IMG/VR virus record: IMGVR_UViG_3300044675_001894
Coordinates: 1 to 64,000 of that record
Source of the DNA: a virus
Reading direction: 5' to 3' (one strand)
DNA length: 64,000 bases
Shown here piece by piece: positions 1-64,000 of this stretch; position 1 is the first letter of the stretch, and each line of letters starts with the position of its first letter. The position numbers and the translations under genes are program-made. Below the pieces are notes generated by a model. The model was not told the origin of the DNA and searched no databases. It saw only the letters and a program-made list of their open reading frames with translations.

Positions 1-523
1 CGCCAGCAGGCGCACCAGAAGCCACACGGCTTAGTGAGGACGAAGCAAATGCTCGCTTATCTACAACCAACTCTGTGGTGTAGGTGGTATTAAAAGTATT
101 CTTTACATAGACGGCATACAGCGGAATTTGTGTGTCAGCCAGCGTTGGGAACACTGGGTTAGTTGCACTAGATGTTCCCTGTACTACGTCAAACTGGAAA
201 GTACCACTGTTGTTGTATGCAACGATAATGTCAAAGCGGGTGTCGCTACTAATTGGAGCGGCAGCAACAACGACAGTTGATCCTGTAATAGATCCGTATG
301 TGTTACCAATACGGACCTCTACAGTACCGAGAGTTACGTTGAGGTAGGCAGGCGTTGCGTTACCAGCGGCACTAGCCACTGCAGTAATGTTTGCTCCACT
401 GATTACACCATGTCGGTGATCACCAATACTTGAAAAGTCAAGAGAGTCTGGCTCTGACTGATCTAATGAGGCAATATTCCCAAGTCCAAAATCGGTTGCG
501 TTAGGGACTGTAAAGCCTGCCAT
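1..523 (-). CDS. Virion structural protein, partial (runs off left edge)
   Basis: Not in ORF track. Translated manually from ATG at 523: MAGFTVPNATDFGLGNIASLDQSEPDSLDF...TRFDIIVAY..., open to the edge; follows the capsid gene. Confidence 0.7.
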   Translation of the reverse strand, partial: MAGFTVPNATDFGLGNIASLDQSEPDSLDFSSIGDHRHGVISGANITAVASAAGNATPAYLNVTLGTVEVRIGNTYGSITGSTVVVAAAPISSDTRFDIIVAYNNSGTFQFDVVQGTSSATNPVFPTLADTQIPLYAVYVKNTFNTTYTTELVVDKRAFASSSLSRVASGAPAG

Positions 524-531
524 TTGTTACC

Positions 532-771
532 TCACAAGGTGTCGTAGATGTTTCCGCTTTTCTTCAAATAATTGTAGAGGTCACGTGGAAGCGTGTAGCG
601 GGTACCATCTTCAAAATTAAAAACTAATTGTCCCCAGAACATCGTCCACGTACCCTTAACACGGGCAGAGACTTGGTCACTGGATACTTCAAGCGGTTGT
701 ACTTCTACAACGACTTCTTCTGATTCTGTATCAACAGCCTCAGCAAACTGACTGACTTTTTTGGTTGCCAT
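532..771 (-). CDS. Small hypothetical protein downstream of capsid gene
   Basis: 79 aa ORF with GGAG RBS, co-oriented with head genes. Confidence 0.7.
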   Translation of the reverse strand: MATKKVSQFAEAVDTESEEVVVEVQPLEVSSDQVSARVKGTWTMFWGQLVFNFEDGTRYTLPRDLYNYLKKSGNIYDTL

Positions 772-804
772 GATTACTCCTGTTTGTTTAAGTTAACTAT
801 GAAT

Positions 805-830
805 AAAGGGGCGGGTTTTACCCCGCCCCT
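805..830 (-). terminator. Putative intrinsic terminator after major capsid gene
   Basis: 9-bp GC stem AGGGGCGGG/CCCGCCCCT, short T run on minus strand. Confidence 0.5.
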
Positions 831-853
831 TAACTCTACTTCATTTTGCCTAA

Positions 854-1930
854 TTAGGCAGAGGCGATAGCGCCACCCTTGGTGTTGATCAACACTCGGG
901 ATTCGTGCGTGATTACGCCGAAGCCCCAGATTGCGTACCAAGCGAGACCATGCTCACGACCGAAGTCAATTACGCCACCGTCACGGAGTTCAACTGGCAA
1001 GGCGATTGCCTGACCAAATGCGTTGTCACCGATCATCATTGCGCTGTACGAGGTTGCGCTTGGGTCGTTGATTGAACCACCTGGGGTTACGTCAACGATT
1101 CCAGTGCCACCCTGAAGTACTTGAGTGGTTTCAATGAACACTACGTCGTAGATACGACCGATTTCACCGAGCATGAAGTTTCCTGGAGCGGCATACTTCG
1201 TGACTTCAATGAATTCAGGCCAGTCACGGAGCGAGCGGCTCTGCGATGGGTGAACGAAGCACACGTATGTGTCGCCAAGGCGTGGGATGTTCTGACCAGC
1301 AAGGATTTCAACTGCGTCCTTGATAGTTGCAGGCGAGAGGTAACCAGGAGCCGATGCTGAACCAGCGCTTGAGTACTCGTAAGGAGCGATTGAGCCACGG
1401 GTTGAGCCGTTGGTCGTACGACCGAAGACTACCGATGGAGCAACTGCTGAACCGCCGCCGAATGGAACGCCTGCCGAGTACAGCGTGTTGCGTGCCTGAA
1501 CGTCCATGGACTGTGCCATGTGACGACCGAGCAAGCGGCTGGACGAAGCCATAACGTCATCAAACGATGCGTTCAAGAGAAGTTCGGTTACTGCAACCGA
1601 CTTACCTTGTTCTTTAACGGTGATTTGAATCTGCGATGCAGTCAACGCCGTAGGTTCCATGCGGGTACCTTCGGTAAGTTCTGAACCACTTGCGCCAACC
1701 GAAAGGTTGTTGTAACGCATGAAGTTGACGGTGAGTCCTGGCATTACACCAAGTTCCGTCTTCTTTACTGCGAACTGTTCAAAACGTAGGACTGGCATTG
1801 CCTGGAACAAGATTTCCTTGGACCAGATTTGCTGAATTGCTGGGGAGAGTGCGGTTGCCGAGCCGTAGCCGTTTGGACTAATGCTTGCGGAACTGGTTAC
1901 TACTCCACCTGTTGGGGCTGGAAAAGCCAT
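854..1930 (-). CDS. Major capsid protein (N4 gp56-like family)
   Basis: 358 aa; motifs WSKEILFQAMP, LTEG, YVCFVHP, GEIGRIYDVVFIET, DFGREHGLAWY; follows scaffold and portal. Confidence 0.9.
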   Translation of the reverse strand: MAFPAPTGGVVTSSASISPNGYGSATALSPAIQQIWSKEILFQAMPVLRFEQFAVKKTELGVMPGLTVNFMRYNNLSVGASGSELTEGTRMEPTALTASQIQITVKEQGKSVAVTELLLNASFDDVMASSSRLLGRHMAQSMDVQARNTLYSAGVPFGGGSAVAPSVVFGRTTNGSTRGSIAPYEYSSAGSASAPGYLSPATIKDAVEILAGQNIPRLGDTYVCFVHPSQSRSLRDWPEFIEVTKYAAPGNFMLGEIGRIYDVVFIETTQVLQGGTGIVDVTPGGSINDPSATSYSAMMIGDNAFGQAIALPVELRDGGVIDFGREHGLAWYAIWGFGVITHESRVLINTKGGAIASA

Positions 1931-1968
1931 GTTCTAATCCTCCTAGGATTAAGTGTTGATATTAGGTT

Positions 1969-2766
1969 TTAGAACCGACCCCTATTGGGGCGGGCATTAA
2001 GTAGCCGATCTCGCATTTTTGCATACTGGTCCATTGTCATGTTACGGATGTCATCCGCATTCAACGTTTGGTATTCCGTCTGAGTTTCCATTGGCCCTAC
2101 AGGAGGCGCCGTTACTGGTGCCCCCCTCAAACGACCTTGCTGTTGCGCAGTCGCTTGTTGGATTGATTCCATAATAGCATTACTTCGGTCACGAAGTACA
2201 CTAATTGATGTTTCAATCTCATCTTCCGTATTACCCGATACGAGATCAATCAATTCAGGGATGATTTCTTCCTGAGTTTCCTGAAGTCGGCGGTTACGGT
2301 AAGAACTGAGTTCCTGAAGACGGCGCTCTTTTTCAATGATTGCCTCTTGGGCTTGGCGCTGTCCTTCAATCTCCTCAAAACGACGCTTGTATTCACCGTC
2401 AATTTCCTGGAGTTTTACGTTGAACTCTTCTTCACGCTTAAGGAGTAGTTCCTTGGCGCTTAATTCGTCAACTTCTCGCTGGCGCAAGATGTCGGATTCT
2501 TTAGCCGCACGTGCTTCAGCCTCTTTTTTAGCGGCTTCACGTTCGGCGGAGATTACGCTCATCTGCTCTTCCATGCTCTTTACACGGGTATCCGCTTCTT
2601 CAAGACGCTTATACATCTTGTCTTTTTCTTGCTTGCGGATGCTTTCAACTTCATCTTCGGTAAATACCTTGGATGTTTTCATTGCCGACTCTACGAACTG
2701 TTCCACCATTGGGGCGTCCGCAGGTACGCTGATAATGTCCCCTTCGGGACTGGTATTTCTTGCCAT
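1969..2766 (-). CDS. Capsid scaffolding protein
   Basis: E/K/R-rich coiled coil, C-terminal MTMDQYAKMRDRLL, located between portal and capsid. Confidence 0.8.
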   Translation of the reverse strand: MARNTSPEGDIISVPADAPMVEQFVESAMKTSKVFTEDEVESIRKQEKDKMYKRLEEADTRVKSMEEQMSVISAEREAAKKEAEARAAKESDILRQREVDELSAKELLLKREEEFNVKLQEIDGEYKRRFEEIEGQRQAQEAIIEKERRLQELSSYRNRRLQETQEEIIPELIDLVSGNTEDEIETSISVLRDRSNAIMESIQQATAQQQGRLRGAPVTAPPVGPMETQTEYQTLNADDIRNMTMDQYAKMRDRLLNARPNRGRF

Positions 2767-2815
2767 GTCTGTTCCTTAATGTGTTGTTTGGCGAATAATA
2801 ACTGTTTTTTTAAAC

Positions 2816-4504
2816 TTAATTGTCTTCGTCTGGGTTACGGCGCTGGGCGAACCTTGCTCCGTATGCCCGTGAAACTATCTTGTTTACTAACTCTTCTTCA
2901 ATCGGTGGAACCCCTGGTAAAGGACCATTGCCACCGTCTGACGAAGTTACATTACCATCTCCAGGTGAGGTGGGTGCGGGAGCCGCTCCACCGTCTGGAG
3001 TCGCAACCATTCCAGTAGCCAACATAATGGCTTGCTGAATTTGGGCACGCATCATGTCAAGAGATCCCTGATCCAGGGCGTCTTCTTGAAGTTCTTCAAA
3101 GATTTCAAGCATCTTTTCGTTCGGGAATTCCTCACCAAGTAGACGTAGAGCGCCACGCTTGGACTCAAGACCAAGAGCCATCTTGGCTTGTACTTCATTG
3201 AGTTTGATGAGTTGATCAACAGGCAATGGTTCAGGCCAGTGAACTGTTGTTTTATAAGTCACAGGGTCACCAGGATTTAACTGCGGTAACTGGTCTGTCT
3301 CAGGTTCAGCAGCAAGCAATGGGTTGTAGGTCAACCACTCAGGTTGGAAGATAGCAACAGTACGAATGATCAATTCGTTTACACGCTCAAGACCCTTTGT
3401 AAAGTGGATCTTTTTCATCATGAAACGGTTCATCATTGGCTGGTATTGAATAGCCAAAGCAACACCTGAGGTGTTAGACACTGGCTGGAATTGACCCAAC
3501 GCAGTTTCAGGAACACCTGTCATTTCGTGCATGGTGCGCTTAATAAATGCGATGTACTCCAAAGCGCCAGCCATCTCACCACGAGATTCAAGGTTGAATA
3601 CGTTTGCGTCTTTAGGAAGACCTGCCCAAACCTTCTTAGGACCACGCTCAAGTTGTGAAGCCTTAGCACCAGTGATGATCGTTACAGGAGCGGCGTGGTA
3701 GTTAATGATGTCTGAGACTTCAACCATCTTCTCGTTGAGTTCACGGTTGAGAGGGATGATGTCCCAAATGTCTGACTGACCCCAAGGTGACGACGAGATA
3801 GTGGAGTTAGGAATGTGGACAATAGGGATCGTTCCCAAAACGTTGTCGTACTGGTCAATAAGTTCATCGTTAATAAACTGTTGAACTGTTTCATCAGTGA
3901 GGATCTCAGTAAATGTATAAACCTGACGAGTACCTTCTGGTGATGTTCCCCAGAAACGATACTTAAGTTTGAATCTAATGATTCTGTCACGGTCGTGTGG
4001 GTGATACTCAGGGAAGCAATGCGCTGGGTTCAAAGGAATGATGCGGACACGACCCTCATGCGGGATTCCAGCAGGATCAACAAATGGCTCTTCAAAAGCA
4101 ACTTTGACAAAGGCGTCACCAGTTACAGAAGCAAGTTGACCTAGTTCCCAAAGAACGTAATGCTTGTTGTTGTCTTGATCCCAAACTCTATGAAGTAGGT
4201 GCGGGATAATCGCACCGTTCTGCTCAGGGACTTTAAATTGAACGCCCTTACCAAAACAAAAGTTGGTGATGTAATCCGACATGGTGCGGACATAGTTCAT
4301 GTAGAACTGTGACTCACCCATCTCACGGCGGTATGACCAGTGGTGACCTAGGTACCAAGCCCAAGCGGCGCCGTACCTGTTTAGGCGAGGTCCATGGACT
4401 TCAAACTCTTCGTCTGCGAGTTCAACTAACCCAAGCGGGGATATAGCAACTGTTAGGTCGCTTGAAGATGCTCTATATGATGGCGACCAAAAATCAACTG
4501 CCAT
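2816..4504 (-). CDS. Portal protein (SPP1 gp6-like)
   Basis: 562 aa; motifs IPIVHIPN, WGQSDI, SGVALAIQYQP; head-module position. Confidence 0.9.
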   Translation of the reverse strand: MAVDFWSPSYRASSSDLTVAISPLGLVELADEEFEVHGPRLNRYGAAWAWYLGHHWSYRREMGESQFYMNYVRTMSDYITNFCFGKGVQFKVPEQNGAIIPHLLHRVWDQDNNKHYVLWELGQLASVTGDAFVKVAFEEPFVDPAGIPHEGRVRIIPLNPAHCFPEYHPHDRDRIIRFKLKYRFWGTSPEGTRQVYTFTEILTDETVQQFINDELIDQYDNVLGTIPIVHIPNSTISSSPWGQSDIWDIIPLNRELNEKMVEVSDIINYHAAPVTIITGAKASQLERGPKKVWAGLPKDANVFNLESRGEMAGALEYIAFIKRTMHEMTGVPETALGQFQPVSNTSGVALAIQYQPMMNRFMMKKIHFTKGLERVNELIIRTVAIFQPEWLTYNPLLAAEPETDQLPQLNPGDPVTYKTTVHWPEPLPVDQLIKLNEVQAKMALGLESKRGALRLLGEEFPNEKMLEIFEELQEDALDQGSLDMMRAQIQQAIMLATGMVATPDGGAAPAPTSPGDGNVTSSDGGNGPLPGVPPIEEELVNKIVSRAYGARFAQRRNPDEDN

Positions 4505-4605
4505 TAGGACATGTGCCCCTATTCAAATTTGTAGGTGTATAAATTGTAGCCTGAGATAACAATAGCGTGTTGTGAGTCGGTGTGGGAGGAGGTATCGTGG
4601 ACGCC

Positions 4606-4776
4606 ATGGGAACTGGAGTATGGGAAAACATAGAACGTTTAGTCAAATCACCAACATGCGTGGTATGTGGTGAAGAGACAAACCTGGGCGGAAAAGGAAA
4701 GTATGAATTGTGCAAAAAACACAATTCGTGGATGACTTACTTTTTCTTACGGTTTAACAACTCTTCAGAAGCGTAA
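4606..4776 (+). CDS. Small Cys/His protein antisense to head operon (probably leaderless)
   Basis: CVVC...LCKKH; TATCGT -10-like hexamer 7 nt before ATG 4606. Confidence 0.4.
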   Translation: MGTGVWENIERLVKSPTCVVCGEETNLGGKGKYELCKKHNSWMTYFFLRFNNSSEA

Positions 4777-5321
4777 ACTCCAGCCATTTCTTCTCGGCTA
4801 GGTATAATCTTCACGGTCTTTTCTGCTTGAGAAACCGCTGGTTTCATTGGGTCCTTTGCAGTCCCAGTTGACCAATCATTACCTGAATGTAGGTGTTCTG
4901 GGATATCAACGCTTCCAGCGTACCCACCTGTCTCATTGACCTCACCAATTGCTTGCTGACGGTTACGAGCGCCTTTTGTGTAGGCGGTCATAAACCCTTC
5001 ATCTGTGCGTGGAAGTGCCTCTGAGACGTCCTGAGTGCCTTCTCCTTCGGCAGGTACCCACCCGCCGTGGTACATGTCAGCACCCTTAAGAAGACCCTTA
5101 AACTTTCGTTGGTAACGGCTAATTGCACGAGACTGAACAGGGGCTGTAATGGTTTCTTCTACCCGTTCTTTAGGTAGTGCAACCATGTACGAGTCTTTAG
5201 CCTTTGCTCCAGCGTTCGCACCATAGGCGACTCTGGACCAGCCTGAACTACCGTCTTGGGCAATCTCTGTGTTTACTTCTTTAGCAAGTGTAGAGACTTC
5301 TCGCTTGGGCATTTTTGCCAT
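4737..5321 (-). CDS. Hypothetical protein
   Basis: 194 aa ORF, start overlaps upstream stop. Confidence 0.65.
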   Translation of the reverse strand: MAKMPKREVSTLAKEVNTEIAQDGSSGWSRVAYGANAGAKAKDSYMVALPKERVEETITAPVQSRAISRYQRKFKGLLKGADMYHGGWVPAEGEGTQDVSEALPRTDEGFMTAYTKGARNRQQAIGEVNETGGYAGSVDIPEHLHSGNDWSTGTAKDPMKPAVSQAEKTVKIIPSREEMAGVYASEELLNRKKK

Positions 5322-5587
5322 TACTTTTTAGCGGCGGCTTTCTTAGCAGGAGCCTTCTTGACAGGTACGTTTGTCATAGCGGCGGCTACTTCTTTAGCGG
5401 CTGGGAGGCGACCAAAAGCACCATCGTTAGGGTTGATTGCTCGCAAGGCTACTGGAGCAAGAGCCGCCAATAGTGAGTAAGCAAGTGTCTGTGGGTCAGT
5501 TACACCCGACATGTAGAGAGCAAGACCAGCACCGAGTACTGAACGTCCGTACGATGCGAGCATGCTTTTTAGTTGTTCTGTGTTCAT
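5321..5587 (-). CDS. Putative holin
   Basis: Two hydrophobic segments, RAINPNDGAFG motif, basic K/A-rich tail. Confidence 0.6.
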   Translation of the reverse strand: MNTEQLKSMLASYGRSVLGAGLALYMSGVTDPQTLAYSLLAALAPVALRAINPNDGAFGRLPAAKEVAAAMTNVPVKKAPAKKAAAKK

Positions 5588-5614
5588 AACACTCCTTGAA
5601 TAGGTTTAGATTGA

Positions 5615-6247
5615 TTATACCGTTTTACGGGTTCTGGTGCTTTCTTGTCCTTGAACATACGTTTGGTATGGGGGACCTGTATACGGGTCAAACCTAGCCG
5701 CAATATTAAGAGCCTTAAGGGCACTCGTTTTAGCCTGCTGGGCTGTCCACTTCTTTTTGTTCATCATGACCTGTAGAGCACCTAGGGCGTAATGCGCCCC
5801 AGACCCTATGGCGTAGATACCACTGGATTCTGAGCACCATGCGTAGTCGCCATCAACCATGTAGATAACGCCATTGACTACCACAATGATGCTGGATCCT
5901 TGTTCTGCAATGTGCTGTTTGTTTTCATTGAGGTCTGGAATTGAATAACCCTGTGCATCAAAGCACTCACGCAATGAAGGAATGAACTTGGCAGTAAAGA
6001 ACTGATCAAGTTTCTTTCCCTTTAGATTTGGAGGTACTGCTGGGGGCTGGAATACATGGTGCAAGATATTGATTGCACGCACATCTCCAGCCGCTCCTAG
6101 CAAGTATTTACCATTAGTAGACACCTTGCTTGAACCTTCACGAAGCGTTCCAGTTTGAGCAAGACCGTCAGCAAACATAGTTGAGATACGTGAGTCAACA
6201 CATACCACAGCAAAGCCGTCACCTTGAATGCCAACGATTGTTGTCAT
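5615..6247 (-). CDS. Proteasome beta-subunit/HslV-like Ntn threonine protease
   Basis: N-terminal M-TTIVG, DSR, K, AGD, AIGSG..YALGAL, D..TG: Ntn-hydrolase signature. Confidence 0.85.
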   Translation of the reverse strand: MTTIVGIQGDGFAVVCVDSRISTMFADGLAQTGTLREGSSKVSTNGKYLLGAAGDVRAINILHHVFQPPAVPPNLKGKKLDQFFTAKFIPSLRECFDAQGYSIPDLNENKQHIAEQGSSIIVVVNGVIYMVDGDYAWCSESSGIYAIGSGAHYALGALQVMMNKKKWTAQQAKTSALKALNIAARFDPYTGPPYQTYVQGQESTRTRKTV

Positions 6248-7401
6248 TAGTCTGCTTGGTATTCTTTACCTTGGTACATTCCCCATCCGTTGTAGATAGG
6301 AATGACGTCGTAAGAGAAACGATGTTGGTTGTCATCTTCGTAACGAACTATTCCTAAACCTTGTTGCCAGTTTTCGTGACGAGTCAACGGGCGTCCGTCA
6401 AGATCTACGCCTCCACGTGTGGACGGAATCGCTCCGTCAATACGGGCAAGGCAACCAGGAGAAGCAGCCATGATGGTGCGTGGACCATCAAAGTCTTCAC
6501 GTGTTTTAAACGCCGTTTCAATGCGGTGAATATGCCCATAGATAACACTCGTCTTCTCTTGGTTGAGATAGATGTGCGCAGTTGAACCTGACGACTTCAC
6601 ACGATCGCCGTGGATGATTCGGAGTTTCTCATTGACCCAGTAATCAGATGCTGGGTATCCTGGCTTGTAAACAACATTGAAATCGTCCATACGACAAAGG
6701 TATGGAACACTCAAAACAGGCCATGATTCTGGGGTGTTTCCCTTGCGCAAACCATAAGCGGCTGATGCATTTACCAAGAGGTACTTAGGCATACGCTCTT
6801 CGTGGTTACCAGCAAGCCAAACGATTTCTGCATCAGGAGCCGCAGAACGCACCTGTGCACAGAACACTGTTGCACGATCAATTGATGCTTGTGTTGTTTG
6901 TGCATACGCAGGGTATGTCAAGTACTTACCCATCTCAGGGAAGTCAAGGTTGTCACCAACACAAATAACAGCATCAGGATTTAATTCTTCAATGATCTTG
7001 AGTGCAACACTAAGTGCCTTCTCATCATGAGTTGGTTCTAGTGTTCCATCACGTCCACGGTAGTAACCAATTTGAATGTCAGGAACAACAACACATGTTT
7101 TGAATGTTGATGCTTTCTTTACCTTTGCTTTAGGCGTTGGCATTTTGATTGCAGGACCTTGTTTAACAACAGGCCACTCTGGACCAGTTTCCCACTTAGG
7201 AGAAAACTGAATAGCGGCGAGGTCATGGATATGCGCCTCACCTTCTGAGTCCTTTGACATTGCTTGGTACAACTTGACACGCTTGATGTCACCAATTTCA
7301 TTGATGTCAATGTTCTTGCTTTCAAGCATTTCAACTAACTTGCCAAGCAACTTACTCTTGTCTTGTGGTGCGGTTGTTAACGCTTTTGCTAGTTCACTCA
7401 T
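6247..7401 (-). CDS. Calcineurin-like metallophosphoesterase
   Basis: PDIQ, GDNLD, GNHE, HGD, GHIH motifs; start moved to MSELAK (7401) after an AAGGAG RBS. Confidence 0.85.
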   Translation of the reverse strand: MSELAKALTTAPQDKSKLLGKLVEMLESKNIDINEIGDIKRVKLYQAMSKDSEGEAHIHDLAAIQFSPKWETGPEWPVVKQGPAIKMPTPKAKVKKASTFKTCVVVPDIQIGYYRGRDGTLEPTHDEKALSVALKIIEELNPDAVICVGDNLDFPEMGKYLTYPAYAQTTQASIDRATVFCAQVRSAAPDAEIVWLAGNHEERMPKYLLVNASAAYGLRKGNTPESWPVLSVPYLCRMDDFNVVYKPGYPASDYWVNEKLRIIHGDRVKSSGSTAHIYLNQEKTSVIYGHIHRIETAFKTREDFDGPRTIMAASPGCLARIDGAIPSTRGGVDLDGRPLTRHENWQQGLGIVRYEDDNQHRFSYDVIPIYNGWGMYQGKEYQAD

Positions 7402-7697
7402 TGTGCATCTCCTTGGTAACAGCAACACTCTTTGTTGACGTGTCGCTGGATTGTGCTTATACTCACGTTGTAACCATGTTGACGCATAACTTTAGTAAGC
7501 CATGATGCGCTGTATGATTTGCTTTTACCTAAACCGTTGTCCTCACGAATGAGTTCAATTGCACGGTTTATTGCTTCTTGTTCGTCAGCAGACATTTTGT
7601 CTACTGTTCTGGTGAACTTGCATGCGTCTGCCGAAAGATTAGTTCGGGGAGAAAGCAGGGCGTCCAGCAGTGTTATTTTCTGCTCTTGTTGTTTCAC
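7398..7697 (-). CDS. Small HTH-like protein
   Basis: SASWLTKVMRQHGYNVSISTIQRH resembles an HTH; coupled to phosphoesterase gene. Confidence 0.55.
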   Translation of the reverse strand: MKQQEQKITLLDALLSPRTNLSADACKFTRTVDKMSADEQEAINRAIELIREDNGLGKSKSYSASWLTKVMRQHGYNVSISTIQRHVNKECCCYQGDAQ

Positions 7698-7771
7698 AAA
7701 TACCTAACCTTTTCCAATTCAGAATTACGGTCAGGAATATCCTAGCACCCAATTCATGGGTGTGTCATGTA

Positions 7772-8008
7772 TCACTTCTTAGCGTCTAGGTGCCAATCAA
7801 TGTGGTTCTCAAGACGTTCGGATACTGCTTCTACTTTGTCTCCGACGCTGTCAACACTGCGTCTTACACTCTTTAAATGAAGCATGACCATTCCGTGGTC
7901 ATTGCGGTTCTCTCTACGGAGTTCTTTTAGTTGTTTAATTCCTGCGCCAACAACTCCAGCAACAGTGGTAATAAGGGTGGCGATAATAAGCGCCCATGCA
8001 TCGGTCAT
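7772..8008 (-). CDS. Small membrane protein (TM plus coiled coil; possible lysis accessory)
   Basis: N-terminal hydrophobic helix; C-terminal RLENHIDWH. Confidence 0.6.
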   Translation of the reverse strand: MTDAWALIIATLITTVAGVVGAGIKQLKELRRENRNDHGMVMLHLKSVRRSVDSVGDKVEAVSERLENHIDWHLDAKK

Positions 8009-8010
8009 AG

Positions 8011-8769
8011 TTAATCAACTATTCCCCTCTGTCGGCGCCAGTTTACCCAACCTACAGCCTGTGCTTGGCTTGGGAGCATCCCTAAGTTACCAGCGGCATT
8101 ACGATGCGCTTCAGAAAATGTGTTGTATCTAGTAGGAGTCTGTAGCCCACGGTCAGCACTCCCAAGTACACGACCAACAGTAATATCGTGAGCATGACGA
8201 TCAACTGTCACGGCTTCAGGGTCATCTGGGTTAACAATGTTTTTAAAGAAGTTCCCTGTTTTCCTGTCCATTGGTAAATATTGTTCTGGCTGTGCGGAAC
8301 CCTCAAGGACTGAACGAGCCTGTGATACCTGCCGCCCAGTTACAAAACCACCACTAGCGGTTCCAGTATCCCTTAATTGGCGTGCCATACGCTGGTTGTC
8401 ATTCCAACCAACCTGCGAACTTAGGATTGCAATAGCGCCAGCCCCACGGCGTACATCGCCTTTTCCAATTTCAGTTGCAAAATCATGGGCACGCTTATAC
8501 CAGTCCATACCAGATTTAACATCTTCTGGACTAGCCGTTTTTACGGCGTGGGTGACGTTATGAACCATGCGATTAAATTGGCTTGGATGTAACTTATCCA
8601 TACGAGCACCCAATGCATTAGTAGGGTCCCAAGCACCAATGTTCTTACTTCCCTCTTTTGGAAGTACTCGTTTATAACCATGTGCTACAGGATCAAAGCC
8701 ACGACCAGTAGGAAGGCTTAGTTCTCCACTGTTTTCTGGTACATACAAATCGCCAGTATCCTTAGCCAT
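8011..8769 (-). CDS. Helical DNA-glycosylase-like protein (DUF7178-like)
   Basis: GMDWY, AILSSQVGW..N, KTGNF..NI, VTVDRHA, QAQAVGW motifs; family recalled, not searched. Confidence 0.6.
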   Translation of the reverse strand: MAKDTGDLYVPENSGELSLPTGRGFDPVAHGYKRVLPKEGSKNIGAWDPTNALGARMDKLHPSQFNRMVHNVTHAVKTASPEDVKSGMDWYKRAHDFATEIGKGDVRRGAGAIAILSSQVGWNDNQRMARQLRDTGTASGGFVTGRQVSQARSVLEGSAQPEQYLPMDRKTGNFFKNIVNPDDPEAVTVDRHAHDITVGRVLGSADRGLQTPTRYNTFSEAHRNAAGNLGMLPSQAQAVGWVNWRRQRGIVD

Positions 8770-9227
8770 CAGATGCCATCCTTATTTTCAGGGTTAGCCT
8801 CTGCGTACGCACGGGTACCTTGTGCACGTCGTCGCATTGGGTCTTGTGGGCGGTGGTTCATACGAACACCTGTAGAAGTTTTATTTAAACCAGATCGCAT
8901 AGGCTTAAACAGATCAAGCGCATCTTGATAACCAACACCAAGTCCTGACATGTTGCGCTTCATGTCAATACCACCCCTAGGTCCTGGGGTTTTTCCAATT
9001 AGTGGATTGCGGTCGCTTGTACCGTAATCAGGGCGTCGGTACTGTTGATGGGTGTCGTGGAATTGTTGTTTACGGGATTTCATTGCCCCCGTAAAGAATC
9101 CTGCCCCAGCATAAACTTGACCAATCGCTATCCCAGATTGGGTATTAGTAGGGGGAGTCGTTGGACTCCCCCCACTTTCAACAGCGCTGTCAGTTGTGCT
9201 GGCGCCTGCATCGGCGCCGCCTTCCAT
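8769..9227 (-). CDS. Hypothetical, predicted disordered protein
   Basis: 152 aa, G/R/P-rich, coupled to neighbours. Confidence 0.6.
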   Translation of the reverse strand: MEGGADAGASTTDSAVESGGSPTTPPTNTQSGIAIGQVYAGAGFFTGAMKSRKQQFHDTHQQYRRPDYGTSDRNPLIGKTPGPRGGIDMKRNMSGLGVGYQDALDLFKPMRSGLNKTSTGVRMNHRPQDPMRRRAQGTRAYAEANPENKDGI

Positions 9228-9229
9228 AA

Positions 9230-9631
9230 CTAGTCGTTAACGACTGTTGGATTCATGCGGTTCATTTTACCGCCGCTGTTTTGCTCGTACTCAAATGCTG
9301 GCATACCGTCGCCTGACATTGAACCTTGAACGAATTCTGAAAGAACCGCAGGTGCTTCAATCCATGAAGCCGAACCTACGTGAGCACGCTCACGCATTGT
9401 CTCTTCAGGGTACTTGTAGAACATTTCTGGGTTGTTGTGGTTCTGACGACCAGGAGCCGACGATGGGTCAGCATATGCACCACGAGCAAAGTCGTTAGGT
9501 ACATCTGTGTCAGTTGCTACGCCTTCTTCAAAGCGAAGTGGTCCACGGTTGCCTGGGATACTTGGCGCCATTGAACGCTCAAAAACGTTCGGTGAGCGCT
9601 CTGGGAATTGTGGTGCTGGTGCTACGTTCAC
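9230..9631 (-). CDS. Hypothetical protein downstream of terminase
   Basis: 133 aa, GGAGG RBS, GTG start. Confidence 0.7.
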   Translation of the reverse strand: MNVAPAPQFPERSPNVFERSMAPSIPGNRGPLRFEEGVATDTDVPNDFARGAYADPSSAPGRQNHNNPEMFYKYPEETMRERAHVGSASWIEAPAVLSEFVQGSMSGDGMPAFEYEQNSGGKMNRMNPTVVND

Positions 9632-9677
9632 GTAAGCCTCCGTAATAGGGGTTTTTTAACTTGTTACTAGAGTACCA

Positions 9678-11237
9678 TTAATTAAAGAATGGATTTTCTG
9701 CTACTTGGATCGTAGGCAGGGTGTCATGCATAGACATGAAACAGGCAATAGCCAAGGAGTCTGGGTAGTCGTCAAAAGCACCCTTTTCATCAGGTGCCTC
9801 AGCCAACATATACGGACCACGATAGGTCTTTTCTAGATCGCTCATCTGCTGATTAAAGCGCTTCCATCCACGAGTACGCCGTGCTTTAGAGTGCCCTGGA
9901 ATTATTAATTGATCTCTCTGAATCAACTCTGTAAGATGTACCCATCTCTCATGCTGTGCCTTTGAGTCTGATGAGACTGCAACAACATCTATGTCTGGTA
10001 GAAGTACTTGGAAGCGCTCCGCTACAGCACCACCAACACCTTGAGAGTCAATGCCGATTCTGATCGGGTCATAGTTTCTTAAGAAGTCAATGATCTGGAA
10101 GTACTGGGATTCCCATTCTTCGTTGTTAATCTCCAACCAGTTAAGAACACGGTGCTCATGGAAGCCGAAAGGGTCTGGGTGGTCCCAGTCAACCCAACAG
10201 ACTGTCACTACGGTGGAGTCATTAGATCGGGCAACGTCAATACCGACTACTACAGGAGTACGCCACCACTGCTTTACAAGAGCCATAGAGGGGTCATACA
10301 GGCGTTCTAAGCGCTCATCGGTTACAAACATACCTCGGTCAAGCACCCACTTGTTACAGTAGGACATCTGGAACTCGTCTGAGTCCTCACCGATTCGCAA
10401 TTTCTCTTTAGCAATAAACTTGGCGTAGTTAGGGTTGTACTTTGAAGCAACACGGTAGTCATACTCAAAGTGACATGGGCGTGTTTTCTTACCGTTGACC
10501 ATGCGTCGCTTGTTGTACTGGATCATCTTATAGAAGTAAGACTTGTTACGGGTAGCCGTTCCCGTCAAACAGATACTGCCGTTGTTAAACGCCAACATCG
10601 GCTTAATTGATTTAGCAATCATGTACTCGTCGGCTTCTTGAGCCTCGTCAATCATGACGAAGTGGTACGTCTTTGATTCAATCTTTGCTTTTGGGTTACA
10701 GGTCTGCATACGGCAAAGCGAGCCAGAGTGCTTCAAAGTAATGATGCGACCTTTACCACGGGCACCACCTGAAGTTGCCTTATCGTCAATCTCGGGGTCT
10801 AACAAGAAGTCCATTGCGTGGTCGCTAGTAAGTTTGCCAACGATACGACTGAACACCGTATCTGCTTGATCTTCTACTGGGGCGAACACTCCGCACCAAA
10901 AACCCTTATCAAACTTGTCAAGCCATGTTGGATAAACCTTTGCTAACTTAGGCAAAATCACCATGAGTGAAGCCATGACGTTAGAGAGAACCTCAGATTT
11001 ACCTGACTGACGTGTAGCCACTACCGTCATTTCTTCACCGTCACCAAGGATGACAGATTCAATCAATCGGTAGGCAATAGGTACCTGATACGGGAATAGT
11101 TCCACATCGCAGAACTCTTCGGTAAACACAATGATGCGCTTTACCAGCACGTCTATGAATTCGGCTGAAGTCTCGTCCAGTTCTTCGGCTACGTCCTCGG
11201 CTAAGAGGTTATCGTCTAGTTCTTCGTCTGTTAGCAC
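9678..11237 (-). CDS. Terminase large subunit
   Basis: Walker A TRQSGKS, Walker B VMIDEAQ, GTA coupling motif, nuclease VGIDVA and DDYPDS. Confidence 0.95.
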   Translation of the reverse strand: MLTDEELDDNLLAEDVAEELDETSAEFIDVLVKRIIVFTEEFCDVELFPYQVPIAYRLIESVILGDGEEMTVVATRQSGKSEVLSNVMASLMVILPKLAKVYPTWLDKFDKGFWCGVFAPVEDQADTVFSRIVGKLTSDHAMDFLLDPEIDDKATSGGARGKGRIITLKHSGSLCRMQTCNPKAKIESKTYHFVMIDEAQEADEYMIAKSIKPMLAFNNGSICLTGTATRNKSYFYKMIQYNKRRMVNGKKTRPCHFEYDYRVASKYNPNYAKFIAKEKLRIGEDSDEFQMSYCNKWVLDRGMFVTDERLERLYDPSMALVKQWWRTPVVVGIDVARSNDSTVVTVCWVDWDHPDPFGFHEHRVLNWLEINNEEWESQYFQIIDFLRNYDPIRIGIDSQGVGGAVAERFQVLLPDIDVVAVSSDSKAQHERWVHLTELIQRDQLIIPGHSKARRTRGWKRFNQQMSDLEKTYRGPYMLAEAPDEKGAFDDYPDSLAIACFMSMHDTLPTIQVAENPFFN

Positions 11238-11255
11238 AGACCAATCATAGACTAA

Positions 11256-11525
11256 TTAGTAATCGGTTTTATCAAACTTGAGTTGGAGTTGCGATTCGTC
11301 GTTAAAGACTGGGCGTCGTGGGCGCAATTCTGAGATTAAGGCGGCTGAGTCCTCAATGATCATAATGAGGCTCTTGAGGTCTACGGAGACACTCTCAGGG
11401 TCTTCTTCAGAGGTCTGGAAGACCTTCGGGGAATACGATTCAGTAACCAAAAAGAGGTCATGAACTGCATTGATAAGGCGTCGTTTTTCGGTTGCTTCTA
11501 GGTTGTTGATAGTTGGTTTTGACAT
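11256..11525 (-). CDS. Hypothetical protein
   Basis: Probable start MSKP (11525), TACTAT 7 nt upstream; track extends to 11591. Confidence 0.55.
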   Translation of the reverse strand: MSKPTINNLEATEKRRLINAVHDLFLVTESYSPKVFQTSEEDPESVSVDLKSLIMIIEDSAALISELRPRRPVFNDESQLQLKFDKTDY

Positions 11526-11544
11526 GAATTTGATAGTACCACTT

Positions 11545-11787
11545 CTATTTGGTGGCATCAACCCGTCTTTGTAATTCTTCCCAAATATCATCTAGAGCCT
11601 TAATGAACTCTGTTACTTCACCTTCAGGACCACCGTGATAACGCCAACGGTCAAACGAAGCGCCGAGACCCATGATGGTGGTGTCAAACCACTGAAGTAA
11701 TGAGGCTCGGTCTAAGTTCTGTACACGCTTAGGCACATCTCTTCTGGCTGTTTGCTCTTCTTCTTTTTTAAAGAAACCCATCACCAC
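11545..11787 (-). CDS. Hypothetical protein
   Basis: 80 aa ORF coupled to neighbours. Confidence 0.6.
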   Translation of the reverse strand: MVMGFFKKEEEQTARRDVPKRVQNLDRASLLQWFDTTIMGLGASFDRWRYHGGPEGEVTEFIKALDDIWEELQRRVDATK

Positions 11788-12047
11788 ATTCCAATCTCTT
11801 GTGCAGGTGTGTCCATCTCACGACCACCTATTGCTTGTAGAACACCATCTGTTTCATCTTGCATTTGAATACGCTTACATAGACCTACTTGCGCTGTGTA
11901 CTTGCGGGTGCGCAACTGTATACCTTTACCATGTCTCCATGGGTAGTCAGTTTCTCTTACAATACCCATAGAAACAAAAGGGGTATTAAGGTTTGCGAAA
12001 TCTCTAACAACCCAGTAAAGGCGTCCAATGGCATGGAGCCTATTCAT
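11781..12047 (-). CDS. Hypothetical protein
   Basis: 88 aa ORF in operon. Confidence 0.6.
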   Translation of the reverse strand: MNRLHAIGRLYWVVRDFANLNTPFVSMGIVRETDYPWRHGKGIQLRTRKYTAQVGLCKRIQMQDETDGVLQAIGGREMDTPAQEIGMW

Positions 12048-12049
12048 AA

Positions 12050-12505
12050 CTACATCTGAGATTGTACGAAAAACGTGCTCTCTTCATCGCCTGACGCCCT
12101 ACTGTTTGGAAAGTTATTAAGTACCGAGTTAATATAGCGCCCTTTTGATTGAGCAGACGCAAATGATTGATAAACATGTTCTGGGACGTTCAAGTATTTC
12201 CAAGGAGTGCCGTTTTTAATAAAACGAACAAAGAGTATGCCGTTGTAGCCAATTGCTCCAGATGTACCTTCAGTAGCGACATATCGGAAGGCTTCTACAC
12301 GACTGCTCTCATCAGAGGCATGGTAGTAAGTGGTATTTGGATCCCATTGAATTGGAATCATTTCTGATGGCTTAAACTTCGTTTCGTTTGCACGAGTACG
12401 AGTACGCTCTTCTTGAATAGCGTATTGACCTGAGTAGTAGTTTAAACCTTCAGCCAAACGATCTTTTGCTGATCTACTTAGTCCTGGTTTAGGTCGTGGT
12501 GCCAC
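12050..12505 (-). CDS. KTSC-domain protein
   Basis: SSRVEAFRY...LFVRF..G..WKYLNVP..VY..F..A.SKGRYIN. Confidence 0.8.
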   Translation of the reverse strand: MAPRPKPGLSRSAKDRLAEGLNYYSGQYAIQEERTRTRANETKFKPSEMIPIQWDPNTTYYHASDESSRVEAFRYVATEGTSGAIGYNGILFVRFIKNGTPWKYLNVPEHVYQSFASAQSKGRYINSVLNNFPNSRASGDEESTFFVQSQM

Positions 12506-12509
12506 TTAT

Positions 12510-13277
12510 TTATTTTAGTCCTAAAAGTTGCTTTACTTTTGGACCGACAACAAAGTCCGCACCAAGTTTGTTAGCAACCTTAAACGCCTTCACGGCTTCA
12601 TCCGTTGCTGAGTCTTTTTGACCAGTGACTTCACCCTTGTAGAAGCCTTTTGCCTTGAGGGCTTCTTGAAGTTTCTTGATGTCATCCCCACCTGCTGGGG
12701 CGGGGGCTGGAGCCGTACCTACTGGTGCAGTTACCCCATTGGCATCCATCCATGCTTTTACTGATGCTGGGATATTGTCGCCACATACATAACGAAGGTG
12801 CCATGGCTCGCTTGGGACAACTTCCCATGAGAAACCAAATTCCTTCACGTTTGCAATCAACCAGTTGAGGCGCTTTGGCTCTGATGCTGAGTGAATGTCA
12901 ACCGCCAAGCCGAGGTTATGCTGCGATTTACCAGGCGTGGCAAGCATCGCCATACCTTTCTTGAGGTACCAAGTCTTGCCTTCAAATGTCTTGGTGCTGG
13001 TTCCGTCCACTTTGTCAAGTGTGTAGCGGGTCAAAAATCCTCGTTTTTGCAACTCGTAATCTCTATATGTATCGCCGCTGGAAGTTGGTTTTAGTTCAAC
13101 GCCTTCAGCCTTAGCCTTTTCAACCATTGCGGTCCATGCGCATGCGGCAATCCAATGCATCTTGCCGCCACCAGGAACGGCTTTCAAAAGGTTGGCAGGG
13201 AGTTTTCCTGGTTCAATACCTTTGAGATCTTTTGGAAGTACTACTGGAACAATGTAATCCCATGCAAGTTTGCCCAT
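12510..13277 (-). CDS. Endolysin: M15B/VanY-like peptidase plus C-terminal peptidoglycan-binding domain
   Basis: YR, PGKSQHNLGLAVD, EPWH; IKKLQEAL...T.EAVKAF PG_binding_1-like tail. Confidence 0.85.
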   Translation of the reverse strand: MGKLAWDYIVPVVLPKDLKGIEPGKLPANLLKAVPGGGKMHWIAACAWTAMVEKAKAEGVELKPTSSGDTYRDYELQKRGFLTRYTLDKVDGTSTKTFEGKTWYLKKGMAMLATPGKSQHNLGLAVDIHSASEPKRLNWLIANVKEFGFSWEVVPSEPWHLRYVCGDNIPASVKAWMDANGVTAPVGTAPAPAPAGGDDIKKLQEALKAKGFYKGEVTGQKDSATDEAVKAFKVANKLGADFVVGPKVKQLLGLK

Positions 13278-13334
13278 GATTTTCCACCATCTTTCCTGTT
13301 ACACACAGCGTTGTCTTGGCACTATTTTACACCA

Positions 13335-13934
13335 CTAGTAAACGAAAGAAATCCAACCAGTAGCAATATACTTTGTATCGTTTTGAGAGGTAACGCCCCT
13401 GTGTGTGTACATCCAATCAGCAGGAAATATGATAGTTAGCCCTTTTTGTGGCTGTATTGACAGTTTTTGATGAAACCATTCTGTTGTCCCACCATCAAAA
13501 ACATCATTTAAGTAGGTGTTAAAGACTAATAGTCTCTTAGATACCCCTGATGTTTGTCGTTCAGAATGCCAAGCAAAAAACCCTTCATTAGGCAAATACC
13601 TCTGAATGTTTATTCTTTCAGTGACCCCCCAATGGTCTAGTTCACCGAGTACAGGAAATAGGTTCTTATACTCAGTAACTACTTTTTCAAGTTCATGTGT
13701 GTACTTAACAAACGGGGTATCCCCACAGTCCGTGACAATTGATAGGTCTGTTGACTTCTTCCAATCCTCACGAAGAACTGGGGTAGTTCCGTTGTAGGTC
13801 ATTCCAGCGCTTTTATTTGGGCTGCTTTCAAAATAAGAAATTAGATCATCACACACCTGACCATCTATGTACCATCCCTTTAAAAAAGGGTCAGCATGAT
13901 TCATTTCGTATGATTCAAGCATTATGTAACCCAA
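13335..13934 (-). CDS. 2OG-Fe(II) oxygenase
   Basis: IQRY..GFFAWHSE, YLNDV..GG.TEW, THRG, KYIATGW. Confidence 0.85.
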   Translation of the reverse strand: MGYIMLESYEMNHADPFLKGWYIDGQVCDDLISYFESSPNKSAGMTYNGTTPVLREDWKKSTDLSIVTDCGDTPFVKYTHELEKVVTEYKNLFPVLGELDHWGVTERINIQRYLPNEGFFAWHSERQTSGVSKRLLVFNTYLNDVFDGGTTEWFHQKLSIQPQKGLTIIFPADWMYTHRGVTSQNDTKYIATGWISFVY

Positions 13935-14523
13935 AGTTAAAAGAAATAACTATCTTGCGGTCACCAACAAGGGCTGGGCACCCGTGCATGAAGTCGCTTT
14001 TAAACATTAATAATCTTGCTGGAATGCACTTATATGAAACGTCTTCAAAAGAGTACTTATTAGGAAATGGAGCAGGGCTTATCATGTTCTGCGGGTTGTC
14101 ATAGAACTTAATAATGTCCTTGTCATCACAATCAACGTAATAAGCGCCACTAATAAAACTGCTTGGATGATTATGTGGAAATAGATAATCTCCCTCAACT
14201 GATAGGTTTGACCACATATTTTCTAATATTAAGTGCTGTTCCCTTAAATCATAACCAAGGGCTACCGCAAACTTTCGTGCTTCGTTTGTTAACTTCCTTA
14301 TAAACTCTGCAAAGAAACTTTCTTTTTCTAAATTTACTTGATTGTGGGTTGAGTTTACATTCAATTCTGGTGTTCTTTTGAAGTCACTATTGAATAGGAA
14401 CATTTCAGACAACCATATATCCATTTCTTCTATGGTTTCAGAACAAAAGTTATCTAATAAATAGATTGGCTTTGGAAACCATTGTTCAATTTTTGCTTCG
14501 TTATTTACAAATAAAGTTGACAT
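13915..14523 (-). CDS. 2OG-Fe(II) oxygenase (TIGR02466-like)
   Basis: MWSN, PHNHP.SFISGAYY, LLMF.S..MHG, ISFN. Confidence 0.8.
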   Translation of the reverse strand: MSTLFVNNEAKIEQWFPKPIYLLDNFCSETIEEMDIWLSEMFLFNSDFKRTPELNVNSTHNQVNLEKESFFAEFIRKLTNEARKFAVALGYDLREQHLILENMWSNLSVEGDYLFPHNHPSSFISGAYYVDCDDKDIIKFYDNPQNMISPAPFPNKYSFEDVSYKCIPARLLMFKSDFMHGCPALVGDRKIVISFNFGLHNA

Positions 14524-15040
14524 TTATTGCAATCCTTTTTGTGTGACTTACTGGATTTGAACCATGGTGCACAACTGTATTATCTAAAATAAGACACCTA
14601 TTAATAACTGGCTCAATTTCGTGCTTTGAGTCATTCTGATAGTAATAAAAGTTACCGTCAGATTCAATTGGGTAATAAACAGCAGTTAGTATACCCTTAC
14701 TTGCAGGTTGATTTGGTATGTCTACATGCTTTATGTTTTGATGTTCTTTTCCAACATTTGTTGTCATTACGCATCTTATTCTCAGTATTTCCGATAACTC
14801 AACGTCAAGTCGGGTTTCAATGCTGCGCAATATTGGAATGACATACTCAAAAAATGAACTTCTTTGCTCTAAATCACGAGAATAAAAGTCGTGTGAAAAA
14901 CCGTAGTTGGAAAAGTCTCCTAAAAAAGAGTCTTCATAGTCAATGTCTTCGTGAAAGTAATACGGGAAATTTCGTGATACAACCAAATTTGACAATGCAT
15001 CAAGTTCTTGCGCACTTAACAAACTATCCAGTATTTGCAT
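14501..15040 (-). CDS. 2OG-Fe(II) oxygenase
   Basis: HVD, TAVYY..SDG, HHGSNP, RIAINVNF. Confidence 0.8.
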   Translation of the reverse strand: MQILDSLLSAQELDALSNLVVSRNFPYYFHEDIDYEDSFLGDFSNYGFSHDFYSRDLEQRSSFFEYVIPILRSIETRLDVELSEILRIRCVMTTNVGKEHQNIKHVDIPNQPASKGILTAVYYPIESDGNFYYYQNDSKHEIEPVINRCLILDNTVVHHGSNPVSHTKRIAINVNFICK

Positions 15041-15046
15041 AGATCG

Positions 15047-15334
15047 TCAGTCTATGCCAGGTTGCACGTACCATTCTTCAGTTACTGGATTCCACATCCA
15101 TGCTGCTCTTGTTTCTGGTTGTGGCACTGGGTTCAACCAATGACCAGCACCATCTCTAGTAAAGTTTGGTGAAGGCTTAGGGGAATAAAAGTATCCGTCA
15201 ACGTAGTCACCATCAATAAATGCTGGGTTTGAGTCAAAGTACTCTATTTCGTTTTCTTTTAGAACATAGTCATCTGGACAAACAATAGCGTTGACAACAA
15301 TGTTGCCTTCCATAATTGCAATAGTTTTACTCAT
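15047..15334 (-). CDS. Small fibre-associated protein (related to 18067..18432)
   Basis: NIVVNAIV...FYSPKP..W..PVPQP...W.W; follows a Gly-rich gene. Confidence 0.6.
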   Translation of the reverse strand: MSKTIAIMEGNIVVNAIVCPDDYVLKENEIEYFDSNPAFIDGDYVDGYFYSPKPSPNFTRDGAGHWLNPVPQPETRAAWMWNPVTEEWYVQPGID

Positions 15335-16269
15335 GGTATTGGGAACCTAATAACAACAACTCCTGCTTTACCTGAACCACCGTCATGATGAGTACCGAAA
15401 CAATTTGCACCACCACCACCGCCTGAACCAAAAGAGTTTGCAGAACCGCCACCTCCACCGTATCCACCGTCTCCTGCACCTGATGCTCCACCTGAAGGCG
15501 TACCACCGTTGTTGCATTCTCCACCACCACCGCCACCTGAACCAATAACTGTATAGCCAAGAATTGTGGACAAGTACGCATCAAGGTTATTAACAGTTAA
15601 GCCAGCACCTCCACTACCAGCAGCAGCGGCAGCAAAACCACCACCCGAAGAACTATAACGACCACCAGAGCCACCAGTATTACCTTCGCTTGGAGAGAAG
15701 CCACCTTCGTTACCACTACCGTTCACTGAACCATTTACTGAGTGACCACCACCTGAACCACCAGTAATTCCAGCAGTTGTACCAATTCCACACCCTCCAC
15801 CACCACCACCATTAGTGGTCAAACTACCAATAGTAGAACTTCCACCTTTTCCACCTCTGTCACCTGAAGATGCAGCACCAGCAGCACCGACAGTAACTAA
15901 AACTGTTCCAGCAGAAAGAGAGACTTCTTGCCAAGTTGGACTACCGACAGAAGTAGCAACACGAGCGCCACCACCGCCGCCACCACCGCCACCAGCCCTA
16001 CCTCCGCCACCACCGCCACCCACAACAAGTGCTTGAGCGGTTCCGCCAGAAGATACAGTCAAGTTTCCTGTAGCGGTATAGCGGATATACCTAAAACCGT
16101 TGTAGTCAGTTGTTGTGAACGTTCCAGTTGCACCAACAGCGGCAAATGGAGAGTCACCACCAGCCCAATAGGACGTAACTTGGTTAGTACTACCACGAAG
16201 TGATCGTGGAGCCAACGATCCACCACTAACGGCTTTACCACCAGATGTACTCTTTAGAAAAGAAGCCAC
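15331..16269 (-). CDS. Glycine-rich fibre/tip protein
   Basis: LVVGGGGGGG...GSGKAGVVVIRF Gly-rich domain. Confidence 0.75.
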   Translation of the reverse strand: MASFLKSTSGGKAVSGGSLAPRSLRGSTNQVTSYWAGGDSPFAAVGATGTFTTTDYNGFRYIRYTATGNLTVSSGGTAQALVVGGGGGGGRAGGGGGGGGGARVATSVGSPTWQEVSLSAGTVLVTVGAAGAASSGDRGGKGGSSTIGSLTTNGGGGGGCGIGTTAGITGGSGGGHSVNGSVNGSGNEGGFSPSEGNTGGSGGRYSSSGGGFAAAAAGSGGAGLTVNNLDAYLSTILGYTVIGSGGGGGGECNNGGTPSGGASGAGDGGYGGGGGSANSFGSGGGGGANCFGTHHDGGSGKAGVVVIRFPIP

Positions 16270-16278
16270 TAAGACTCC

Positions 16279-16650
16279 TTACGCCGTAATGCGGTTAACG
16301 TACCCGTGCATCACAATGACGTTAGTAGTTGCGGCAAATGCACGTACAACTTTAGCGGTAGCGTTACCTTGCAACAAAAGACCTGGAACGATTAAATAAA
16401 GTCCGTTCTCAGCCTTAACCGTATATTCAATGTTTCCATCAGGGGCAGTTGCTTCGCCCCACTCAATCGTCAACTTCACATCAGATGCAGAAGTGTTTAC
16501 CGCATACAACCAAATTTCGTCAATGGTGGTAGCAGTTGCTGACGCTGTGTGGATTGCCGTACCAGCAGTTGCCGTAGCGGCGACCTTGATACCAAGGCCA
16601 GTTCCAGTTGAACCTGCTGGTTGTAGCGCTAATTTAGTGAATGTTGCCAT
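16279..16650 (-). CDS. Fibre adaptor-like protein, type B (paralogue of 21193..21564)
   Basis: KLALQPAG..G.GLGI.VAATATAGTAIHTAS...DE.WLYA...GYVNRITA. Confidence 0.7.
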   Translation of the reverse strand: MATFTKLALQPAGSTGTGLGIKVAATATAGTAIHTASATATTIDEIWLYAVNTSASDVKLTIEWGEATAPDGNIEYTVKAENGLYLIVPGLLLQGNATAKVVRAFAATTNVIVMHGYVNRITA

Positions 16651-16658
16651 TGTTTCTC

Positions 16659-16916
16659 CTAACTAAAAACTTGTGAACTAATTACAGCCTGGTCTGTATC
16701 GTACACGGCGTTGGTACCGTTGGTACCGTTAGTTCCATTTGTACCGTTGGCTCCAGTAATACCACCATATGCCAGGCTAGTCCATGCGGTAAGCCCATCA
16801 CCAATCTTAAACTGGTCGGTATCTGTCTCAATACCCATTTCACCTTCAGCAAGGGTTGGGTTGGCACTAGTCCATGCCGATGCAGTACCACGCCTAAATT
16901 GAATTTGAACAGCCAT
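16659..16916 (-). CDS. Short fibre segment (hyaluronidase/Mtd N-terminal-like plus GXN triplets)
   Basis: QIQFRRGTASAWTSANPTLAEGE..ETDT..KIGDG; GTN repeats; ends DQAVISSQVFS. Confidence 0.7.
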   Translation of the reverse strand: MAVQIQFRRGTASAWTSANPTLAEGEMGIETDTDQFKIGDGLTAWTSLAYGGITGANGTNGTNGTNGTNAVYDTDQAVISSQVFS

Positions 16917-16933
16917 AGTGCTACCAGTTTACC

Positions 16934-18067
16934 TTATGCAATAGCAAACGAACCTGACGATAAAAATGTATGTATGGTGTACAACCCTGATGTTGTAATA
17001 CTGCCACCAGTAACAGTTCTACCAGTACCGTCAGCAGTTAAATACTTGATGACGACTATTCCTGAACCACCTGATGCGGCAAGGTTTCTATCTTGATGTG
17101 CAGAACCACCAGCGCCACCGCCAGTGTTAGTTCCTCCAGCACCACCTTTTCCTGTTGTTGTACCTACACCAACACCAGCGGCACCATTGTTTAAAGCATC
17201 AACACCGCCTGTTCCTACAGCAGAACCGCCACCGCCTCCACCTCCACCTCCACGACCACCGTTGCCTGAAGAACCCGTATAACCACCGCCACCGCCACCG
17301 CCAGCCCAATAGTAGTTTGGTCCTAATATGGTATTTAGTACACCTACACCGCCATTAATGTTTGTAGAAGCACCACCTGCACCACCACCACCACCAGAGT
17401 TCCATTCCGTACCTGTAAAACCTCCAGTAAAACCTTGACCAGCGGTTCCTGCTCCAGGGTTTGTCATACGTCCTGCGGCACCACCACCAGAACCACCAAC
17501 TTTTCCTGCTTGGTTGACTTGGGTATCGCCACGGTGTCCACCACCACCACCACCACCTGCAATAGATACAAAAGACACACCTATAGACGAGTTACTACCA
17601 CTCTCACCTCCTGGTGACGCACCCAGGTATGCGGCGTTGCTTCCAGCGCCACCTGCACCAACTGTAATGGTATACGAAGTACCTGATATAAAAGTTGAAG
17701 TACCTGCTAAGTAGCCACCGCCACCGCCGCCACCTCCCATGTCAGCGCCACCTCCACCGCCTCCAGCAATGACCATGTATTCTGCGGAAAACGCAATTTG
17801 TTGACGCATACCAACAGACCAACCAGTAGACGTATACACACGCACATAGTTTGTGTCAGTTTCAAAGATCATTTGACCAACTGTTGGGGATACTGGTTTA
17901 GTTGTAGAAGTGCAAATGGTCATACCACCAGCACCAGATGCAATCTTTGCAGTAGTCACCGCACCATCGGCTAGTTTTGCCGTGGTGATTGAACCGTCTG
18001 TTACAGCACCAAGATTATATTTAGTCTTGTTCTCTACAAACCTTAACTCAAAGTCAAGTGGGTCCAT
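16934..18067 (-). CDS. Glycine-rich fibre protein with CTSTTKP module
   Basis: ITTAKLADGAVTTAKIA repeats, CTSTTKPVSPTVGQMIFETDT, Gly-rich C-domain. Confidence 0.75.
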   Translation of the reverse strand: MDPLDFELRFVENKTKYNLGAVTDGSITTAKLADGAVTTAKIASGAGGMTICTSTTKPVSPTVGQMIFETDTNYVRVYTSTGWSVGMRQQIAFSAEYMVIAGGGGGGADMGGGGGGGGYLAGTSTFISGTSYTITVGAGGAGSNAAYLGASPGGESGSNSSIGVSFVSIAGGGGGGGHRGDTQVNQAGKVGGSGGGAAGRMTNPGAGTAGQGFTGGFTGTEWNSGGGGGAGGASTNINGGVGVLNTILGPNYYWAGGGGGGGYTGSSGNGGRGGGGGGGGGSAVGTGGVDALNNGAAGVGVGTTTGKGGAGGTNTGGGAGGSAHQDRNLAASGGSGIVVIKYLTADGTGRTVTGGSITTSGLYTIHTFLSSGSFAIA

Positions 18068-18432
18068 TAGGCAGGGAGTTCTACTTCATCCCAAGTTTGT
18101 GCTTCTTCGTTCCATGTGTAGAAACCTTCTTCAGGGCGAGCAACTGGTGCTTCCCATTCAGTGGTGTCTTCATCAAGTGACCATGATGGGTAAGGCTTTG
18201 GAGCAATAAATGCGTCCAAGTCTGATCGGTATGTGTAACCCATACCTGCATAACGAGCACGCATGTTGCCGTTATATGAGGTCTGCTTCCATGTTCCACC
18301 AAGAAGGTTGCGACAGAATTCAGCGCCTACAGCCTCTGATTCGTTGCCCTCTGAGTCTTTACAATCATCATTAGATACTACGATTACTCGCAATACGATG
18401 TTGTCTTCGCCAAGTTCTGCAAAATGTGCCAT
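18067..18432 (-). CDS. Small fibre-associated protein (MAHFAEL type)
   Basis: MAHFAEL...WKQTSYN...DAFIAPKPYPSW...WEAPV. Confidence 0.7.
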   Translation of the reverse strand: MAHFAELGEDNIVLRVIVVSNDDCKDSEGNESEAVGAEFCRNLLGGTWKQTSYNGNMRARYAGMGYTYRSDLDAFIAPKPYPSWSLDEDTTEWEAPVARPEEGFYTWNEEAQTWDEVELPA

Positions 18433-18443
18433 TTAAGTTTCTC

Positions 18444-19424
18444 CTAAAAAGTTATACTGCCCGATGCAGTAAAAGTATATATCCTGTAGCCACCTGTGGT
18501 TGCTACGGTTGGTGAGCCAGTTGTAGAAACTGCTTCAGCATTTGTATCTGGGTATCTGATTATTACTACGCCTGAACCACCAGCACCACCACCTACTGGG
18601 GAGCCGCCGCTTTCTGTTTGTCCGTTTCCGCCACCGCCACCGCCTGTGTTTGCTGTGCCTGATTCACCTGACCAACTCGTACCATGTCCACGACCACCAC
18701 CGCCAGAACCACCAGTACCACCAATAACACCATTTCCAGAAACTCTTGCGCCGCCTCCACCACCACCGCCACGAGTTACCGAAGTTCCAGTTATTGAGGA
18801 TGCGACACCAGCACCACCAGCACCACCAGTTCCAGAAGCACTACCACCAGTTCCAGAAGCACCACCTCCGCCACCACCAGCAGGAGAACCGCCACTATCG
18901 TTACCAGACCCACCAGCACGACCCTCGTTCGCTGTTCCAGACCCACCACTACCAGGAGGAGCACCAAAGCCTGCGTTACCACCACCACCAGAACCGCCAG
19001 AACTACCACCAGCACTTTGACCCTGAGAACCTCTACCACCGCCCGTGCTCGTGATTGTTGTAATACCAGAACCCGAAAGCAAACTGTTAGCACCGCTAGA
19101 GCCAACAGCACCACCAGCACCAACAGTAACTGTATATGTGCTTCCTGCTGTGAAAGTTACTGGCGACGCTGCCGATGATCCACCACCGCTTAATTCTCCA
19201 ACAACAGAGGATCGGTAACCACCTGCACCGCCACCACCAGTACATGAAGAATTGCCAGCACCACCGCCTCCTGCGATGATTAGATACTCAACAAAAGTAG
19301 GAGGTTGTGCACCCCAATTAGCGGCTCCACGCTCACGTTGAGCATCACGGATAGCCCAAATACCAGAAGCAGATAATGGGCTTATTGTTTTTTTAGCACC
19401 AATAACACTTCCATTAGATCGCAT
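18444..19424 (-). CDS. Glycine-rich fibre/tip protein
   Basis: VEYLIIAGGGG...GSGVVIIRY...YRIYTFTASGSITF. Confidence 0.75.
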   Translation of the reverse strand: MRSNGSVIGAKKTISPLSASGIWAIRDAQRERGAANWGAQPPTFVEYLIIAGGGGAGNSSCTGGGGAGGYRSSVVGELSGGGSSAASPVTFTAGSTYTVTVGAGGAVGSSGANSLLSGSGITTITSTGGGRGSQGQSAGGSSGGSGGGGNAGFGAPPGSGGSGTANEGRAGGSGNDSGGSPAGGGGGGASGTGGSASGTGGAGGAGVASSITGTSVTRGGGGGGGARVSGNGVIGGTGGSGGGGRGHGTSWSGESGTANTGGGGGGNGQTESGGSPVGGGAGGSGVVIIRYPDTNAEAVSTTGSPTVATTGGYRIYTFTASGSITF

Positions 19425-19777
19425 TAACTAATTTCCTCATAACTACATACTGCTTCAAGGTCAGAGTTAGCAGATGCGGTAAGGCGCAATTCGTCGCCTT
19501 CTTCTAGATAAATAGATTTACTAATAACATCTAGCGTTGCGTCTGCTGGGACGGAAACAGTGTGGGCAATCTCATAGGAAACAGAAGACCGAAGAATTGC
19601 AACCGAGATGTCAGCCGCCGCCGCACCATCAACGTTTGATATATACAAAGCATTGATTTTAAATACTTTGTTTGAACCTGACGAGTTTGTAACAATAGCG
19701 GTAGCAGAGGTAGTTACCTGTTGTACTGCGGTCTTACCAATGATGGTTGTTACGTTAACAATGTTTGGTGCTGTCAT
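19424..19777 (-). CDS. Fibre adaptor-like protein, type C
   Basis: MTAPNIVNVTTIIGK...SNVDG...VPADATL...YLEEGD...SYEEIS. Confidence 0.7.
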   Translation of the reverse strand: MTAPNIVNVTTIIGKTAVQQVTTSATAIVTNSSGSNKVFKINALYISNVDGAAAADISVAILRSSVSYEIAHTVSVPADATLDVISKSIYLEEGDELRLTASANSDLEAVCSYEEIS

Positions 19778-19780
19778 AAA

Positions 19781-20029
19781 TCATCCTCCAAAGACGATAG
19801 CCATGGCAATGGATTTGCCAGTTGAGGCAGGTGTATAACCTAAAGCGGTGGTAACTGATGTACTGTCAATATTAGGAAAGTAAGCCAAAGAAGTCCATGC
19901 CGTGGAACCATTTCCAACTTTCATTTTATTTGTGTCAGATTCAACGGCTAATTCACCTGCGGCAAGAATAGAGTTAGCGGCAGTCCACTCAGCGGCTGTT
20001 CCTCTACGGATTTGAATTTGGTAATACAT
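19781..20029 (-). CDS. Short fibre segment (hyaluronidase/Mtd N-terminal-like)
   Basis: QIQIRRGTAAEWTAANSILAAGE; ends GKSIAMAIVFGG. Confidence 0.7.
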   Translation of the reverse strand: MYYQIQIRRGTAAEWTAANSILAAGELAVESDTNKMKVGNGSTAWTSLAYFPNIDSTSVTTALGYTPASTGKSIAMAIVFGG

Positions 20030-20241
20030 CAGGTAACCGTTCCTGCGTCTACAGGCCCCATAACAAAGAATTGAAGTGTATTAGGTCTACCACCGTCTAG
20101 TGCGGTAGTACTTGGCTCAATAGTAATTTCCGTAGTAGAGGTAACCAAAAGCCAGGCAGAACCATCATAGCGCCATGTCTTACCCCCAGAACTAAATAAC
20201 TGATTGGTTGTAGGAGAATTGGGAAAATCTATAGCCGCCAT
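20029..20241 (-). CDS. Short fibre segment (IDFPNSP type)
   Basis: [10 protein letters not shown]...[11 protein letters not shown]; LDGG near C-terminus. Confidence 0.65.
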
Positions 20242-20252
20242 TTAAGTTTCTC

Positions 20253-21188
20253 CTAGAAGGTAATACTGCCAGACGCAGTAAAAGTATAGACCCTATACCC
20301 AGTTGGGTTTGTTACTGTTGGGGAACCAGTAGTTGCTGATGCTAAAGCAAATGAGTCTGGATAGCGAATAACTACTACACCAGAACCACCATTTGCAGCA
20401 GTATTGCTTGGGTAGTTACTACCTCCACCACCTCCACCACCACGATTTGTTGCACCAGCACCCGAAGCAGAAACTCCATTTTTTGCTCCAGCGCCACCAA
20501 TACCACTACCTCCAGCGCCTGGACTTCCCGATGAGCCGCTACCAACGCCACCGCCACCGCCACCTGAATAGAATAATCCAGAGCCAGTTATAGATGAAGA
20601 AATACCAGTACCGCCCACACCGCCAGTGTTTCCGCCCGAACTTCCACCACCGTTACCACCAGCACCTCCACCGCCTGTTCCAGCAGCAGCACCGCTTCCA
20701 GCAAGTGTTCCAGTGCCACCACCATTGAGTCCTTGGTTTGCTGTTCCACTTGATGAAGTAACCGTGTATGAGCCACCACCACCGCAACCACCTGTCACAC
20801 CAGCGGCACCATTTTCACTCATTCCTCCAGCGCCACCAAGTGATGTTATTGTTGAAAAAACCGAGTTTCCACCAGCCGACCCGTTTGTTAGGTTGACACC
20901 TCTTGCTCCTGCACCGCCAACCGTTACTGTATATGAAGTTCCTGCGGTTACTGAAAACGCTGACTCTGCCGATGAGTTTGCTCCAGACGTAGCGCCAGAC
21001 ACATTGGTTCTAAAACCTCCGCCACCGCCACCTCCAGCGTATGCATCGCCGCCGCCTCCGCCACCAGCGATGACCAAGTATTCAACTGTAGGTGGGGCAA
21101 ATACTGTTGTACCTAAACCACCAAAAGCAGGGTTCAACCAAGTACCAATACTTGTATTTAGCCTACTGCGTACACCAAATGCAGTCAT
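20253..21188 (-). CDS. Glycine-rich fibre/tip protein
   Basis: VEYLVIAGGGGGG...YRVYTFTASGSITF. Confidence 0.75.
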   Translation of the reverse strand: MTAFGVRSRLNTSIGTWLNPAFGGLGTTVFAPPTVEYLVIAGGGGGGDAYAGGGGGGGFRTNVSGATSGANSSAESAFSVTAGTSYTVTVGGAGARGVNLTNGSAGGNSVFSTITSLGGAGGMSENGAAGVTGGCGGGGSYTVTSSSGTANQGLNGGGTGTLAGSGAAAGTGGGGAGGNGGGSSGGNTGGVGGTGISSSITGSGLFYSGGGGGGVGSGSSGSPGAGGSGIGGAGAKNGVSASGAGATNRGGGGGGGSNYPSNTAANGGSGVVVIRYPDSFALASATTGSPTVTNPTGYRVYTFTASGSITF

Positions 21189-21192
21189 AGAA

Positions 21193-21564
21193 CTACGCCG
21201 TTATACGATTGACGTACCCAAAGATTGAGATTTGGCTTCCTGTTGCGGCAAATGCCCGAATTACCTTGGGTGTTGCGTTTCCCTGAACTAAAAGACCAGC
21301 AACTACAAGGACTAAACCATTTTGAGCAGTCAAGGTCTGTTTAATTACATCTTTAGGTGCGGTAACTCCACCATACTCAATGGTTAGAAGGATAGAAGAA
21401 GAATGATTATTGTAGGCGTATAGCCAAACTTCATCAACCGTTGTGGTAGTTGATGACGCAGTGTGGATTGCTGTACCTGCTGTGGCAGTAGCCGCAACCA
21501 AAATACCAAGACCGTCACCCGTGGTTCCCGCTGGTTGTAACGCTAATTTACTTAATGATGGCAT
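21193..21564 (-). CDS. Fibre adaptor-like protein, type B
   Basis: Clear paralogue of 16279..16650, both 123 aa. Confidence 0.7.
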   Translation of the reverse strand: MPSLSKLALQPAGTTGDGLGILVAATATAGTAIHTASSTTTTVDEVWLYAYNNHSSSILLTIEYGGVTAPKDVIKQTLTAQNGLVLVVAGLLVQGNATPKVIRAFAATGSQISIFGYVNRITA

Positions 21565-21577
21565 AAGTTACTCCTTA

Positions 21578-21931
21578 TTAAGACCATATCTGTGTTGCTA
21601 AAAAAACTTGATCGTTAAACGCATCAAAACCGCTTCCTGTAGAAGCCGCAGTTAATCTGCCTTGTGCATCAACAGTAATGTTTGCTGTTGTGTAAGTGCC
21701 CGCTGTAACAGCAGTACTTGCAAGTTTTTCAGCAGTTACTGCCCCTGCGTTAATTTTGACCGTAGTAACAGAGTTACTTGCCAATTCAGTAGCACTAATA
21801 GAACCACTAGCAATACTTAAAGTAGCAGGGGTCTGGACAATATCCCAAGACGTTCCGTTAAAAGTCCAAGCCTTACCATTTGATTCAAAGTAAGCATTGT
21901 TTGCTGGGGAGTTAGGGAAATCTATAGCCAT
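21578..21931 (-). CDS. Short fibre segment (IDFPNSP type)
   Basis: MAIDFPNSP; ANITVDAQGRLTAAS; ends DQVFLATQIWS. Confidence 0.65.
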   Translation of the reverse strand: MAIDFPNSPANNAYFESNGKAWTFNGTSWDIVQTPATLSIASGSISATELASNSVTTVKINAGAVTAEKLASTAVTAGTYTTANITVDAQGRLTAASTGSGFDAFNDQVFLATQIWS

Positions 21932-23040
21932 TATGCAATCACCAAACTTCCAGAGGCTGTAAACGTGCGAACTGTGTATGAACCAGAAGTTGTTGCTGTT
22001 CCGCCAGTGATTGTTAAACCAGAAGCATCAGCCGTTAAATATTTACAAATAACAACACCCGAACCGCCAGCGCCACCAGTTACCGCACTTGCAGTCGCAC
22101 CACCAGCAGCACCACCATTTCCCCTATTCGCTGTACCAGCAACACCGTTGCCATCGTTGGGTTGTGCGCCAACACCACCAACTGCATAAGTCACACTTGA
22201 ACCAGTAATTAAGTTCGCTGTACCAGCACCAGCAAGCCCTCTGGTATTGCCTGCTGCGTTACCACCGACCCCACCTGCACCACCACCACCACCACCTGAT
22301 GAGTTAGCACCATCAAAGCCGTTACCACCATTGTTGCCTTGCGATGGACTAACACTTGGCGTGTTACCCGCACCACCCGTGCGTGTCGCACCAAGATAGT
22401 CACCTCCACCACCGCCACCTGAACCACCAGCACCACCATTACTTGATGGCATACGACCACCACCAAAACCGCCACCAGTAGAGGTAATTGAACCAAAAAC
22501 AGAATCACTACCTGCGGCTCCGCTGGCACCAGTATTTGCACCTCCAGTACCACCACCACCCACAGTCACCGTAGATGTAGTACCAATAGTTAGCGACAAA
22601 GTTCCTGTGCGATAACCGCCAGCGCCAGCGCCACCAGCGCCACCGTTGTTAGCGTTTGAACCACCGCCACCTCCGCCTCCTGCGACGACAAGGTACTCAA
22701 CAAAAAGCGTGTCCGTATGTGTGAATCCACTTGACCATACAGAACCTAGCCAAACTTTCATTTTATTGGTGTCAGTTTCAAATATAGTTTGACCAGTAAA
22801 TGGTGACACAGGTTTTGTGCTAGAAGTACAAATAGTGACACCAGATAGTGCTGAATCAAGTTTTGCTTGCGTCACAGCGTTTGCCGCAATCTTGGCTGTA
22901 GTAACGCCCAAGTCTGGTAGTTGGGCCGTAACAATCTTACCGCCAGTCATTTCCCATACAGAACCAGTCCATGTATAGGTACGGTTGTTTACTGTGTATG
23001 TGTCATTAACAGCGGGGGAAGCAGGGAAGGAGAATGCCAT
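21931..23040 (-). CDS. Glycine-rich fibre protein (FSFPASP + CTSSTKP + Gly-rich)
   Basis: Three recognisable modules shared with neighbouring genes. Confidence 0.75.
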   Translation of the reverse strand: MAFSFPASPAVNDTYTVNNRTYTWTGSVWEMTGGKIVTAQLPDLGVTTAKIAANAVTQAKLDSALSGVTICTSSTKPVSPFTGQTIFETDTNKMKVWLGSVWSSGFTHTDTLFVEYLVVAGGGGGGGSNANNGGAGGAGAGGYRTGTLSLTIGTTSTVTVGGGGTGGANTGASGAAGSDSVFGSITSTGGGFGGGRMPSSNGGAGGSGGGGGGDYLGATRTGGAGNTPSVSPSQGNNGGNGFDGANSSGGGGGGAGGVGGNAAGNTRGLAGAGTANLITGSSVTYAVGGVGAQPNDGNGVAGTANRGNGGAAGGATASAVTGGAGGSGVVICKYLTADASGLTITGGTATTSGSYTVRTFTASGSLVIA

Positions 23041-23228
23041 TATATATCTCCGTTTTCTTCAGGTGCCCATTCTTCGGCGGTGTTACCTTCAGCAACCCAC
23101 GCATCGTATGCGGCTTTGTTTGGGTTGTCGTCAGTTAGGGGAAATGACTTAACAGCACCGTCTGCTAATGGTTGCAGGATGTGGCGTTGCACTTGCCCGA
23201 ATGATTCAAGGTCAATATAATAAAACAT
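23040..23228 (-). CDS. Small fibre-assembly-like protein
   Basis: FP..D.N....Y.AWVAEGNT; follows a receptor-binding-like gene. Confidence 0.55.
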   Translation of the reverse strand: MFYYIDLESFGQVQRHILQPLADGAVKSFPLTDDNPNKAAYDAWVAEGNTAEEWAPEENGDI

Positions 23229-24439
23229 TATAACTCCGCACTGATTTCCACATAACCATTAATGTTGTTGTCACTCAATAACCGACCGAATGTCGCTGTG
23301 ACAGAAGTAGCAATGGTCCCATATACCGAAGCAATATCAGGTGTCGTGCTGTATGTGCCTATTCCCAAAGCGGTAATTGAATGCGAAACATTGGCTGCTG
23401 TGTTTATCATCAGATTTTGGTAAGTGAGTGAGGTTGGTATTGCTCTCATTGTTACTGGAAGAGGTAATAAACATTCTACAAATGTTTGTTGCACTGCCCC
23501 TAGTGCGTGAGCAGCGTAAGCAAGACCTGTCGTGGAAGCGTTTGTTCGGAAAAGGTATCTCTGACATTTTGCGAGTGTTGTGCTGTGGTCTTCAAACTCA
23601 AATGGTGTAGCGACAGCACCAGCCTCAAACTGGACTCCAGTAACCTGCCAATAGTTACCCACCGTAGATGCAACATTGGGTTGACCAACATATCGGTTTG
23701 CGTTTGTTGTTGTCGCCCAAACAGTACTCAGCGTTCCAGATGTGTAATTACTTCCAGCGACCAAAGCAAACTGAACAAATAGGCTAATTTGATTGTCGTT
23801 ATCAAAAGCACCTGTTGTGTCAGCAGGAAAAGTTATGATCTTCTTTTCCCAAGTCGCTGAAGCAGAAATCGTATATGGTGCCGATACCGTGCGTGTGTTA
23901 TCTGGGTCGGACAAGTTCGCAATATATGTTCCAGTCACATTTGATTTTACCCAAAACGACAAAGTGAAAGGTTTTGCAGACGCAGTACCTTTTGCGAAGT
24001 GTTGAAGATTTTGACCCTCTATGCGTTGTTGAAGAGTCAATATGTCACCAGCATCAGGAGAGGCATCGGCAGTAGTGCAAAGCATCTTTAGCGATTTTCT
24101 AAATCCTGTACCTGTTGGTGCATCATTTTCCACAGATTGAGTCCAAGTTCCAGCAGTTATAAGTTGTAAGGCAAAACGGTCAGCCGTGAAATAGGTGTTA
24201 GCGGTAATTGATGCTGAAGAGGTTCCACGTTGATGTATCTGCATGGCACCGTTGTGGATCACATTACGGTTACGGTTACGGTCAAGTCCAGACCATGAGG
24301 TTCCATCCCAAACGGCAGATTGGTCTACATCTGTCATGTAAATGACTTGCCCAATATATGGTGACGCAGGACGAGTAGACGACGTGCATACACCTGGTTG
24401 CATGATTGATGATGAGCCAATAACAGATGAAAGAGGCAT
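23228..24439 (-). CDS. Fibre protein with carbohydrate-binding-like domain
   Basis: CTSSTRP module; RNVIHNGAMQIHQRG, QRIEG, TLSFWVKS, GVQFEAGAVATPFE, CQRY. Confidence 0.75.
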   Translation of the reverse strand: MPLSSVIGSSSIMQPGVCTSSTRPASPYIGQVIYMTDVDQSAVWDGTSWSGLDRNRNRNVIHNGAMQIHQRGTSSASITANTYFTADRFALQLITAGTWTQSVENDAPTGTGFRKSLKMLCTTADASPDAGDILTLQQRIEGQNLQHFAKGTASAKPFTLSFWVKSNVTGTYIANLSDPDNTRTVSAPYTISASATWEKKIITFPADTTGAFDNDNQISLFVQFALVAGSNYTSGTLSTVWATTTNANRYVGQPNVASTVGNYWQVTGVQFEAGAVATPFEFEDHSTTLAKCQRYLFRTNASTTGLAYAAHALGAVQQTFVECLLPLPVTMRAIPTSLTYQNLMINTAANVSHSITALGIGTYSTTPDIASVYGTIATSVTATFGRLLSDNNINGYVEISAEL

Positions 24440-24448
24440 TAGTACTCC

Positions 24449-25057
24449 TTAACCAACCAACTGTATGGAAAATTGAGTAAATCTATCGCTAGTAAAGTTG
24501 TACAAAGCACCTTGATTTATACGGAAAACAATATAATCATTAGCGTTTAACGAAACAACACTATCTATAGCCACTGTGTCATATGTTGAGGCTTCTCTGT
24601 AGGCATGACCCCAGTTGTTTGATGAACTTGGTGTGTCGGTGTTAATACCAACAGTAACACGACCAGCACCAGAACCAGTATTAAAGAATGGATTAATAGT
24701 AATTCTATAAACACCAGCAATAGGGACTGTGAAACGTCTTGTTGTGGCGTTGTATGTAATTCCACGAGAAACCCAAAATTCATCAAACGGGATAATTTGG
24801 TCAGAAGCCAAAGCACCAGTAGCAAAAGAACCAACACGACCAGAAATAATTGGTTGGTTAGCCATGTTGACATAACCAGCACTGCTGATAACTAAACTAG
24901 TTGCTGAGGCAACAGATATCCAAGCAGAACCATTCCAAACTCTAACTGCACTAGTGTCTGTTTCATAAATAACCATACCTACATATGGGTTAGCAGGACG
25001 ATTAGTAGAAGTACAAACTCCTGGGCGCATGCCCTTATCTGATGCTGAAATACTCAT
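24449..25057 (-). CDS. Fibre protein with C1q-like domain
   Basis: CTSTNRP module; YNATTRRFTVPIAGVY, VSLNANDYI. Confidence 0.7.
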   Translation of the reverse strand: MSISASDKGMRPGVCTSTNRPANPYVGMVIYETDTSAVRVWNGSAWISVASATSLVISSAGYVNMANQPIISGRVGSFATGALASDQIIPFDEFWVSRGITYNATTRRFTVPIAGVYRITINPFFNTGSGAGRVTVGINTDTPSSSNNWGHAYREASTYDTVAIDSVVSLNANDYIVFRINQGALYNFTSDRFTQFSIQLVG

Positions 25058-26070
25058 GCTATTACCAAACTACCAGAGGCTGTAAACGTGTGAACTGTGT
25101 AAGTTCCTACTGTTGTTTTTGTTCCACCAGTAATGGTGTAGCCAGTTGCATCTGTTGTTGTATAACGGCAAATTACAATACCTGAACCGCCAGCACCACC
25201 GTTACCACCACCAGTTGCACCGCTTCCAATTCCACCCTGACCACCTCCGCCACCACCAGTGTTTGCAGTCCCTGCTGTACCAGCAGCACCTTTACCACCT
25301 GCTCCACCTCCACCAGTGCCCCCCGAGCCAGCAGAACCAGAAGAAGCGTTGTAAAGACCACCGCCTCCACCGCCAGCAAAATATGTTGCAGTGCCATTTA
25401 TAGATGTTTGAACGCCAATACCACCGTTCCCAGTTGTACCACCTGTTGCACCAACAGCACCTGCTCCGCCGCCGCCACCACCTCGGTAGATTTGAGTAGT
25501 GCTACCCTGACCACCTGCGTAACCTTGTCCTGATGTTCCAGAAGCACCAGCAATATTGTTTTCGCCACCGCCACCGCCACCAGAGCCACCAGCAGACGGA
25601 TAATATCCTGCGTCGTAAGGACCACCACCTCCACCACCTAGTGAGATTATTGTGCTGAAGACTGAGTTTTGACCTACAGTGCCCGTTTGGTATGTTCCGT
25701 CACCAGACCCTCCTGCACCACCAGCACCAATAGTTACTGTATGTGTTCCTATTGGCAAACCTAAAACAGATTCAATGGTGCTACCACCACCAGTTGATTC
25801 GCCAACAACGGATGATCGGTAGCCGCCTGCGCCTCCACCACCAGCATATGGTCTTCCACCGCCACCACCGCCAGCAACAACAACATATTCAATAGCAAGA
25901 GTGACTGAGTGTTTAAAACCTGCAGACCATGCAGTGCCAAGCCACGCACGTACTAATTTTGTATCAGTTTCAAATATTGTTTGACCTACAAAAGGTGAAG
26001 CAGGGCGAGTAGTACTAGTGCAAACACCTGTTCTAATAGAACCAAGACCGTAGGCAGAACTAAGACCCAT
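25054..26070 (-). CDS. Glycine-rich fibre protein with CTSTTRP module
   Basis: CTSTTRPASPFVGQTIFETDT, Gly-rich domain, HTFTASGSLVIA. Confidence 0.75.
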   Translation of the reverse strand: MGLSSAYGLGSIRTGVCTSTTRPASPFVGQTIFETDTKLVRAWLGTAWSAGFKHSVTLAIEYVVVAGGGGGGRPYAGGGGAGGYRSSVVGESTGGGSTIESVLGLPIGTHTVTIGAGGAGGSGDGTYQTGTVGQNSVFSTIISLGGGGGGPYDAGYYPSAGGSGGGGGGENNIAGASGTSGQGYAGGQGSTTQIYRGGGGGGAGAVGATGGTTGNGGIGVQTSINGTATYFAGGGGGGLYNASSGSAGSGGTGGGGAGGKGAAGTAGTANTGGGGGGQGGIGSGATGGGNGGAGGSGIVICRYTTTDATGYTITGGTKTTVGTYTVHTFTASGSLVIA

Positions 26071-26408
26071 TAGGCGGTTTGCTTCTCCCAGCCAACGGCT
26101 GTAACTGTTACTTTGGCGGCTGTATCTGACAAACCTTGCAGTGTCTCACCAGCGGTTAATACGATGGCGGTGTCAAACACCATGAGATCGTTTGCGCCAA
26201 TAGGAAGAGCCGACATCAAACGGTTAGCGGCTGTTGCGGCTGAACCAATAGCCAACGTTACAGTACGGTCAATGGTGTCAGTGTTACAGATAATAATCTG
26301 TTTAATGATGTCAGCGTACCCTGTAGCGGCTGTAGCAATGACTGTGGTCGTTGTTCCTAGTTGAACTGGGCCACCAAGCCGTGCTTCGTTTCTGTCTCCG
26401 ATTGCCAT
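26070..26408 (-). CDS. Fibre adaptor-like protein, type A
   Basis: IIKQIIICNTD...IGAND...IVLTAGETLQG. Confidence 0.7.
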   Translation of the reverse strand: MAIGDRNEARLGGPVQLGTTTTVIATAATGYADIIKQIIICNTDTIDRTVTLAIGSAATAANRLMSALPIGANDLMVFDTAIVLTAGETLQGLSDTAAKVTVTAVGWEKQTA

Positions 26409-28724
26409 TTACGCTCCTATAGCCATAGTTACTAGTGCTCCTTCAGATGAAGTATTTAAACCACCGCCACCTGCCGCAATTGTTTCCCATTTTACTCCAT
26501 AGGTTGCGGCTGGATCAACGGTAAGAACTTGTCCTGTTGTGCCAACTGACAACTTGGCGGCAGTATTATCTGCGCTACCAACAAACATGTCACCTTTAGC
26601 ATCTAAAAGATTAAGTAAGTTGTTTACAGGTACAGCACCAACTTCTGTCCATGCACTGCTGTAATAGATGTAGGTACCACCGTTAAGAGAATTAAACCAA
26701 ACTTGTCCTGTTACGGGGCTGGATGGGGCGGTATCTGAAACAATTGCTGTTGGGGCAAGTCCACCAACTTCAACCCAGAATGAGTCGTAGTAGATGTACG
26801 TACGAGCCGTGTCTGACTCAAACCAAAGGTTTCCTGAACTAGGTGATGCTGGAGGTGTTTGAGAGACAGTAACACTGGCTCCACCGCCTCCCGCTGATGC
26901 GGCTGTCCATGCGGAGCCGTTATAGGTAAGGACATCTCCAGCGGAAGCGCCACTTGTATTGACGTCATAAATATCGTCAAGAACAACACTTGCCATTGCT
27001 GTTGAGTGGTCTAGTGCATCATGGCGAGCGTCGGTTAAGTACTGAGTGTGGTCATCATCTGCAAGACCAGTCATTGACCCGTGGTCGGAAACAGGTGTTG
27101 AAGGGATTGCATCACCGCCAGAAGAGACACGGCGTAAGTCGTAAATACCACGAATAGCAGCATTTACAGAGTTAGTGAATGAATCGGTTCCTTGGAATAC
27201 AACCTTATGCAATGGGCGGAATTCAAAGATTGGGAATCCGTCAAGGTTAAGGTCTTCCCAAATAGCCGCTTCTGCTTCGCCAATGGTGTTGTATGAAGCC
27301 TGCCCCATGATTGCAATGACTGGCTCATTCAGGTTGTTCGTAGCAATAATCCAAGAGATAGCAAACTTATTGTTATCAATGTCTACCGTTGACCAGTTTG
27401 GTGCGCTGTACGAGTTATATCTTGGGCGAGAAGTACCTTGTTTAAATGCAAACTCTGTTGCTACATCTTTAGTCCAATGCGAGTTCAGTTTGTAGAAAAC
27501 TGGAATCTCAGCATTGCCTTCAAGTACCTGTTGCCAAGTATTTGCTGTAGGGGTGTTTGAATGAACAATGTCAACCTGGAGGTCTTCGTCAAAGAATGTT
27601 CCACCAGCAAGGTCAAACTTGGCATGAGCATCAGATGAGCCGTTGCCAACAATTGAGTAGTTTGATACACCAAAACCGTTCGCAATGACAGCACCACGAG
27701 TTCGGTGAAGATATTCGTGTGTTGCCCAGTCAAGGGTTATACCGTGTCGTTCATCGGCAAAGAAGTATGCCTTATTGTCTACTTCGTTCCAGTAGATATA
27801 GGCAGTTGGGGTATCAGTATCCCAAGTGAAATATGTTGTCTTGTACGCCAGAGCACCTGAAGAGTTAAAATAAATGTAGTAAAGACCAGAAGTGTCTGGA
27901 ATAGTAACCGTTGAAGTGGTTGTTTTTACAAAGCGCTTTCCAGCACACCACACGGTGTATGAAGCAGAAACTGGAGCAATAGAGAATGTGCGTGTGCCTT
28001 CATTAAAGGAAATTACGCTGTCGTCTTTGTTCTCGTGACCCATCGGTTCATTTGATGGGCGAACTGTGTTAACCCAGTTTGTTCCGTTGTATACAAGTAT
28101 TTGACCATTGGTTGCTGATGTAATGGTAACGTCAGTAAGACCATCAAGGTTGGTAGCACCAACAGTTGAGGAAGCAACGTTTACCCATGCTGTTCCGTTC
28201 CACTGGATTAGATCACCGTTTGATGGAGAAGGTGCGGTTACGTTTCCAATGTCATCTAGGCTTGCAACACCACCAGAACCACCTACTTCAACCCATGATG
28301 AGTCATAGTAAACGTAGGTTCTGGCGTTAGTGGAGTTAAACCAGAGGTCGCCCACTTCTGGTGATGCAGGCGCTGTATCAGAAACAGTAAGTGAGGCACC
28401 ACCTGATGCGGCAACATCTCCTGGAACAAACTTGACACCGTTAAAGACAAGTGCTTGAGTTGTTGTTGCACCTGTAGTGTCAATTTCAATGTTGTCTACG
28501 AATAGAGCAGGAGTTTTAAAAGTGTCATCTGTCTTTAGAACATCAGCAGAATCACGATAAAGGTTTACGTCCCCAGCAGATGCGCCAGAACCCCAAGTAA
28601 GACGACCGCCTGCTTCAACTTTTAAGCGAGAAAAGGTATCTTGGTCAACATAAACGGTGACAGCATCAGAACCAGCAGACGCAAGTTGCTTGACAGTAAT
28701 AGGTACTGTAAATTTCTGTGCCAC
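26409..28724 (-). CDS. Long tail fibre protein
   Basis: Three VS.T.P.SP..G.(L/V)WF...YY.S.W.EVG repeats, L.D..DV....G..L.YNG..W repeats, AKGDMFVG; ends GALVTMAIGA. Confidence 0.8.
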   Translation of the reverse strand: MAQKFTVPITVKQLASAGSDAVTVYVDQDTFSRLKVEAGGRLTWGSGASAGDVNLYRDSADVLKTDDTFKTPALFVDNIEIDTTGATTTQALVFNGVKFVPGDVAASGGASLTVSDTAPASPEVGDLWFNSTNARTYVYYDSSWVEVGGSGGVASLDDIGNVTAPSPSNGDLIQWNGTAWVNVASSTVGATNLDGLTDVTITSATNGQILVYNGTNWVNTVRPSNEPMGHENKDDSVISFNEGTRTFSIAPVSASYTVWCAGKRFVKTTTSTVTIPDTSGLYYIYFNSSGALAYKTTYFTWDTDTPTAYIYWNEVDNKAYFFADERHGITLDWATHEYLHRTRGAVIANGFGVSNYSIVGNGSSDAHAKFDLAGGTFFDEDLQVDIVHSNTPTANTWQQVLEGNAEIPVFYKLNSHWTKDVATEFAFKQGTSRPRYNSYSAPNWSTVDIDNNKFAISWIIATNNLNEPVIAIMGQASYNTIGEAEAAIWEDLNLDGFPIFEFRPLHKVVFQGTDSFTNSVNAAIRGIYDLRRVSSGGDAIPSTPVSDHGSMTGLADDDHTQYLTDARHDALDHSTAMASVVLDDIYDVNTSGASAGDVLTYNGSAWTAASAGGGGASVTVSQTPPASPSSGNLWFESDTARTYIYYDSFWVEVGGLAPTAIVSDTAPSSPVTGQVWFNSLNGGTYIYYSSAWTEVGAVPVNNLLNLLDAKGDMFVGSADNTAAKLSVGTTGQVLTVDPAATYGVKWETIAAGGGGLNTSSEGALVTMAIGA

Positions 28725-28772
28725 GACCTCAATCGCTTCCTATGTTGTGACCCCTCAAGGTCTATTTAATTA

Positions 28773-30071
28773 CTAACCTACTACAACAATAGTGTAATCG
28801 TTAGCAGAGATGGTGCCGTACAAGACAACTGAGAGAGTGTCTGCGTTAGCACGGGTCACGTCCCCAATTACCGTTGCACCAGTTGATACTTCGTAAATCT
28901 GCACGTTTACATCTGTTGTATTAAAGTTGTGAGTAACTGTGGTGGTTGATACACCTGTGCTACTTGCGGCACAACCCTGCTTGGCAATACGAGCAAGTGT
29001 TGAGGTTGATGTTGTGACTGCACCAGCACTGGTTTTAATACCAAGGTTCGTACGAGCAGTTGCCGCATCACTTGCGCCAGTACCACCGTCTGTAACAGCA
29101 ACGTCTGTACCGTTCCATACACCCGTGGTGATCGTACCAAGGGTTGTAATGCTGGATTGACCAACGTAGTTGGTAGAGATGTCTACAGCGTCTGAACTGA
29201 CCGAGATACGGTCTGTTGTACCTACAACGTTGAGGGTGTTCCCAGTCTTGGTAAGACCGTCACCAGCAAAAATGGATCCAGCAACCGAGAACAAAGCCCA
29301 TGTGAGACCAGTTACACCTACGTTGATGGTTCCGTTGGTGGTGAGTACCCAACCGCTGTCTGCGTTGAGTGTTCCTTCTTCAACAAAGGTGAATGCACCA
29401 GGAGTTACTTCTGCGTTAGAGTCAAAGTCTGTTGCACGAACTGCGGCACCTGAAGCCTGAACAACGTAGATACCATTCTCAGATGCTGTGCTCTGGTCTT
29501 TAACGAGAACACGGTCACCAGCAACAAGCGTTACGTTGGTGTCAAGAGTATCGCCAGCCTCAAGTTGGTTTGCAAGGTTTACAGGGCCAGTAGTTGCGGC
29601 ACGAACTGATTGCTTAACATCAAGCCCTGAACGAGCAGCGTCTACATAACCTTTAGTTGCGGCGTGTGCGTCATCGGTAGGAGTGCCAAACTTGGCTTGA
29701 CCGTTAGCGTCACGGATAACCAACTTGTTGGCGGTTGCTTCTGAAGTAGCATCTGCCAACTTTGAGAAGTCTGAAGCCGATAGAAGACCAGCACTTGCTG
29801 AAGTAGCAAGGTTTGGTGTAATGGTAATAGCACCATTAGATTCGTTAATAGTAAGGGCGGTTGACTGGGAACCAGCAGAGGTAACCCCAGTGATCATCTT
29901 TCGCCATGCGGAGGCGGTAGCGTCGTAAACCTTAATAGTACCTTCAGTGCTATTAAAGATCATGCGACCATCAAAGTTGCCCGTGTTAGGGTCGGTGCCT
30001 ACAACCTCAAACGTGCCGTTAAGCAGTTGATTCTGATTGAGGTCAATATTAGTTAGAAACTTTTGAGCCAT
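28773..30071 (-). CDS. Tail fibre/baseplate-proximal protein
   Basis: AATKGYVD..GLDVKQSVRAATT, GDRVLVKDQ..SENGIY, FTFVEEG, VTHNFNT. Confidence 0.75.
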   Translation of the reverse strand: MAQKFLTNIDLNQNQLLNGTFEVVGTDPNTGNFDGRMIFNSTEGTIKVYDATASAWRKMITGVTSAGSQSTALTINESNGAITITPNLATSASAGLLSASDFSKLADATSEATANKLVIRDANGQAKFGTPTDDAHAATKGYVDAARSGLDVKQSVRAATTGPVNLANQLEAGDTLDTNVTLVAGDRVLVKDQSTASENGIYVVQASGAAVRATDFDSNAEVTPGAFTFVEEGTLNADSGWVLTTNGTINVGVTGLTWALFSVAGSIFAGDGLTKTGNTLNVVGTTDRISVSSDAVDISTNYVGQSSITTLGTITTGVWNGTDVAVTDGGTGASDAATARTNLGIKTSAGAVTTSTSTLARIAKQGCAASSTGVSTTTVTHNFNTTDVNVQIYEVSTGATVIGDVTRANADTLSVVLYGTISANDYTIVVVG

Positions 30072-30080
30072 TAAGATTCC

Positions 30081-30512
30081 TTACGTGAGGTAGGCATAGC
30101 CAGAGAACGCTGATGTAAAGTTTACTACAACTTGTGTGGTACTTGAGTAGGTAACTTCCCCGATAACTACTGTTTTGGCGCTATCCACAATGGAGACCGA
30201 AGGGTAGCCACCTAAAGCATGGTTAATTGTCCATGTTGTAGCGACTGTTCCTTGAGTGTGGACGTGGCGAACAGATGCGGGGTAAACAAGATTTAGTACT
30301 TGATTTGGAGCAATACCAGTAATATTGGCGCTTGCGGTCTCGGCAACCGTAACTGTCCCAATGCTAAGAACGTTTGGAGGGCCAGCGACACCTGGGTCAT
30401 GAACTTCAATTACTTGGTCAGCAGGATCCGTGACAGTAGAAACCGTTTTCTTCTGCGTTACCGTAACGTACTTGTTCGGTTGCTTGGTTACCTCAACGGT
30501 TTTGGTGGTCAT
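30081..30512 (-). CDS. Virion structural protein
   Basis: HTQ..ATTWTINHALG.YPSV...FTSAFSGYAYL; start moved to MTTK (30512), which overlaps the upstream stop. Confidence 0.65.
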   Translation of the reverse strand: MTTKTVEVTKQPNKYVTVTQKKTVSTVTDPADQVIEVHDPGVAGPPNVLSIGTVTVAETASANITGIAPNQVLNLVYPASVRHVHTQGTVATTWTINHALGGYPSVSIVDSAKTVVIGEVTYSSTTQVVVNFTSAFSGYAYLT

Positions 30513-31225
30513 GCGGGCGGTGTGGAGATAGCGGCTTCTACAACAACAGTTCCAGATGCCAAACAATCCCAATCACCAGCCGAGTCCTGAACAAACAAAT
30601 CAAAGTTGTAACTACCTGCGGCAATTGTGTTTTTGTCTGAAATATGCATTTCTAATGTGGAACCAGCAATTGGAGCAAGATAACCTCGGCGCTCCACAGG
30701 GAGTGCAATAACGGTCGCTTCTGATGGGGTAGACGAGTACCAGCGCAAGTCCAACACAGTGGTGCCTGCGGTGTCCTTTGCCTGCATGTAGGCGTTCTGA
30801 ACGGTAAGGACGTCGCCATCGGCGTCTTTCCATGTAAATGTGCGACGGAAGTCCACACGTTGCTTGAAACGGATTTCCATTGCCTGTGAGTCCTCCATCG
30901 GGGTTATATTGTCAAGAGCCGACACAACGATTGTACCCCGTGCAACAGGGCGCTGAATATCGTCAATAGTGGCGAGGACGTCATATTCAAGTTCTCCTAG
31001 AGGGAGGTCTTGGGTCTCTTCGGCGCTCAAGTAGAGCATAATGCCATTTGCACTTGTTATTTCAACAGTCACTTCTTTTTTAGCCAAATTCGTTGTCTGG
31101 ATAAATGACCGAGCCTCAGTAGGCTTTATCTGTTTACGGGTGCGGCGATCCTTGACAATGATCAAGCGCTCCCAAGGTAACCCACGGACAATTGAATAAT
31201 TAACGGTGTGGGCACTAGTAGTCAT
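30509..31225 (-). CDS. Virion structural protein with two related domains (BppU-like)
   Basis: Internal duplication ending YDVL...GTIVV and FDLF...GTVVV; leaderless (TAAACT 6 nt upstream). Confidence 0.6.
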   Translation of the reverse strand: MTTSAHTVNYSIVRGLPWERLIIVKDRRTRKQIKPTEARSFIQTTNLAKKEVTVEITSANGIMLYLSAEETQDLPLGELEYDVLATIDDIQRPVARGTIVVSALDNITPMEDSQAMEIRFKQRVDFRRTFTWKDADGDVLTVQNAYMQAKDTAGTTVLDLRWYSSTPSEATVIALPVERRGYLAPIAGSTLEMHISDKNTIAAGSYNFDLFVQDSAGDWDCLASGTVVVEAAISTPPA

Positions 31226-31234
31226 GTTATAAGT

Positions 31235-31408
31235 TTACTCTACGGAGTCGTCACCTTTTAGAAGGGCGCCAGCGAGGTGTATCACCAAGGAGGCGATTGT
31301 AATCCAGATGCCCCACTTCAGTGTCTGCCCGCTAAGGGTAATCAGGACCATGCCCGTACCACCCAGCGTCCAAGCCAGAGCGTGCATTTCATTAATAAGT
31401 TTCTTCAC
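31235..31408 (-). CDS. Small two-TM membrane protein
   Basis: Manual translation MKKLINEMHALAWTLGGTGMVLITLSGQTLKWGIWITIASLVIHLAGALLKGDDSVE; AGGAG RBS. Confidence 0.65.
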   Translation of the reverse strand: MKKLINEMHALAWTLGGTGMVLITLSGQTLKWGIWITIASLVIHLAGALLKGDDSVE

Positions 31409-31435
31409 AAGTCTCCTAGAAAAAGGTCAGATGGG

Positions 31436-33319
31436 TTATCTACGTCTAGAAACGACTGGTGCAGGCAATATAAATGATACCGTAGTTACGGCGATGATAA
31501 CTCTGCGTCCACTGACAGGTATCCCTGATCCAATTGCGGTATAGGTGTCAAAGACACCCTCGTAGATATTTAATTCTTCTTCAAAAGATTCCTTAACGGG
31601 TTCTGGGGCATCTTGCACAGCGTCAACAATGGCAAGACCATCCTCTGGGGTTACAGCCGAAGCCACAATCGCATCAAACACCTCAGCCGCTTGCTCTCCC
31701 GAAACGCTTTCCAGCACTTTGGCGCTCGTAGCCAGTTCGGTGGCTTGTCCTTCACTTACTCCACCTTCTTGAGAAATGACCAAATCCACTACTTGAGCAA
31801 CCTGATCGTTTGTAATGGTGTCATTTTCAAGGATATTTACTACTTCCTCAAACTTACTGTCCGACAGTTCAGGAGTTAAAATGGCATCAAAAGTTTGTGT
31901 CAAAACTTCATCAGATACTTCTTCGTCAAAAATGGCATTGATTACCGTTGCAAACTCGTTGTCATCAAGTGGGCTACTAAGGATCTCTTCAACGAGGGCA
32001 ACAGTTGCCTCATCGGATAAGTCTCCGTCAAAAGCAGCCGTAAAGACCGCTTCCAGTTCTGCCAAAGAAAGGTTAGAACCCAGCAAGTTCTCAACAATTG
32101 CTCCCATCTCTTCTACGCTTGCTTCTGCGCTAAAGACGGTATCCATCACAATTGTAAGTTCTTCACCTGAAAGATTAGAACTCAGCAAAGAAACTAAGAC
32201 TTCAGATACTTGCTCGGTATCAGTCGTATCAGCAAGTACGGCATCCATTACGGCAGTAAATTGTTCTGTAGAAAGGTCGGCGCTCAGAATCTCATCAAGT
32301 GCATCCGTTATCTCTTCGGTAGAAGCATCGGGGGTAAAGATGTTCTCAAGGATGTCTGTCAATGGCTCTAAATTTGGCTCTAAATTTGGCTCTAACTCAG
32401 TTGTGATTGTGGGTTCTTCCACGATAATCTCAGGGGATGTTTCAGTTATCGTGGTTGTTTCTTCGGGAAGCGGCTCCTCTGTCATGGGTTCCTCTACTAC
32501 TGTCGTTGTGGTGCCTGTCGGCACTTCTACGATCACTTCGGGAACGGGAGGCAATGTAGATGTTGTGGTGGTGCTTGTTGTATTCTCCACTAACGTGGTA
32601 CTTGTTGCTGGCACTGTTGTGGAAGTTGAAGAAGTAGATGTTGTCGTCGTCTGAGGTTCAGTACTTGTTGTGGTCGTGGATTCCGTGGTCGTTGTCGGCG
32701 GTATTGTTGTTGTGGATGACGTCGTCGTCGTCGTTGTGGAAGTGGTGGAAGAAGTAGTAGTTGTTGTAGAGGTACTAGTGGAAGAAGTAGTAGAAGTGCT
32801 AGTGCTAGTGGAAGAAGTAGTCGTTGTTTGTGAAATACCGTTCCACAAAGACAAATTACTAATTGTAAGATGACCTGGCTGGCAGCAGGTATCTATTGAG
32901 TATTGACGGAACGTGAACACGTCACCCTCGTTGACGGGTACAGACTTGGTTCCTGTCGCATTGTTCTGTTGTGTAAGCAAGGTGTATACACCGTTAACTG
33001 CGTACTGCGGTGGATCATAGACCCAACCATCATTGGTTTGATATGACCAAGTGAAATCTATTGTGTCTACATCTGCGGGAATTGTGGTCTCAATTTTGAC
33101 CCAATGCGCTCCCCCACAAGGTGATCCTTGCGGCGCTAATTGATTATCAGGACCATGCAGAGTTATGGCGTCGTTTACGACTTCAATGTACCCACCACAA
33201 TAAGTAGACTCACTGTATGTCCATTCACCGAGAGCGTCTGCTTTAACAGAAGTGATTGGCGAAATCCAAGCAAAGAGTGCTACAGGGAAGTAGATCCAAA
33301 AGCCTTTACGAAATCTCAT
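31436..33319 (-). CDS. Secreted/membrane protein with Thr/Ser-rich linker and acidic helical repeats
   Basis: Start MRFRK (33319) after AAGGAGG; signal-like N-terminus, long T/S tract, C-terminal hydrophobic segment then RRR. Confidence 0.75.
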   Translation of the reverse strand: MRFRKGFWIYFPVALFAWISPITSVKADALGEWTYSESTYCGGYIEVVNDAITLHGPDNQLAPQGSPCGGAHWVKIETTIPADVDTIDFTWSYQTNDGWVYDPPQYAVNGVYTLLTQQNNATGTKSVPVNEGDVFTFRQYSIDTCCQPGHLTISNLSLWNGISQTTTTSSTSTSTSTTSSTSTSTTTTTSSTTSTTTTTTSSTTTIPPTTTTESTTTTSTEPQTTTTSTSSTSTTVPATSTTLVENTTSTTTTSTLPPVPEVIVEVPTGTTTTVVEEPMTEEPLPEETTTITETSPEIIVEEPTITTELEPNLEPNLEPLTDILENIFTPDASTEEITDALDEILSADLSTEQFTAVMDAVLADTTDTEQVSEVLVSLLSSNLSGEELTIVMDTVFSAEASVEEMGAIVENLLGSNLSLAELEAVFTAAFDGDLSDEATVALVEEILSSPLDDNEFATVINAIFDEEVSDEVLTQTFDAILTPELSDSKFEEVVNILENDTITNDQVAQVVDLVISQEGGVSEGQATELATSAKVLESVSGEQAAEVFDAIVASAVTPEDGLAIVDAVQDAPEPVKESFEEELNIYEGVFDTYTAIGSGIPVSGRRVIIAVTTVSFILPAPVVSRRR

Positions 33320-33435
33320 GTCCCTCCTTAGACACGAAAGACGGGCCGCCCGCAGGCAACCCGTCCTCGTTGAGTCTCGGTAATACATTGTACTACATTT
33401 GTAACAACGTACTTATAAAATAGTTTGGAAAACAC

Positions 33436-33579
33436 CTAATATACCCCTTCACAGCAGGCGTCTCTGGACCCGCACTCAGGGCAACGGTAATGGGCATGTT
33501 CTGGGCGCATACGAGCGCCGCACCGAACACACTGCTCGCTACAGTCGGTTACTTCAGTACTTGGAGTTTTACTTCCCAT
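33436..33579 (-). CDS. Small zinc-ribbon protein
   Basis: Manual translation ...CVRCGARMRPEHAHYRCPECGSRDACCEGVY (47 aa). Confidence 0.6.
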   Translation of the reverse strand: MGSKTPSTEVTDCSEQCVRCGARMRPEHAHYRCPECGSRDACCEGVY

Positions 33580-33707
33580 GCACCTGCTCCTACAGACCGA
33601 ATGTTTAATAAAACAGACGACTTGTAGCCATGAGCCTTAGCAAGACGCATTGCTTGATCAATTGCGTCCTGCATAGCAGGGGTGTGTATCGGGTAAGTAA
33701 CAATCAC
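33549..33707 (-). CDS. Small hypothetical protein (leaderless GTG)
   Basis: 52 aa; TAGACT 6 nt upstream. Confidence 0.5.
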   Translation of the reverse strand: MIVTYPIHTPAMQDAIDQAMRLAKAHGYKSSVLLNIRSVGAGAWEVKLQVLK

Positions 33708-33723
33708 ATGTATAGTCTACATC

Positions 33724-34488
33724 ATGGATTTATCTGACCTGACTATACCTGCACCGCTTCCTGGTCCTGCTGATTGGAATGATGACGGCTTTGTCATTAA
33801 AAAAGGATTGCTTCCAGAAGACCTAATGGTTGCATATGAGCAGTGTTGGGTAGAACATAATGAGGCAAGACCTGGTGGTTGGCCTGACTGTACTCCGTAC
33901 CGTCGTCACCCAGAAGTATTAAATATTCTTACCCATCACATGATTAACGACACGATGGAACAATTGATTGGCGAACCTGCCGCTGTTCACTTAAACCTAA
34001 CTGGTTGGGTTACTACTCGCCGTAACTGGCATCAAGACACTTATCTCAATCCATCACACGTTGGTGACTACTACGTTGCAATTTGGATTGCACTGGAAGA
34101 CATCCATCCAGATTCTGGTCCATTTCAATTTGTTCGTGGATCACACAGGTGGCCTACGGTTACAAGAGAAAAGATCCTTAACGCATTAGACCCATCTGAG
34201 CGTGACCATACATGGCCTAAGCACAGTGAGCGCTTGCTCACTCCGTTGTTTGAAGCCGAGATTGAAAAGCGTAATGCGGAAGTAATCACATATCTTCCAA
34301 AACGTGGAGATGTTTTGTTCTGGCATGGTCGTTTGCTACACCGTGGTTCTGAACCAAACGTTCCTGGAATGCAACGCAAATCATTAATTGCACATTACTC
34401 AGGAGTTAATCACCGACAAGATATGCCTACTGCTGTACCCCATGGTAGTGGTTGGTACTTTCCAATTGATGGAGGAAATGTTCAATGA
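33724..34488 (+). CDS. Phytanoyl-CoA dioxygenase-family 2OG-Fe(II) oxygenase
   Basis: WHQD, WIALED...SGP...GSHRW, GDVLFWHGRLLHRG, R.SLIAHY. Confidence 0.85.
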   Translation: MDLSDLTIPAPLPGPADWNDDGFVIKKGLLPEDLMVAYEQCWVEHNEARPGGWPDCTPYRRHPEVLNILTHHMINDTMEQLIGEPAAVHLNLTGWVTTRRNWHQDTYLNPSHVGDYYVAIWIALEDIHPDSGPFQFVRGSHRWPTVTREKILNALDPSERDHTWPKHSERLLTPLFEAEIEKRNAEVITYLPKRGDVLFWHGRLLHRGSEPNVPGMQRKSLIAHYSGVNHRQDMPTAVPHGSGWYFPIDGGNVQ

Positions 34489-35066
34489 AACTTTTAAATG
34501 TTGGTTGTGGAACACACTACGCACAGGGTTGGGTAAACGCAGATACATGGGAAACAGATGACACTAAACCAGATGTCAAAGTAACTCCTGGTGAACCATA
34601 TCCTTTTGAAGACAATACGTTTGATGCCATCTATATGGGACATGTATTGGAGCACATTCCTTGGTTAGAAGTATCTACCTTCCTTAAAGATATGCAACGC
34701 ATTGCTAAACCTAATGCACCGATGCTTATTGTTGGACCCGACGTCCATAAAACTATTAAGCGATGGAAAGACGGACAAGAGCCATGGTGGCTAGTTGAGT
34801 CAGTTATGGAGCATTTAGATGTTCCCGACACACATGTCCCTGGTTTGGAATGGTGGGATGGTGCACACCATCATTGGAACTGCCACGAGACAAGAGTTGA
34901 GAAGTTATTGACTTCGTTGGAGTTCAATAGCATTGTTAATCAGTTTGATGTAATACCTAATGATCCAAACGGTAAGTCATGGTTTGACGCAGACAACCAG
35001 ATTGAATGGCCTGTTGTAGGTAAATACTATTGGCAATTAGCCTTTAGTTGTAAAAACCTTATTTAA
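34485..35066 (+). CDS. Class I SAM methyltransferase (type 11-like)
   Basis: LNVGCG, GWVNAD, YPFEDNTFD, HVLEH. Confidence 0.85.
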   Translation: MKLLNVGCGTHYAQGWVNADTWETDDTKPDVKVTPGEPYPFEDNTFDAIYMGHVLEHIPWLEVSTFLKDMQRIAKPNAPMLIVGPDVHKTIKRWKDGQEPWWLVESVMEHLDVPDTHVPGLEWWDGAHHHWNCHETRVEKLLTSLEFNSIVNQFDVIPNDPNGKSWFDADNQIEWPVVGKYYWQLAFSCKNLI

Positions 35067-35712
35067 TCCAAATACCAAGTCTTTCAACTTCATTACCACT
35101 GTCACTAACAAATTTAAAACCTTCTGGCATAGGGTCTGCTTCGTCAAACCACACAGGGATCATACAAGTGTTACCGTAAGCAAAGTCAGGGTTACCTCTT
35201 AAATGAACTTCTATAAGTTTGCCATTAATAAATTCACAATTTATAGTTTTGTATTTAGTGGTTAGGTGTTTTAAGAAGGTAGGTAATGGGTAAGTCTTAC
35301 TGGTCTTCTCCCAGTAAATAAACCTGCTGTACGGGTGTTCTGAATGCTTGACACCAACAACAGACAGTATTGGCTTACCTAACTCGTAATCAATGCTTAA
35401 ATGCTCACCTGTAAAGATTTCACACCAAAACTCACCTGGGTGTAGATGATTTGTACTATCTGTGAGATACTCAACACGTGCTTTAGCACCCATGCCGTTA
35501 ATATTCATAACAGGCTTAACAAAGTAGTTATCAGGTTTTGGAACTGTTACACCTGCGGGACCGCAAGTATGACCAGCATGTCTTGCAACGATTAATTTAT
35601 CAAAGACCCATAAGTCTTCGTTAGATACAAACCCAATCCACGCAATGGCGTCTAGGGATGGTTGCATACTATTCTTGGTCGTCAGGGATCCCGTTACCGT
35701 CTTTGTCTTCAC
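35059..35712 (-). CDS. Hypothetical protein, ATP-grasp-like
   Basis: YFVKP..N..GMG, E.FTGEHLSID, INCEF..GKLIEVH.R; true start may be 35667. Confidence 0.55.
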   Translation of the reverse strand: MKTKTVTGSLTTKNSMQPSLDAIAWIGFVSNEDLWVFDKLIVARHAGHTCGPAGVTVPKPDNYFVKPVMNINGMGAKARVEYLTDSTNHLHPGEFWCEIFTGEHLSIDYELGKPILSVVGVKHSEHPYSRFIYWEKTSKTYPLPTFLKHLTTKYKTINCEFINGKLIEVHLRGNPDFAYGNTCMIPVWFDEADPMPEGFKFVSDSGNEVERLGIWIK

Positions 35713-35950
35713 TGTTACGTCCTGTGGAGATCATTAGACCTGCCAACGTACCTGTGATAAATGTTGCTACGGAAGAAAGAACACCGAAGAACATCTTGTC
35801 ATTCTCGGCTTGAGCGCCAATTGGCTGTGTGACGAATACGAGTGCCCAGAGCACACCGATGGTTGTAATCATGAGAACAAAGCCAAGCATGCATCCGATA
35901 ACGAACTTAAGGCGAGCATCTAGTTCTGCTGGTGTCATACGCTTTTTCAT
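35669..35950 (-). CDS. Two-TM membrane protein
   Basis: Two hydrophobic helices; C-terminal DKDGNGIPD. Confidence 0.7.
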   Translation of the reverse strand: MKKRMTPAELDARLKFVIGCMLGFVLMITTIGVLWALVFVTQPIGAQAENDKMFFGVLSSVATFITGTLAGLMISTGRNSEDKDGNGIPDDQE

Positions 35951-36171
35951 GGGGCAACTGTCTCCTCTGTAGGAACGGTGTCAATAAATAAAGATCCTGA
36001 AAGCGGATCAAAGCCGAGCAATACGTCGGGGCATGCTCCATCTACTTCACATGCTGGTCTTTGGCACTGTGGCGCTTCCCAGTTTTCTGGGTCTTGGCAC
36101 TCATAACGGTACTTACCGTCATAGCCACAACTTGCAAGCAAAACAACAGAAATAAAAAGTAGTTTCTTCAC
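35947..36171 (-). CDS. Small Cys-rich lipoprotein
   Basis: Lipobox LLAS-C; RYECQDP.NW...C..P.C...G.C. Confidence 0.7.
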   Translation of the reverse strand: MKKLLFISVVLLASCGYDGKYRYECQDPENWEAPQCQRPACEVDGACPDVLLGFDPLSGSLFIDTVPTEETVAP

Positions 36172-36188
36172 CTACCAATTATAGATGA

Positions 36189-36398
36189 TTAGACCTTAGA
36201 GCGCCTCTTGAAGTCCGTGTGGGTACCAAGGTATGAGTAAGTCTCATACTCTGGCTCTTCTTTAGGTGCTGGCGAGGTGTATTCGTAAGATTCTACAGAG
36301 CGCATTACAAAACGATGAAATGAACGAATAGCGAATATAATGGCGGCGGCAATAAAGAAGGTAGTCATAAGGGGTTTAAGTATAACCGATTTGGTCAT
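36189..36398 (-). CDS. Small membrane protein
   Basis: One hydrophobic helix. Confidence 0.5.
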   Translation of the reverse strand: MTKSVILKPLMTTFFIAAAIIFAIRSFHRFVMRSVESYEYTSPAPKEEPEYETYSYLGTHTDFKRRSKV

Positions 36399-36401
36399 GA
36401 T

Positions 36402-36575
36402 TCATCCTCCATTGGAATAAAAGCCACGACCGACCAGATTGACGGCTGGAGAGAAGTAGACAGGGCGTAACTGCTCACCGCAGTCTGGACAATTGATTAC
36501 TTGTTGTTCGTCATAGATACTGCGGGTTTCTTCATGACGGTGGTCATTCCCGCATTTGTAAGCATATGTTGGCAT
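36402..36575 (-). CDS. FmdB-family zinc-ribbon protein
   Basis: Manual translation MPTYAYKCGNDH...CPDCG...GRGFYSNGG; TAGACT 6 nt upstream. Confidence 0.8.
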   Translation of the reverse strand: MPTYAYKCGNDHRHEETRSIYDEQQVINCPDCGEQLRPVYFSPAVNLVGRGFYSNGG

Positions 36576-36584
36576 GACAAAAGT

Positions 36585-36953
36585 CTAGTCGTATTGAACG
36601 GGGATTTCTGAACGTGGGTTGATGTCATTGGCAACCGCAATGCGGTGGTGCCCATCTTCAATGACAGGACCTTTGTAATCGGCTCCAGGAAAGTAATCGT
36701 ACATACGACCACGAACACTGAAAGGATGTTGACCTATTGTGATTGGGTCTTGTACACCTTCACTCTTAATTTCATTGTACAAACCTTCAGTTTTTGCTTC
36801 TTGTACTTTACGAGAAGTTACTTGAGGAAGATCTTTGTACTTTTGTGGTTTATCAGTTTCTGGCTGATCTAACGGGATCATATCCATCAACTTGTGTGCA
36901 GGGATGAACATAGCCAATTGGGCTTCGTTCAGGACATGCTTCTTTTTACCCAT
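36585..36953 (-). CDS. ParB/Srx-like N-terminal domain protein
   Basis: IKSEGVQDPI, IEDGHHRIAVA. Confidence 0.75.
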   Translation of the reverse strand: MGKKKHVLNEAQLAMFIPAHKLMDMIPLDQPETDKPQKYKDLPQVTSRKVQEAKTEGLYNEIKSEGVQDPITIGQHPFSVRGRMYDYFPGADYKGPVIEDGHHRIAVANDINPRSEIPVQYD

Positions 36954-37408
36954 TAGCGTTTGTAACGAGCACCTTTTTTACCGAGGTTTACACGACCTAG
37001 ATTATCAGATACATCCTCACCAGTTTCTGGATCAGTCATGGATCCTGGGCGAATCTTTAGAGGCTTACCGCCACGCATGCTGGGACCAATGTTCCCTTTG
37101 ACAAATGTGTTACGTGTCTTAGCACCTGTTGGACTTTCTAAATGCTTTTTAAGTTGTTGAGCATCTATTGCCATAGCGGCGCCGTCTAATGAAACATTTC
37201 GGCTGTGCCCAATAAGACGGCGAGTGTTATCAAGAATGCTGTAAATAGGCTCACCCAAGGCTTTCATAGCAGGGGTGTGCATATGGACGTTGACGGGCGT
37301 GCCTCTAAGACCAATCATGGACTCAGGACTAATAATACGGACAGGTGCTCCACGAACAATATGCTCTTCAGAAAACTGAATGCTATTGAAAGCACGCCTA
37401 CTAGTCAT
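36953..37408 (-). CDS. Hypothetical protein
   Basis: 151 aa, coupled; N-terminal AFNSIQF. Confidence 0.65.
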   Translation of the reverse strand: MTSRRAFNSIQFSEEHIVRGAPVRIISPESMIGLRGTPVNVHMHTPAMKALGEPIYSILDNTRRLIGHSRNVSLDGAAMAIDAQQLKKHLESPTGAKTRNTFVKGNIGPSMRGGKPLKIRPGSMTDPETGEDVSDNLGRVNLGKKGARYKR

Positions 37409-38250
37409 TATTCAATTCCTGGGAGTTTCATCTGCTCGCCTTGCATAGCAGGTCGTTTTTCACGCTTATTTAATCCAGCAAGTTTGTAGGCTGTTTGCCT
37501 ACCTTCAGCAATAGTTTGATTTGACAAACGATCATGATCACTAAAGTCAAGGTGTTCTGGACGATGAGCCATACTCCACTTAGTGTCGTCATTCCTATTT
37601 AGTGTTTGCCTACCTGATTCGTTACTTACGGCTCCCTTAATGGCTCCCTTTTCTATTCCTCTACGAGCCAACCTACTGCTGTATTGCGTCATACTGCTAG
37701 GGCTGTGGAACTCCGCATCAGGGTGATCGTTCATAGCAATACCTATAAGGGTAGGTAAGGAACCACGCAATGTAGGGTGCACGAAAGCATTCTCAAATTG
37801 AACTTTACGTGGCTTACTTGTAAAAAACTCTGTAGGTACAGGAATGTCTTTGCGAGTTTCCGCAGGAGCATTGTGGTCTAATGCAGCACGTAGTTTCTTT
37901 GTAGGTTCAGGGTTACGTGTTGCAACCATGTCGGCTGTTGCTTTTTGGTTTTTGTCCCACATGTAGTGTTGGCTAATACCAGTATCTAAAGTCTGTTGGG
38001 CGTGTGGGTACCTAGGGTCATGGGTGTTTGCTTTTAGGTTGTCCATGTTTTTTTGATCAAAGTCAAAGTTAACAATGGTTTCAGCAGGTTCAATGGTCTC
38101 TACTGCGATATGCCCATACGGTGTGTGAGTTGGGGGTTTCTTAGACATCTCATCAAACTGGTTACCGTGAACCAACTTATCCCCGACAATGGAATACTTA
38201 CTGTTTCTACCACCGTACCAGTGGCTATCTTTCTTATAAAACTTAGCCAC
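37408..38250 (-). CDS. Hypothetical protein, paralogue of 38699..39523
   Basis: Shared K(F/Y)Y...YGGR, AF.H, SSR and Q..LPG motifs. Confidence 0.7.
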   Translation of the reverse strand: MAKFYKKDSHWYGGRNSKYSIVGDKLVHGNQFDEMSKKPPTHTPYGHIAVETIEPAETIVNFDFDQKNMDNLKANTHDPRYPHAQQTLDTGISQHYMWDKNQKATADMVATRNPEPTKKLRAALDHNAPAETRKDIPVPTEFFTSKPRKVQFENAFVHPTLRGSLPTLIGIAMNDHPDAEFHSPSSMTQYSSRLARRGIEKGAIKGAVSNESGRQTLNRNDDTKWSMAHRPEHLDFSDHDRLSNQTIAEGRQTAYKLAGLNKREKRPAMQGEQMKLPGIE

Positions 38251-38261
38251 GATGCTTTATA

Positions 38262-38492
38262 TTAGTATTCTGATCCTGGGTTCATGACCATATGTGCAAT
38301 GTCACGATAATCACAGCAACGTGGACAACCACAGTCACCCGCTACTGCACCAAGAAACGCCGCCTGACGCATAGGGCGGGTTGTAGGGTTTGGCTGATCA
38401 GAGGAACCAATACGCTGTCCAGAAATGCTTGGAGCGCCCTCACTTGGAGAACTTGGATCAGGGTTGTTTCGGTTTACTTTGCGTTTTGCCAT
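38262..38492 (-). CDS. Small hypothetical protein with CGCPRC
   Basis: Start moved to MAKR (38492), TACAAT 6 nt upstream. Confidence 0.6.
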   Translation of the reverse strand: MAKRKVNRNNPDPSSPSEGAPSISGQRIGSSDQPNPTTRPMRQAAFLGAVAGDCGCPRCCDYRDIAHMVMNPGSEY

Positions 38493-38533
38493 GTACCGAT
38501 TGTACAACTAAACAAAATTACCCGCTCACCCCA

Positions 38534-38563
38534 AAAGTATCACTGATGTATACGAGTTGTCAA
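38534..38563 (-). promoter_or_regulatory. Sigma70-type promoter
   Basis: TTGACA-N18-TACTTT with TGn extension on minus strand. Confidence 0.5.
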
Positions 38564-38698
38564 GACCTTTTAGCGAAAAAATACACATGTATATTTCGTA
38601 CACACGTCAGATGGCAGTTAAACTAAGTGTGTAAAGGCTAATAAGCCTCTGTATTAGTGCCTTAACCTACAAGTTGTACTTTCACCAAAAAATTGTGT

Positions 38699-39523
38699 CT
38701 ACTTGTCTTCCATACCAGGGAGTTGTGGCTGACTGAACTGAGGACTCAACGGCTTAGGGGTATTTTTACCAATACCACGGAGTTCCTTGTAGTGTTGCTT
38801 TGCCGAACGCATGGTTGAATCAGGGATCCTCTTAGTACTAGATGTACTAAACGGTGTAGCAGAAGAAACCATGTCTCTATTATCAAAGTCGTAAGAGTTT
38901 GTAACGTCTAGTCCTGGGTTATCTTCACTGCGCTTTACAGGCAGTCCTAGTTTTTCGGCATGTTCAGTCATGCGTGAACTATGCTCTGACAGGTCATCTG
39001 ATGCCGTAAGGTCACCATACTTCTGATGAAGGTATGCTCCCATGACAGGGATATGGGCTTTCATGGATGTATGAGCAAAAGCCCCACGTACTTCTGTAGA
39101 GGCAGGCTCAGGGGTAAACATTTGAGAAGTTGTTTTATGGATTTCATTTATGTTTTGTGCGTAAACTAAGCCGTAATAACGACGACTGTACTGCCTCCCA
39201 CTTGGGTTAGGTTTGTTTTTGTACTCTTCATGAGCCTTAGCCGCCTCTACTGCGTAGTAGTGGGCCTTGTTAGCCTCACCTGTGAGTTCATGCCTGTCAA
39301 ATCCTGTTGCATCAAACACTTTTTGACCTGCTTGGCTTCGTGTAATTTCAGAATTGTCTTCTAATTGCTTGAAATTCTCACGCTCACGGGCTGGTTGGTG
39401 TCTAACGGTCATAGTTGCACGTGGGTACATACCACGAGCGTTAGGGCGGTCACTAATTGCGTGAACTTCTTCGTAAGTCAATCGTCCGCCATAAGGAGTC
39501 TGGTCTGAGTAGTATTTAGTCAT
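38699..39523 (-). CDS. Hypothetical protein, paralogue of 37408..38250
   Basis: Ends PLSPQFSQPQLPGMEDK. Confidence 0.7.
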   Translation of the reverse strand: MTKYYSDQTPYGGRLTYEEVHAISDRPNARGMYPRATMTVRHQPARERENFKQLEDNSEITRSQAGQKVFDATGFDRHELTGEANKAHYYAVEAAKAHEEYKNKPNPSGRQYSRRYYGLVYAQNINEIHKTTSQMFTPEPASTEVRGAFAHTSMKAHIPVMGAYLHQKYGDLTASDDLSEHSSRMTEHAEKLGLPVKRSEDNPGLDVTNSYDFDNRDMVSSATPFSTSSTKRIPDSTMRSAKQHYKELRGIGKNTPKPLSPQFSQPQLPGMEDK

Positions 39524-39858
39524 TACTCGTCCTTTGTAGGAAACTGCTGGTTGGATAGGTATTCACGCCTTCTTTTGGTGTTTCTGTATTTTACTTTTGG
39601 TAATGTGATTTCACCAGAAGACAATCCGTGTAAGTAATCTTCTTGGGCGGATTGGATATAGTCTCCCCATTCAGCCTGATTAGGGCGGATACGACCCATA
39701 TTGCGAGGACCCATTGAGATGTCGCCGTATTCTTCCTGCTCTACATCGTCTGTATATCTGCCCATAGGTTTACGAGGCTCTGAGTCTCCTTTTAACGATG
39801 TGTAGTTAGTTACACGCTCTTTAGCCCGAGGCGGAAGTGGCTTGCGAGGATCCTGCAT
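39523..39858 (-). CDS. Hypothetical protein (leaderless)
   Basis: TATAAT 6 nt before ATG; ends YLSNQQFPTKDE. Confidence 0.65.
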   Translation of the reverse strand: MQDPRKPLPPRAKERVTNYTSLKGDSEPRKPMGRYTDDVEQEEYGDISMGPRNMGRIRPNQAEWGDYIQSAQEDYLHGLSSGEITLPKVKYRNTKRRREYLSNQQFPTKDE

Positions 39859-39900
39859 AAACTAATTATAGACGGTCATCACCAAAAAATTATGCAGATA

Positions 39901-40218
39901 CTACTGACCCATCTTCTTTTTCCAGTTTGCACCTTCATCAGATGAGGTCGGACCAATATCAATTGGACCATAGTGTGACTCGGCGGCGTTAAACATTGCG
40001 GTGGCTACACCTCTGTTTTGATACCGTTTGTTTGTAGCAATACCGAACACTACGTGCTCACGCTCTTGTCCAGAATTAAAACCGAGCATGACGCCTAAGC
40101 GACCAGTAACGGTCTTACCACTGCGTGCTTCAACATCACCGAACGGGTTCGTACGGATCGTGTGCTCTTTACCACGCTTGTCTACGAACTGGTGGCTGAG
40201 ACTCTCATATGCTGACAT
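39901..40218 (-). CDS. GNAT acetyltransferase
   Basis: Motif A YQNRGVATAMF; S.EG..W. Confidence 0.75.
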   Translation of the reverse strand: MSAYESLSHQFVDKRGKEHTIRTNPFGDVEARSGKTVTGRLGVMLGFNSGQEREHVVFGIATNKRYQNRGVATAMFNAAESHYGPIDIGPTSSDEGANWKKKMGQ

Positions 40219-40221
40219 GTA

Positions 40222-40590
40222 CTACGCTCCTGGTCTCTGGTCTACAGAATAACGTACAGGTACTTCCATGTTTGGGTCAATATCATGGGCTGTGGCAATA
40301 CGATGGTCACCATCCCATACTCGTACACCAGAGCCATAATTTGTTAGACGCAGGTGTACAGGGGTTTGAACCCCTTCTTTTTTAATATTGTCGTAAAGAC
40401 TCTCTTTTTTACCCCCATATGGGTGTCCCTCTTTAGATTCTCGCAATTTTGTAGCACGTAGGTTAGGAGACTCAGCCATAGGAAGATAACCTGAACTAGA
40501 TGTTTCCTCACCTGCGGCGGGGTATGTCATCAGTTCCCGTGCAGGGATAAACATGGACAACTGACCACTGAGGTGCTCTTGTGCGGGCAT
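40222..40590 (-). CDS. ParB/Srx-like protein, paralogue of 36585..36953
   Basis: QLSMFIPARELM, IKKEGVQTPV, WDGDHRIATA, EVPVRY. Confidence 0.75.
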   Translation of the reverse strand: MPAQEHLSGQLSMFIPARELMTYPAAGEETSSSGYLPMAESPNLRATKLRESKEGHPYGGKKESLYDNIKKEGVQTPVHLRLTNYGSGVRVWDGDHRIATAHDIDPNMEVPVRYSVDQRPGA

Positions 40591-40607
40591 TTATCTAGTA
40601 TAGAGGG

Positions 40608-40994
40608 TTACTTAACTTCAAGCACATTCTCTGGAGGAATGTGACCCCAGTGCATTGCTGAACCTGTTTGGCGAAGGCTATTCTTCCAGTCACTAGAATC
40701 ATCAGTACGTAGTTTAGACTCATCAAAATTTCTATTTACGCTTGTGTGTACAGGATCCTCAAAGGAGTTCCAGTCCACTTGCAGGTTTCTTGGGTTTACA
40801 CGGACTTTTACGATTGCTGGGTCTTTGTGCATACTGGCGTAGTGTTCAGCCAATTCATGGTCAGGTGTTACATAAACATTGGGCTTACCGAGTCCTGTGC
40901 GTGCACCTATCCCATGTTCTTTAATGTCTTGAGCGTTCTCTTTTGAAGTCCCATGGTACATATGCATGTGGAACTGGTCGGGACTAAGAGCCAT
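40608..40994 (-). CDS. ADP-ribosyltransferase-fold protein
   Basis: YHGTS...I...G, VYVT...A.HYA, IPPE..: H-Y ART/Tpt1-like signature. Confidence 0.65.
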   Translation of the reverse strand: MALSPDQFHMHMYHGTSKENAQDIKEHGIGARTGLGKPNVYVTPDHELAEHYASMHKDPAIVKVRVNPRNLQVDWNSFEDPVHTSVNRNFDESKLRTDDSSDWKNSLRQTGSAMHWGHIPPENVLEVK

Positions 40995-41132
40995 AGTTTC
41001 AAGTATAGGGCTATTTGGGCGGGTTGGGTGGTCGGTCGGATTTTTGGATGGGGCTATTGCGGTGGAGCAGTTCGGGTGGGGCCTGTTGTCTACCCCCCGC
41101 CTCCGCTCGCCCCCTCACTTAACCATGGGGGG

Positions 41133-41232
41133 TTATCCACAGCCCGCTCCATGCCCTGTATGGCTCGCATGGGTTATCCACAGGTACCCCTGTGTACAGC
41201 CTGTGGATACTGTGGAACATCTCTGTGGAACA
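41133..41232. promoter_or_regulatory. DnaA-box cluster
   Basis: TTATCCACA at 41133-41141 and 41174-41182; reverse-oriented TGTGGATAC 41202-41210, TGTGGAACA 41211-41219 and 41224-41232, TGTGTACAG 41191-41199. Confidence 0.75.
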
Positions 41233-41239
41233 TTGGGGG

Positions 41240-41253
41240 CGAACACCCGTTTG
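41240..41253. promoter_or_regulatory. LexA (SOS) box-like site
   Basis: CGAAC-ACCC-GTTTG, one mismatch to CGAAC-N4-GTTCG. Confidence 0.5.
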
Positions 41254-41317
41254 TGTGACGTTCGTCACGTGTGACCATCGTCACATGGATTGTTCCAATC
41301 GTGTGACATTCGTCACA
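41254..41317. promoter_or_regulatory. Three CRP/GlxR-type sites
   Basis: TGTGA-CGTTCG-TCACG 41254-41269; TGTGA-CCATCG-TCACA 41270-41285; TGTGA-CATTCG-TCACA 41302-41317. Confidence 0.75.
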
Positions 41318-41787
41318 AACCCTTGACAAACGCCAAAACGCCTCAGACGCACCACAATGCGTTCTCAGAGGAGGAGGGAGGGATGTAAGGGGTCAAGGCG
41401 GGCAGTGGTACAAAGTACCCTCAGAGAGGCTCTCGTACGCCTACGAATAGGGCTATGAGCCTTGCTGGGTAAGGGTTTGCGGGGTATGGGTAGGTTACGA
41501 AGTACTCGCCACAGCGCCCCAATTGCTATCCACTGCACACTCGCTCCATATCGGCACCTGCACGCAACACAGAGCCTCCTAGGCACCTCTCCTGCCATCC
41601 TGCGGTATTCATTGATCAATTGAATTCTGTGGGTATTCATGCCTCCTCTCTCCTGTATCTCCTCCTCCATCCGATGGATGGCTGGTCGTTGGGGGCGCCC
41701 AATTCCAGCCCTGTCCCCGCCGTCCCGAGGCTCCAGCCCATGCTGGGCAAGGCTCAAAAGAATTCTCAGGAATTGTTTAATTGGGGG

Positions 41788-41818
41788 TTGACAGATGTAC
41801 CCCATCTGTGCGTTTAAT
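41788..41818 (+). promoter_or_regulatory. Putative early promoter with overlapping palindrome
   Basis: TTGACA 41788-41793, TTTAAT 41813-41818 (long 19-nt spacer); ACAGATG-TACCC-CATCTGT 41791-41809. Confidence 0.4.
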
Positions 41819-41941
41819 GGGGGTGGAGGGGGATGCGTCCCCCGCCTCGGTTCCTTGACAAGTGGCAGGTACGGCACGCAGGCTTCGCCCTGCGCATTTT
41901 GCGTTCCTGCCCTCAGAATCAAACATGGTTCAAAATTCCTC

Positions 41942-42068
41942 AGCGTCACGGGCTGGCTTCGGCTGGCTCGTGGCGCTCAATGAGGGCTGGAGGCATTCCC
42001 CCTGCTTCAGCCCTGATTGAGCGCACAGCGCTCCATTGGCACACAGCCAATGCAGTCCTGAGGAGGAC
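41942..42068 (+). ncRNA. Structured intergenic RNA element E0 (hairpins A/B/C plus SD hairpin)
   Basis: A 41942-41977 with c(UUCG)g loop; B 41973-42024; C 42019-42033; GTCCT-GAGG-AGGAC 42055-42068. Confidence 0.75.
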
Positions 42069-42073
42069 ACACC

Positions 42074-43051
42074 ATGGATATTCAACTATCAACACTCAAT
42101 CCTGTGGAACACGATTTGCTGTACATGGAGCGCCTACGGACAGCGTCCAAAGCGAACTACCAGTACCGAATCACCAGCCACTACTTGATCAGTGCCTATG
42201 GCAAGGAGTTGCGTTGGAGCAATGGCTACGGAAGCCGTGACAGCGTTGCTGTCGTGGACTACCGCACCGATCCAATGCCCACCGAATATGCACAAGCACG
42301 TCTCATGGAGTTGTACGGCGAAACTGCCGAGGCAATGTTCAATGACGGCGTGGTCGGCATTTACGGCTCACTGCCAACCCGTGAGGCTGAACGCTTCACT
42401 GAGGCTCGTATCGCAATGGAGGATGCACGGCGTGACCTGCGTGAGTGTGACACCGAATATGACAGCCGTCCTTGGAGTCGTTACTTCTTGGTCACGTCAT
42501 CGGATGGGCACATTCACTCCAGCACACAGTGCTCCACCTGCAATAAGGGCGTCAATGACACTGAGTTTGCACTCGTGCCTTACCTCAGCGGATCCAGTGC
42601 CGATGTTGCGGTTGCCGATCTCGGATCGGCGCTGTGCTCGGTCTGCTTCCCTGATGCTCCCGTGGAGTCACGTGAGCAGGTCAAGATCAGCGCCAGCGTG
42701 GCGTTGACACTTGCCGAGCAGGGCGTGGAGGCATTCCAGCAAGCCCGAGCCAAGGCTCGTGCGAACGCTGTGAAGCGTGCTCAGGAGCGTTGCGAAGGCA
42801 GTGGTCAACCAACGGTCAGAAGTGATCGCTGGCATCATTGCCCAGTATGCGGATATGGACAGCGTGCGGACGGTAAGTCCCGTGCACATCGCCGTCCTCG
42901 CTTCTACGCCACCAAAGAGGTCGGCTACGACACCAAATACTGGAACGGCACCACGTGGGCGCCATCAACCAAGAAGGTTGACCTACTCACTCGTGAGCAG
43001 GCTGAAGCCGTCTTGGTGGCTCACGGTGGCTCACGAGTCATTCAGGATTGA
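42074..43051 (+). CDS. Hypothetical Cys/His-rich early protein
   Basis: GHIHSSTQCSTC, LCSVCFP, CPVCG...H. Confidence 0.75.
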   Translation: MDIQLSTLNPVEHDLLYMERLRTASKANYQYRITSHYLISAYGKELRWSNGYGSRDSVAVVDYRTDPMPTEYAQARLMELYGETAEAMFNDGVVGIYGSLPTREAERFTEARIAMEDARRDLRECDTEYDSRPWSRYFLVTSSDGHIHSSTQCSTCNKGVNDTEFALVPYLSGSSADVAVADLGSALCSVCFPDAPVESREQVKISASVALTLAEQGVEAFQQARAKARANAVKRAQERCEGSGQPTVRSDRWHHCPVCGYGQRADGKSRAHRRPRFYATKEVGYDTKYWNGTTWAPSTKKVDLLTREQAEAVLVAHGGSRVIQD

Positions 43052-43057
43052 TCATTC

Positions 43058-43136
43058 CCCCAGCGCCTAGGGCGTGCCCGTTCAATCGGGACTGGGGACT
43101 ACTGGCACCCGCCAGTTACAACGACCTGAGGAGGTC
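43058..43136 (+). ncRNA. tRNA-like three-way-junction element T1 plus SD hairpin
   Basis: CCCCAG/CTGGGG, CGCC/GGCG, CCCG-TTCAAT-CGGG, ACTGGC/GCCAGT; covaries with T2. Confidence 0.7.
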
Positions 43137-43141
43137 AAGCC

Positions 43142-43828
43142 ATGAATACAGAAGCAATCTACGACAAGGTGCAGGCAATCCTTGATCGTGCCAATCACCC
43201 GAACACGCCACAAGCGGAAGCCGAGACGGCTCTCGCCATGGCACAACGGCTCATGATGAAGCACGGTCTTGAAGAGTCCGCATTCGCCAAGGCTCAAGAT
43301 CGTGACGAGAACATCGTTACCGATCAGATCCCAATCAGTGGTCAATGGCAACTTCGCCGTCTCGGTCTTGCTGGTGCAATCGCTAGTGCCAACTCTGTTG
43401 CCAACTACCGCTCCACATCGTGGGCGGATGGCAAGAAGTCGTTGGTGTTGGTGGTGTACGGCACTGCTGGTGACATCTTCGCTGTCAAGACACTGTTTGC
43501 ATCGGCAGACTTGCTCGCTTCTCGTGTGATCCCAAAGGGTGATCGGTCATTCCGCAATGCGTGGTGGCTCGGATTCTCCTCGGGAGTGCGTGAGGTGTTG
43601 CGCAAGTCCAAGAACGAAGTGATCGCAGAGCAAGGTGCTGGCACTGGGCTGGTGCTCGCTGACAAGTTCAAGCGTGCAGACGCTGAGATGCGTTCAAAAG
43701 TCAAACTCAAGTCCAGTGGGTACTACAGGTACTCATCGGGTAACGGTTACAACGCTGGTCGTTCTGCTGGTCGTTCGTTCAACACTGGTGGCATCGGTAA
43801 CGGTGTCGCTGGAGCGCTCGGACGATGA
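43142..43828 (+). CDS. DUF2786-domain protein
   Basis: KVQAILDRA......EAETALAMAQRLMMKHG; FRNAWWLGF; GYNAGRSAG. Confidence 0.8.
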   Translation: MNTEAIYDKVQAILDRANHPNTPQAEAETALAMAQRLMMKHGLEESAFAKAQDRDENIVTDQIPISGQWQLRRLGLAGAIASANSVANYRSTSWADGKKSLVLVVYGTAGDIFAVKTLFASADLLASRVIPKGDRSFRNAWWLGFSSGVREVLRKSKNEVIAEQGAGTGLVLADKFKRADAEMRSKVKLKSSGYYRYSSGNGYNAGRSAGRSFNTGGIGNGVAGALGR

Positions 43829-44301
43829 GCATCCATGCATACATGGAGGTAGTGCGGGAGGGCGTTGCAAAGCGCTCTCCCAAAATGCCCGAACATCAAG
43901 CCACGGTGTATGCAATTGAGAATGTGGTGGAGCGTCACTTGCCATCGCAAGTGATCGCTACCAAGAACGCATTCGCTTGGCTGGATCGTGTGTGTGAGAC
44001 CGAAGGCTGGGACACGCCGATGGTTGATCGCATCCGATCCACCAAGTGGGCAGGTGTCGCTAGTGCCGAAGGCAATGTCATCGGCATCAGTGGCTCCAGC
44101 ACGACAGCACTGGTACTGGCTCACGAACTCGCTCACATCGTGTGTGGCGAGCGTGGTCACAATGAGTGTTGGCGTAATGCGTTCGTGAACATCGTCCGAG
44201 ATCACATCTCGGTACAGCATGCGTCACTCCTGCATACCTTGTACGAGCGTTTCCAACTTCAATCAGGTCAGTGGAGGCTGACCGACACATCACGAGTGTG
44301 A
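43825..44301 (+). CDS. HEXXH metallopeptidase-like protein (TIGR04338-like)
   Basis: VLAHELAH...GH; coupled to DUF2786 gene. Confidence 0.7.
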   Translation: MSIHAYMEVVREGVAKRSPKMPEHQATVYAIENVVERHLPSQVIATKNAFAWLDRVCETEGWDTPMVDRIRSTKWAGVASAEGNVIGISGSSTTALVLAHELAHIVCGERGHNECWRNAFVNIVRDHISVQHASLLHTLYERFQLQSGQWRLTDTSRV

Positions 44302-44388
44302 ACTCGTGGTGCTGTCATGGCTCATCGGCGCAAGTTGGTGAGTCATGACAGCATCATCCGATGCTGAATAAAGCGACCTGAGGAGGTC
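44288..44388 (+). ncRNA. Structured element E1
   Basis: A 44288-44311 (GUGA loop); B 22-bp stem 44308-44355 (GCAA loop, 5 G-U); C 44349-44366; SD hairpin 44375-44388. Confidence 0.8.
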
Positions 44389-44392
44389 AACC

Positions 44393-44947
44393 ATGAAAAC
44401 ATCAGAGATCAAGCAGATCATTGCCAAGGATCCGAACGCCGTGTTTCGCATTGGCGGTCGTGGTCGGTACACGCACTACGGCTCAATCACAGAGATTAAA
44501 GAAAATGTCGTGGACACTTACAGCAGTTGGGGTCGCAAGACGGGCACCCGTGTCAATGTGTTATTCACAGTGCGTTACGAGTACTTCACTAGTGGCACTG
44601 AGGCTCATTACGGCTACCCCGAGAAGTTGCCTTCAGTAACACTGGAGCGCAACACTTGGACTAAGCCACGTGACATTGAATGGCACGTGTCGGACTTCGG
44701 TCAGACCATTGAAGAATATGTGGTAACGACTGACGCCGAAGTGAAGGCTGACTGGCAGGCAAAGAAGGACAATGACAATGCCAAACAACAACTGATCAAC
44801 CGAATTCTCAACGACTTCGGAATCGTGTTGAGTGTGGGTGATGAAGCCACTGACAAGCGCTGGGATCACCTAAACGATGAGTTGGACAGACTCAGCCTTG
44901 ACACATTGAAAATGCTTGTACACAACTACACACCTTCACGGGTGTGA
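44393..44947 (+). CDS. Hypothetical early protein
   Basis: 184 aa, preceded by SD hairpin. Confidence 0.75.
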   Translation: MKTSEIKQIIAKDPNAVFRIGGRGRYTHYGSITEIKENVVDTYSSWGRKTGTRVNVLFTVRYEYFTSGTEAHYGYPEKLPSVTLERNTWTKPRDIEWHVSDFGQTIEEYVVTTDAEVKADWQAKKDNDNAKQQLINRILNDFGIVLSVGDEATDKRWDHLNDELDRLSLDTLKMLVHNYTPSRV

Positions 44948-44954
44948 TTGGTTC

Positions 44955-45035
44955 CCCTAGCGCCTCGGGCGTGCCGATTCAATTCGGACTAGGGACTGTG
45001 AGCACTCGCTCACTACAAAATACCTGAGGAGGTAT
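44955..45035 (+). ncRNA. tRNA-like element T2 plus SD hairpin
   Basis: CCCTAG/CTAGGG, CGCC/GGCG, CCGA-TTCAAT-TCGG, GTGAGC/GCTCAC, ATACCT-GAGG-AGGTAT. Confidence 0.7.
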
Positions 45036-45039
45036 AGCC

Positions 45040-45363
45040 ATGGCATATCAACTAACAGACTGGGATCTAGAGCAGATCACTGACACGCTGGACATGTATG
45101 AAGCGGGCACCGTGAGGCGGTACTCGGGTCGTGCGATGTACGGCGAGCAGTGTCTCGGCATCGTGACCGAAGATGTGGCATCAGCATTCATGATCCTCGG
45201 ATCAGCACTCGCTGACTTGGGCAATGACGGTAACGCATTGACAAGAAAACTTCTTCGTGAAGTGCGCCAAGACAGCATGGGTCGTGACTCAGCCGTTGTC
45301 TACTTCCCATCCATCACAATGCCCGAGGGTTACGTGGAGGGTGACGAAGACAGCGACAACTAG
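45040..45363 (+). CDS. Hypothetical acidic early protein
   Basis: YSGRAMYGEQCLGI...DSMG...VYFP. Confidence 0.75.
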   Translation: MAYQLTDWDLEQITDTLDMYEAGTVRRYSGRAMYGEQCLGIVTEDVASAFMILGSALADLGNDGNALTRKLLREVRQDSMGRDSAVVYFPSITMPEGYVEGDEDSDN

Positions 45364-45382
45364 TCGTAAGTGGTAGTCGGGA

Positions 45383-45486
45383 GCATCACGGGTTCGCCCG
45401 TGATGCCCTCACAGTGCATCGGCGTTGTGTCGGTGCATTGTGAGGGCATACAATTGCCCGTTCAACTAATAAGACCTGAGGAGGTC
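45383..45486 (+). ncRNA. Structured element E2
   Basis: A 45383-45406 (UUCG loop); B 45403-45449; C 45444-45459; SD hairpin 45473-45486. Confidence 0.8.
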
Positions 45487-45489
45487 ACC

Positions 45490-45744
45490 ATGGATGCAAC
45501 TATTCACAAAGTAACTGGGCTTCGGATTGAGAAGACTGGTGACTCACGACTCCACACGATTGATCTCGTGATTGAGTACGAAGACTTGGCGTTCAGCCGT
45601 CCCCAGTGGGAGCAGGACAACGAGTCATTCGGTTACGCAAAGTTGGAGTCAACGATCACGCTCTTCATCAGTGACACCGCTGATATTGAGACAGTGTTGT
45701 GGAAGGCGATCGCAGATCTCACTTCCGACCTTGCCAATGCGTGA
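45490..45744 (+). CDS. Hypothetical acidic early protein
   Basis: Start moved to MDATIHK (45490), directly after the SD hairpin. Confidence 0.7.
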   Translation: MDATIHKVTGLRIEKTGDSRLHTIDLVIEYEDLAFSRPQWEQDNESFGYAKLESTITLFISDTADIETVLWKAIADLTSDLANA

Positions 45745-45761
45745 GTAATGAGCAATGGGCA

Positions 45762-45868
45762 GTCATGGCGCAAGCCATGGCGTGCTCGGAGTGCACTGAC
45801 CCCCATCGGTGCATTCCGAGGACGCAAGTCCATACTTAGTAATTCAAAACAGAATCTGAGGAGGTTCT
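45762..45868 (+). ncRNA. Structured element E3
   Basis: A 45762-45781 (GCAA); B 45780-45825; C GGAC-GCAA-GTCC; AGAATCT-GAGG-AGGTTCT 45851-45868. Confidence 0.75.
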
Positions 45869-45872
45869 TACC

Positions 45873-46598
45873 ATGGGTGCAATAACACCAAAACAGCAAG
45901 CGTTCATTCGCACAATGCTCCTTGAGCGTGCTTCAACACTCGGTCTTGATGAGGCTGGCGTTGATCAGTACATCATTGATCAGAAGGTGAATGAGTTGTC
46001 AAACAAGTCAGCGTCCACCGTCATTGATGCGATCAAACGCATTGAAATCAAGCGTGTGGGCACCGATCACTTGCCGAAGGCAGAGCGCACCATTGTCAAC
46101 AAGTATGCGAACCCGTGCACATTGTGCGGTCATCCTGTACCTGTTGGTGCTGGTCATGCATTGCTTATCGGTGGCAAGTGGCAGACGTACCACGCACTCG
46201 GTCAGTGCTCCAGCGAAACTGCTGTAGCGCCCGAGCGTGTGAGCAATGAGTTGTTCGGGACATTGCCTGATGGCTTCTATGCAATGAAGTCAACGGGCAC
46301 CAATGACCTCGTGTTCTATGCGGTGAAGACAAACAAGGGTTTTCATGATCCGAAGTTCAAGGGTCACCGCTCCATCTACCTGATCGTAGGTGGACACAAG
46401 GACGAGCGACTCACTGGTGAGCGTGGCGTGAACGCTGTGAAGCGTCTCGTAGCGCTCAACGATGCAGAGCGTGTGCAGGCACGAGCACTGTACGGTCAAG
46501 AGATCGGACGGTGTGGTGTGTGCGGGCGTCATCTCACTGATGAGGCAACACGCAAGCGAGGCATCGGCAATGACTGCGCAAGCAGGTTGGGCATCTAG
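45873..46598 (+). CDS. DUF6011-domain protein
   Basis: ITPKQ..FI N-terminus; YG.EIGRCGVCGRHLTDE..R.RGIG.DC. Confidence 0.8.
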   Translation: MGAITPKQQAFIRTMLLERASTLGLDEAGVDQYIIDQKVNELSNKSASTVIDAIKRIEIKRVGTDHLPKAERTIVNKYANPCTLCGHPVPVGAGHALLIGGKWQTYHALGQCSSETAVAPERVSNELFGTLPDGFYAMKSTGTNDLVFYAVKTNKGFHDPKFKGHRSIYLIVGGHKDERLTGERGVNAVKRLVALNDAERVQARALYGQEIGRCGVCGRHLTDEATRKRGIGNDCASRLGI

Positions 46599-46605
46599 CC
46601 CAAGG

Positions 46606-46699
46606 ATGTCATGGCGTAAGCCATGGCGTCCTCACAACACATCGGGCAACTGGTGTGCTGTGAGGACGCAAGTCCACTAACAATTACCTGAGGAGGTAA
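46606..46699 (+). ncRNA. Structured element E4
   Basis: A 46606-46629 (GUAA); B 46626-46669 (GCAA); C 46664-46675 (GCAA); TTACCT-GAGG-AGGTAA 46684-46699. Confidence 0.8.
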
Positions 46700-46705
46700 C
46701 AGACC

Positions 46706-48238
46706 ATGAATACACAACTAGGAGAACTAAGCGCATTGCTTAGTCGTGTTGAGCGTGTAGCGCCAGCCATCACGGCTGACCCTGCGCTCCATGCGTTAAG
46801 CAGTGCTCACGATGGCGAAGTCGCTGTAGACCTCGCCCAACCTCTCTTCCCATTCCAGCGTGCTGGTGTGGCGTATGCACTCAAGCAACGCCGTGCCATC
46901 ATCGGAGATGAGATGGGGCTGGGTAAGACTCCACAAGGCATCGCAGTAGCAGTGCACGCACACAAGGAGGGACACAAAGTCCTCGTTGTAGTGCCACCAT
47001 CGCTCCGCATCAACTGGCAACGCTCCTTCGCACTGTTCGCACCGTGGCTCTCAACAGCCATTGTGTCGGGCAACAAGGTGACGGCTCTTCCCAAAGCAGA
47101 TGTGCTCATTATTGGTGACAGCATCATTGACACTTGGTCAGTGAGGCTCGTCAATGCCAAGTTCGGCGCACTGATCGTGGACGAGGCACACCGTGCGAAG
47201 AATGCAAAGTCAGGACGCACCAAGGGCATCGCACATATCGCAAAGTCAATCCCGACTGAAGGATATGTGACGCTCTTGAGCGGAACGATCATCGTGAACC
47301 GTCCGAACGAATTGGTCTCGCCATTGTCAATCATTGGCAGGCTTGACCGAGTGTTCGGTGGTAAGTCAGCGTTCCTGTTTCGTTACTGTGACCCGATCCA
47401 CAACGGCTGGGGTTACGTGTATAACGGAGCAACCAACACCACTGAGTTGAACGACAAATTGCGTGGCACCTGCTACGTGAGGCGTAACAAGTCAGATGTG
47501 TTGAAGGAACTACCTGCCAAGCGCCGTGCTCAGGTTGCTACCGAGATCAGCAACACCGATCTCGTGGCATATCGCTCTGCCGAAGAGAACTTCCGTGACT
47601 TCGTCATCGCCAATGGCGGTGTTGAAGCGTGGCAGAGAGCCTCTAAGGCTGAAGTGATTACACGCTTGAATGCATTGCGCAGGTTGCTAGGCATCGCCAA
47701 GATCCCGTATGTGGTTGAGCACGTAGAAGAACTTGTCGCACAAGGCGAGAAGGTCATCGTGTTCGCACACCACAAAGAAGTCATCGCACAACTAAGCAGT
47801 GCTCTTCATGAGCACGGCGTAGTCAAGGTGGCTGGCGGACTCAGCGATGTGCAGAAGCAGGAAGCAGTTGACGCATTCCAAACTGGTAGCGCCAAGGTGT
47901 TCATCGGACAATTTCAATCCGCTGGTGTTGGTCTCACATTGACCGCATCATCGCATGTCGTGTTCGCTGAATTGCCATGGGAGCCAGCCTCCGCAGTACA
48001 AGCCGAAGACCGTGCGCATCGCATCGGTCAAGACAACGCTGTGGTGGCATGGTGGCTACTGGCTGTAGACAACACAAGCGAGATCCCAACAGTGGACGAT
48101 CGCATGTGGGCGCTACTGAATGCCAAACACGAGACAGTCTCGGCTGTCTTGACGGGGCATGGTGAGGACATGGGCGCCGAGGGTGCGACAAGCATCACTC
48201 AATCGCTCATTGAAGGCATCATCGGCAACGGAGGTTGA
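46706..48238 (+). CDS. SNF2-family (HARP-like) helicase/ATPase
   Basis: DEMGLGKT, DEAH, LSGT, GVGLTLT, QAEDRAHRIGQ. Confidence 0.95.
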   Translation: MNTQLGELSALLSRVERVAPAITADPALHALSSAHDGEVAVDLAQPLFPFQRAGVAYALKQRRAIIGDEMGLGKTPQGIAVAVHAHKEGHKVLVVVPPSLRINWQRSFALFAPWLSTAIVSGNKVTALPKADVLIIGDSIIDTWSVRLVNAKFGALIVDEAHRAKNAKSGRTKGIAHIAKSIPTEGYVTLLSGTIIVNRPNELVSPLSIIGRLDRVFGGKSAFLFRYCDPIHNGWGYVYNGATNTTELNDKLRGTCYVRRNKSDVLKELPAKRRAQVATEISNTDLVAYRSAEENFRDFVIANGGVEAWQRASKAEVITRLNALRRLLGIAKIPYVVEHVEELVAQGEKVIVFAHHKEVIAQLSSALHEHGVVKVAGGLSDVQKQEAVDAFQTGSAKVFIGQFQSAGVGLTLTASSHVVFAELPWEPASAVQAEDRAHRIGQDNAVVAWWLLAVDNTSEIPTVDDRMWALLNAKHETVSAVLTGHGEDMGAEGATSITQSLIEGIIGNGG

Positions 48239-48318
48239 TCGTGGGCGCTCGGCGCCTCATGGTCGGCGCCAGTAGCGACAGACGATGTGTTCTTGTCCTC
48301 ACGAGAACCCATCACAGT

Positions 48319-48421
48319 GCATCACGGGCGCAAGCCCGTGGTGTTCTGACAGTACATTGGCACACCGCTTGTGTACTGTCAGAACATCACCCGATGTTCA
48401 AGTAACAACGCCTGAGGAGGC
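48319..48421 (+). ncRNA. Structured element E5
   Basis: A 48319-48344 (GCAA); B 48340-48388; C 48382-48399; GCCT-GAGG-AGGC 48410-48421. Confidence 0.8.
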
Positions 48422-48424
48422 ACC

Positions 48425-48661
48425 ATGAAAGTAAGTCAAGCAATCAAGTTATTGAGTGAGATCAACCCTGACGAAGAGATCGCTATCTCTTGGTGGGAAT
48501 CAAACTTGTTCACTGACAAAGACAACAACCAACTATTGGCAGACTCAGAACTGTGGCTCAAGGCAGTCGCAGTGTTTGACGCCAACGGTGGTTACGACAG
48601 CGTCAACCAATTGGTATGGGATTACCTCAATTACGACATCAATCAAGAAGGAGAGTTTTAA
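48425..48661 (+). CDS. Small acidic early protein
   Basis: 78 aa after SD hairpin. Confidence 0.7.
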   Translation: MKVSQAIKLLSEINPDEEIAISWWESNLFTDKDNNQLLADSELWLKAVAVFDANGGYDSVNQLVWDYLNYDINQEGEF

Positions 48662-48904
48662 ATGGACATTTCAGAAGCAATTCAAACAATGATCACTAAT
48701 CGCCACCTCAAAGAACACGAAATAGTGGTGAGGTGGTCGTGGTGCGACATCCAAGCGATGTACCCACAGTGGACAGAAGACCAATGCCGAGATGCCCTGT
48801 ATGAAGTTGACGATTATGTACACGAGAGAATCGTGGAACTCGGCAACGATGTGTTGAAGCAACTTGTATACGAAATCGTTGAAACGAAATGGGAGAGTGA
48901 ATAA
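48662..48904 (+). CDS. Small acidic early protein
   Basis: 80 aa, AAGGAG RBS. Confidence 0.7.
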   Translation: MDISEAIQTMITNRHLKEHEIVVRWSWCDIQAMYPQWTEDQCRDALYEVDDYVHERIVELGNDVLKQLVYEIVETKWESE

Positions 48905-49209
48905 TGAACAACATCGGAACACCAATCGGTGCATGGGCAATCATCAAGTGGTATGACTCAGGCATTGAGAGCGAGGTATTCATCTCGTTCGGTACATGGA
49001 ATGAGAACGAGTGGAACGGCGAGTTTGACTCGTTCGGGAATCGTGACGATGAGGTCTTCTTCTACTGCGAAGGTGGAGAAGAGGAACTCAAGTCGCTCAT
49101 GGGTGACAGCAAGGAAGACTTCGTGGTCATCAACTACGCAGTTGACTACAGCATCCCGCTCGTGCTCGCTGACATGGACGAGCCAGTATTCAAGGAGGAA
49201 GCACAATGA
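48904..49209 (+). CDS. Small acidic early protein
   Basis: 101 aa, coupled. Confidence 0.7.
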   Translation: MNNIGTPIGAWAIIKWYDSGIESEVFISFGTWNENEWNGEFDSFGNRDDEVFFYCEGGEEELKSLMGDSKEDFVVINYAVDYSIPLVLADMDEPVFKEEAQ

Positions 49210-49469
49210 TCGGTACAAAGAGTTGGCTACTGACAGGTTGTTATGTAGACGGCACACACGGCGTCTACAGCGCCATGGAAGCGTGCAGGATCGCACGAGA
49301 ACTCGGATGGGATGGGCAACAGCCCACAGACATTGAGGACTCGTGGTACCAAGAAGAGGTAGCCACGGAATGGCTGAACGAAATGATCGCTGATGATGGT
49401 CACTCGTTCGGCTGGCATGACGCCGAATACTTCTACATGCCACAAGCATGGTGGGAGGATGTCGCTTGA
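49206..49469 (+). CDS. Small acidic early protein
   Basis: 87 aa, AGGAGG RBS. Confidence 0.7.
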   Translation: MIGTKSWLLTGCYVDGTHGVYSAMEACRIARELGWDGQQPTDIEDSWYQEEVATEWLNEMIADDGHSFGWHDAEYFYMPQAWWEDVA

Positions 49470-49475
49470 TCGGGA

Positions 49476-49586
49476 GCATCACGGGCTACGGCTCGTGGTG
49501 TCCTCACAGCCCATAAATCATATTTGTGGGTTGTGAGGGCACTCAGTGCCCGATAAATTAATTAATCCCTATGACCTGAGGAGGTC
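49476..49586 (+). ncRNA. Structured element E6
   Basis: A 49476-49501 c(UACG)g; B 21-bp stem 49498-49542; C 49537-49551; SD hairpin 49573-49586. Confidence 0.8.
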
Positions 49587-49588
49587 TT

Positions 49589-49948
49589 ATGTTAGAGCCA
49601 GTAATCACGATGACCGTTGAGCAATGGGAAGAGCAATACGAACCCTTTGTCAATCACCTAGATGCAGATGCATCATGGGCAACCGATGACGCCAACGGCA
49701 TCATGTTTGAAACGTACGGTGCCGAAGTTGATTATGTGTTTGCCCGACCGCTCAACCACACATGGACATATGTGGATGGCGAAGAGGGCACATACATTAT
49801 TGCTGGACGCCATCTCGTAAATCGCATCGGTTACTTCGTAACTGCGGTGCCATGGAAGGATGACTTCAACACCAAGTATGAAATTCAAGTAAGCGCCAAT
49901 GATGATTATTACCAAACAGTGTTAGACCTTGAAGGAGGTAGCAAATGA
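49589..49948 (+). CDS. Small acidic early protein
   Basis: MFETYG.E...WT.VDG...G.H.VNRIGYFVT..PW. Confidence 0.75.
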   Translation: MLEPVITMTVEQWEEQYEPFVNHLDADASWATDDANGIMFETYGAEVDYVFARPLNHTWTYVDGEEGTYIIAGRHLVNRIGYFVTAVPWKDDFNTKYEIQVSANDDYYQTVLDLEGGSK

Positions 49949-50166
49949 GCAAGATCAGTTTTGACAATGTGGATGAAGGTACCGAGGTAGAAGTACTCGT
50001 GCAGATATCCCCGAGGGAGACATTCCCGTACACAGGGATCGTTTCACGAGTCAGTGACACCGAGTTGTCAATGTGGACTACAGACAGTCCGAACGACACT
50101 TACGAGACCGAGCGTGAGATTGATATTCCAATCGCAAAGATCCTTGAACTGGACATCTTTGAATAA
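49945..50166 (+). CDS. Small acidic early protein
   Basis: 73 aa, AGGAGG RBS. Confidence 0.7.
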   Translation: MSKISFDNVDEGTEVEVLVQISPRETFPYTGIVSRVSDTELSMWTTDSPNDTYETEREIDIPIAKILELDIFE

Positions 50167-50202
50167 TGAATCGTTAAGCGAGTCCTGAGAGGCTTGTACG
50201 AA

Positions 50203-50327
50203 GGGTGGCATCAGCCTCGGCTGGTGTCATCCCGTGGATGCTCTGCTTCCTATAGGGGGTCAGCGGAGCGTCCACGGGGTGAGGCAACTGTGCAACACCT
50301 GTACATAACAATGATCTGAGGAGGTCA
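50203..50327 (+). ncRNA. Structured element E7
   Basis: A 50203-50232; B 50227-50282; C weak; TGATCT-GAGG-AGGTCA 50312-50327. Confidence 0.7.
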
Positions 50328-50329
50328 AA

Positions 50330-50575
50330 ATGAGTAAATGGAATGTAACGGTCTCGCTCCAAACGGGCGTGTACCTAAAAGAAGTCATTGCAAATGATCC
50401 ATCAACATTGATTGAGGGAGACCTCAATGAAGCAGATGTGATCAAAGCATTGATTGAGCAATTGCAGTCGGGTGATTCAACACTGGACTGGGTAGTGGAA
50501 GAAGTGCAAACACTGGACGGTCGTGTCGTGCGGTTTGACGATGAGGATCGTGTATGGCTCGGAGATGCAGTATGA
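50330..50575 (+). CDS. Small acidic early protein
   Basis: 81 aa after SD hairpin. Confidence 0.7.
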   Translation: MSKWNVTVSLQTGVYLKEVIANDPSTLIEGDLNEADVIKALIEQLQSGDSTLDWVVEEVQTLDGRVVRFDDEDRVWLGDAV

Positions 50576-50778
50576 GCAAAGGCTGGGTCACACAGATCGT
50601 CATGCTTCTCGGTGTCACGGAGATGGAAGCCGAACAGATTGACAAGTACGCCCTTGAAGAAGGGCTGTACAACGAGATAGACAGCAGTGAAGCCAGTGTG
50701 GCAGAACTTAAAGGGTTCTACGCAATGGTTAGCGATGAGTACAGAAGAGCAAACAACATTGAAACAAAGAGCCTTTAG
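50572..50778 (+). CDS. Small hypothetical protein
   Basis: Start MSKG (50572) overlaps upstream stop, GGAG RBS. Confidence 0.6.
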   Translation: MSKGWVTQIVMLLGVTEMEAEQIDKYALEEGLYNEIDSSEASVAELKGFYAMVSDEYRRANNIETKSL

Positions 50779-50789
50779 GAGGGCACAAC

Positions 50790-51086
50790 ATGGGAACAAT
50801 TAATGCACTAGGCATGGCGGAAGCCGTGGAAGACGGAATGATTGAACTGCGTCAGGCGCTCGCATGGCACCTGCAAAGCAATCACTATCCAGCAGTACCA
50901 CTGAACATGGTTGATCCATGTGTTATTGCAATTCAGTTAGTCACCGAAGGTGAGCACGACAGCAATGTCTCGCTCCCCGACGGAATCTTGTGGCGAGGTC
51001 AGCCAGTTGCTCCAGCGTGGGCAGTTGTAGACGCACACCACCTTGAATCATTCATTGACATCAGCGAAGAAGAATGGGGTTTCTAA
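50790..51086 (+). CDS. Small hypothetical protein
   Basis: WHLQSNHYP.VP; degenerate SD hairpin GCCTT-TAGG-AGGGC 50771-50784. Confidence 0.7.
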   Translation: MGTINALGMAEAVEDGMIELRQALAWHLQSNHYPAVPLNMVDPCVIAIQLVTEGEHDSNVSLPDGILWRGQPVAPAWAVVDAHHLESFIDISEEEWGF

Positions 51087-51637
51087 TGAGCGAAGAAACA
51101 GTAAACAAATGTTGTGAGTGCGAGGAGATCGTGGACACCGAAGGTGACTTCGGCTGGAGCACCGTCAAAGAGGATTACCTCTGCTGGGGTTGCTACGAGT
51201 CAGATCAGAACCACGCTTCAACTTTGCAGGTCATTGATGATGGTGCAGTACTCAAGTACTACATCGGAGATCATGTACGCATGGATGAATACGGCGATGA
51301 CATGTTTCGTACCAACATCACGGTCAATCGTGAGTATGTGCACTCCAGTGCATGGCGTGGTTACTACAACACCACGATTGAAGGCTGGACACAGGTCATG
51401 GATGGCTGGACAACGGGAGGCTGGGATGACCCAATCGCTCAACGTAAGCAGACATTCAATGAATGGGCTGAGTCATTAGTGACAGGTGACTTGGTACCGC
51501 CCGTTCCTGTAGCCATCGTGGCTGACCCCACGAGCAATGTGTTCAGCATGGGCATCTCGGTGCTCACACCTGAGCCAGCCAAACTCAAGGAATGGATCAA
51601 CGGAGACTTTGACAAACTTTACGGAGCACTGTCATGA
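51086..51637 (+). CDS. Hypothetical protein with N-terminal zinc ribbon
   Basis: CCEC...LCWGC; AWRGYY. Confidence 0.7.
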   Translation: MSEETVNKCCECEEIVDTEGDFGWSTVKEDYLCWGCYESDQNHASTLQVIDDGAVLKYYIGDHVRMDEYGDDMFRTNITVNREYVHSSAWRGYYNTTIEGWTQVMDGWTTGGWDDPIAQRKQTFNEWAESLVTGDLVPPVPVAIVADPTSNVFSMGISVLTPEPAKLKEWINGDFDKLYGALS

Positions 51638-51918
51638 GAGACTACACAAAGACCAACAACAGGATCACAGGAGCGTTCTATGTGTACCTTGCGGTTCTTG
51701 TAACAGTATTCGTAGTAGTACTGTTCCGAGATTATGTAGAGCGCATGGACTCGTATGTCTGCAACACAAAGCAACACACCGTGACATACGGGGAGAGCCT
51801 GTGGGAGATCGCTCAGAGCAACTGCTCAGGCAATATCCGATCAGCCGTAGATGACCTCGTAGACACCTACGGGTCAACCATCCAAAACGGGCAGGTCATT
51901 GACCTTCCCACAAAATAG
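51634..51918 (+). CDS. TM plus LysM protein (YneA/ChiZ-like architecture)
   Basis: Single TM then HTVTYGESLWEIA...IQNGQVIDLP. Confidence 0.8.
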   Translation: MRDYTKTNNRITGAFYVYLAVLVTVFVVVLFRDYVERMDSYVCNTKQHTVTYGESLWEIAQSNCSGNIRSAVDDLVDTYGSTIQNGQVIDLPTK

Positions 51919-51927
51919 AAATAGAAG

Positions 51928-51956
51928 TTGCAATTCCCAATCCACGGAGGTAGTTT
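51928..51956 (+). promoter_or_regulatory. Sigma70-type promoter for DUF932 gene
   Basis: TTGCAA-N17-TAGTTT, followed by A-rich leader and AAGGAG. Confidence 0.6.
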
Positions 51957-52007
51957 TATCTCAGTGGTACAACAAATCAAATAAGTCAAACAACAAGGAG
52001 AAATAAC

Positions 52008-53033
52008 ATGTCAAGAGAAACCAGCCAGTGGCTCAACCAGAACGTTCTGGTGGGCTTCACATCCAAGCGTGGAAATGCATGGCACTACAAGGCAACTGAA
52101 CAAGGAACCGAGCCAAACCATTATGAGCAGGCGATCCCTGTTGAAGATGTGCGCAGGCGTTTGTTCAACTGGCAGGCTGTTGAAGCACCAGTGTTCGTTC
52201 AAGTTCCTGACAACGCTGGAGTCAACCGTTACATTGCGCAGAATGACCGCAAGGCAATTGTTCGCAACGACACCTATGAGACTCTCGGTCTCTTCAAGGA
52301 CTCGTATCAGATCCACCAGTACAACGAGTGGTTGATCGGAACCATCAGCAACATCATTGATGACAGCAACCTTCAGATCGGCTCTGCGGGCTTGCTCCGC
52401 AACGGTGGAGTTGCTTGGGTCAGCATTGAGATGCCTGAGACAGTTCAGACCAAGGCGGGCTTTGAGTTCCGTCCTCACCTACTCGGAACTACGAGCCACA
52501 ACGGCACACTTGCCACCACCTTCAAGCGCACAGTCACCGCTGTGGTGTGTGACAACACGCTTGCTGGAGCACTTGGTGAGAGCGGATCAGAGTTCAAGAC
52601 CCGTCACAGCAAGTTCAGCAACGGACGCATCCAAGACATCCGTGATGCTCTCGGAATCATCCACACCATGGCAGACGAAGTCAGCCTTGAGATTGAGCGC
52701 TTGTCATCATTGACAGTCACCCAGTCTGAATGGGATGCCATCGTTGACCGCTTGGTGCCAGTGAGTATCACTGATGATGCTCGCCCTCAAGCCGTGAGCC
52801 GTGCTCAGAACAAGCAAGAGTTGATCCGTCACCTCTACAAGAATGACCCACGCTGTGCTCCATGGGTTGGTACCCAACTCGGAGTGTTGCAGGCATTCAA
52901 CACATGGACTCACCACTTCAGTGGCAAGGACGAGTCCCGTGTAGAGCGCAACGCAATGAATGCACTCAACGGCAAGACCGATGAGTTTGACCGTCAGGTG
53001 CTTCGCATCATGAATGACGTGGTACTCGTATGA
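52008..53033 (+). CDS. DUF932-family phage/plasmid protein
   Basis: SAGLL.NG..AW, TSHNGT, VVCDNT, RHS motifs. Confidence 0.85.
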   Translation: MSRETSQWLNQNVLVGFTSKRGNAWHYKATEQGTEPNHYEQAIPVEDVRRRLFNWQAVEAPVFVQVPDNAGVNRYIAQNDRKAIVRNDTYETLGLFKDSYQIHQYNEWLIGTISNIIDDSNLQIGSAGLLRNGGVAWVSIEMPETVQTKAGFEFRPHLLGTTSHNGTLATTFKRTVTAVVCDNTLAGALGESGSEFKTRHSKFSNGRIQDIRDALGIIHTMADEVSLEIERLSSLTVTQSEWDAIVDRLVPVSITDDARPQAVSRAQNKQELIRHLYKNDPRCAPWVGTQLGVLQAFNTWTHHFSGKDESRVERNAMNALNGKTDEFDRQVLRIMNDVVLV

Positions 53034-53422
53034 CCGAAGCGCTGGTGGGGGAGCAATCCCCCACCTATGCTCGGGACACCGAATACACAGCCTTACCATT
53101 CCCCGAAGTGATGGCGGAATGGAGATCGCAAGCCAAGTGCAAAGATGAAGACGGATCACTGTGGTTTGCCAGCAAGCCGAAAGGCATTAACAACTCATCC
53201 ATCAAAGGAAGAATTGTTAACAGCCGTAGGAAGCGGGCACAGCGTATTTGTAAAGTGTGTCCTGTTCAGTATGAATGCCTGCGCTACGCCGTCTTGAATG
53301 ACTTCAGGGATGGCATATGGGCTGGTTATGAAATGGATGACCTCACACATACAGACCGTCAAGTACTTCGTCAGCGTATTAAACGAGCAGAACGAAAGTT
53401 AAGTAAGACTGTCAATAAGTGA
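53030..53422 (+). CDS. whiB: WhiB-family transcription factor
   Basis: W..QAKC...C..CPV..EC...GIWAG. Confidence 0.85.
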   Translation: MTEALVGEQSPTYARDTEYTALPFPEVMAEWRSQAKCKDEDGSLWFASKPKGINNSSIKGRIVNSRRKRAQRICKVCPVQYECLRYAVLNDFRDGIWAGYEMDDLTHTDRQVLRQRIKRAERKLSKTVNK

Positions 53423-54472
53423 ACTGAGGCGGTGTGCTCCGAGGCTGATGTCTCGTGAGCGCACCGCTTCTAGTAAAGCCTCTCCCTCGTCTGCTCGCCT
53501 GACTGGATCCCGAAGATCCTTCAGATGCTTGAGCCACTGCGATGGTTTACTCGCAGTACGACCAATCCCCCAACTCTTACGCAAGCCCTCATACGCTGAT
53601 AGCGATGAACCAATCCATGGAATGCCCGAGGCTGAGTACTCCAGCAACTTGATGTCGCTCTTGGCATGGTTGAATGGTGTGTCACGCAATGGTGCGATAC
53701 CCACGTCCATGGTCAGCAGAGATGGGTACTCCCTAGCGTCTACAGCATTTAGAACGCTTACTTGATCTTCGTGAAGTCCAAGTTTGCTGGCAACAGATAC
53801 TGCATGTGCATAATGCCCACTATGTTGAAACTTAATATCGTTATTAGCAAGCAAAGGGTTGATAACCCCCTTCATAATCTCTAAGTCACTGGAGCGATGG
53901 CTCGTGGCTCCCACCCAACCAACTACAGGAACAGAACTATCGGTGTGCACATGCGGAGTAAACCGTGCGATGTCTACGGTGTTCTCCAGCACAATGATCG
54001 GACAACGAACGAAGGACTTAATGCGATCAGCAAGGTACTGCGTGGACACTGTGACCATATCGCTGGAAGCAATCACCTTCTTGTAATGGTCTCGGTTCTC
54101 TTTTGGGTTTGTCTTTGGGTGCGAGGAATTGAATGCGTCATTGGTTGGATCAAGACCCCAGTACCAATCGTCTAGGTCATTCACTACTATCTGACCAACG
54201 GAACGAGCCTTATAGATGTGATCGGCAAGCGAATCGTGCATGAGGCGTTGCATGATAATCATGTCAACTTCCTGTAGTTCTTCGTACTGGTCACGAATGA
54301 GGAAGCGATCATCCTTCCATGTCAACACGCCTGTGAACACTTCTTTCTCCAAGTGCTCTAACCATTCAACGTACTGACCAAAGCGTGCCCATCCCGAGCC
54401 ACCCCAATGCTCTAATCCATCTTTGGATTTCAATGCTGGCAGGTAGTCTCCACTAGCAAACCCAACCCTCAC
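53399..54472 (-). CDS. Glycosyltransferase (GT-B, family 4-like)
   Basis: DLDD, VTVST..LA, VGWVG..SH..DL, DVGIAPL...FN.AKS.IK.LEY.A.G.P. Confidence 0.85.
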   Translation of the reverse strand: MRVGFASGDYLPALKSKDGLEHWGGSGWARFGQYVEWLEHLEKEVFTGVLTWKDDRFLIRDQYEELQEVDMIIMQRLMHDSLADHIYKARSVGQIVVNDLDDWYWGLDPTNDAFNSSHPKTNPKENRDHYKKVIASSDMVTVSTQYLADRIKSFVRCPIIVLENTVDIARFTPHVHTDSSVPVVGWVGATSHRSSDLEIMKGVINPLLANNDIKFQHSGHYAHAVSVASKLGLHEDQVSVLNAVDAREYPSLLTMDVGIAPLRDTPFNHAKSDIKLLEYSASGIPWIGSSLSAYEGLRKSWGIGRTASKPSQWLKHLKDLRDPVRRADEGEALLEAVRSRDISLGAHRLSSLIDSLT

Positions 54473-54606
54473 TTCTTCTCCACCATTTCTACAGTGAGGC
54501 TGGTGTGCTTTTCAGGGTTAGTACACGTTGGTGGCACCGATGGCTTTACATACACGGTGACGACCTTCCCACACTGTGGGCATTCGTAGTGTCGCTTGTC
54601 GCTCAT
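54469..54606 (-). CDS. Small zinc-ribbon protein
   Basis: Manual translation MSDKRHYECPQCG...PPTC...H (45 aa), overlaps both neighbours by 3-4 nt. Confidence 0.6.
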   Translation of the reverse strand: MSDKRHYECPQCGKVVTVYVKPSVPPTCTNPEKHTSLTVEMVEKK

Positions 54607-54812
54607 TGTTGTGCCACCTTCCATGGACGCCACTCAGCAAGGAATGCCTGAATGTCACGCTTATCCCAAATTGGTGTTGATGCCAAGTTTGCGATTGGTT
54701 GTGGAAACTTCTTCTGCTTACGCAGTGCATGGATGCGCTGTTTGGTTACTCCAAGAATTACAGCGATCTCGCTAGTGCCTGCTAAGTGTTCGGGTTGTAG
54801 TTGATTTGTCAT
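54603..54812 (-). CDS. AlpA/excisionase-like HTH protein
   Basis: GTSEIA.ILGVTKQRI......FPQP......PIW; TAGGAT 6 nt upstream (leaderless). Confidence 0.8.
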   Translation of the reverse strand: MTNQLQPEHLAGTSEIAVILGVTKQRIHALRKQKKFPQPIANLASTPIWDKRDIQAFLAEWRPWKVAQQ

Positions 54813-54844
54813 GTTTACATCCTACCTTGTTGTGTACGTTGTTG

Positions 54845-55342
54845 CTACAAACTCCAGTGACCAAGTCCTCCGTTGTCATACAGATACTTCGCTACCGACA
54901 GGTTGCAATCCACATTGAATAATCCTTTTATTTCTGTCCCGCATATGTTCCTCGTGACCGTTTTCCATGAGGAATTAATCTGTACGAGTCCAAGGTCTTG
55001 TGAGCCGTTTTTGTTTAGAGTGCGGTTCCAAGCATTTACGTTGCACCGACTTTCTCTATACGAGATGTACGAAAATGCAACTACTGGCAAGCCATACTCA
55101 CGGAACTTGTCTTCCCATTGCGGGCATCGCTTTGTTGGGTCTTTCGGTATTCCTTTAGGCACTACCACCTCTTCGGGTGCCAATTCCTTTGCATTTACTA
55201 CCTCAAGTGCTACCGACTGCACTAGTGGGGTTAATTGAACTGTTGTTACTTCGGGCGTTGGTGATTGTGAGGAAATCCCAAGTACCAATGTCATTATTGA
55301 GTACAGGATTGTCCCCGCTACTACTAGCGTGCGATCTAACAA
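54845..55342 (-). CDS. Membrane-anchored lytic transglycosylase (SLT-like)
   Basis: N-terminal TM; RESRC, D.GLVQIN..W, N..VA..LY..GG..HW. Confidence 0.8.
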   Translation of the reverse strand: MLDRTLVVAGTILYSIMTLVLGISSQSPTPEVTTVQLTPLVQSVALEVVNAKELAPEEVVVPKGIPKDPTKRCPQWEDKFREYGLPVVAFSYISYRESRCNVNAWNRTLNKNGSQDLGLVQINSSWKTVTRNICGTEIKGLFNVDCNLSVAKYLYDNGGLGHWSL

Positions 55343-55431
55343 TATTCTTCTCCTTGATAGGCGGATAAAGCAAAACGCCCACAGGATTCTGTGAAGAACT
55401 CTATGGGCGTTACCCTTCTAGTTTACAGGTG

Positions 55432-55848
55432 TTAAGGCTGAATCAACCTAAACTTAAGCATCTCTAAATCAATCTCTTTGTCACCCATCTTAGGAATCTC
55501 TTCAATATTTATTTTATTAATCTCTGCTGACTCTGCTTCCGCACACTCATTACAGCGACAACCTTGTCTGTAACGCACCCAGGTGCCATGTTGACGCATG
55601 ATGCTCGCTTTAGGATGCTCTACAGTGAGCGCTGTTCGCTCTTGTGGTGTGAGACCGCCCCACATTCCCCACTTCTCATCCACCCCATCGTCTAAACATT
55701 CTTTCCACACAGGACATTGGCGACATACTGCTTTAGAAATTATGTAGTAATTATCTGGTACGTCAGTGTCTAGCGGTGGGTACCAAAGGTCAATGGCTCG
55801 GTCTTTGCAAAGTGCGTCAACACGCCAGTCCTCTGCGAACTGTGGCAA
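55432..55848 (-). CDS. whiB: WhiB-family transcription factor with extra HGT...CRC..C motif
   Basis: W...ALC...C..CPV..EC...GMWGGLTP.ER. Confidence 0.9.
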   Translation of the reverse strand: MPQFAEDWRVDALCKDRAIDLWYPPLDTDVPDNYYIISKAVCRQCPVWKECLDDGVDEKWGMWGGLTPQERTALTVEHPKASIMRQHGTWVRYRQGCRCNECAEAESAEINKINIEEIPKMGDKEIDLEMLKFRLIQP

Positions 55849-56316
55849 TTAAAACTCTTCCGTTGGAACTTCATCGTGGATGCGCTTGTCACGAATCGGA
55901 CGAATGGTGTTTTCAATAGCGGTGTATATCGCTGTACTCATGCGTTCTACTTGCTCATTCATCTTTTCAATCTGTCCGAGAAGGGCAACAACCTCACCTG
56001 ACAGGCGTTTGTTTTCTACAGCCAATTGAAGGATATTGTCCCAGTTGTCTAGCAAAATCTCTGCCATGGACAACTCAGCCTGAGCCGAGAACTCTTCCAA
56101 TGTAGGTGTTGTTTCTTGCTTTACAATCTGTGGAATCATGCTGAGGGCGTACGACATACGCTTGCGCTCACGTTCTAGTTCCTGTGCCATCGTCCAATGG
56201 TTCGGTTCACTAGGGTTATAGATGTAGCGTGGGTCTTTTTTTGACATCCACTCATTGTAATAGTCGTGGTTGTTGTGCATCATTGAAGACCCTCTTCCTG
56301 CACTTCGCAATCCCAA
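55849..56316 (-). CDS. Hypothetical coiled-coil protein
   Basis: 155 aa; true start probably at MMHNN. Confidence 0.6.
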   Translation of the reverse strand: MGLRSAGRGSSMMHNNHDYYNEWMSKKDPRYIYNPSEPNHWTMAQELERERKRMSYALSMIPQIVKQETTPTLEEFSAQAELSMAEILLDNWDNILQLAVENKRLSGEVVALLGQIEKMNEQVERMSTAIYTAIENTIRPIRDKRIHDEVPTEEF

Positions 56317-56654
56317 CCGCAGGCTCCGTAACCAATAGCGTCAGTCCAGTGGTCACGCTTTTCAGGAGTCCACGAGAGTCGGGCGATCTTAAGAAGCATC
56401 ATCATTACAGCAACGTCATGTGGTTTGATCTGCACTTCTTGACGGCGGTCAATGATGCGCCGAAGGTAAGTGCTCCACAAGTCCCCTGTGGTGGCAAAGT
56501 CATCAATTGGATCGCCGTAATCGGCGTCTCGGACACCATTTACTAGGTGATCGGCTTCCGCCAAGATGTTGGTACGGTTGGTGGGATTACTAGTCATGGT
56601 GCACCTCGCTGTTGGGTTGCGGGAATTATAGAGGTGCGTGAGCGGTTCTGTCAA
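56280..56654 (-). CDS. DUF6378-domain protein
   Basis: IL.EA..LV.G.R..DYG.P, DVA.MM.LLKIAR, D.W.D..GY. Confidence 0.8.
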   Translation of the reverse strand: MTEPLTHLYNSRNPTARCTMTSNPTNRTNILAEADHLVNGVRDADYGDPIDDFATTGDLWSTYLRRIIDRRQEVQIKPHDVAVMMMLLKIARLSWTPEKRDHWTDAIGYGACGWDCEVQEEGLQ

Positions 56655-58087
56655 TTATCTTCGGATAGATCCAAGATATCTGAGTACATGGAATTGGTCG
56701 CATTTGGTCCCATTCCGCCACCTTCTAGCATGCGATTGGATTCTCCAGCCTTGGCTCCAAATAATCTAGATAAAACTCCGCTGGATCCTCGTGCTTCCAT
56801 CTCTAAACGGATGGTGTCACGGGTGTCTGAGATGTTCTTGAAACGGTCAATCAAGTTGAACAAGCGATCCATTTCGTTGGACAACGCTGGGTCAAGACCT
56901 TGACCTTCTAGTTCTTCAGCAAAGCGAGCGAACATCACACGACCTACTTGCATCTCTAACAGGGCACGCATCGCCGCCTGTAATTGATCCTTTGTGCGTA
57001 TCTCAATCGGCAAGTTAAATGCGCATTCTGTGTTTTCTTTAAATGAAGGACATCTACTGCTCAAATAGCAATTATTGCATTGGCGTAAAGGGTTCGCATT
57101 GTAACGAATTACGTTCACTTTTTCAGGGTCAATTTCTATTGATTCCCCTTGATTATCAACGGTTTGTGAGCCAAAGGAGGTGATCGTTTCCATACCCATT
57201 ACTGGTAGCAATACACGGTCACTCTCGTGCCGCTTGTTTGGTACGTTGATAGCAATAGATGACCCCCCTGAAACCGCTAAAGTGGGGGTATGTGGTTTAG
57301 GGTCAATAGCAATTATTGACCCATCTTCAGTACTACTGATCTCTTGCTCGTCATCGTCATTCATAGGGTCATAGCCCCCAAAAGTATGGGTCTCCCACTG
57401 GCGCCATGAAGCGATAGCGAGGGTACCGATTGCGGATACGTTGTCATCCATTACAGCATCAAAGTCAATACCGAGTCGGATGATGTCCGCTCGGTGCTTC
57501 TTTCGTGAAGACTCTTTCTGTTGTGCTGGGTATCGGCGCAAGCCGTGACCGTCCCACACCTGTGTCTCGCCGTAACGGATAGCGCTCGTCCATGATCCCA
57601 CGATTACGGTGTCCCATGGGATGCGCTCAATCAGATCGGGCTTAGATGTAATGCCGACTAACTTGGCACTCCAGCGCTGTTGTATGGACGCTATGCGCCC
57701 CACATTGCGTCCTGTGACCGCCTTGTCGCTGATCGCAGCACGACCGTACTTCTGGCACAGCCATGTCAGGCGCTCCAGATCTTGCTCGTCATTCCATAGC
57801 GGGTAGTACTTATCACCCAGCCATGTCCCGTCATACTCAGGACGCCCAATCACAATATGTATATTATCTGCGTGATCCCGTACGAACTGATCAAATCGGC
57901 TTGTGTCCTCATCGTTCTCGGATGTGTACACAATGACCTCGCCACCTCCGAAGAGCACGCTGAGGTCTAGTTCTTTCTTCTTGGGGATCGGAAAGTGGGT
58001 CAGGTTGATGGCATGACGCTCTACCCCAGCGTCAATGAGCATCTTCCGATACGTCCCCTTTTCCGCTCCGCCAAAGAAGACTTTCAT
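56651..58087 (-). CDS. Conserved-looking hypothetical protein with C-x2-C-x5-C-x8-C cluster
   Basis: 478 aa; LRQCNNCYLSSRCPSFKENTEC. Confidence 0.65.
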   Translation of the reverse strand: MKVFFGGAEKGTYRKMLIDAGVERHAINLTHFPIPKKKELDLSVLFGGGEVIVYTSENDEDTSRFDQFVRDHADNIHIVIGRPEYDGTWLGDKYYPLWNDEQDLERLTWLCQKYGRAAISDKAVTGRNVGRIASIQQRWSAKLVGITSKPDLIERIPWDTVIVGSWTSAIRYGETQVWDGHGLRRYPAQQKESSRKKHRADIIRLGIDFDAVMDDNVSAIGTLAIASWRQWETHTFGGYDPMNDDDEQEISSTEDGSIIAIDPKPHTPTLAVSGGSSIAINVPNKRHESDRVLLPVMGMETITSFGSQTVDNQGESIEIDPEKVNVIRYNANPLRQCNNCYLSSRCPSFKENTECAFNLPIEIRTKDQLQAAMRALLEMQVGRVMFARFAEELEGQGLDPALSNEMDRLFNLIDRFKNISDTRDTIRLEMEARGSSGVLSRLFGAKAGESNRMLEGGGMGPNATNSMYSDILDLSEDN

Positions 58088-58365
58088 TCGTTTGAAGGAA
58101 GTTCTTCCCAGCCAGCCTTACGCCATACTGACGGGCTGTGGTTCTGCTCTACGAGCATCGCTTCAAGATCATCTACATAAAGACGCAAGATGTGAATGCA
58201 AGGGTCATCGCCCTCGTCCCATGCGCTGTCTTCGTCCTCGGTGGATGGTAACCCGTCATGTGTTGAACACACAGGAGGACCGACCCACTTATTCTCTAAT
58301 CCCATTTTAAGCCATGAGTCAAAATCCAATTTAGACATCGCCCCAATTCCTTTCCGCTCTTGCAA
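58084..58365 (-). CDS. Hypothetical protein
   Basis: C.THDG.P...GDDPC.HI.RL. Confidence 0.65.
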   Translation of the reverse strand: MQERKGIGAMSKLDFDSWLKMGLENKWVGPPVCSTHDGLPSTEDEDSAWDEGDDPCIHILRLYVDDLEAMLVEQNHSPSVWRKAGWEELPSNE

Positions 58366-58813
58366 GAGCCTGCTTCTCGGTTTCTTCTACAATATCGCCC
58401 CACTCTTTCTTAAAGCGGGACTCAGACCATTCAGGTCTAACGGTGTGTGGCACCGTCATTAGCAGTGTAGGGATTCCGTTATGGGCTACACGGGCTATGA
58501 CATTCGGGTCAACGTCAATGTACCAGTTGATGCGTCCATAAACAGCATGCAGATTACTAATTCTTGCGACCTTGGCTTCAACAGTGTTTTCAGGAATAAA
58601 ATCAACCGTTGATGCTTTAAAGTTTTCACGCTTCAACCAACTAAGCAAACCCTCTTGGTTTTCTACACCATGAGCAAACACCACCATTCGTCCGCTGTAT
58701 GCGGGGAACAGTGTGTTCCATAGTTTCCGACCCTCAGGTGTTGGTTGTCTTGCTCCGACATCATCACTTACTGGGCTAGGTACCGAAAGGACATCTAGCG
58801 ACAGGATAATCAT
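58331..58813 (-). CDS. Degenerate HAD-like protein
   Basis: ILSLDVL, WYIDVDP, GIPTLL pattern. Confidence 0.45.
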   Translation of the reverse strand: MIILSLDVLSVPSPVSDDVGARQPTPEGRKLWNTLFPAYSGRMVVFAHGVENQEGLLSWLKRENFKASTVDFIPENTVEAKVARISNLHAVYGRINWYIDVDPNVIARVAHNGIPTLLMTVPHTVRPEWSESRFKKEWGDIVEETEKQALARAERNWGDV

Positions 58814-59277
58814 CAGTCGTAAAGACCCAACTCAATTCGTTGACGGTGCGTGTAGTACTCGGCGGCTGGGCAGTACATGCAGAGATACTGGCGTTTATCT
58901 TTAGGAACACCAACCTTGCGACCGACTGTCTTGTCGTCCGCACACCAGTCAAGACAACCTTGCTTAGGTCGGTTGTGTCGGTTAAAGCACTTGAGTGCAT
59001 CTACCTTTAACTCGTCACGAGTGTCACGGATGTAGACGTCATTCTTTTCTAGTTCACCCTTGACGGCTGTCTCGGTGTCTAGTTTCTTGGCGGTCTCTTC
59101 ATCTGTGCGGAAGATGATGGCGTTACAGTCTTGTGGGTTTGGCACCTGTGCGTTGTGGCGATCGCAGAGTTCACGCAACTCTTGGTCGTACTCTGCTGGT
59201 CCGTCATACGGCTTCATCTTGTACATAACGCCGTGTGTTTTGCATACCAAAAGACGGTGTGCTTGATCATTAGCCAT
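58813..59277 (-). CDS. Hypothetical Cys-containing protein
   Basis: RLLVC, KCF..H.RP..GC, YLC.YCP. Confidence 0.7.
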   Translation of the reverse strand: MANDQAHRLLVCKTHGVMYKMKPYDGPAEYDQELRELCDRHNAQVPNPQDCNAIIFRTDEETAKKLDTETAVKGELEKNDVYIRDTRDELKVDALKCFNRHNRPKQGCLDWCADDKTVGRKVGVPKDKRQYLCMYCPAAEYYTHRQRIELGLYD

Positions 59278-59318
59278 GTTGTGCTCCTAACTTCGGTCTA
59301 GCCGAAGCCTACTATAAA

Positions 59319-59504
59319 TTATTCCGTGTCTGTTCTGCCGTACAAAGGTTGCATAGTCAACAAGCCATCATTGCATGATTTACACAAATGGGCTGTGAGA
59401 TGTTCAGGGCTTTCCTGCTCTGTATCGCAATGAACGCAGGTGCGCTTATAGTCCTTCTTATTGACCGAAGGGTTACCTCTAAACGCCCGATAGTCGGGAC
59501 GCAT
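59319..59504 (-). CDS. Small zinc-finger protein
   Basis: CVHC...LCKSC. Confidence 0.5.
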   Translation of the reverse strand: MRPDYRAFRGNPSVNKKDYKRTCVHCDTEQESPEHLTAHLCKSCNDGLLTMQPLYGRTDTE

Positions 59505-59505
59505 G

Positions 59506-59709
59506 TTATTGGTGCAGGTGTGCTTCGGGAGCGTTAGCCAAAGGGGTGCGCTCTACTATGCCGTATTGTGCTTGGAGTTCCATAGCACGCACTGAAGCGT
59601 CAGTTGGATCAAGGTCACCACCACGGTCTGGTGTGGTGCTCTTAAACTTACCGTCCTTGGCACCAAGGCGAAGGTCGTTGTTCATTGAGCGGGTTTCGTT
59701 TACAGCCAT
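59506..59709 (-). CDS. Small hypothetical protein (leaderless)
   Basis: TAGGAT 7 nt upstream of ATG. Confidence 0.65.
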   Translation of the reverse strand: MAVNETRSMNNDLRLGAKDGKFKSTTPDRGGDLDPTDASVRAMELQAQYGIVERTPLANAPEAHLHQ

Positions 59710-59722
59710 AGTATTAATCCTA

Positions 59723-60391
59723 TCACGGTTTCTGGGTATTTAGAGATTCACGTATTTTGTTAATAGCGTCAGCGCCCATAGACCTACGTTGTGAGCGGGT
59801 CTTTGCTGGTGTTTTAGCAGGTGCAGTACGCTGTGCTTTCATCTGAGCCACTCCAGCAACAGCACTTTGTTGCAGTGGGGTCAATGGTGGGCGAGCAGGG
59901 GGAGGAGTTCCTGGTGCTGGGAACGCTTGGTTCTGCGATGGAGTTCCGAATGGTTGTACTCCTGGCGCTGGTGGTGGCATTGCTTTACTAGGCAATGCTG
60001 GTGCAGGGGACTTTTGAAAAGCGGCTTGATATTGTGCTCGGTTAGCAAGTCCTACATACTGACTATAAAAGTTCTGACCAGCCTGCTGACTCTGTTGAGC
60101 CTGTTGGGCTTGTGCTTGACGGTTCAGGTTTCGGTTAACAAGCCCTTGTCCAATTGCATTAACAGCATCGGCAGTAGCGCCTGGTTTGGTGCGGGTGTCA
60201 CGGATTTCTCCGCCACGCCACGCCTGCTGTACGCCAGCATTTGGGGCTTGGTACTTATTTTGCTGAGTGCGATTACCCTGCTTAAACTCACCCTGCATCC
60301 ATGATGGTGTGCGGTTTAAGTAACTCGCATTCATTGACTGCCAGCGAGAGGTGCTTAAGTTACCAATGTAGTCACTGTCATTGTCAGCCAT
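59723..60391 (-). CDS. Q/P/A-rich disordered protein
   Basis: Low-complexity 222 aa. Confidence 0.65.
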   Translation of the reverse strand: MADNDSDYIGNLSTSRWQSMNASYLNRTPSWMQGEFKQGNRTQQNKYQAPNAGVQQAWRGGEIRDTRTKPGATADAVNAIGQGLVNRNLNRQAQAQQAQQSQQAGQNFYSQYVGLANRAQYQAAFQKSPAPALPSKAMPPPAPGVQPFGTPSQNQAFPAPGTPPPARPPLTPLQQSAVAGVAQMKAQRTAPAKTPAKTRSQRRSMGADAINKIRESLNTQKP

Positions 60392-60393
60392 AG

Positions 60394-60711
60394 TTACATC
60401 CCCAAACTTTGCATTGAATAGCGACTAGAACCTGAGAAGTTGTCTTCCATGAATGTACCATCACGGAACATTACAGGAGCGCCAGAAACCCATGAACGAT
60501 TTGAAGCCGCATAACGGTCAATGTTCAGTACATCCATGATGCCCATTGTCTGTTTCTCAAAGCCACGGTTTTGTGGGAACACTTGCTGTGGGTAGACAGG
60601 GCGAATCTTGCGAATGGTGTCTGGATCAGATATGGCGTTCTGCAATGCCATATCAACGAGCATCTCGGTGTGAGACTGCCACGGGCGTGAAGGTGGGACT
60701 TGTTGAGCCAT
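60394..60711 (-). CDS. Hypothetical protein
   Basis: 105 aa in operon. Confidence 0.6.
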   Translation of the reverse strand: MAQQVPPSRPWQSHTEMLVDMALQNAISDPDTIRKIRPVYPQQVFPQNRGFEKQTMGIMDVLNIDRYAASNRSWVSGAPVMFRDGTFMEDNFSGSSRYSMQSLGM

Positions 60712-60714
60712 TAG

Positions 60715-61125
60715 TTAGTTGTACCAACCGTTTTTGTACTTATCTTCACGGCTTTCACGCTCAGGTAACTTAGGACGTGGCATACCGTATGGGTTTGCAT
60801 CGTCATTACCACTCTTCTTAGGCTTGTCTTTACCAGCATCACCAGTTTTAGTCTTAGGCTTCTTTGGTGGTTGTTTGCCACCTTCGCCTGCCATGGCTTT
60901 GTAAATGTTGCGTGGGGACAAGTCAGAGATACGTGCTTCTTGACCCGTGTACTCAGGGGTGTTGGGGTCATCCAAATCTGGATTTCCTGGACTACCCATA
61001 AGGGCGTTCTTAAGGCGACTAGCGCCTTTTTGCAGACCACCAGACGCAGGATGGTTGCGCATCTTGTATGCGTTCATGTCAACAATACGTGCACCGTTGC
61101 GTGATTCGTCATTACCTTTTGCCAT
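60715..61125 (-). CDS. Disordered basic protein
   Basis: 136 aa, G/P/K-rich. Confidence 0.6.
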   Translation of the reverse strand: MAKGNDESRNGARIVDMNAYKMRNHPASGGLQKGASRLKNALMGSPGNPDLDDPNTPEYTGQEARISDLSPRNIYKAMAGEGGKQPPKKPKTKTGDAGKDKPKKSGNDDANPYGMPRPKLPERESREDKYKNGWYN

Positions 61126-61127
61126 GG

Positions 61128-61619
61128 TTATTTCCAGTTCGGTGCTAGGGATTTGAGTTGAGAACGGCGTTGAAGGCTGATTTCTGTAGCCTCTTCACGC
61201 TTTTGGTCTCGTGAAATACCACGAGGACCGACCTTGCCATCATTAGTAAGACGCACAGGCTCTGCACCAGTTGGCGCAAACTTCAAACCTTGTGCTTGAT
61301 ACTGAAGAGCAGTATAAAGGTTGAACTCATCGGGCCAAATGTAATCGCCCGCATTAATCCGTTCACCTTTATGCACACCACGTGAGTACTGGCGAGCATT
61401 CATTCGGCTGAGTGAGCCGAGGATCTTGTCTTGACGGCGGTTAGCCGACATGGTGCCAAGGTATCCGTCTGGATACTGGGTGTCAGCGCCTGTCTGGTAA
61501 CCAGATAGCGCTAGGTCTTTGGCGTTGCGGAATACTGGGCTAGGACCAAAGTCGGACTGCGTGCCTACACCGTTTTGCGCCGCTGGAGTCATCCATGATG
61601 TAAAAGTGTTTTTGCTCAT
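61128..61619 (-). CDS. Hypothetical protein
   Basis: YPDGYLGT, RGVHKGERI...Y.WP. Confidence 0.7.
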   Translation of the reverse strand: MSKNTFTSWMTPAAQNGVGTQSDFGPSPVFRNAKDLALSGYQTGADTQYPDGYLGTMSANRRQDKILGSLSRMNARQYSRGVHKGERINAGDYIWPDEFNLYTALQYQAQGLKFAPTGAEPVRLTNDGKVGPRGISRDQKREEATEISLQRRSQLKSLAPNWK

Positions 61620-61783
61620 ATGCCCGTTTGACCTTGTCCGCTCGGACTGAGCAGACCACCCATTATACCTCCACCTAGAGGTGAGATTGGGCGTATTGCA
61701 TAGCGGGCACCGCCACGCTCACCAGTCATAGATGCAGGAGTCCTACCGATAGTAGGTTTGCGAGGCTTCTTCTTGGAAGCCAT
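61616..61783 (-). CDS. Small basic protein
   Basis: Manual translation MASKKKPRKPTIGRTPASMTGERGG... (55 aa), fills the gap exactly. Confidence 0.5.
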   Translation of the reverse strand: MASKKKPRKPTIGRTPASMTGERGGARYAIRPISPLGGGIMGGLLSPSGQGQTGI

Positions 61784-61785
61784 GG

Positions 61786-62412
61786 TCACATCTCGTTAGG
61801 TTTTTTGGCTTTAGGGTTAGGAATTGTTGCCTTCGGGTAAGTCTTGTTGGCAACTGAAGGTGCATCAATGCGCTTAGTGCGCTTGCTAGGTTTGTCATTA
61901 GGCAACAATGCCATGCGCCGTTCACGCTTTGCTTTACGGGTTGCGTTTAGTTTTTCTGAAGCCATTGCTTTAACAGTTGCATTGCGCTCTTCAACATACT
62001 TGTCTCTGCCAGCCATGTACTCATCATGAGTAGCAGGGGTGCCTACAGTTCTACCCAGTAAACGTGGATGGTTCTTTTCTAGTTGCTCAGGTGACGCTGT
62101 TTTACCTGTTGACTCAAGTCTTTCAACTGTTTGGGTATTTGGGTCACGCAAAGCAATACGGACGTTTCCTACATCACCAATGTGGCTTGTCTTGGTTGAA
62201 GTGTTGCGCTCAATTTTAATACGGTTAGTCCACTTGACTGGATACCCAGCATCGTCTGGACCCAATGTCCCTGCTTCACGGGCAGGAGTGTGGATCATAG
62301 GAACAACAGTTTCAGTAGGTTCTTCTGAAGACTTACCAGTGTTTGGTAGATCCCAAATCTTAAATGAAGACTCTGAACTTGCTCCAGATGCGAAGTGGTC
62401 TTTACGAGCCAT
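61786..62412 (-). CDS. Basic, largely disordered protein
   Basis: 208 aa, K/R/P-rich tail. Confidence 0.6.
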   Translation of the reverse strand: MARKDHFASGASSESSFKIWDLPNTGKSSEEPTETVVPMIHTPAREAGTLGPDDAGYPVKWTNRIKIERNTSTKTSHIGDVGNVRIALRDPNTQTVERLESTGKTASPEQLEKNHPRLLGRTVGTPATHDEYMAGRDKYVEERNATVKAMASEKLNATRKAKRERRMALLPNDKPSKRTKRIDAPSVANKTYPKATIPNPKAKKPNEM

Positions 62413-62693
62413 TAACGACCAGATACATCGTATGGTTTGGCGTAACCGTTCTTCATGCCCCAGTCTTTATCCATCTGTGATAAGCGTGCATCAACTTGCG
62501 GAGTTGTCATTGCTGGCTTACCACCTGATCCCAGTTTTCCTTGGGCATCAAGTTGCTTAGGAGAGCCAGTTGGGCGAGTTGTTACCCATGATGGTGGTTG
62601 TGGTGGAGCGCTACGCATACCACGATGTGGTTCGTTATTTGAAATACGGCTGTGGATGCTCATGGCTGTTAGTAACCTGCTTCTTTCAACCAA
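62412..62693 (-). CDS. Small disordered protein
   Basis: Start probably MSIH. Confidence 0.55.
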   Translation of the reverse strand: MVERSRLLTAMSIHSRISNNEPHRGMRSAPPQPPSWVTTRPTGSPKQLDAQGKLGSGGKPAMTTPQVDARLSQMDKDWGMKNGYAKPYDVSGR

Positions 62694-62959
62694 CTATCAT
62701 CTTCTTTAGCGGTTGCTTGAGGTTCAGCCGCTTTTGCACGGATTCCGTCACCCCACACATCTCGCTTCATGTTTCCAACCTCATCTTGTTCGTAAGCCCT
62801 GTTTTGAGGAGCCAGAGGTTTTCCGTTTTTGCCATAACCACCAGATGAAAATACGTTTTGTGCACCTGGAACGTACGCTTGACCTGGTTGGGTGAACTGT
62901 TTCTTCTTTGCTGGGTACTCAGGGTACGAACCACCACGAATCTTGCTAAAAATGCCCAT
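62669..62959 (-). CDS. Small disordered protein
   Basis: 96 aa in operon. Confidence 0.6.
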   Translation of the reverse strand: MGIFSKIRGGSYPEYPAKKKQFTQPGQAYVPGAQNVFSSGGYGKNGKPLAPQNRAYEQDEVGNMKRDVWGDGIRAKAAEPQATAKEDDSWLKEAGY

Positions 62960-62961
62960 AG

Positions 62962-63168
62962 TTAGTCTTCTACTTTCGTCAAAAAGGATTTAGAGGAATC
63001 ATAATCAGGATGCTTTTCCATACCTGCTGGCATGTCAAGGTCATCACTGTCTTGTGTTACGCCGTGAGGGTCATCCCCACGACCTGCATTGTAAGCACGA
63101 TGGTGCACCATTTTTGAACGGGCAGCGGCTGGAAGAGTGCCTCGCAATTTTGGGCTGATATCTGCCAC
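62962..63168 (-). CDS. Small hypothetical protein
   Basis: 68 aa, GTG start with GAGG RBS. Confidence 0.55.
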   Translation of the reverse strand: MADISPKLRGTLPAAARSKMVHHRAYNAGRGDDPHGVTQDSDDLDMPAGMEKHPDYDSSKSFLTKVED

Positions 63169-63170
63169 GA

Positions 63171-63461
63171 CTACCTCACAATTGGTTTGAAGGAGATAGC
63201 CGAAATGGATTCTCCGTTATCACCAATAATATCATCAAACCCAATAATGTAAGTAAGATCCACACCACGTGGGGCAACAAAGCCTCTGGCAATTGCGGCG
63301 GCTTTTGCGGCTTGGTTGACTGCGCTTGCACCAATCGCTCGCATCTTTGGCGCTTGCCCTGCGTTCACTGCACGAGCAAGAATGGATCCAACGCTCTGTG
63401 GGTTGCTGGAACCCGAGACTTTGAGGACGTCTTCAATTGGGGAATTAAGTTCTTGTGACAT
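63171..63461 (-). CDS. spoVS: SpoVS-family (Alba-like) protein
   Basis: VLKVS..SNP.SV...A......AIGA.AVNQA.KA.AIARGFVAP.G.DL. Confidence 0.9.
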   Translation of the reverse strand: MSQELNSPIEDVLKVSGSSNPQSVGSILARAVNAGQAPKMRAIGASAVNQAAKAAAIARGFVAPRGVDLTYIIGFDDIIGDNGESISAISFKPIVR

Positions 63462-63505
63462 GTTTGTACTCCTAATAGAACAATGAATTAAATTGTTCCC
63501 AAAGT

Positions 63506-63871
63506 TTAGAAGTACTCTGCCTCTTTCAAGAGTTCTATCAGGTCATCTAGCCTCATCACAGCGTACGACTCACCCAACGCTTTTTCCCCTTTACCTTTCC
63601 TCTTCACTACCAACGCAGGAACGCCGTCACCTAGACGATCCGCCTGCTCTACAGTGTCATTGAGCCAACCACTGATGTTAAATGACTTGTCGTTCTTGCA
63701 CTGGATCGCAACCTCACGTTCGGTAACACGGCGCACAATGCCATTGATGTCACCTGTGTCCATGGCTCCAGCAAGGGCTGTTCTGCGGGCATTACGAAAC
63801 CCTGCACCGATCAAGTAGTCCTTGACCAAAGTCTCAAAGGCTGTTCCTTTGGCTTTGTGTTTGTTACCCAT
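63506..63871 (-). CDS. Holliday junction resolvase (Hjc-type PD-(D/E)XK)
   Basis: KAKGTAFE, D.GDI, IQCKN, LVVKR. Confidence 0.85.
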   Translation of the reverse strand: MGNKHKAKGTAFETLVKDYLIGAGFRNARRTALAGAMDTGDINGIVRRVTEREVAIQCKNDKSFNISGWLNDTVEQADRLGDGVPALVVKRKGKGEKALGESYAVMRLDDLIELLKEAEYF

Positions 63872-64000
63872 TACTTAACTCCTTTACTTATACTTTGTGA
63901 TGACAGGGTACCCAGTCAGTGGGCACATTTCTAAGTCTGGCGATACTGGGCTGGTGTAACTGCGGACAAGCAAACGTTGAACCCAACGGTCGGTCCCGTC

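Follow-up and report, generated by a model that had tools for sequence, protein, structure and literature searches.

A short portable peptide on unrelated small proteins of freshwater actinophages, with capsid loading as a possible destination

The capsid-targeting sequence of phage T4 is described as a short N-terminal peptide shared by diverse, fast-changing defence and takeover proteins (PMC3012670). [quoted passage not shown] Prp is reported to cleave ribosomal protein L27 and, in staphylococcal phage 80alpha, the scaffold and capsid proteins (PMC9405229, PMC5744158). The L27 cleavage motif is given as MLxx(D/N)LQ(F/L)F'A(S/H)KK at the extreme N-terminus, with the long form of L27 placed in Firmicutes, Tenericutes and Fusobacteria (PMC9405229), and further staphylococcal phages are described as having the Prp motif on proteins that are not homologous (PMC5744158). 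Phage proteins presumed to be packaged repeatedly contain ART and ParB domains, and for polyvalent proteins, with 2-15 domains per polypeptide, entry into the host together with the DNA has been proposed (PMC5512222).

The DNA analysed here is a window of 64,000 nucleotides (IMGVR_UViG_3300044675_001894:1-64000) from the 96.9-kb record of an uncultured lake phage of actinobacteria, whose clade consists of 85-98-kb freshwater actinophage myoviruses. A sequence-only reading of the window had proposed that unrelated small enzymes in one cassette (36585-40994, minus strand) share a terminal peptide, and all nine peptides that it quoted were located in the sequence. The genes of the cassette and its end are as follows.

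40608..40994, minus strand: ART-like gene, 128 aa; N-terminal MALSPDQF, with the core LSPDQF at residues 3-8 (40971-40988)
40222..40590, minus strand: ParB/Srx-like gene 1, 122 aa; LSGQL at residues 7-11 (40558-40572), running into QLSMFIPAREL
39901..40218, minus strand: GNAT gene, 105 aa; LSHQF at residues 7-11 (40186-40200)
39523..39858, minus strand: 111-aa protein of unknown function; C-terminal LSNQQF at residues 101-106 (39541-39558), 5 residues before the stop
38699..39523, minus strand: 274-aa protein; C-terminal LSPQF at residues 259-263 (38735-38749), then LPGME (38708-38722)
38262..38507, minus strand: 81-aa ORF of uncertain gene status; no tag
37408..38250, minus strand: 280-aa paralogue of the 274-aa protein, ending ...KLPGIE (37411-37425); no tag fitting the pattern
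36953..37408, minus strand: 151-aa protein; N-terminal FNSIQF at residues 7-12 (37373-37390)
36585..36953, minus strand: ParB/Srx-like gene 2, 122 aa; LNEAQL at residues 8-13 (36915-36932)
36402..36575, minus strand: zinc-ribbon protein, 57 aa, at the cassette end (Pfam Zn_ribbon_8, E=2.6e-9); no tag

The tag was searched for as h-[S/N]-x(1-2)-Q-[F/L], where h is hydrophobic, a pattern fitted on this window and then fixed before relatives were searched. Seven of the eight large cassette genes carry it, five within 13 residues of the N-terminus and two within 17 residues of the C-terminus, in agreement with the earlier statement that the peptide lies mostly near a terminus. That reading had counted eight of nine consecutive genes; seven of the nine ORFs stand, and the eighth does not, its peptide (VHGNQF in the 280-aa protein) being off the pattern and internal, at about residue 36, within an insertion that is unaligned in the family. 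The 81-aa ORF overlaps a plus-strand ORF (38292-38546) that is equally conserved in the relatives G001 and L007.

A pattern that is short, degenerate and defined post hoc on inspected data could be matched by chance, or the N-termini could share ancestry. The eight cassette proteins gave 8 pattern matches; 5000 shuffles averaged 0.099, and none of them reached 8. In the whole record, 154 ORF-called proteins gave 13 matches where 3.19 were expected, and 0 of 1000 shuffles reached 13; three of the 13 are internal, and one is a conserved fibre N-terminus, LNQNQL, which is probably unrelated to the tag. For relatives, an N-terminal match was one inside the first 16 residues, with 300 shuffles per genome, and the counts were 6/150 in G001, 5/138 in G002, 6/150 in G003, 2/158 in G010 and 2/129 in G006, where 0.17-0.23 were expected and the shuffle maximum was 2-3. 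Given counts that no shuffle reaches, extending to genomes outside the pattern definition, and carriers that have no mutual BLAST match (E<=1e-4) and differ in fold, chance or shared ancestry is refuted as an explanation. An N-terminal Q-F also occurs in three virion-module proteins of the record (532-771, 9230-9631 and 84728-86374); it is not kept in G002 or G003 and is probably due to chance.

Across the clade, the tag was found on 28 of 512 protein families against 1.5 expected, and it recurs on about 25 unrelated families. It is often preceded by M-A-A-H-E-x in relatives, and the residue following Q-F is variable (H, S, V, P, A and others). The start M-x-L-N-P-[DE]-Q-F was present in 86 IMG/VR stretches and in none of 401 genomes; these are an even sample, not all, of the phylum to which a Streptomyces genome belongs. 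It appears to be phage-specific. A sister clade, whose capsid protein is 62-66% identical, bears another version, MGRNNxDF.

The carriers were claimed to be unrelated, and domain searches bear this out: they comprise proteins of ParB/Srx fold, a GNAT, a weakly ART-like protein and proteins without known fold. A Pfam search of the two ParB-like genes was without match, yet both have a DGxHR motif in their alignments (A1 and A4), and the top PDB matches of the ParB-like 1 model are all ParB, KorB or sulfiredoxin (probability 0.96-0.99, E 0.007-0.02); by motif and predicted fold, both belong to the ParB/sulfiredoxin superfamily. The GNAT assignment is marginal, at 20.8 bits against a Pfam Acetyltransf_1 cut-off of 20.7. 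We would like to note that the ART assignment, on which the analogy with T4 Alt was based, is weak: the protein matches Pfam ART-PolyVal at E=0.013 (16.7 bits against a cut-off of 31.2) and a PHROG RNA 2'-phosphotransferase at E=0.0012, 3 of 13 aligned family members match any ART family, none above its cut-off, two of the 13 relatives match Arr-ms at E=9e-4, and nothing was found when the family profile was searched against PDB sequences. No fold match was found in the PDB for the 274-aa protein model, whose family alignment (A3) has LPG[ML/I]E invariant in 12 of 12 members and LSxQF in 8. All four members of the 111-aa family have the C-terminal Q-F (L003 ends ...AHMSEQFGE), and the G003 orthologue of the 151-aa protein begins MTTFSEQF, the tag being kept in altered sequence. 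Cassette gene content turns over quickly; the zinc-ribbon gene lies inside the cassettes of G000-G003, G010, L003, L007, L161, L186 and L187, and was not found in G006.

Several cassette genes look leaderless. At least four have their own predicted leaderless-type promoters of the form CTATA[AC]T-N6-7-ATG, an arrangement conserved in G002 and G003, where such sites before cassette genes make up three of the genome's five and three of three, respectively. The cassette starts 140 bp from a putative early regulatory region.

41002..41007, minus strand: TATACT, a -10-like hexamer 7 nt before the ATG of the ART-like gene; predicted leaderless-type promoter
40597-40602, minus strand: equivalent -10-like hexamer of ParB-like gene 1
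39865-39870, minus strand: equivalent -10-like hexamer of the 111-aa gene

With tags at gene starts and ends, leaderless genes and quick turnover of the cassette, one could suppose that the conserved element is a DNA or RNA signal located where genes meet (an operator, a signal for translating leaderless mRNAs, or a recombination linker by which cassettes are swapped), of which the peptide would be a by-product. The codons speak against this. The GNAT tag is retained in six of six orthologues through synonymous changes, LSHQF being written CTC AGC CAC CAG TTC in this record and CTT AGT CAT CAA TTT in G002. Among 65 distinct terminal pattern matches, which include true tags and chance hits, Q is CAA in 38 and CAG in 27, and Ser is written with both the AGY and TCN families. 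The spacer within the tag is 1 or 2 residues, and tag and leaderless state are not coupled, as genes with a ribosome-binding site are tagged and some leaderless cassette genes are untagged. These data show, at the level of codons, that selection acts on the peptide and not on the DNA; the nucleic-acid explanation is largely refuted, and we consider it very improbable.

Within one homologous family, the tag is optional. Two of the 13 ART-like homologues are without it and begin directly at the YHGT strand, and a second case is found in a gene that lies in another part of the window.

8011..8769, minus strand: DUF7178 protein, 252 aa; LHPSQF at residues 60-65 (8575-8592)

This protein had been called glycosylase-like, a description for which we found no support; Pfam gives DUF7178 (E=1.7e-49), with the domain beginning at residue 59, and LHPSQF sits at the junction of extension and domain. 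DUF7178 proteins have an N-terminal extension and LHPxQF in 12 lake-phage loci, and both are missing from 56 of 80 IMG/VR loci and from Streptomyces homologues. AF2 models place the tag in a flexible terminal segment: the 274-aa protein has a mean pLDDT of 68.3, with residues 253-274 mostly below 50, and ParB-like 1 has a mean of 81.4, with residues 1-8 below 50 and a mean of 92 for the block at 11-20. Taken together, the enrichment in relatives, the codon changes, the tagged and untagged homologues and the low-confidence tails indicate that the tag is a portable peptide label, as had been proposed from the sequence. Peptide-level selection, optional presence and recurrence, in turn, suggest that it acts as an address or handle for one common partner.

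The reading that we prefer, at a probability of roughly 0.4, is that the tag's destination is capsid loading by analogy with T4 and P1. The assembling head (capsid shell or scaffold) would be the most likely partner to read the tag, the tagged enzymes would be loaded into the procapsid, and the next infection would release them together with the DNA, in the manner of T4 internal proteins and P1 DarB. Two proteins were considered as readers.

854..1930, minus strand: major capsid protein, candidate tag reader (PHROG major head protein, E=1.3e-62)
5615..6247, minus strand: HslV-like Ntn peptidase (Pfam Proteasome, E=3.1e-8; PHROG HslV family, E=1e-25)

The capsid protein is shared by every whole clade record tested (56-81% identity in G001-G003, G006 and G010; 62-66% in G414-G418), cassette-bearing loci such as L213 containing no capsid gene. 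Capsid loading is also favoured by the variable slot between terminase and portal, which is tagged in every genome looked at: DUF7178 with LHPxQF occupies it in G000 and G003, while G001 has a 457-aa protein there whose end reads ...GINWDQFKS, and G002 one of 401 aa, of the GP88 family, with the end ...HMSGQQFGESE. The terminase gene of L213 is followed by a tagged one. Several observations speak against capsid loading. The cassette's own leaderless-type promoters would suit enzymes produced as soon as infection begins, and tagged genes stand among replication genes in G006/L132. The T4 and P1 signals are N-terminal, whereas the tag is found at C-termini and an internal junction as well. The scan of head-module proteins gave no canonical prohead protease, the Q-F of the three virion-module proteins is not conserved, and the ART assignment is weak. 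A broader version, that the tag is a general cargo-loading peptide of a large clade of freshwater actinophages, which could bind the inside of an HK97-fold procapsid or scaffold from either protein end in the way of encapsulin cargo peptides, we hold to be doubtful.

The Ntn peptidase, which had been suggested as a possible partner of the tag, is conserved in the 97-kb group, but no match was found in G006, a tag-bearing relative that is 96% complete. Its gene in a cultured actinophage has a WhiB gene as neighbour and is not part of a head module. Its distribution thus differs from that of the tag, and a role as tag reader is unsupported. The same distribution bears on two other explanations. 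If the tag were a protease site at which a leader is removed or a tail trimmed, activating or releasing the enzymes as with Prp, the L-N-x-Q-F within the L27 motif would match the tag pattern, and the position of Q, at about residue 6-12, would resemble the 13-14 residues removed from 80alpha proteins. However, Prp (PF04327) was without match in the phage record and above cut-off in none of the 401 sampled genomes (one sub-threshold match had an in-frame stop), the residue after Q-F is variable rather than Ala, and the HslV-like peptidase is absent from G006, which together make a processing site improbable. Still less probable is a degron, by which a host Clp-type or the phage HslV-like protease would destroy the enzymes on time and confine their action to one infection phase; a terminal, flexible tag and the peptidase conserved in the 97-kb group would suit it, but G006 has no HslV, no resemblance to known degrons was seen, and no precedent was found for a degron on a dozen proteins.

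Close behind capsid loading, though in itself unlikely, comes a docking motif, because of the cassette genes' own leaderless-type promoters and the tagged genes among replication genes in one relative. Here early-made enzymes would be docked on one host or phage hub (replisome, nucleoid, RNA polymerase or ribosome), which would bring their various chemistries together at one site. This would accommodate N-terminal, C-terminal and internal flexible positions of the tag, promoters adjoining the putative early regulatory region, and the setting in G006/L132, where the tagged genes stand among those for DNA polymerase, RecA and ribonucleotide reductase (L125 has the same SpoVS-to-DUF7178 gene order). 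The commonest carriers are, moreover, DNA-related ParB/Srx domains, and some termini resemble clamp-binding ones: QLSMF or QLAMF follows the ParB-like tags, and ...QLSLF and ...QLNLFD are C-terminal in G002/G003. Beta-clamp-binding motifs are of the QLxLF type, with Q followed by hydrophobic residues at positions 4 and 5. As a description of the general tag this motif was rejected, as the residues after Q-F vary and only the ParB-like family fits (QLSMF, QLAMF, QLRMF); the QLSMF-type stretch of that family is modelled as part of the fold. Against docking more broadly, the general tag fits no known hub-binding motif, a phage-encoded sliding clamp was looked for and none found, and the sister clade's MGRNNxDF points more readily to a phage-encoded reader that co-evolves with the tag than to a host hub that is conserved, but a difference in hosts could account for it as well.

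If the broader reading, of a general cargo-loading peptide, is correct, each phage would carry up to a dozen enzymes along with its DNA as an exchangeable set, and in any genome of the clade the tag by itself would tell which effectors are injected. The two tag versions, x-Q-F and MGRNNxDF, would then represent co-evolving pairs of tag and reader.

Compared with the known systems, the tag has a core, L-[N/S]-x-Q-F, nearly identical to that of the Prp sites of L27 and 80alpha, and shares with them the extreme N-terminal position, a similar length and an occurrence on non-homologous phage proteins. It differs in that there is no Prp in the phage or the sampled host-phylum genomes, no F|A context, and that the carriers are accessory enzymes rather than structural proteins. 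Polyvalent proteins have the same kinds of effector domain (ART, ParB), whereas here every domain has a gene and a tag to itself, in single-domain ORFs; none of 102 candidates was a longer, fused relative of the ParB-like protein, which weighs little as evidence. Encapsulin cargo genes usually adjoin the shell gene, whereas here the cassette lies about 35 kb from the capsid gene. What the encapsulin system has in common with the tag is that unrelated enzymes are loaded into an HK97-fold shell by a short terminal peptide, as described in PMC8346489 and PMC11866011. In P1, similarly, anti-defence enzymes, including a ParB-like domain in DdrB, enter a myovirus head by an N-terminal signal of less than 30 residues; the Dar proteins are large and multidomain, whereas the proteins here are single-domain and their consensus is obvious. 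Unlike the T4 capsid-targeting sequence, the tag is also C-terminal and internal, its carriers are actinophage enzymes of 50-280 aa, and a T4-type prohead protease was not seen among the head-module proteins scanned. Nevertheless, as in T4, a peptide is shared by unrelated proteins, N-terminally in five of the eight cassette proteins and in 28 of the 512 clade families, and in both cases the genes need not be in the head module.

Seven of the nine consecutive minus-strand ORFs at 36585-40994 (the cassette) encode a protein with a short peptide of the form h-[S/N]-x(1-2)-Q-[F/L] (the tag, or x-Q-F) close to one end, namely within the first 13 residues in the ART-like, both ParB-like, GNAT and 151-aa proteins and within the last 17 residues in the 111-aa and 274-aa proteins. 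The sequence-only reading had assigned such a peptide to eight of the nine genes; every peptide it quoted was found in the sequence, and seven proteins fit its pattern, whereas the 280-aa protein holds only a non-conforming internal variant and the 81-aa ORF lacks any. The eight large cassette proteins yield 8 matches against 0.10 expected, a count reached in none of 5000 shuffles. As the pattern had been fitted to this window, it was tested unchanged on other genomes of the group, where N-terminal matches numbered 5 in G002 and 6 in G003 (0.2 expected in each; proteins shared with this record are ~50-80% identical), 6 in G001, and 2 each in G010 and G006. When BLAST was used to group the 1104 ORF-called proteins of six genomes plus nine loci, 28 of 512 families had an N-terminal match in at least one member against 1.5 expected (200 shuffles, maximum 6), a count in which five of the nine loci had been fetched by the tag pattern and so bring one guaranteed match each, and in which at least two families probably have no relation to the tag (a fibre N-terminus, the 52008 family). 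A C-terminal match was seen in seven of the 512 families. Three virion-module proteins also have an N-terminal Q-F, one of 79 aa beside the capsid gene, one of 133 aa following the terminase gene and one of 548 aa following the tape-measure gene; as G002 and G003 do not conserve the Q, these were set aside as chance.

The virus record is 96,857 bp long and rated 100% complete, and its first 64 kb form the window. The phage occurs in lake metagenomes; of the sequencing runs listed, 9 contain half or more of the sampled words and none is of RNA. The virus is a myovirus with a tail sheath gene, its record includes a WhiB gene (E=5e-13), and the nearest cultured relatives of its capsid gene are in Streptomyces phages (59-60% identity). 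The head and packaging genes are the following:

854-1930, major head protein
1969-2766, 265-aa protein encoded between portal and capsid genes
2816-4504, SPP1-type portal
9678-11237, large terminase

The cassette adjoins a divergent regulatory region (41133-41328); on the cassette's downstream side come a zinc-ribbon gene (36402-36575) and genes for small membrane proteins, with the fibre genes more distant. The block between cassette and fibre genes is minus-strand except for plus-strand genes at 33724-35066 for a PhyH-family dioxygenase and a methyltransferase. The gap between the two large paralogues (38262-38700) contains overlapping ORFs of 81 aa (minus strand) and 84 aa (plus strand), both conserved in G001 and in the IMG/VR locus L007, and it is uncertain which, if either, is a real gene. 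Among GenBank phages, no DNA relatives of the cassette and no protein relatives of ParB-like 1 or the 274-aa protein were found; the first 50,000 of the 112,523 bases of phage BRock show no tag at any annotated start, and ribonucleotide reductase, used as bait for host genomes, retrieved no relative.

Searched with one version of the tagged start, IMG/VR returned 86 stretches; 80 loci were analysed, eleven of which hold at least three tagged ORFs, and the multi-tag loci include the new lineages L161, L186, L187, L191 (G+C 0.41) and L213 (G+C 0.63). A sister clade has complete genomes of 94.5-96.5 kb with direct terminal repeats (G414-G418; capsid protein 62-66% identical). There, the ART-like and other small proteins instead start MGRNNxDF, up to four of them consecutively, and such starts recur in L310, L376 and 72 other IMG/VR stretches. 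This start equals the x-Q-F tag in length and in its final F, some x-Q-F tags lie beside it, and it is a second version of the tag. The clade as a whole comprises roughly 100 genomes. A 79-aa family of low-G+C viral contigs (L153, L168, L173, L181, L190, L211, L218 and L222) starts MAFNP[E/D]QF, followed by a basic stretch and DPNAPPRPN that resemble an HMG box; the family probably has no relation to the actinophage tag. As a check for tag mimicry of a host protein, the M-x-L-N-P-[DE]-Q-F start, that narrow version alone, was looked for in 401 sampled genomes and found in none; the tag appears to be phage-specific.

Comparison of orthologues shows a peptide signal rather than a nucleic-acid one. 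Residues are kept while codons change; for instance, the GNAT tag differs between this record and G002 at 4 of 5 codons. Among 65 distinct pattern matches at protein termini, in which true tags and chance matches are mixed, Q is encoded by CAA in 38 and by CAG in 27, codons for Phe and Leu also vary, as do those of both Ser families, and the spacer has a length of one or two residues. The relatives also have an extended consensus, M-[A/P/S]-A-[H/Q/Y]-E-x-[L/I]-[S/N]-x-x-Q-[F/L], and short forms, among them M-x-L-N-P-D-Q-F and M-x-L-G-K-Q-F, all of which occur on families not found in this window.

The tag is likewise portable between protein families. One member of the 151-aa family starts MTSRRAFNSIQF and another MTTFSEQF; in a further family the corresponding starts are MAAHEGINWDQF and MATPNGPQF; and 2 of 13 ART-like homologues lack the tag and start directly at the first strand. 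The clearest case of presence against absence within one family is DUF7178 (8011-8769 in this window): in twelve lake-phage loci an N-terminal extension of 35-60 residues ends in LHPxQF just ahead of the Pfam domain, the same junction reads N[L/I]AQSQF in four loci and IMSQQL in seven, and the other 56 of 80 IMG/VR DUF7178 loci start at the domain, as do Streptomyces homologues. Part of this match may belong to the domain rather than to the tag, because three homologues without the extension (L079, P0018 and P0021) show [Q/E]-[Q/E]-F at the corresponding position.

Structure predictions place the tag in flexible protein ends. The 274-aa family was modelled with AF2 from 12 sequences (mean pLDDT 68.3), and its residues 253-274, which comprise the tag and LPGME, mostly fall below 50; the model of ParB-like 1, from 19 sequences (mean pLDDT 81.4), is below 50 at residues 1-8 and averages 92 over the next ten. 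In the ParB-like proteins the tag therefore runs straight into the fold, and QLxMFxPAxEL is part of the domain rather than of the tag. The 274/280-aa family has an invariant L-P-G-[M/L/I]-E end in 12 of 12 aligned sequences, 0-3 residues ahead of the stop (here 38708-38722 and 37411-37425) and usually directly after the Q-F tag or at most nine residues on; as an unrelated ~580-aa family in G003 ends in the same way, it may be a second portable C-terminal module. The 274-aa family had no PDB match and, in Atlas, only weak GNAT-like structural rows from a low-confidence model. The ART family profile matched nothing among PDB sequences, and ten more proteins, tagged or neighbouring, gave only the metallophosphoesterase and one family of unknown function in a PHROG scan. 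Fused (polyvalent) forms of the ParB-like protein were looked for, and none was found.

We consider that the tagged enzymes could be packaged in the phage head, at a probability of roughly 0.4. The carriers are effector-like in character, the tag is apparently phage-specific, and it has links to the head region: the variable gene slot between terminase and portal is tagged in each genome examined, and the capsid and terminase proteins are common to every whole clade record tested. The capsid signals of T4 and P1, as described in PMC3012670 and PMC9024508, are precedents. The slot belongs to an unusual block of ~10 genes (5615-9631), together with an HslV-like Ntn peptidase (start MTTIVG) and a 393-aa metallophosphoesterase; DUF7178 occupies the slot here, a 457-aa protein does so in G001, and G002 has a GP88-family protein in that place.

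The arrangement of the genes also offers arguments against packaging. In at least four cassette genes the start codon is preceded at 6-7 nt by a CTATA[AC]T box, and such boxes are concentrated in the cassette in this record, G002 and G003:

41002-41007, 40597-40602 and 39865-39870, minus strand, conserved (TAACC)-n-CTATA[AC]T leaderless-type promoter boxes of cassette genes
36172-36191 and 11238-11257, minus strand, similar boxes ahead of a lipoprotein-like gene and the terminase gene

The cassette furthermore abuts what we take to be an early control region, and the tagged genes of G006/L132 lie among replication genes; L125 keeps the same SpoVS-to-DUF7178 gene order. These points suit a docking motif by which enzymes made after infection would bind to one hub, an alternative that we rate only a little below packaging when the points for and against are put together. 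The similar box ahead of the terminase gene means that timing cannot be read from the box, and an E. coli-type promoter and terminator scan was uninformative, with fewer promoter-like sites than in shuffles. The remaining probability falls to processing, degron and artefact readings together. In this window, a run of low-complexity Pro/Gly/Gln-rich proteins adjoining a SpoVS-family gene (59319-63461; SpoVS-family gene at 63171-63461) is syntenic with the DUF7178 and tagged-gene region of L125 and G006.

Several candidate readers of the tag were considered. The HslV-like peptidase (5615-6247) is conserved between the terminase and portal genes across the 97-kb group. However, G006 (96% complete, capsid protein 66% identical) keeps its tags and has no HslV-like match, and in the cultured lake Actinomycetia phage DSL-LC01 (no tag cassette in the 40.6 kb read) the HslV-like gene adjoins WhiB among small genes, outside any head module. 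On these grounds the peptidase was rejected as the tag's reader or protease, and the suggestion that an Ntn protease is the tag's partner is not supported. The zinc-ribbon protein lies inside most cassettes, and its absence from G006 rules it out as a universal partner. The sliding clamp was rejected as a general reader, as resemblance to clamp-binding peptides is limited to the ParB-like proteins (QL[S/A/R]MF at residues 10-14) and a few C-termini, and no clamp was found to be encoded by the phage. The C-termini ...NPDQLSLF, ...QQPSLFD and ...PEQLNLFD (G002 75581-75817 and 30295-30909, G003 7188-8126; loci L046, L044 and L038) look to us like classic peptides of this kind. Prp, the L27-leader protease of Firmicutes, was rejected as the tag protease: it had no match in the phage record and, among 401 genomes drawn from the phylum to which a Streptomyces genome belongs, none over the cut-off. 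For the capsid, the evidence as reader is suggestive only.

No description of such a tag in actinophages was found in open-access papers and bioRxiv. If one partner reads it, sequence alone would suffice to place dozens of unannotated accessory proteins, all from abundant lake phages, in a single functional class, and a simple peptide bait could find the reader. If a host hub is the destination, it would be a single weak spot of actinobacterial cells, targeted by many phage enzymes. If the capsid is, the tag would be the first signal for multi-cargo loading that is recognisable from sequence outside T-even phages; it would belong to phages that infect the most abundant freshwater bacteria and serve as a ready handle to package foreign proteins.

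Two known systems invite comparison. The core of the long-L27 cleavage motif, as printed in PMC9405229, is near-identical to that of the tag, and staphylococcal phages put the same Prp leader on capsid, scaffold and tail proteins (PMC5744158, PMC9405229). The tag thus looks like this leader, but, with the F'A cleavage context missing from the phage tags and no Prp found, it falls outside the Prp type; the near-identity, in a phylum where no Prp was found, is an unexplained convergence. The tag system, which stands beside rather than within the class of the T4 and P1 capsid signals, would work as they do.

Follow-up and report, generated by a model that had tools for sequence, protein, structure and literature searches.

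The use of single host regulators by phages is known: temperate phages carry LexA boxes, and lambda, P1 and T5 have DnaA boxes. A non-coding stretch of about 200 nt heading the early genes of an uncultured lake actinobacterial phage raises the question what a whole row of sites resembling those of DnaA, LexA and CRP might do at a single place. A literature search yielded no description of a conserved DnaA-/LexA-/CRP-type composite before early genes of lake actinophages, and searches on the palindrome, on actinophage DnaA boxes and on CRP at actinophage promoters found nothing relevant. The original prediction had offered two answers, a DnaA-dependent origin combined with a sensor of the host state or a decoy array for host regulators, and every element that it listed was found in its place.

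All positions refer to the window, i.e. the whole analysed stretch of 64,000 nt, which belongs to a phage genome of 96,857 bp (96.9 kb). The stretch under study, in the following called the panel, lies in a gap of 1.08 kb (1,080 nt) without a credible ORF, bordered by the start of a minus-strand gene at 40994 and the first plus-strand early gene at 42074. Because relatives differ there by 1- and 2-nt indels, the panel is regarded as non-coding. The host was assigned by the WhiB, DUF932 and DUF6011 genes and by a portal sharing 53% identity with its counterpart in Streptomyces phage BRock; a WhiB query against the genome collection gave only matches 20 residues long, in Saccharibacteria MAGs. 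A nucleotide search of cultured phages with 40500-42500 returned no match, and Rfam on 40500-42600 merely sub-threshold miRNA noise. Folding of both strands of the panel gave no sign of a structured RNA (z-scores −0.5 to −2.0). Contig depth was high over 41.0-42.1 kb in two runs labelled RNA-Seq (probably DNA), which has no bearing on expression; this depth marks a conserved cassette common to phages with different flanking genes, and loose contig ends at 40999/41002 and 42076/42081 flank it.

The left border of the variable panel is formed by the plus-strand anchor CACTTAACCATGGGGGG (41116..41132), which is preceded by CTACCCCCC and common to the whole family. Its exact 16-mer occurs in 24 IMG/VR contigs, mostly records of related phages, and in 18 related JGI contigs, irrespective of the site set downstream. 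Behind the anchor, two plus-strand boxes of the DnaA type, both TTATCCACAG (41133..41142 and 41174..41183), follow each other at a spacing of 41 nt; each contains a perfect 9-mer TTATCCACA (41133-41141 and 41174-41182) embedded in the 13-mer GGGTTATCCACAG. They face four minus-strand boxes spaced 9-13 nt: the degenerate CCTGTGTACA (41189..41198) with two mismatches to TTWTNCACA, CTGTGGATA (GTATCCACA, 41201..41209) with one, and two direct copies of CTGTGGAACAT (41210-41220 and 41223-41233) comprising the 9-mer TGTTCCACA, which deviates at one position from the relaxed DnaA consensus. The second forward box and 41200-41209 form a perfect 10-bp inverted repeat. Two perfect boxes, three with one mismatch and one with two mismatches are thus gathered within 101 nt. 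The four reverse boxes had been described as degenerate DnaA boxes; they exist, but what they have in common is the core TCCACAG and not the full DnaA consensus, to which they show 1-2 mismatches.

The next element, a LexA/Cheo-type box CGAACACCCGTTTG (CGAAC-ACCC-GTTTG, 41240..41253), directly abuts the first of three palindromes of the CRP-family type. The predicted LexA word is therefore present, but as an imperfect copy whose GTTTG arm is off, with 3 mismatches to the 16-nt TCGAAC-N4-GTTCGA. Palindromes 1 (TGTGACGTTCGTCACG, 41254-41269) and 2 (TGTGACCATCGTCACA, 41270-41285) are 16 bp long, abut each other and follow TGTGA-N6-TCACA with C6/G11. A further palindrome, GATTG-TTC-CAATC (41288..41300), fills the gap of one unit (16 nt) before palindrome 3 (TGTGACATTCGTCACA, 41302..41317). 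Of the three 16-bp dyads, two are perfect and the remaining one has a single mismatch. Five nucleotides after palindrome 3 the plus-strand hexamer TTGACA (41323..41328) forms a candidate −35 element, 70-83 nt downstream of the LexA-type box, which hence does not overlap the promoter core.

Are these words more than chance? Single-motif counts are not far above expectation. The perfect TTATCCACA occurs twice in the genome against 0.6 expected, the LexA-like word once against 0.25, and CRP sites with ≤1 mismatch six times against 4.4; TCCACAG is found 13 times. The standout feature is the clustering: both copies of TTATCCACA, all three TGTGAC-N4-GTCAC(A/G) palindromes of the genome and five of the TCCACAG words lie in the panel, and one segment of 200 nt holds 10 motif matches, whereas 300 first-order Markov simulations never gave more than 3. 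The words are thus real and clustered, and their resemblance to the DnaA, Gram-positive/actinobacterial LexA and CRP-family consensuses is borne out.

The order of the sites is kept in about ten contigs of related lake phages. A phylogenetic footprint of six sequences of the closest set (group A, 70-93% identical) left the five TCCACAG boxes invariant in 51/51 columns compared with 24/59 in the spacers. Both forward boxes (10/10 each), the reverse box 41201..41209 (9/9) and the two CTGTGGAACAT copies (22/22) do not vary at all; the degenerate box 41189..41198 is invariant in 5/10 columns and palindromes 1-2 in 25/32. In L085 the 41-nt spacing of the forward boxes is retained across a diverged spacer. 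Just 6/13 columns of GATTG-TTC-CAATC are invariant, and an ATTGTT(A/C)CAA-like word is kept in relatives in either orientation. Palindrome 3 is preserved in WIN, L121 and L085, one base weaker in L159 and decayed in L143/L144, whose distance to TTGACA can be followed as well: in WIN, L121, L085, L124 and L152 this hexamer follows the last intact palindrome at 4-5 nt, in L150 at 10 nt. Relatives carry a perfect CGAAC-CCTT-GTTCG at the place of the LexA-like box, others CGAAC-ACCC-GTTCG or CAAAC-ATAT-GTTCG to the left of the anchor; the arms are constant, while the inner 4 nt (ACCC, CCTT, ATAT) and even the position vary. By this alignment the panel sites are under selection in the relatives. 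An ECF-type reading of the same region, GGAAC-N17-GTT across 41227-41251, was judged coincidental; most relatives have the motif, L085 does not.

The groups of relatives differ in the site sets behind the same anchor. Group A has the full panel, and group B has only 4-6 palindromes, among them the palindrome pair. In group C the anchor is followed by GTTGCAWATGCAAC palindromes, in group D by a perfect 20-bp palindrome of GTGGAACAT, a word which also occurs in the CTGTGGAACAT copies. By this comparison, site sets are swapped as modules between related phages behind a common anchor, which provides a natural experiment for assigning readers to sites. Taken together, the stretch is very probably a protein-binding control panel of some kind.

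It could be asked whether the panel is a primary or auxiliary replication origin of the iteron-plus-DnaA-box type known from plasmids, with the palindromes acting as iterons. Facing DnaA-type arrays and repeated palindromes at a strand switch do resemble the origins of P1, F and pSC101, where, as in lambda ori, repeated dyads and DnaA-type boxes share a short non-coding stretch, and the phage has an initiator with a Crp-like helix. However, a complete lambda-type origin lies 36 kb away from the panel at 77.15-77.27 kb, inside the gene of this O-like initiator (genome 77090-77608, minus strand). It comprises four iterons GTGTCAC-NN-GTGACAC (77184-77272) and an AT-rich tract (77146-77178), is adjoined by DnaC-like, DnaB-like and primase genes (74-78 kb) and is conserved in kind in groups A-D. 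The panel kilobase, in contrast, has the highest GC content of the window (57%) and no AT-rich unwinding tract, and its dyads are of another geometry than the iterons. Moreover, the region persists in relatives without the DnaA boxes (group B) or without the palindromes (groups C and D). Judged by these sequence features, the panel is not the iteron origin of the phage and replication starts elsewhere; the predicted DnaA-dependent origin is thus given up as very improbable at this site.

A second possibility is a promoter input. TATACT (41002..41007, minus strand), which overlaps the repeat ATAGGGCTAT, is the sole strong −10-like hexamer of the whole gap; groups A, B and D have it at an identical offset. 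It belongs to a leftward promoter and stands 7 nt ahead of the ATG (40994), so that the mRNA is probably leaderless. On the rightward side TTGACA at 41323 is present as predicted, but no TAnnnT −10 follows at 16-19 nt, either here or in any close relative. Two more conserved TTGACA words near 41788 and 41855 likewise lack a −10, a sigma-70 promoter scan of 40500-42600 found none, and PafBC-type promoters are missing from the phage genome.

The same words stand beside complete promoters in other lake phages. In other WhiB-carrying phages, 22 palindromes precede TTGACW-16..18-TAnnnT, and in 19/22 cases (10 loci) the palindrome lies exactly 10 nt upstream of a complete TTGACA-17-TAnnnT promoter. 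This gap places its centre near −53.5; at the panel the gap is 5 nt, without a −10. Perfect CGAAC-N4-GTTCG boxes number 16 in 1.135 Mb of palindrome-bearing loci, compared with 2 for the reversed control, and eight of them are located ≤120 nt from a palindrome. The unrelated contig L025 (38% GC) has GGTTATCCACAGG...CTGTGGAAAA pairs directly before the CRP-type palindromes of three promoters, and in L075 and L080 a LexA-type box lies upstream of the palindrome with a gap of 0-9 nt or more. These phages, together with L072 and L027/L091, resemble the panel in carrying TGTGA-N6-TCACA, CGAAC-N4-GTTCG and TTATCCACA in non-coding DNA before early genes. However, their palindromes accompany complete promoters, which the panel does not have beside it, and the panel adjoins a family-wide anchor, possibly near a genome end, unlike these promoter cassettes. 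The genome studied here also has just one panel of <200 bp where the others have a dozen cassettes.

A half-site matrix of 127 sites in 29 loci reads TGTGAC(G/A)(A/T). A Rex operator (TTGTGAA-N4-TTCACAA) was rejected on this matrix: position −1 reads A 75, C 44, G 87 and T 48, without a preference for T, and position 6 is C in 221/254 half-sites and not A, although C was part of the search pattern. Similarly, GTTAGG-N4-CCTAAC in other loci recalls IdeR/DtxR sites, but its dyad centre is unlike the 19-bp iron box. The CRP site is TGTGA-N6-TCACA, and some CRP-family members, e.g. Clr, recognise sites with conserved C6/G11 and a 4-nt spacer (PMC10187061). The sites of actinobacterial Crp (Rv3676)/GlxR and the class I/II CRP/FNR sites have the same 16-bp dyad as the panel (PMC10187061) and, like the palindromes of the related phages, a fixed helical position upstream of the −35. 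It counts against such a reader that the palindrome centre near −48 or −53 is no classical CRP position, class I/II centres being at −41.5 or −61.5 and those of the phages near −53.5 (or −48.5 at the panel). It also counts against it that the palindromes are arranged in tandem 16 or 21 bp apart, the 16 bp from centre to centre in the panel pair being tight for two DNA-bending CRP dimers, and that the flanks lack the A/T-rich CRP context. Whether a CRP-family protein reads the palindromes is evenly balanced on their sequence.

LexA boxes are known to control phage promoters, for instance coliphage 186 tum, CTXphi and Bacillus phage GIL01. As in these phages, the arms CGAAC-N4-GTTCG with a preferred A...T at their inner ends lie in a control region, and the phage has no LexA of its own. 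In the known cases, all temperate phages, the box covers the promoter, whereas no tyrosine integrase was found here and the box is positioned upstream of the candidate −35 and abuts another site, which is held against this assignment. The arms resemble those of the M. tuberculosis LexA box TCGAAC-N4-GTTCGA (PMC3381160), and a LexA-type reader of the CGAAC box is, by a small margin, probable.

DnaA is the less certain of the three assignments, the LexA-type and CRP-family ones being fairly plausible. Two points are counted against DnaA: high-GC actinobacteria prefer TTGTCCACA as DnaA box, and the reverse boxes are closer to TCCACAG than to the DnaA 9-mer. Their additional conserved G (TCCACAG, GTTATCCACAG) falls outside the DnaA consensus. 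That DnaA reads the TCCACAG/TTATCCACA boxes can be proposed only tentatively, a little short of an even chance.

If not host proteins, proteins of the phage itself could bind the panel. The O-like initiator is the only Crp-like helix-turn-helix protein of the phage, passing the HTH_Crp_2 threshold with 30.9-31.5 bits, and this is counted against a host CRP-family reader. Its recognition helix (D)RRTVIR, compared with RETVGR in CRP, keeps both arginines which in CRP contact the two G of TGTGA, and its iterons contain GTGAC. The winged helix might bind the TGTGAC palindromes as a dimer, in the manner of iteron-plasmid Rep dimers on inverted-repeat operators or secondary iteron clusters (replication-transcription coupling or handcuffing). 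Groups A and B combine a DRRTV(I/M)R helix with palindromes, group D has NKRTVIR and no palindromes, and an exchange of palindrome types among related phages is what one commonly sees with operators specific to a phage. However, the initiator has its own intragenic iterons, which are everted (GTCAC-N2-GTGAC), whereas those of the panel are of the inverted kind (GTGAC-N4-GTCAC). Group C, whose panel contains no TGTGAC palindromes, shares the iteron core (GGTCAC-CA-GTGACC). Five palindrome-rich phage contigs possess no initiator homologue, one of them closed by terminal repeats and one 94% complete. As for unrecognised small early proteins, ORFs of 98, 187 and 152 aa show the right distribution, present in A and B and absent from C and D, but no DNA-binding domain was found in them. 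Furthermore, early promoters must fire before phage proteins exist. Phage-encoded readers are for these reasons considered unlikely.

Searches for other phage regulators point in the same direction. At E≤1 the phage has no match to LexA_DNA_bind, HTH_3 or Phage_integrase, nor does it match Bac_DnaA_C or Sigma70_r4, each with positive controls. By these profiles, which cover tyrosine integrases among the recombinases and the HTH_3 and LexA folds among the repressors, the phage has no tyrosine integrase and no XRE-type (HTH_3) or LexA-like repressor. Operators of a CI/Cro-type or LexA-like repressor were discarded as a candidate, the HTH_3 and LexA_DNA_bind searches giving no cognate repressor gene. 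Because the phage is without its own LexA, DnaA or XRE-type protein, host proteins would be the simplest readers.

Host proteins might nevertheless bind for another purpose, at the end of the genome or as a sink. T5-like phages have 8 DnaA boxes in a large untranslated, repeat-rich terminal-repeat region (bioRxiv 10.1101/866236), away from the origin. The panel shares with this T5 iss the conserved 6-8 consensus or near-consensus DnaA boxes in an untranslated, palindrome-rich region of a lytic phage and the distance from the replication origin. The T5 boxes are paired 3 bp apart in defined inverted repeats of a 10-kb terminal repeat (bioRxiv 10.1101/866236), whereas in the panel two forward boxes 41 nt apart face four reverse ones and LexA- and CRP-type sites accompany them. 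An iss-like array near the first-injected end could hold or pause the DNA, or a datA-like array could titrate DnaA, LexA and CRP as the phage genome multiplies, and the want of a complete promoter beside the panel would fit either. BRock, the closest cultured relative, is linear with a 221-bp terminal repeat, and its plus-strand early block is placed at the left physical end, from which 868 untranslated bases separate it; if its ends are joined, the resulting gap measures about 1,059 nt, similar to the 1,080 nt of the lake phage. This synteny suggests that the physical genome ends lie somewhere in the panel gap, and assemblies often break within a few hundred bases past the anchor.

The contig ends, however, scatter 99-429 nt after the anchor without a one-base pile-up (JGI contigs) and coincide with repeats and strain-variable points. 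The two-fold depth of a DNA contig covering 41092-41603 is equally explained by several strains sharing a conserved block, and its borders are the points where relatives diverge. In addition, the end region of BRock carries none of the panel sites, a genome with a single LexA box and three palindromes would titrate poorly, and other phages have this palindrome firmly coupled to promoters. An element for titration or one associated with the terminus, instead of a promoter input, is hence rather improbable. Equally improbable is a DNA-encoded checkpoint within or next to the terminal repeat of the end injected first, at which DnaA, LexA and a CRP-family protein would jointly gate infection. DnaA at the membrane would keep hold of the incoming end, as has been suggested for the injection-stop signal of T5, and LexA and the CRP-family protein would then decide on the firing of the first early promoter. 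If this were true, entry and early transcription of a lytic actinophage would be gated by three host master regulators at once.

We favour, with confidence somewhat above even, a modular cis-regulatory row which heads the early arm and is read by host global regulators. According to this reading the three TGTGAC-N4-GTCACA palindromes would bind a dimeric host factor of the CRP/FNR family (Crp/GlxR type), which just upstream of an early promoter would set its activity. Host LexA on the abutting CGAAC-N4-GTT(C/T)G box would make the CRP-type input sensitive to DNA damage, and host DnaA on the 2 + 4 facing TCCACAG/TTATCCACA boxes might report the replication/ATP status or hold the DNA. Most likely the panel would thereby make the onset of infection depend on the condition of the cell.

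The lake actinophages bearing the panel are abundant and have neither a tyrosine integrase nor a recognisable repressor. The panel would, if the reading is true, be a compact ready-made test DNA for the DnaA, LexA and Crp proteins, so far uncharacterised, of uncultured lineages. If host proteins do read it, these phages would register cAMP, DNA damage and the state of replication before they commit themselves to infection, which would bear on the timing of infection by phages of slow-growing freshwater actinobacteria.

The 96,857-bp IMG/VR virus record of which the window is the first 64 kb has a GC content of 47% and carries nearly all genes on the minus strand, with the exception of a 12.4-kb plus-strand block (41.0–53.4 kb) whose GC content of 52–57% is above that of the rest of the genome. 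This block contains genes typical of actinophages (WhiB, DUF932, DUF6011, DUF2786 and a SNF2 helicase), the portal protein shares 53% identity with that of Streptomyces phage BRock, the closest cultured relative, and its relatives, and DNA of the phage was found again in at least 15 metagenome runs from lake water; the source is therefore an uncultured lake phage of actinobacteria. Domain searches of the phage revealed no tyrosine integrase, XRE-type repressor, sigma region 4, LexA or DnaA domain IV. The composition changes abruptly at position 41000 of the window, from about 46% GC leftward to about 57% rightward, which is the beginning of the plus-strand early block; its gene content is highly mosaic among relatives.

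A gap of 1.08 kb without a credible ORF separates a minus-strand gene start at 40994 from the first early gene at 42074 and contains the panel of regulator-like sites (41133–41328). The panel is non-coding, since 1- and 2-nt indels separate the relatives across it. All words listed in the original prediction were recovered in place. Both perfect copies of TTATCCACA in the whole genome, all three copies of TGTGAC-N4-GTCAC(A/G) and 5 of the 13 copies of TCCACAG lie within the panel. The counts per single motif exceed those of shuffled sequences only modestly. The clustering of the motifs is extreme: the density of 10 motif matches per 200 nt is beyond the maximum of 3 reached in 300 simulations.

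The panel is real and conserved. Directly to its left stands a 16-mer (the anchor, CACTTAACCATGGGGG), present in 24 IMG/VR contigs, mostly related phage records and several of them 91–97 kb long, and in 18 related JGI contigs. Oriented by this anchor, the relatives form four groups. Group A (the window and contigs L121, L153, L144, L143, L145, L085/L155 and L159/L160) keeps the entire panel in order. Overall identity within this group is 70–93%; no column varies in the five TCCACAG boxes (51 of 51 invariant), and 25 of 32 are invariant in palindromes 1–2, compared with only 24 of 59 non-motif columns. The two forward boxes keep their 41-nt spacing although the spacer has diverged. The LexA-like box, with conserved arms and varying inner four bases (ACCC, CCTT, ATAT), has shifted to the opposite side of the anchor in L085 and occurs in two copies in L159/L160; in its sequence it behaves as a real dyad site would. 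Group B (L124, L152, L150 and L158, the latter identical to L004) contains four to six TGTGAC palindromes only. Group C (L141, L151, L156, L157, L148) has GTTGCA(A/T)ATGCAAC palindromes, one of which stands 9 nt past a TATAAT, and one distant GTTATCCACAG, and group D (L147, L161) a perfect 20-bp palindrome, AATGTTCCACGTGGAACATT, behind which stand GAACA-type direct repeats spaced by 11 nt. Groups C and D appear to have different readers plugged into one slot behind the common anchor.

In contig comparisons the entire gap (40999–42076) acts as a cassette: its match to contigs from wastewater and lake runs stops exactly at both flanking start codons, where these contigs split into different genes, with loose ends at 40999/41002 and 42076/42081. 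G001 keeps the gap yet has neither of the genes that flank it in the window. The left part (41001–41132) is nearly invariant across the groups and comprises the repeat ATAGGGCTAT/ATGGGGCTAT at 41005 and 41048 (again at 41447), GGTGGTCGGTCGGATTTTTGG, CTACCCCCC and the anchor CACTTAACCATGGGGGG; a packaging or end-processing site and a family-wide operator are candidate functions. The right part (41330–42074) is a long, strongly conserved non-coding leader with the words CGTTCT(C/A)AGAGG, CCCTCAGAGAGGCTC and, at 41527, TATCCACTG as well as a terminator-like hairpin (41877–41894).

The assignment of the words to DnaA, LexA and CRP stands only in part: they are present and clustered, but each name has its limits. 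A half-site matrix of 127 sites reads TGTGAC(G/A)(A/T), with neither an A/T-rich flank nor a T ahead of TGTGA, which makes Rex unlikely as reader and marks the palindromes as putative CRP-family sites, not those of CRP in particular. Clr is a protein of this family with conserved C6/G11 and a 4-nt spacer (PMC10187061). The 16-bp distance between two of the palindromes leaves little room for dimers that bend DNA. The LexA-type box lies upstream of the candidate −35 element without overlapping it; LexA of Mycobacterium tuberculosis binds some sites without repression (PMC3381160). The reverse boxes match TCCACAG better than the DnaA 9-mer. The most important limit is that TTGACA at 41323 has no TAnnnT partner in any member of group A; two further conserved TTGACA words (about 41788 and 41855) likewise lack a −10 element. 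The only strong −10 element in the whole gap is a leftward TATACT (41002–41007), 7 nt ahead of the ATG of the first minus-strand gene.

An exact IMG/VR scan with TGTGACGAANGTCAC yielded many contigs, and WhiB genes are present in several of them as well. The palindrome lies directly upstream of complete TTGAC(A/T)-16..18-TAnnnT promoters in L075, L080, L063, L072, L027/L057/L091 and L150. In 19 of 22 cases (10 loci) exactly 10 nt separate it from the promoter, which places the dyad centre near −53.5 and indicates a fixed upstream promoter element. In 1.135 Mb of palindrome-bearing loci, perfect CGAAC-N4-GTTCG occurs 16 times versus 2 for the reversed control; 8 of the 16 boxes are at most 120 nt from a palindrome, and the inner ends of such boxes are usually A...T, like the Gram-positive LexA consensus. 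The 17-kb IMG/VR contig L025 (38% GC) has GGTTATCCACAGG...CTGTGGAAAA pairs immediately ahead of CRP-type palindromes at three promoters. Between 4199 and 14101 it contains twelve TGTCAG(TG/AC)-N8-TAnnnT promoters in 14.5 kb, the shape of PafBC/RecA-NDp promoters of actinobacteria, with a CRP-type palindrome ahead of most of them and inverted pairs of DnaA-type boxes ahead of three. Together, these data indicate that the co-occurrence of DnaA-, LexA- and CRP-type words recurs ahead of early genes. A third palindrome of the 6-4-6 type, GTTAGG-N4-CCTAAC, adjoins TGTGAC and CGAAC palindromes in L027, L091, L057 and L075; it resembles the IdeR/DtxR iron box but is not equal to it.

The original prediction had also considered a DnaA-dependent origin at the panel. 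This is rejected, because the panel occupies the kilobase with the highest GC content in the window and a lambda-type origin is found elsewhere. The replication module (71–78 kb) comprises a SNF2 helicase, a primase-like stretch (named by BRock gene order and located in a 694-nt gap without a called ORF), a DnaB-like helicase, a DnaC-like loader and a 172-aa O-like initiator (77090–77608, minus strand). Inside the initiator gene, four iterons of about 22 bp with the dyad GTGTCAC-NN-GTGACAC (77184–77272) encode the repeated peptide SVTGDT; after them comes an AT-rich tract (77146–77178) in which AACAAGAGTA is repeated. This arrangement is that of the lambda ori. The region 77146–77272 corresponds to positions 1323–1449 of locus L162, outside the window. 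Equivalent arrays exist inside the initiator genes of groups B, C and D; in group D they read GTGAC-N6-G(T/A)CAC, paired with the altered recognition helix NKRTVIR.

A serious rival to reading by host proteins is a phage-encoded reader of the palindromes, above all the initiator. It alone among the phage proteins has a Crp-like helix-turn-helix, whose recognition helix (D)RRTVIR retains both arginines that contact the two G of TGTGA in CRP, but the iterons of the initiator are everted (GTCAC-N2-GTGAC) whereas the panel sites are inverted (GTGAC-N4-GTCAC). Helix and palindromes are both common to groups A and B, and group D differs in both; group C, however, has the same iteron core (GGTCAC-CA-GTGACC) yet no TGTGAC palindromes, and five other palindrome-rich phage contigs, one closed by terminal repeats, have no initiator homologue. 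When all ORFs were scored for presence or absence in five relatives, three showed the pattern of occurring in A and B but not in C and D; none of the three has a recognisable DNA-binding domain.

It had further been proposed that the panel is a decoy or a terminus element, which is improbable. BRock (NC_048650.1; loci L201, L202) has a linear genome with direct terminal repeats of 221 bp. At its left physical end, 868 untranslated bases precede a plus-strand block of small genes, and the minus-strand array begins 412 nt from the right end, so that the joined ends would form a gap of about 1,059 nt. The window phage shares this layout, in which one early block (in BRock the left-end block) is on the plus strand and the remainder on the minus strand, and by this synteny the physical ends of the window phage probably lie within the 1.08-kb gap (41.0–42.07 kb) that holds the panel. 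The panel would then be near a genome end like the injection-stop region of T5, where eight DnaA boxes are conserved at a distance from the origin (bioRxiv 10.1101/866236). However, contig ends scatter after the anchor, the two-fold depth of one contig can be accounted for more simply and the BRock ends carry none of the sites of the panel.

The panel is best read as a putative modular control panel of host global-regulator sites at the head of the early arm. A literature search found no description of such a composite of DnaA-, LexA- and CRP-type words. Judged by the loci compared here, their combination ahead of early genes appears to be a recurring design of lake actinophages, of which the panel is an unusually compact case.

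Follow-up and report, generated by a model that had tools for sequence, protein, structure and literature searches.

Eight intergenic gaps on the + strand of an uncultured phage, between 41.9 and 50.3 kb, each hold a hairpin A, a long hairpin B and a hairpin C. This three-hairpin module (class 1) is a cis-acting + strand RNA structure, a well-supported structured RNA that is absent from Rfam and is a candidate new motif. In relatives of the phage, the same slot before orthologous genes is occupied by class 1, by a second fold (class 2) or by a type II hammerhead ribozyme.

The window, that is, the whole stretch of 64,000 nt that was analyzed, is part of a complete 96.9-kb myovirus genome. Two WhiB genes in the phage genome suggest that the host is actinobacterial. 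An RNase III gene was not found in the phage genome, so any such enzyme would be the host's. The largest phage open reading frames encode PolA, helicases, primase and tail proteins. A T7-type RNA polymerase domain was likewise not found in the phage, which is weak evidence given that the same search was blank in control genomes, and an unusual phage RNA polymerase is possible. With that proviso, a hairpin promoter for a phage RNA polymerase is not supported, as no polymerase of the phage's own was detected.

Within the operon, whose "early" timing is an assumption, each slot runs from stop codon through module, A-rich spacer and SD hairpin to start codon. Every copy shares its strand with the others and follows a stop codon ahead of the next SD, as expected of T7-type intercistronic elements, and all eight copies in the original prediction were located where it had placed them. 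Stop codons are visibly frequent in the spacers. The SD-containing motif CTGAGGAGG occurs 10 times between 42058 and 50324, always on the + strand, against 0.3 occurrences expected, and sits within a hairpin of 4–6 bp. A scan of the module gaps found no promoter-like or terminator-like sites, consistent with a single long transcript from this strand. The class 1 copies are listed below with two class 2 modules (whole unit first; bits are scores of the A+B covariance model on the + versus the − strand).

41942..42076, + strand: I1, divergent form; module 41942-42033; closing helix 41942-41946 with 42028-42032; A 41947-41972; B 41973-42024; C 42019-42033; extra hairpin about 42034-42054; SD motif 42058-42066; ATG 42074; weak match, 23.5 bits; fold z −5.9
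43052..43144, + strand: class 2 module; small three-way junction, conserved 6-nt loop, hairpin, spacer; SD motif 43126-43134; ATG 43142
44286..44395, + strand: I3; module 44286-44366; A 44289-44310; B 44311-44352; C 44349-44366; spacer; SD motif 44378-44386; ATG 44393; 79.1 versus 27.7 bits; fold z −7.3
44948..45042, + strand: second class 2 module; three-way junction, hairpin, spacer; SD motif 45024-45032; ATG 45040
45377..45492, + strand: I5; module 45377-45461; A 45385-45404; B 45405-45447; C 45444-45459; spacer; SD motif 45476-45484; ATG 45490; 78.9 versus 32.2 bits; fold z −7.9
45755..45875, + strand: I6; module 45755-45833; A 45762-45781; B 45782-45823; C 45820-45831; predicted closing helix around A+B; SD motif 45856-45864; ATG 45873; 73.7 versus 25.0 bits; fold z −8.3
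46603..46708, + strand: I7; module 46603-46676; A 46608-46627; B 46628-46667; C 46664-46675; SD motif 46688-46696; ATG 46706 of an SNF2 helicase gene (helicase domains found); 72.4 versus 28.8 bits; fold z −7.1
48317..48427, + strand: I8; module 48317-48399; A 48321-48342; B 48343-48385; C 48382-48399; SD motif 48412-48420; ATG 48425; 81.2 versus 32.3 bits
49470..49591, + strand: I9; module 49470-49553; predicted closing helix 49470-49475 with about 49548-49553; A 49478-49499; B 49500-49540; C 49537-49551; SD motif 49576-49584; ATG 49589; 77.0 versus 29.0 bits; fold z −7.9
50200..50332, + strand: I10, divergent form; module 50200-50302; A 50203-50232; B 50233-50276; branched C 50277-50300; SD motif 50316-50324; ATG 50330; no match by the A+B model; fold z −6.6

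Hairpin A comprises 8–13 bp; among 47 distinct copies, its loop is a GNRA tetraloop 30 times and a UNCG tetraloop 12 times. Hairpin B measures 15–22 bp, most frequently 18–19 bp, with a loop of 3–5 nt, and loses 4 bp when C forms. The hairpin stack has a stability of −40 to −57 kcal/mol. Every module gap is much more stable than its dinucleotide shuffles on the + strand, with z values of −5.6 to −8.3, and the effect is weaker on the − strand (z −1.8 to −5.4). I1, I6, I7 and I9 have a predicted helix that closes off A+B, a feature that is not universal.

Covariation supports this architecture. The A+B covariance model, a check proposed with the original prediction, scored six window copies at 72–81 bits on the + strand and 25–32 bits on the − strand at the same places, and retrieved 124 + strand matches with E of 1e-7 or better from the window and 26 related IMG/VR contigs. 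Among 68 distinct copies, 96.1% of cells were paired and 21 of 28 pairs showed compensatory changes on both sides, a level reached by 0 of 500 shuffles (slid controls, 30–49%); the alignment was fitted to the model and many copies are closely related, so that these counts overstate independent events. Strand specificity stems from conserved G-U pairs, the bit score being about twofold higher on the + strand, and certain pairs, two in A and several in B, are unchanged in 67–68 of the 68 distinct copies. Covariation, conserved G-U pairs and RNA-type tetraloops thus bear out the proposed + strand RNA structure. The accompanying claim of widely divergent primary sequence holds for I1 and I10, which share the architecture only, but not for the remaining six of the eight window copies, which are clear homologues with a mean column identity of 65%. 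Orthologues of I1 (12 of 35 pairs compensatory among 7) and of I10 (6 of 35 among 6) retain the same A-B-C layout. Rfam 15 gave no match in the window at gathering thresholds; below threshold, only chance-level miRNA-type and PyrR-type matches appeared in 41000-51000, with no ribozyme or tRNA model among them.

The hairpins compete for nucleotides. B overlaps C by 4 nt and A by 1–2 nt; the overlaps are thus real but are not the single shared bases first described, and the mutual exclusion of full-length B with full A and C is upheld. The four closing pairs of C, which use the last 4 nt of B, are intact in 68 of 68 distinct copies and covary through six sequence types, and extension of A into B by 1–2 bp is possible in 84% and 61% of copies. 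By computation, the two conformers differ by about 4 kcal/mol or less.

Class 2, whose family alignment shows compensatory changes in 8 of 13 pairs, exchanges with class 1 ahead of orthologous genes: orthologues of the 45040 gene in contigs L137 and L138 have class 1 upstream. For one family of 172–176-aa genes, the upstream element is class 1 in L008, class 2 in L010 (protein 94% identical) and a type II hammerhead in L024 (59%). L024 carries seven hammerheads with an invariant core, 99% pairing and compensatory changes in 8 of 16 pairs, which score below threshold against Rfam (E 0.0017–0.08), and a single operon of L138 combines all three kinds: class 1 six times, class 2 several times and a hammerhead once (32.6 bits). 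The invariant core is present only in these class 3 modules of L024 and L138. Class 1 was rejected as a hammerhead, the CUGANGA / GAAA core being missing; it has no conserved unpaired nucleotides and matches no Rfam ribozyme model, so its cutter, if any, must be a protein enzyme. Class 1 and hammerheads are equivalent in slot, which means a common position and not a common chemistry; the hairpin stack could do another job, such as blocking exonucleases.

Read from the sequence, the hammerhead cleavage position falls between the stem III and stem I hairpins. That ribozymes cutting between two hairpins occupy the same slot indirectly supports processing here, with both newly made ends keeping a hairpin. 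A role in processing polycistronic RNA has been proposed for tandem hammerheads beside prophage genes (PMC3088659). We give roughly even credence to the module being an intercistronic processing, capping and insulating device that host RNase III would cut in B; that cleavage takes place, by which enzyme and where, and that A and C act as caps are all inferred. Its most likely function would be the hammerhead's job in the same slot of sister phages, namely cutting the transcript between cistrons. The long, near-perfect duplex B would be the probable target of a host double-strand-specific endonuclease, for which RNase III is the obvious candidate. Against RNase III counts that B, often 15–19 bp once C forms, is at or below the usual substrate length. 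After the cut, A and C could take over the bottom of B, because B shares nucleotides with both; the upstream message would then end in the tetraloop-capped hairpin A, and the downstream message would begin with hairpin C before a standardized ribosome-binding site. Such a uniform leader would free each gene's expression from its neighbors and would thereby permit exchange of open reading frames between phages at module edges.

An uncut module is rather unlikely but deserves weight. As a structural insulator or stabilizer resembling REP/BIME elements, the stack would stop 3′ exonucleases and 5′ RNase J, exclude Rho and upstream ribosomes, and keep the SD context constant with no endonucleolytic step. 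The very stable, tetraloop-capped stack would suit this role, as would the retention of C, spacer and SD hairpin in every copy and the A-rich spacers with their stop codons. However, hammerheads, whose only known activity is cleavage, substitute for the module before orthologous genes, and the conserved overlap of B with A and C lacks an obvious use in a static block. It is improbable that the module serves instead to recruit an RNA-binding protein of phage or host origin (translational repressor, timing switch or antiterminator) reading the conserved paired bases of A and B: the invariant pairs would fit such a site, but free, compensated variation extends over most of B, the architecture persists without the sequence in I1 and I10, and unrelated folds and ribozymes replace the module.

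Breakpoints of homology with relatives fall at module edges in 26 of 60 cases against 16% expected, piling up where the stop codon meets the module and where the SD/ATG meets the gene, as anticipated for crossover points, and metagenome contig joints and loose ends coincide with the same edges. These observations would also suit a mainly DNA-level feature, a homologous linker or small mobile palindrome for cassette exchange with an incidental RNA fold. We consider this very improbable, as 124 of 124 copies are sense-oriented, the conserved G-U pairs become A-C mismatches on the opposite strand, the tetraloops and compensatory changes indicate selection on RNA, and breakpoints occur also at gene edges that carry no module. 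U-less terminators have been proposed for Actinobacteria, although they are disputed, and strong G+C-rich hairpins do follow immediately after the stop codons; yet it is scarcely credible that the module attenuates or terminates transcription in this U-less manner, with read-through falling at each copy to give an expression gradient along the operon. None of A, B and C is followed by a U tract, a series of eight to ten terminators would leave the distal helicase and the genes beyond it almost silent, and hammerheads do not terminate transcription. An intrinsic terminator was rejected on similar grounds: no terminator-like site was found at any module by scan, and the tails are A-rich.

The processing device favored here resembles the T7 early RNase III sites: in both cases hairpins occupy the gaps of a polycistronic phage transcript that the host's RNA polymerase makes (presumably so here), with single-gene messages that retain a protective hairpin as the proposed outcome. 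Each T7 RNase III site consists of one irregular stem that has an internal loop and is cut a single time. In contrast, three abutting and overlapping hairpins with a near-perfect B are found here, with no sequence relation, in a presumed actinobacterial host and with cleavage only predicted. The stem of a T7-type site spans about two helical turns; B is mostly 18–19 bp (15–22) and 4 bp less when C forms. REP/BIME palindromes of enterobacteria are, like the modules, repeated stable hairpins in operon gaps, and they can stabilize the upstream message. They are host-genome repeats in either orientation, whereas the modules are phage-borne, strictly sense and tied to an SD hairpin.

SAS elements of Cluster K mycobacteriophages (PMC3203893) are also short, conserved, SD-containing motifs in one orientation just before many starts, associated with genes of different families; an inverted repeat of roughly 17 bp, with a short spacer, often lies upstream of the motif. 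The Cluster K 13-bp consensus, 3–8 bp before starts, is not matched, and a motif like CTGAGGAGG is not reported there (PMC3203893). The extended SAS has one 17-bp imperfect inverted repeat directly upstream of the SAS, with a 4–13 nt spacer and no A-B-C stack, whereas B, an inverted repeat of similar size with a 3–5 nt loop, is flanked by A and C and separated by a spacer from the SD. No ribozyme swap is reported for Cluster K (PMC3203893), and the present phage group is unrelated to it. The clustered hammerheads of phages and prophages (Perreault et al. 2011, PMC3088659) are closer in slot, orientation and the use of one module per gene, and hammerheads alternate with class 1 before orthologous genes in the present group; class 1 differs in lacking the hammerhead core and, if cut, in requiring a protein enzyme. 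RiboJ, an engineered ribozyme plus hairpin ahead of an RBS (PMC6206723), follows the same order of cleavage device, hairpin and RBS and yields an identical 5′ end whatever lies upstream, with cleavage in our case conjectural. It is engineered, single-copy and ribozyme-based, whereas the module is natural, arrayed and available in several interchangeable versions.

The purpose of phage hammerhead arrays is still an open question (PMC6765202). Gene-flanking arrays of the hammerhead type are already known, and the three-hairpin module, which matches no catalogued RNA family, adds a variant. As a ribozyme, a hairpin stack and a small junction are interchangeable before the same genes, their common property would be the function, and a uniform self-insulating leader would explain how unrelated genes are swapped at exact gene edges without loss of expression. 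It is possible, if somewhat doubtful, that the lineage runs a natural plug-and-play expression standard, in which every cassette has one of at least three interchangeable RNA-cutting devices before an invariable spacer and SD hairpin. RNase III would act on a duplex and RNase P or Z on a tRNA-like junction, and the third device would be a hammerhead. In class 1, cleavage of B would then trigger strand exchange, with A and C taking over its base and so releasing and capping the products. Classes 1 and 2 are two candidates of the kind that earlier yielded new ribozyme classes; that either is itself a new self-cleaving ribozyme, found through its association with hammerheads, is a long shot. The modules could also supply compact insulator parts for Actinobacteria. 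In I1, the 5′ flank at 41936-41943 is predicted to be able to pair with the SD.

The window covers bases 1–64000 of a single virus record of 96,857 bp, rated complete by CheckV, with 47% G+C and no tRNA genes detected in a tRNA gene search of the genome. Genes for a tail sheath, baseplate J, a family A DNA polymerase, a DnaB-type helicase and a primase identify the phage as a myovirus that replicates its own DNA. Megablast and blastn comparison with 50,697 phage records matched no cultured relatives, and the phage proteins share at most about 30–35% identity with those of cultured phages, mostly actinophages. WhiB-family genes are characteristic of actinobacteria and of the phages that infect them, and the window contains two:

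53120–53335, + strand, WhiB-family gene
55627–55827, − strand, WhiB-family gene

Together with one operon protein whose matches lie among actinophages only, these genes suggest that the host is an actinobacterium.

Every gene between 42074 and about 53000 lies on the + strand, including those for DUF2786, DUF6011 and an SNF2 helicase. Promoter-like sites are rarer in this stretch than in shuffled sequence, and a scan of it found no promoter-like sites in the gaps and no terminator-like sites at the modules. The simplest reading is a single long transcript produced by host RNA polymerase, and we assume its timing to be early. No T7-type RNA polymerase was found, which is weak evidence, as control genomes were equally without a match in the search. 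Not every gene junction has a module: at 48425–49469, four tightly packed small genes follow one another without any, their stop and start codons overlapping or directly adjoining.

Ten intergenic gaps, all on the + strand, end in the Shine–Dalgarno (SD) hairpin sequence CTGAGGAGG, compared with an expectation of 0.3, and follow the order stop codon, module, A-rich spacer, SD hairpin and start codon. The + strand folds of all gaps are more stable than dinucleotide shuffles (z = −5.6 to −8.3), and those of the − strand are less stable. As originally predicted, eight of the ten gaps carry a three-hairpin element, hereafter class 1 (hairpins A, B and C; copies I1, I3 and I5–I10, 41.9–50.3 kb); the other two hold a different small three-way junction, class 2. 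Scanning IMG/VR with the 14-nt SD hairpin returned mostly single chance matches; useful information came from L137 and L138 alone, the contigs with several hits. Outside the ten gaps, the sole other genomic copy of the hairpin sequence is inverted, near 77.69 kb. It is intergenic within a + strand stretch at genome positions 77684–77695, outside the window (L068:13684–13695 in our numbering of that part of the genome), and this stretch also contains a run resembling the 16S rRNA 3′ end. The inverted copy could be a candidate anti-SD small RNA against all ten early leaders.

The original prediction held that the class 1 architecture is kept among copies of widely different primary sequence. The first part applies to all eight copies; the second is correct for I1 and I10, which are longer, not alignable to the others and identical in hairpin order, and incorrect for the remaining six, for which a purely sequence-based alignment reaches 65% column identity and keeps A and B in register. 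A covariance model of A and B (28 pairs), built without the I1 and I10 orthologues, matched the + strand, with scores of 43–82 bits, at 124 places across the window and 26 IMG/VR contigs fetched through the helicase (52–100% protein identity); the − strand at the same 124 places scored only 12–37 bits. Within the phage's own genome, matches were confined to six gaps at 44.3–49.6 kb. Pairing was intact in 96.1% of cells among 68 distinct copies, and both sides had changed in 21 of the 28 pairs, counts that overstate independent events because the model itself guided the alignment and many of the aligned copies are closely related. None of 500 shuffles reached the observed level of pairing, and sliding one strand reduced it to 30–49%. 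Several pairs are predominantly G-U (63 of 68 copies at one position in A), which cannot pair on the complementary strand. Loops of A were GNRA in 30 and UNCG in 12 of 47 distinct copies, and B is most commonly 18–19 bp long. Alignment with MAFFT and RNAalifold recovered the same layout in the I1 and I10 orthologues, with 12 and 6 compensatory pairs out of 35, respectively. The covariance model with its compensatory pairs, the strand-asymmetric G-U pairs and the loop types thus bear out the claim of a + strand RNA structure. Its proposed novelty also stands, as nothing relevant to class 1 was found in Rfam, either at gathering thresholds across the window and nine relatives or in E-value mode across 41–51 kb.

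The sharing of bases between neighboring hairpins was likewise predicted; the overlap exists, and its extent is 4 nt for B/C and 1–2 nt for A/B. C begins with the final 4 nt of B, and the four C pairs formed from this overlap are intact in all 68 distinct copies, across six sequence types; the bottom four pairs of B contain one mismatch in 27 copies and none in the other 41. Extension of A into B is possible by the first base in 84% of copies and by the first two in 61%. In constrained folds, full B and the state with C formed and A extended differ by at most about 4 kcal/mol. In the I1 type, all four interacting segments have changed in concert in one relative. A closing helix around A and B, which would create a three-way junction, is the predicted minimum in I1, I6, I7 and I9 and weak or absent in other subtypes; it was rejected as a family feature, as its duplex energy varies between −0.8 and −15.7 kcal/mol, in contrast to C, which no copy lacks. 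In the first module, the 5′ flank at 41936–41943 is complementary to the SD and predicted to pair with 42058–42066, closing the whole leader. This flank is kept in the related contigs L019, L024, L137 and L138, and the predicted pairing may gate the first gene of the operon.

Directly 5′ of the A-rich spacer and SD hairpin is a fixed slot that can be filled by class 1 or by other elements. Of 234 SD-preceded genes from the window and its relatives, a crude classifier assigned at least about 110 to class 1, 74 to class 2 and 8 to hammerhead ribozymes. The fillings other than class 1 include:

window 43052–43141, + strand, class 2 module, small three-way junction
window 44948–45039, + strand, class 2 module, small three-way junction
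L024:1296–3675 (related contig IMGVR_UViG_3300003413_000045), seven type II hammerheads in consecutive operon gaps, each followed immediately by the same spacer and SD hairpin
L138:2442–2501, one hammerhead (32.6 bits), again followed immediately by this spacer and SD hairpin

Class 2, with 29 distinct clusters in relatives, combines a closing stem bearing invariant C and G runs, a fixed 6-nt T-loop-like loop and a subsequent tetraloop hairpin, and 8 of its 13 pairs are compensatory. It had no match in Rfam or by ARAGORN and may be an RNase P/Z substrate or a ribozyme not yet described. All seven L024 hammerheads have an invariant CUGANGA and GAAA core, a GUC site and the open stem II of type II, with 99% pairing and 8 of 16 pairs compensatory. 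Although all the L024 and L138 hammerheads fall below the Rfam gathering threshold (E = 0.0017–0.08 for L024), their cores are complete, and we consider the identifications convincing on sequence grounds.

These fillings also replace one another. A single operon in L138 contains six class 1 copies, class 2 and one hammerhead. Because the window's operon lacks orthologues of the L024 genes that follow hammerheads (one of these genes has a weak match of 27% identity elsewhere in the genome), orthologues were compared using the related contigs L008 and L010. One gene of 172–176 aa is preceded by class 1 in L008, class 2 in L010 and a hammerhead in L024 (product identity 94% for L010 and 59% for L024). 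For four window genes, the helicase gene among them, the preceding module is also class 1 in some relatives and class 2 in others.

Cleavage by a type II hammerhead falls between the hairpins of stem III, whose loop here is UNCG or GNRA, and stem I. The upstream product therefore terminates with a capped hairpin, and the downstream product begins with a hairpin, followed by the spacer and the SD hairpin. In class 1 the equivalent outer hairpins are A, whose loops are of these two types, and C, and the long duplex B lies where the hammerhead has its catalytic core. By this analogy, B would be the part to be cut, and since no RNase III gene was found in the phage genome, the enzyme would be the host's. 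We therefore give an even chance, on comparative evidence, to the model originally put forward, in which B is a processing site and A and C cap the resulting upstream 3′ and downstream 5′ ends. That class 1 instead remains uncut and acts as an insulator or stabilizer is the less probable account, to which we assign about half that weight. A search for RNA libraries found three runs, all assembled contigs without information on ends, strand or level: two wastewater runs labeled RNA-Seq but probably DNA, and one freshwater metatranscriptome containing 7% of the words.

Among known systems, T7 RNase III sites would be closest to class 1 in function, the SAS/ESAS repeats of Cluster K mycobacteriophages (PMC3203893; function unknown) in layout, and the synthetic RiboJ insulator (PMC6206723) in logic. 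Arrays of intergenic hammerheads in phages were already described in 2011 (PMC3088659). What is new is the class 1 fold, its built-in overlaps, and the way it alternates with hammerheads and with another, uncatalogued fold upstream of the same genes.

When the window is compared with its relatives by BLASTN, breakpoints recur at the stop|module and SD/ATG|gene edges, for example at:

42072–42076
43049–43055
44390–44398
44944–44953
45373–45379
48398–48434
50166–50170

Gaps make up 16% of the sequence at 41.9–50.4 kb and hold 26 of its 60 distinct breakpoints, although these points are not independent; some of the remainder lie at gene edges without modules. In metagenome contigs, joints and loose ends coincide with these positions, and one joint leads from the end of I8 into the SD region of I5; contig breaks at the modules were given no weight, since repeats are expected to cause them. 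The breakpoints at module edges indicate that the modules are sites of cassette exchange, in agreement with their suggested role as crossover points. Exchange there may proceed by homology, or only such junctions may survive. The relative L001 (9693–10027) has an extra gene and a class 2 module inserted relative to window 48400–48427, and the 28-bp SD-hairpin/ATG segment flanks the inserted DNA at either end, as recombination via the shared leader would produce.
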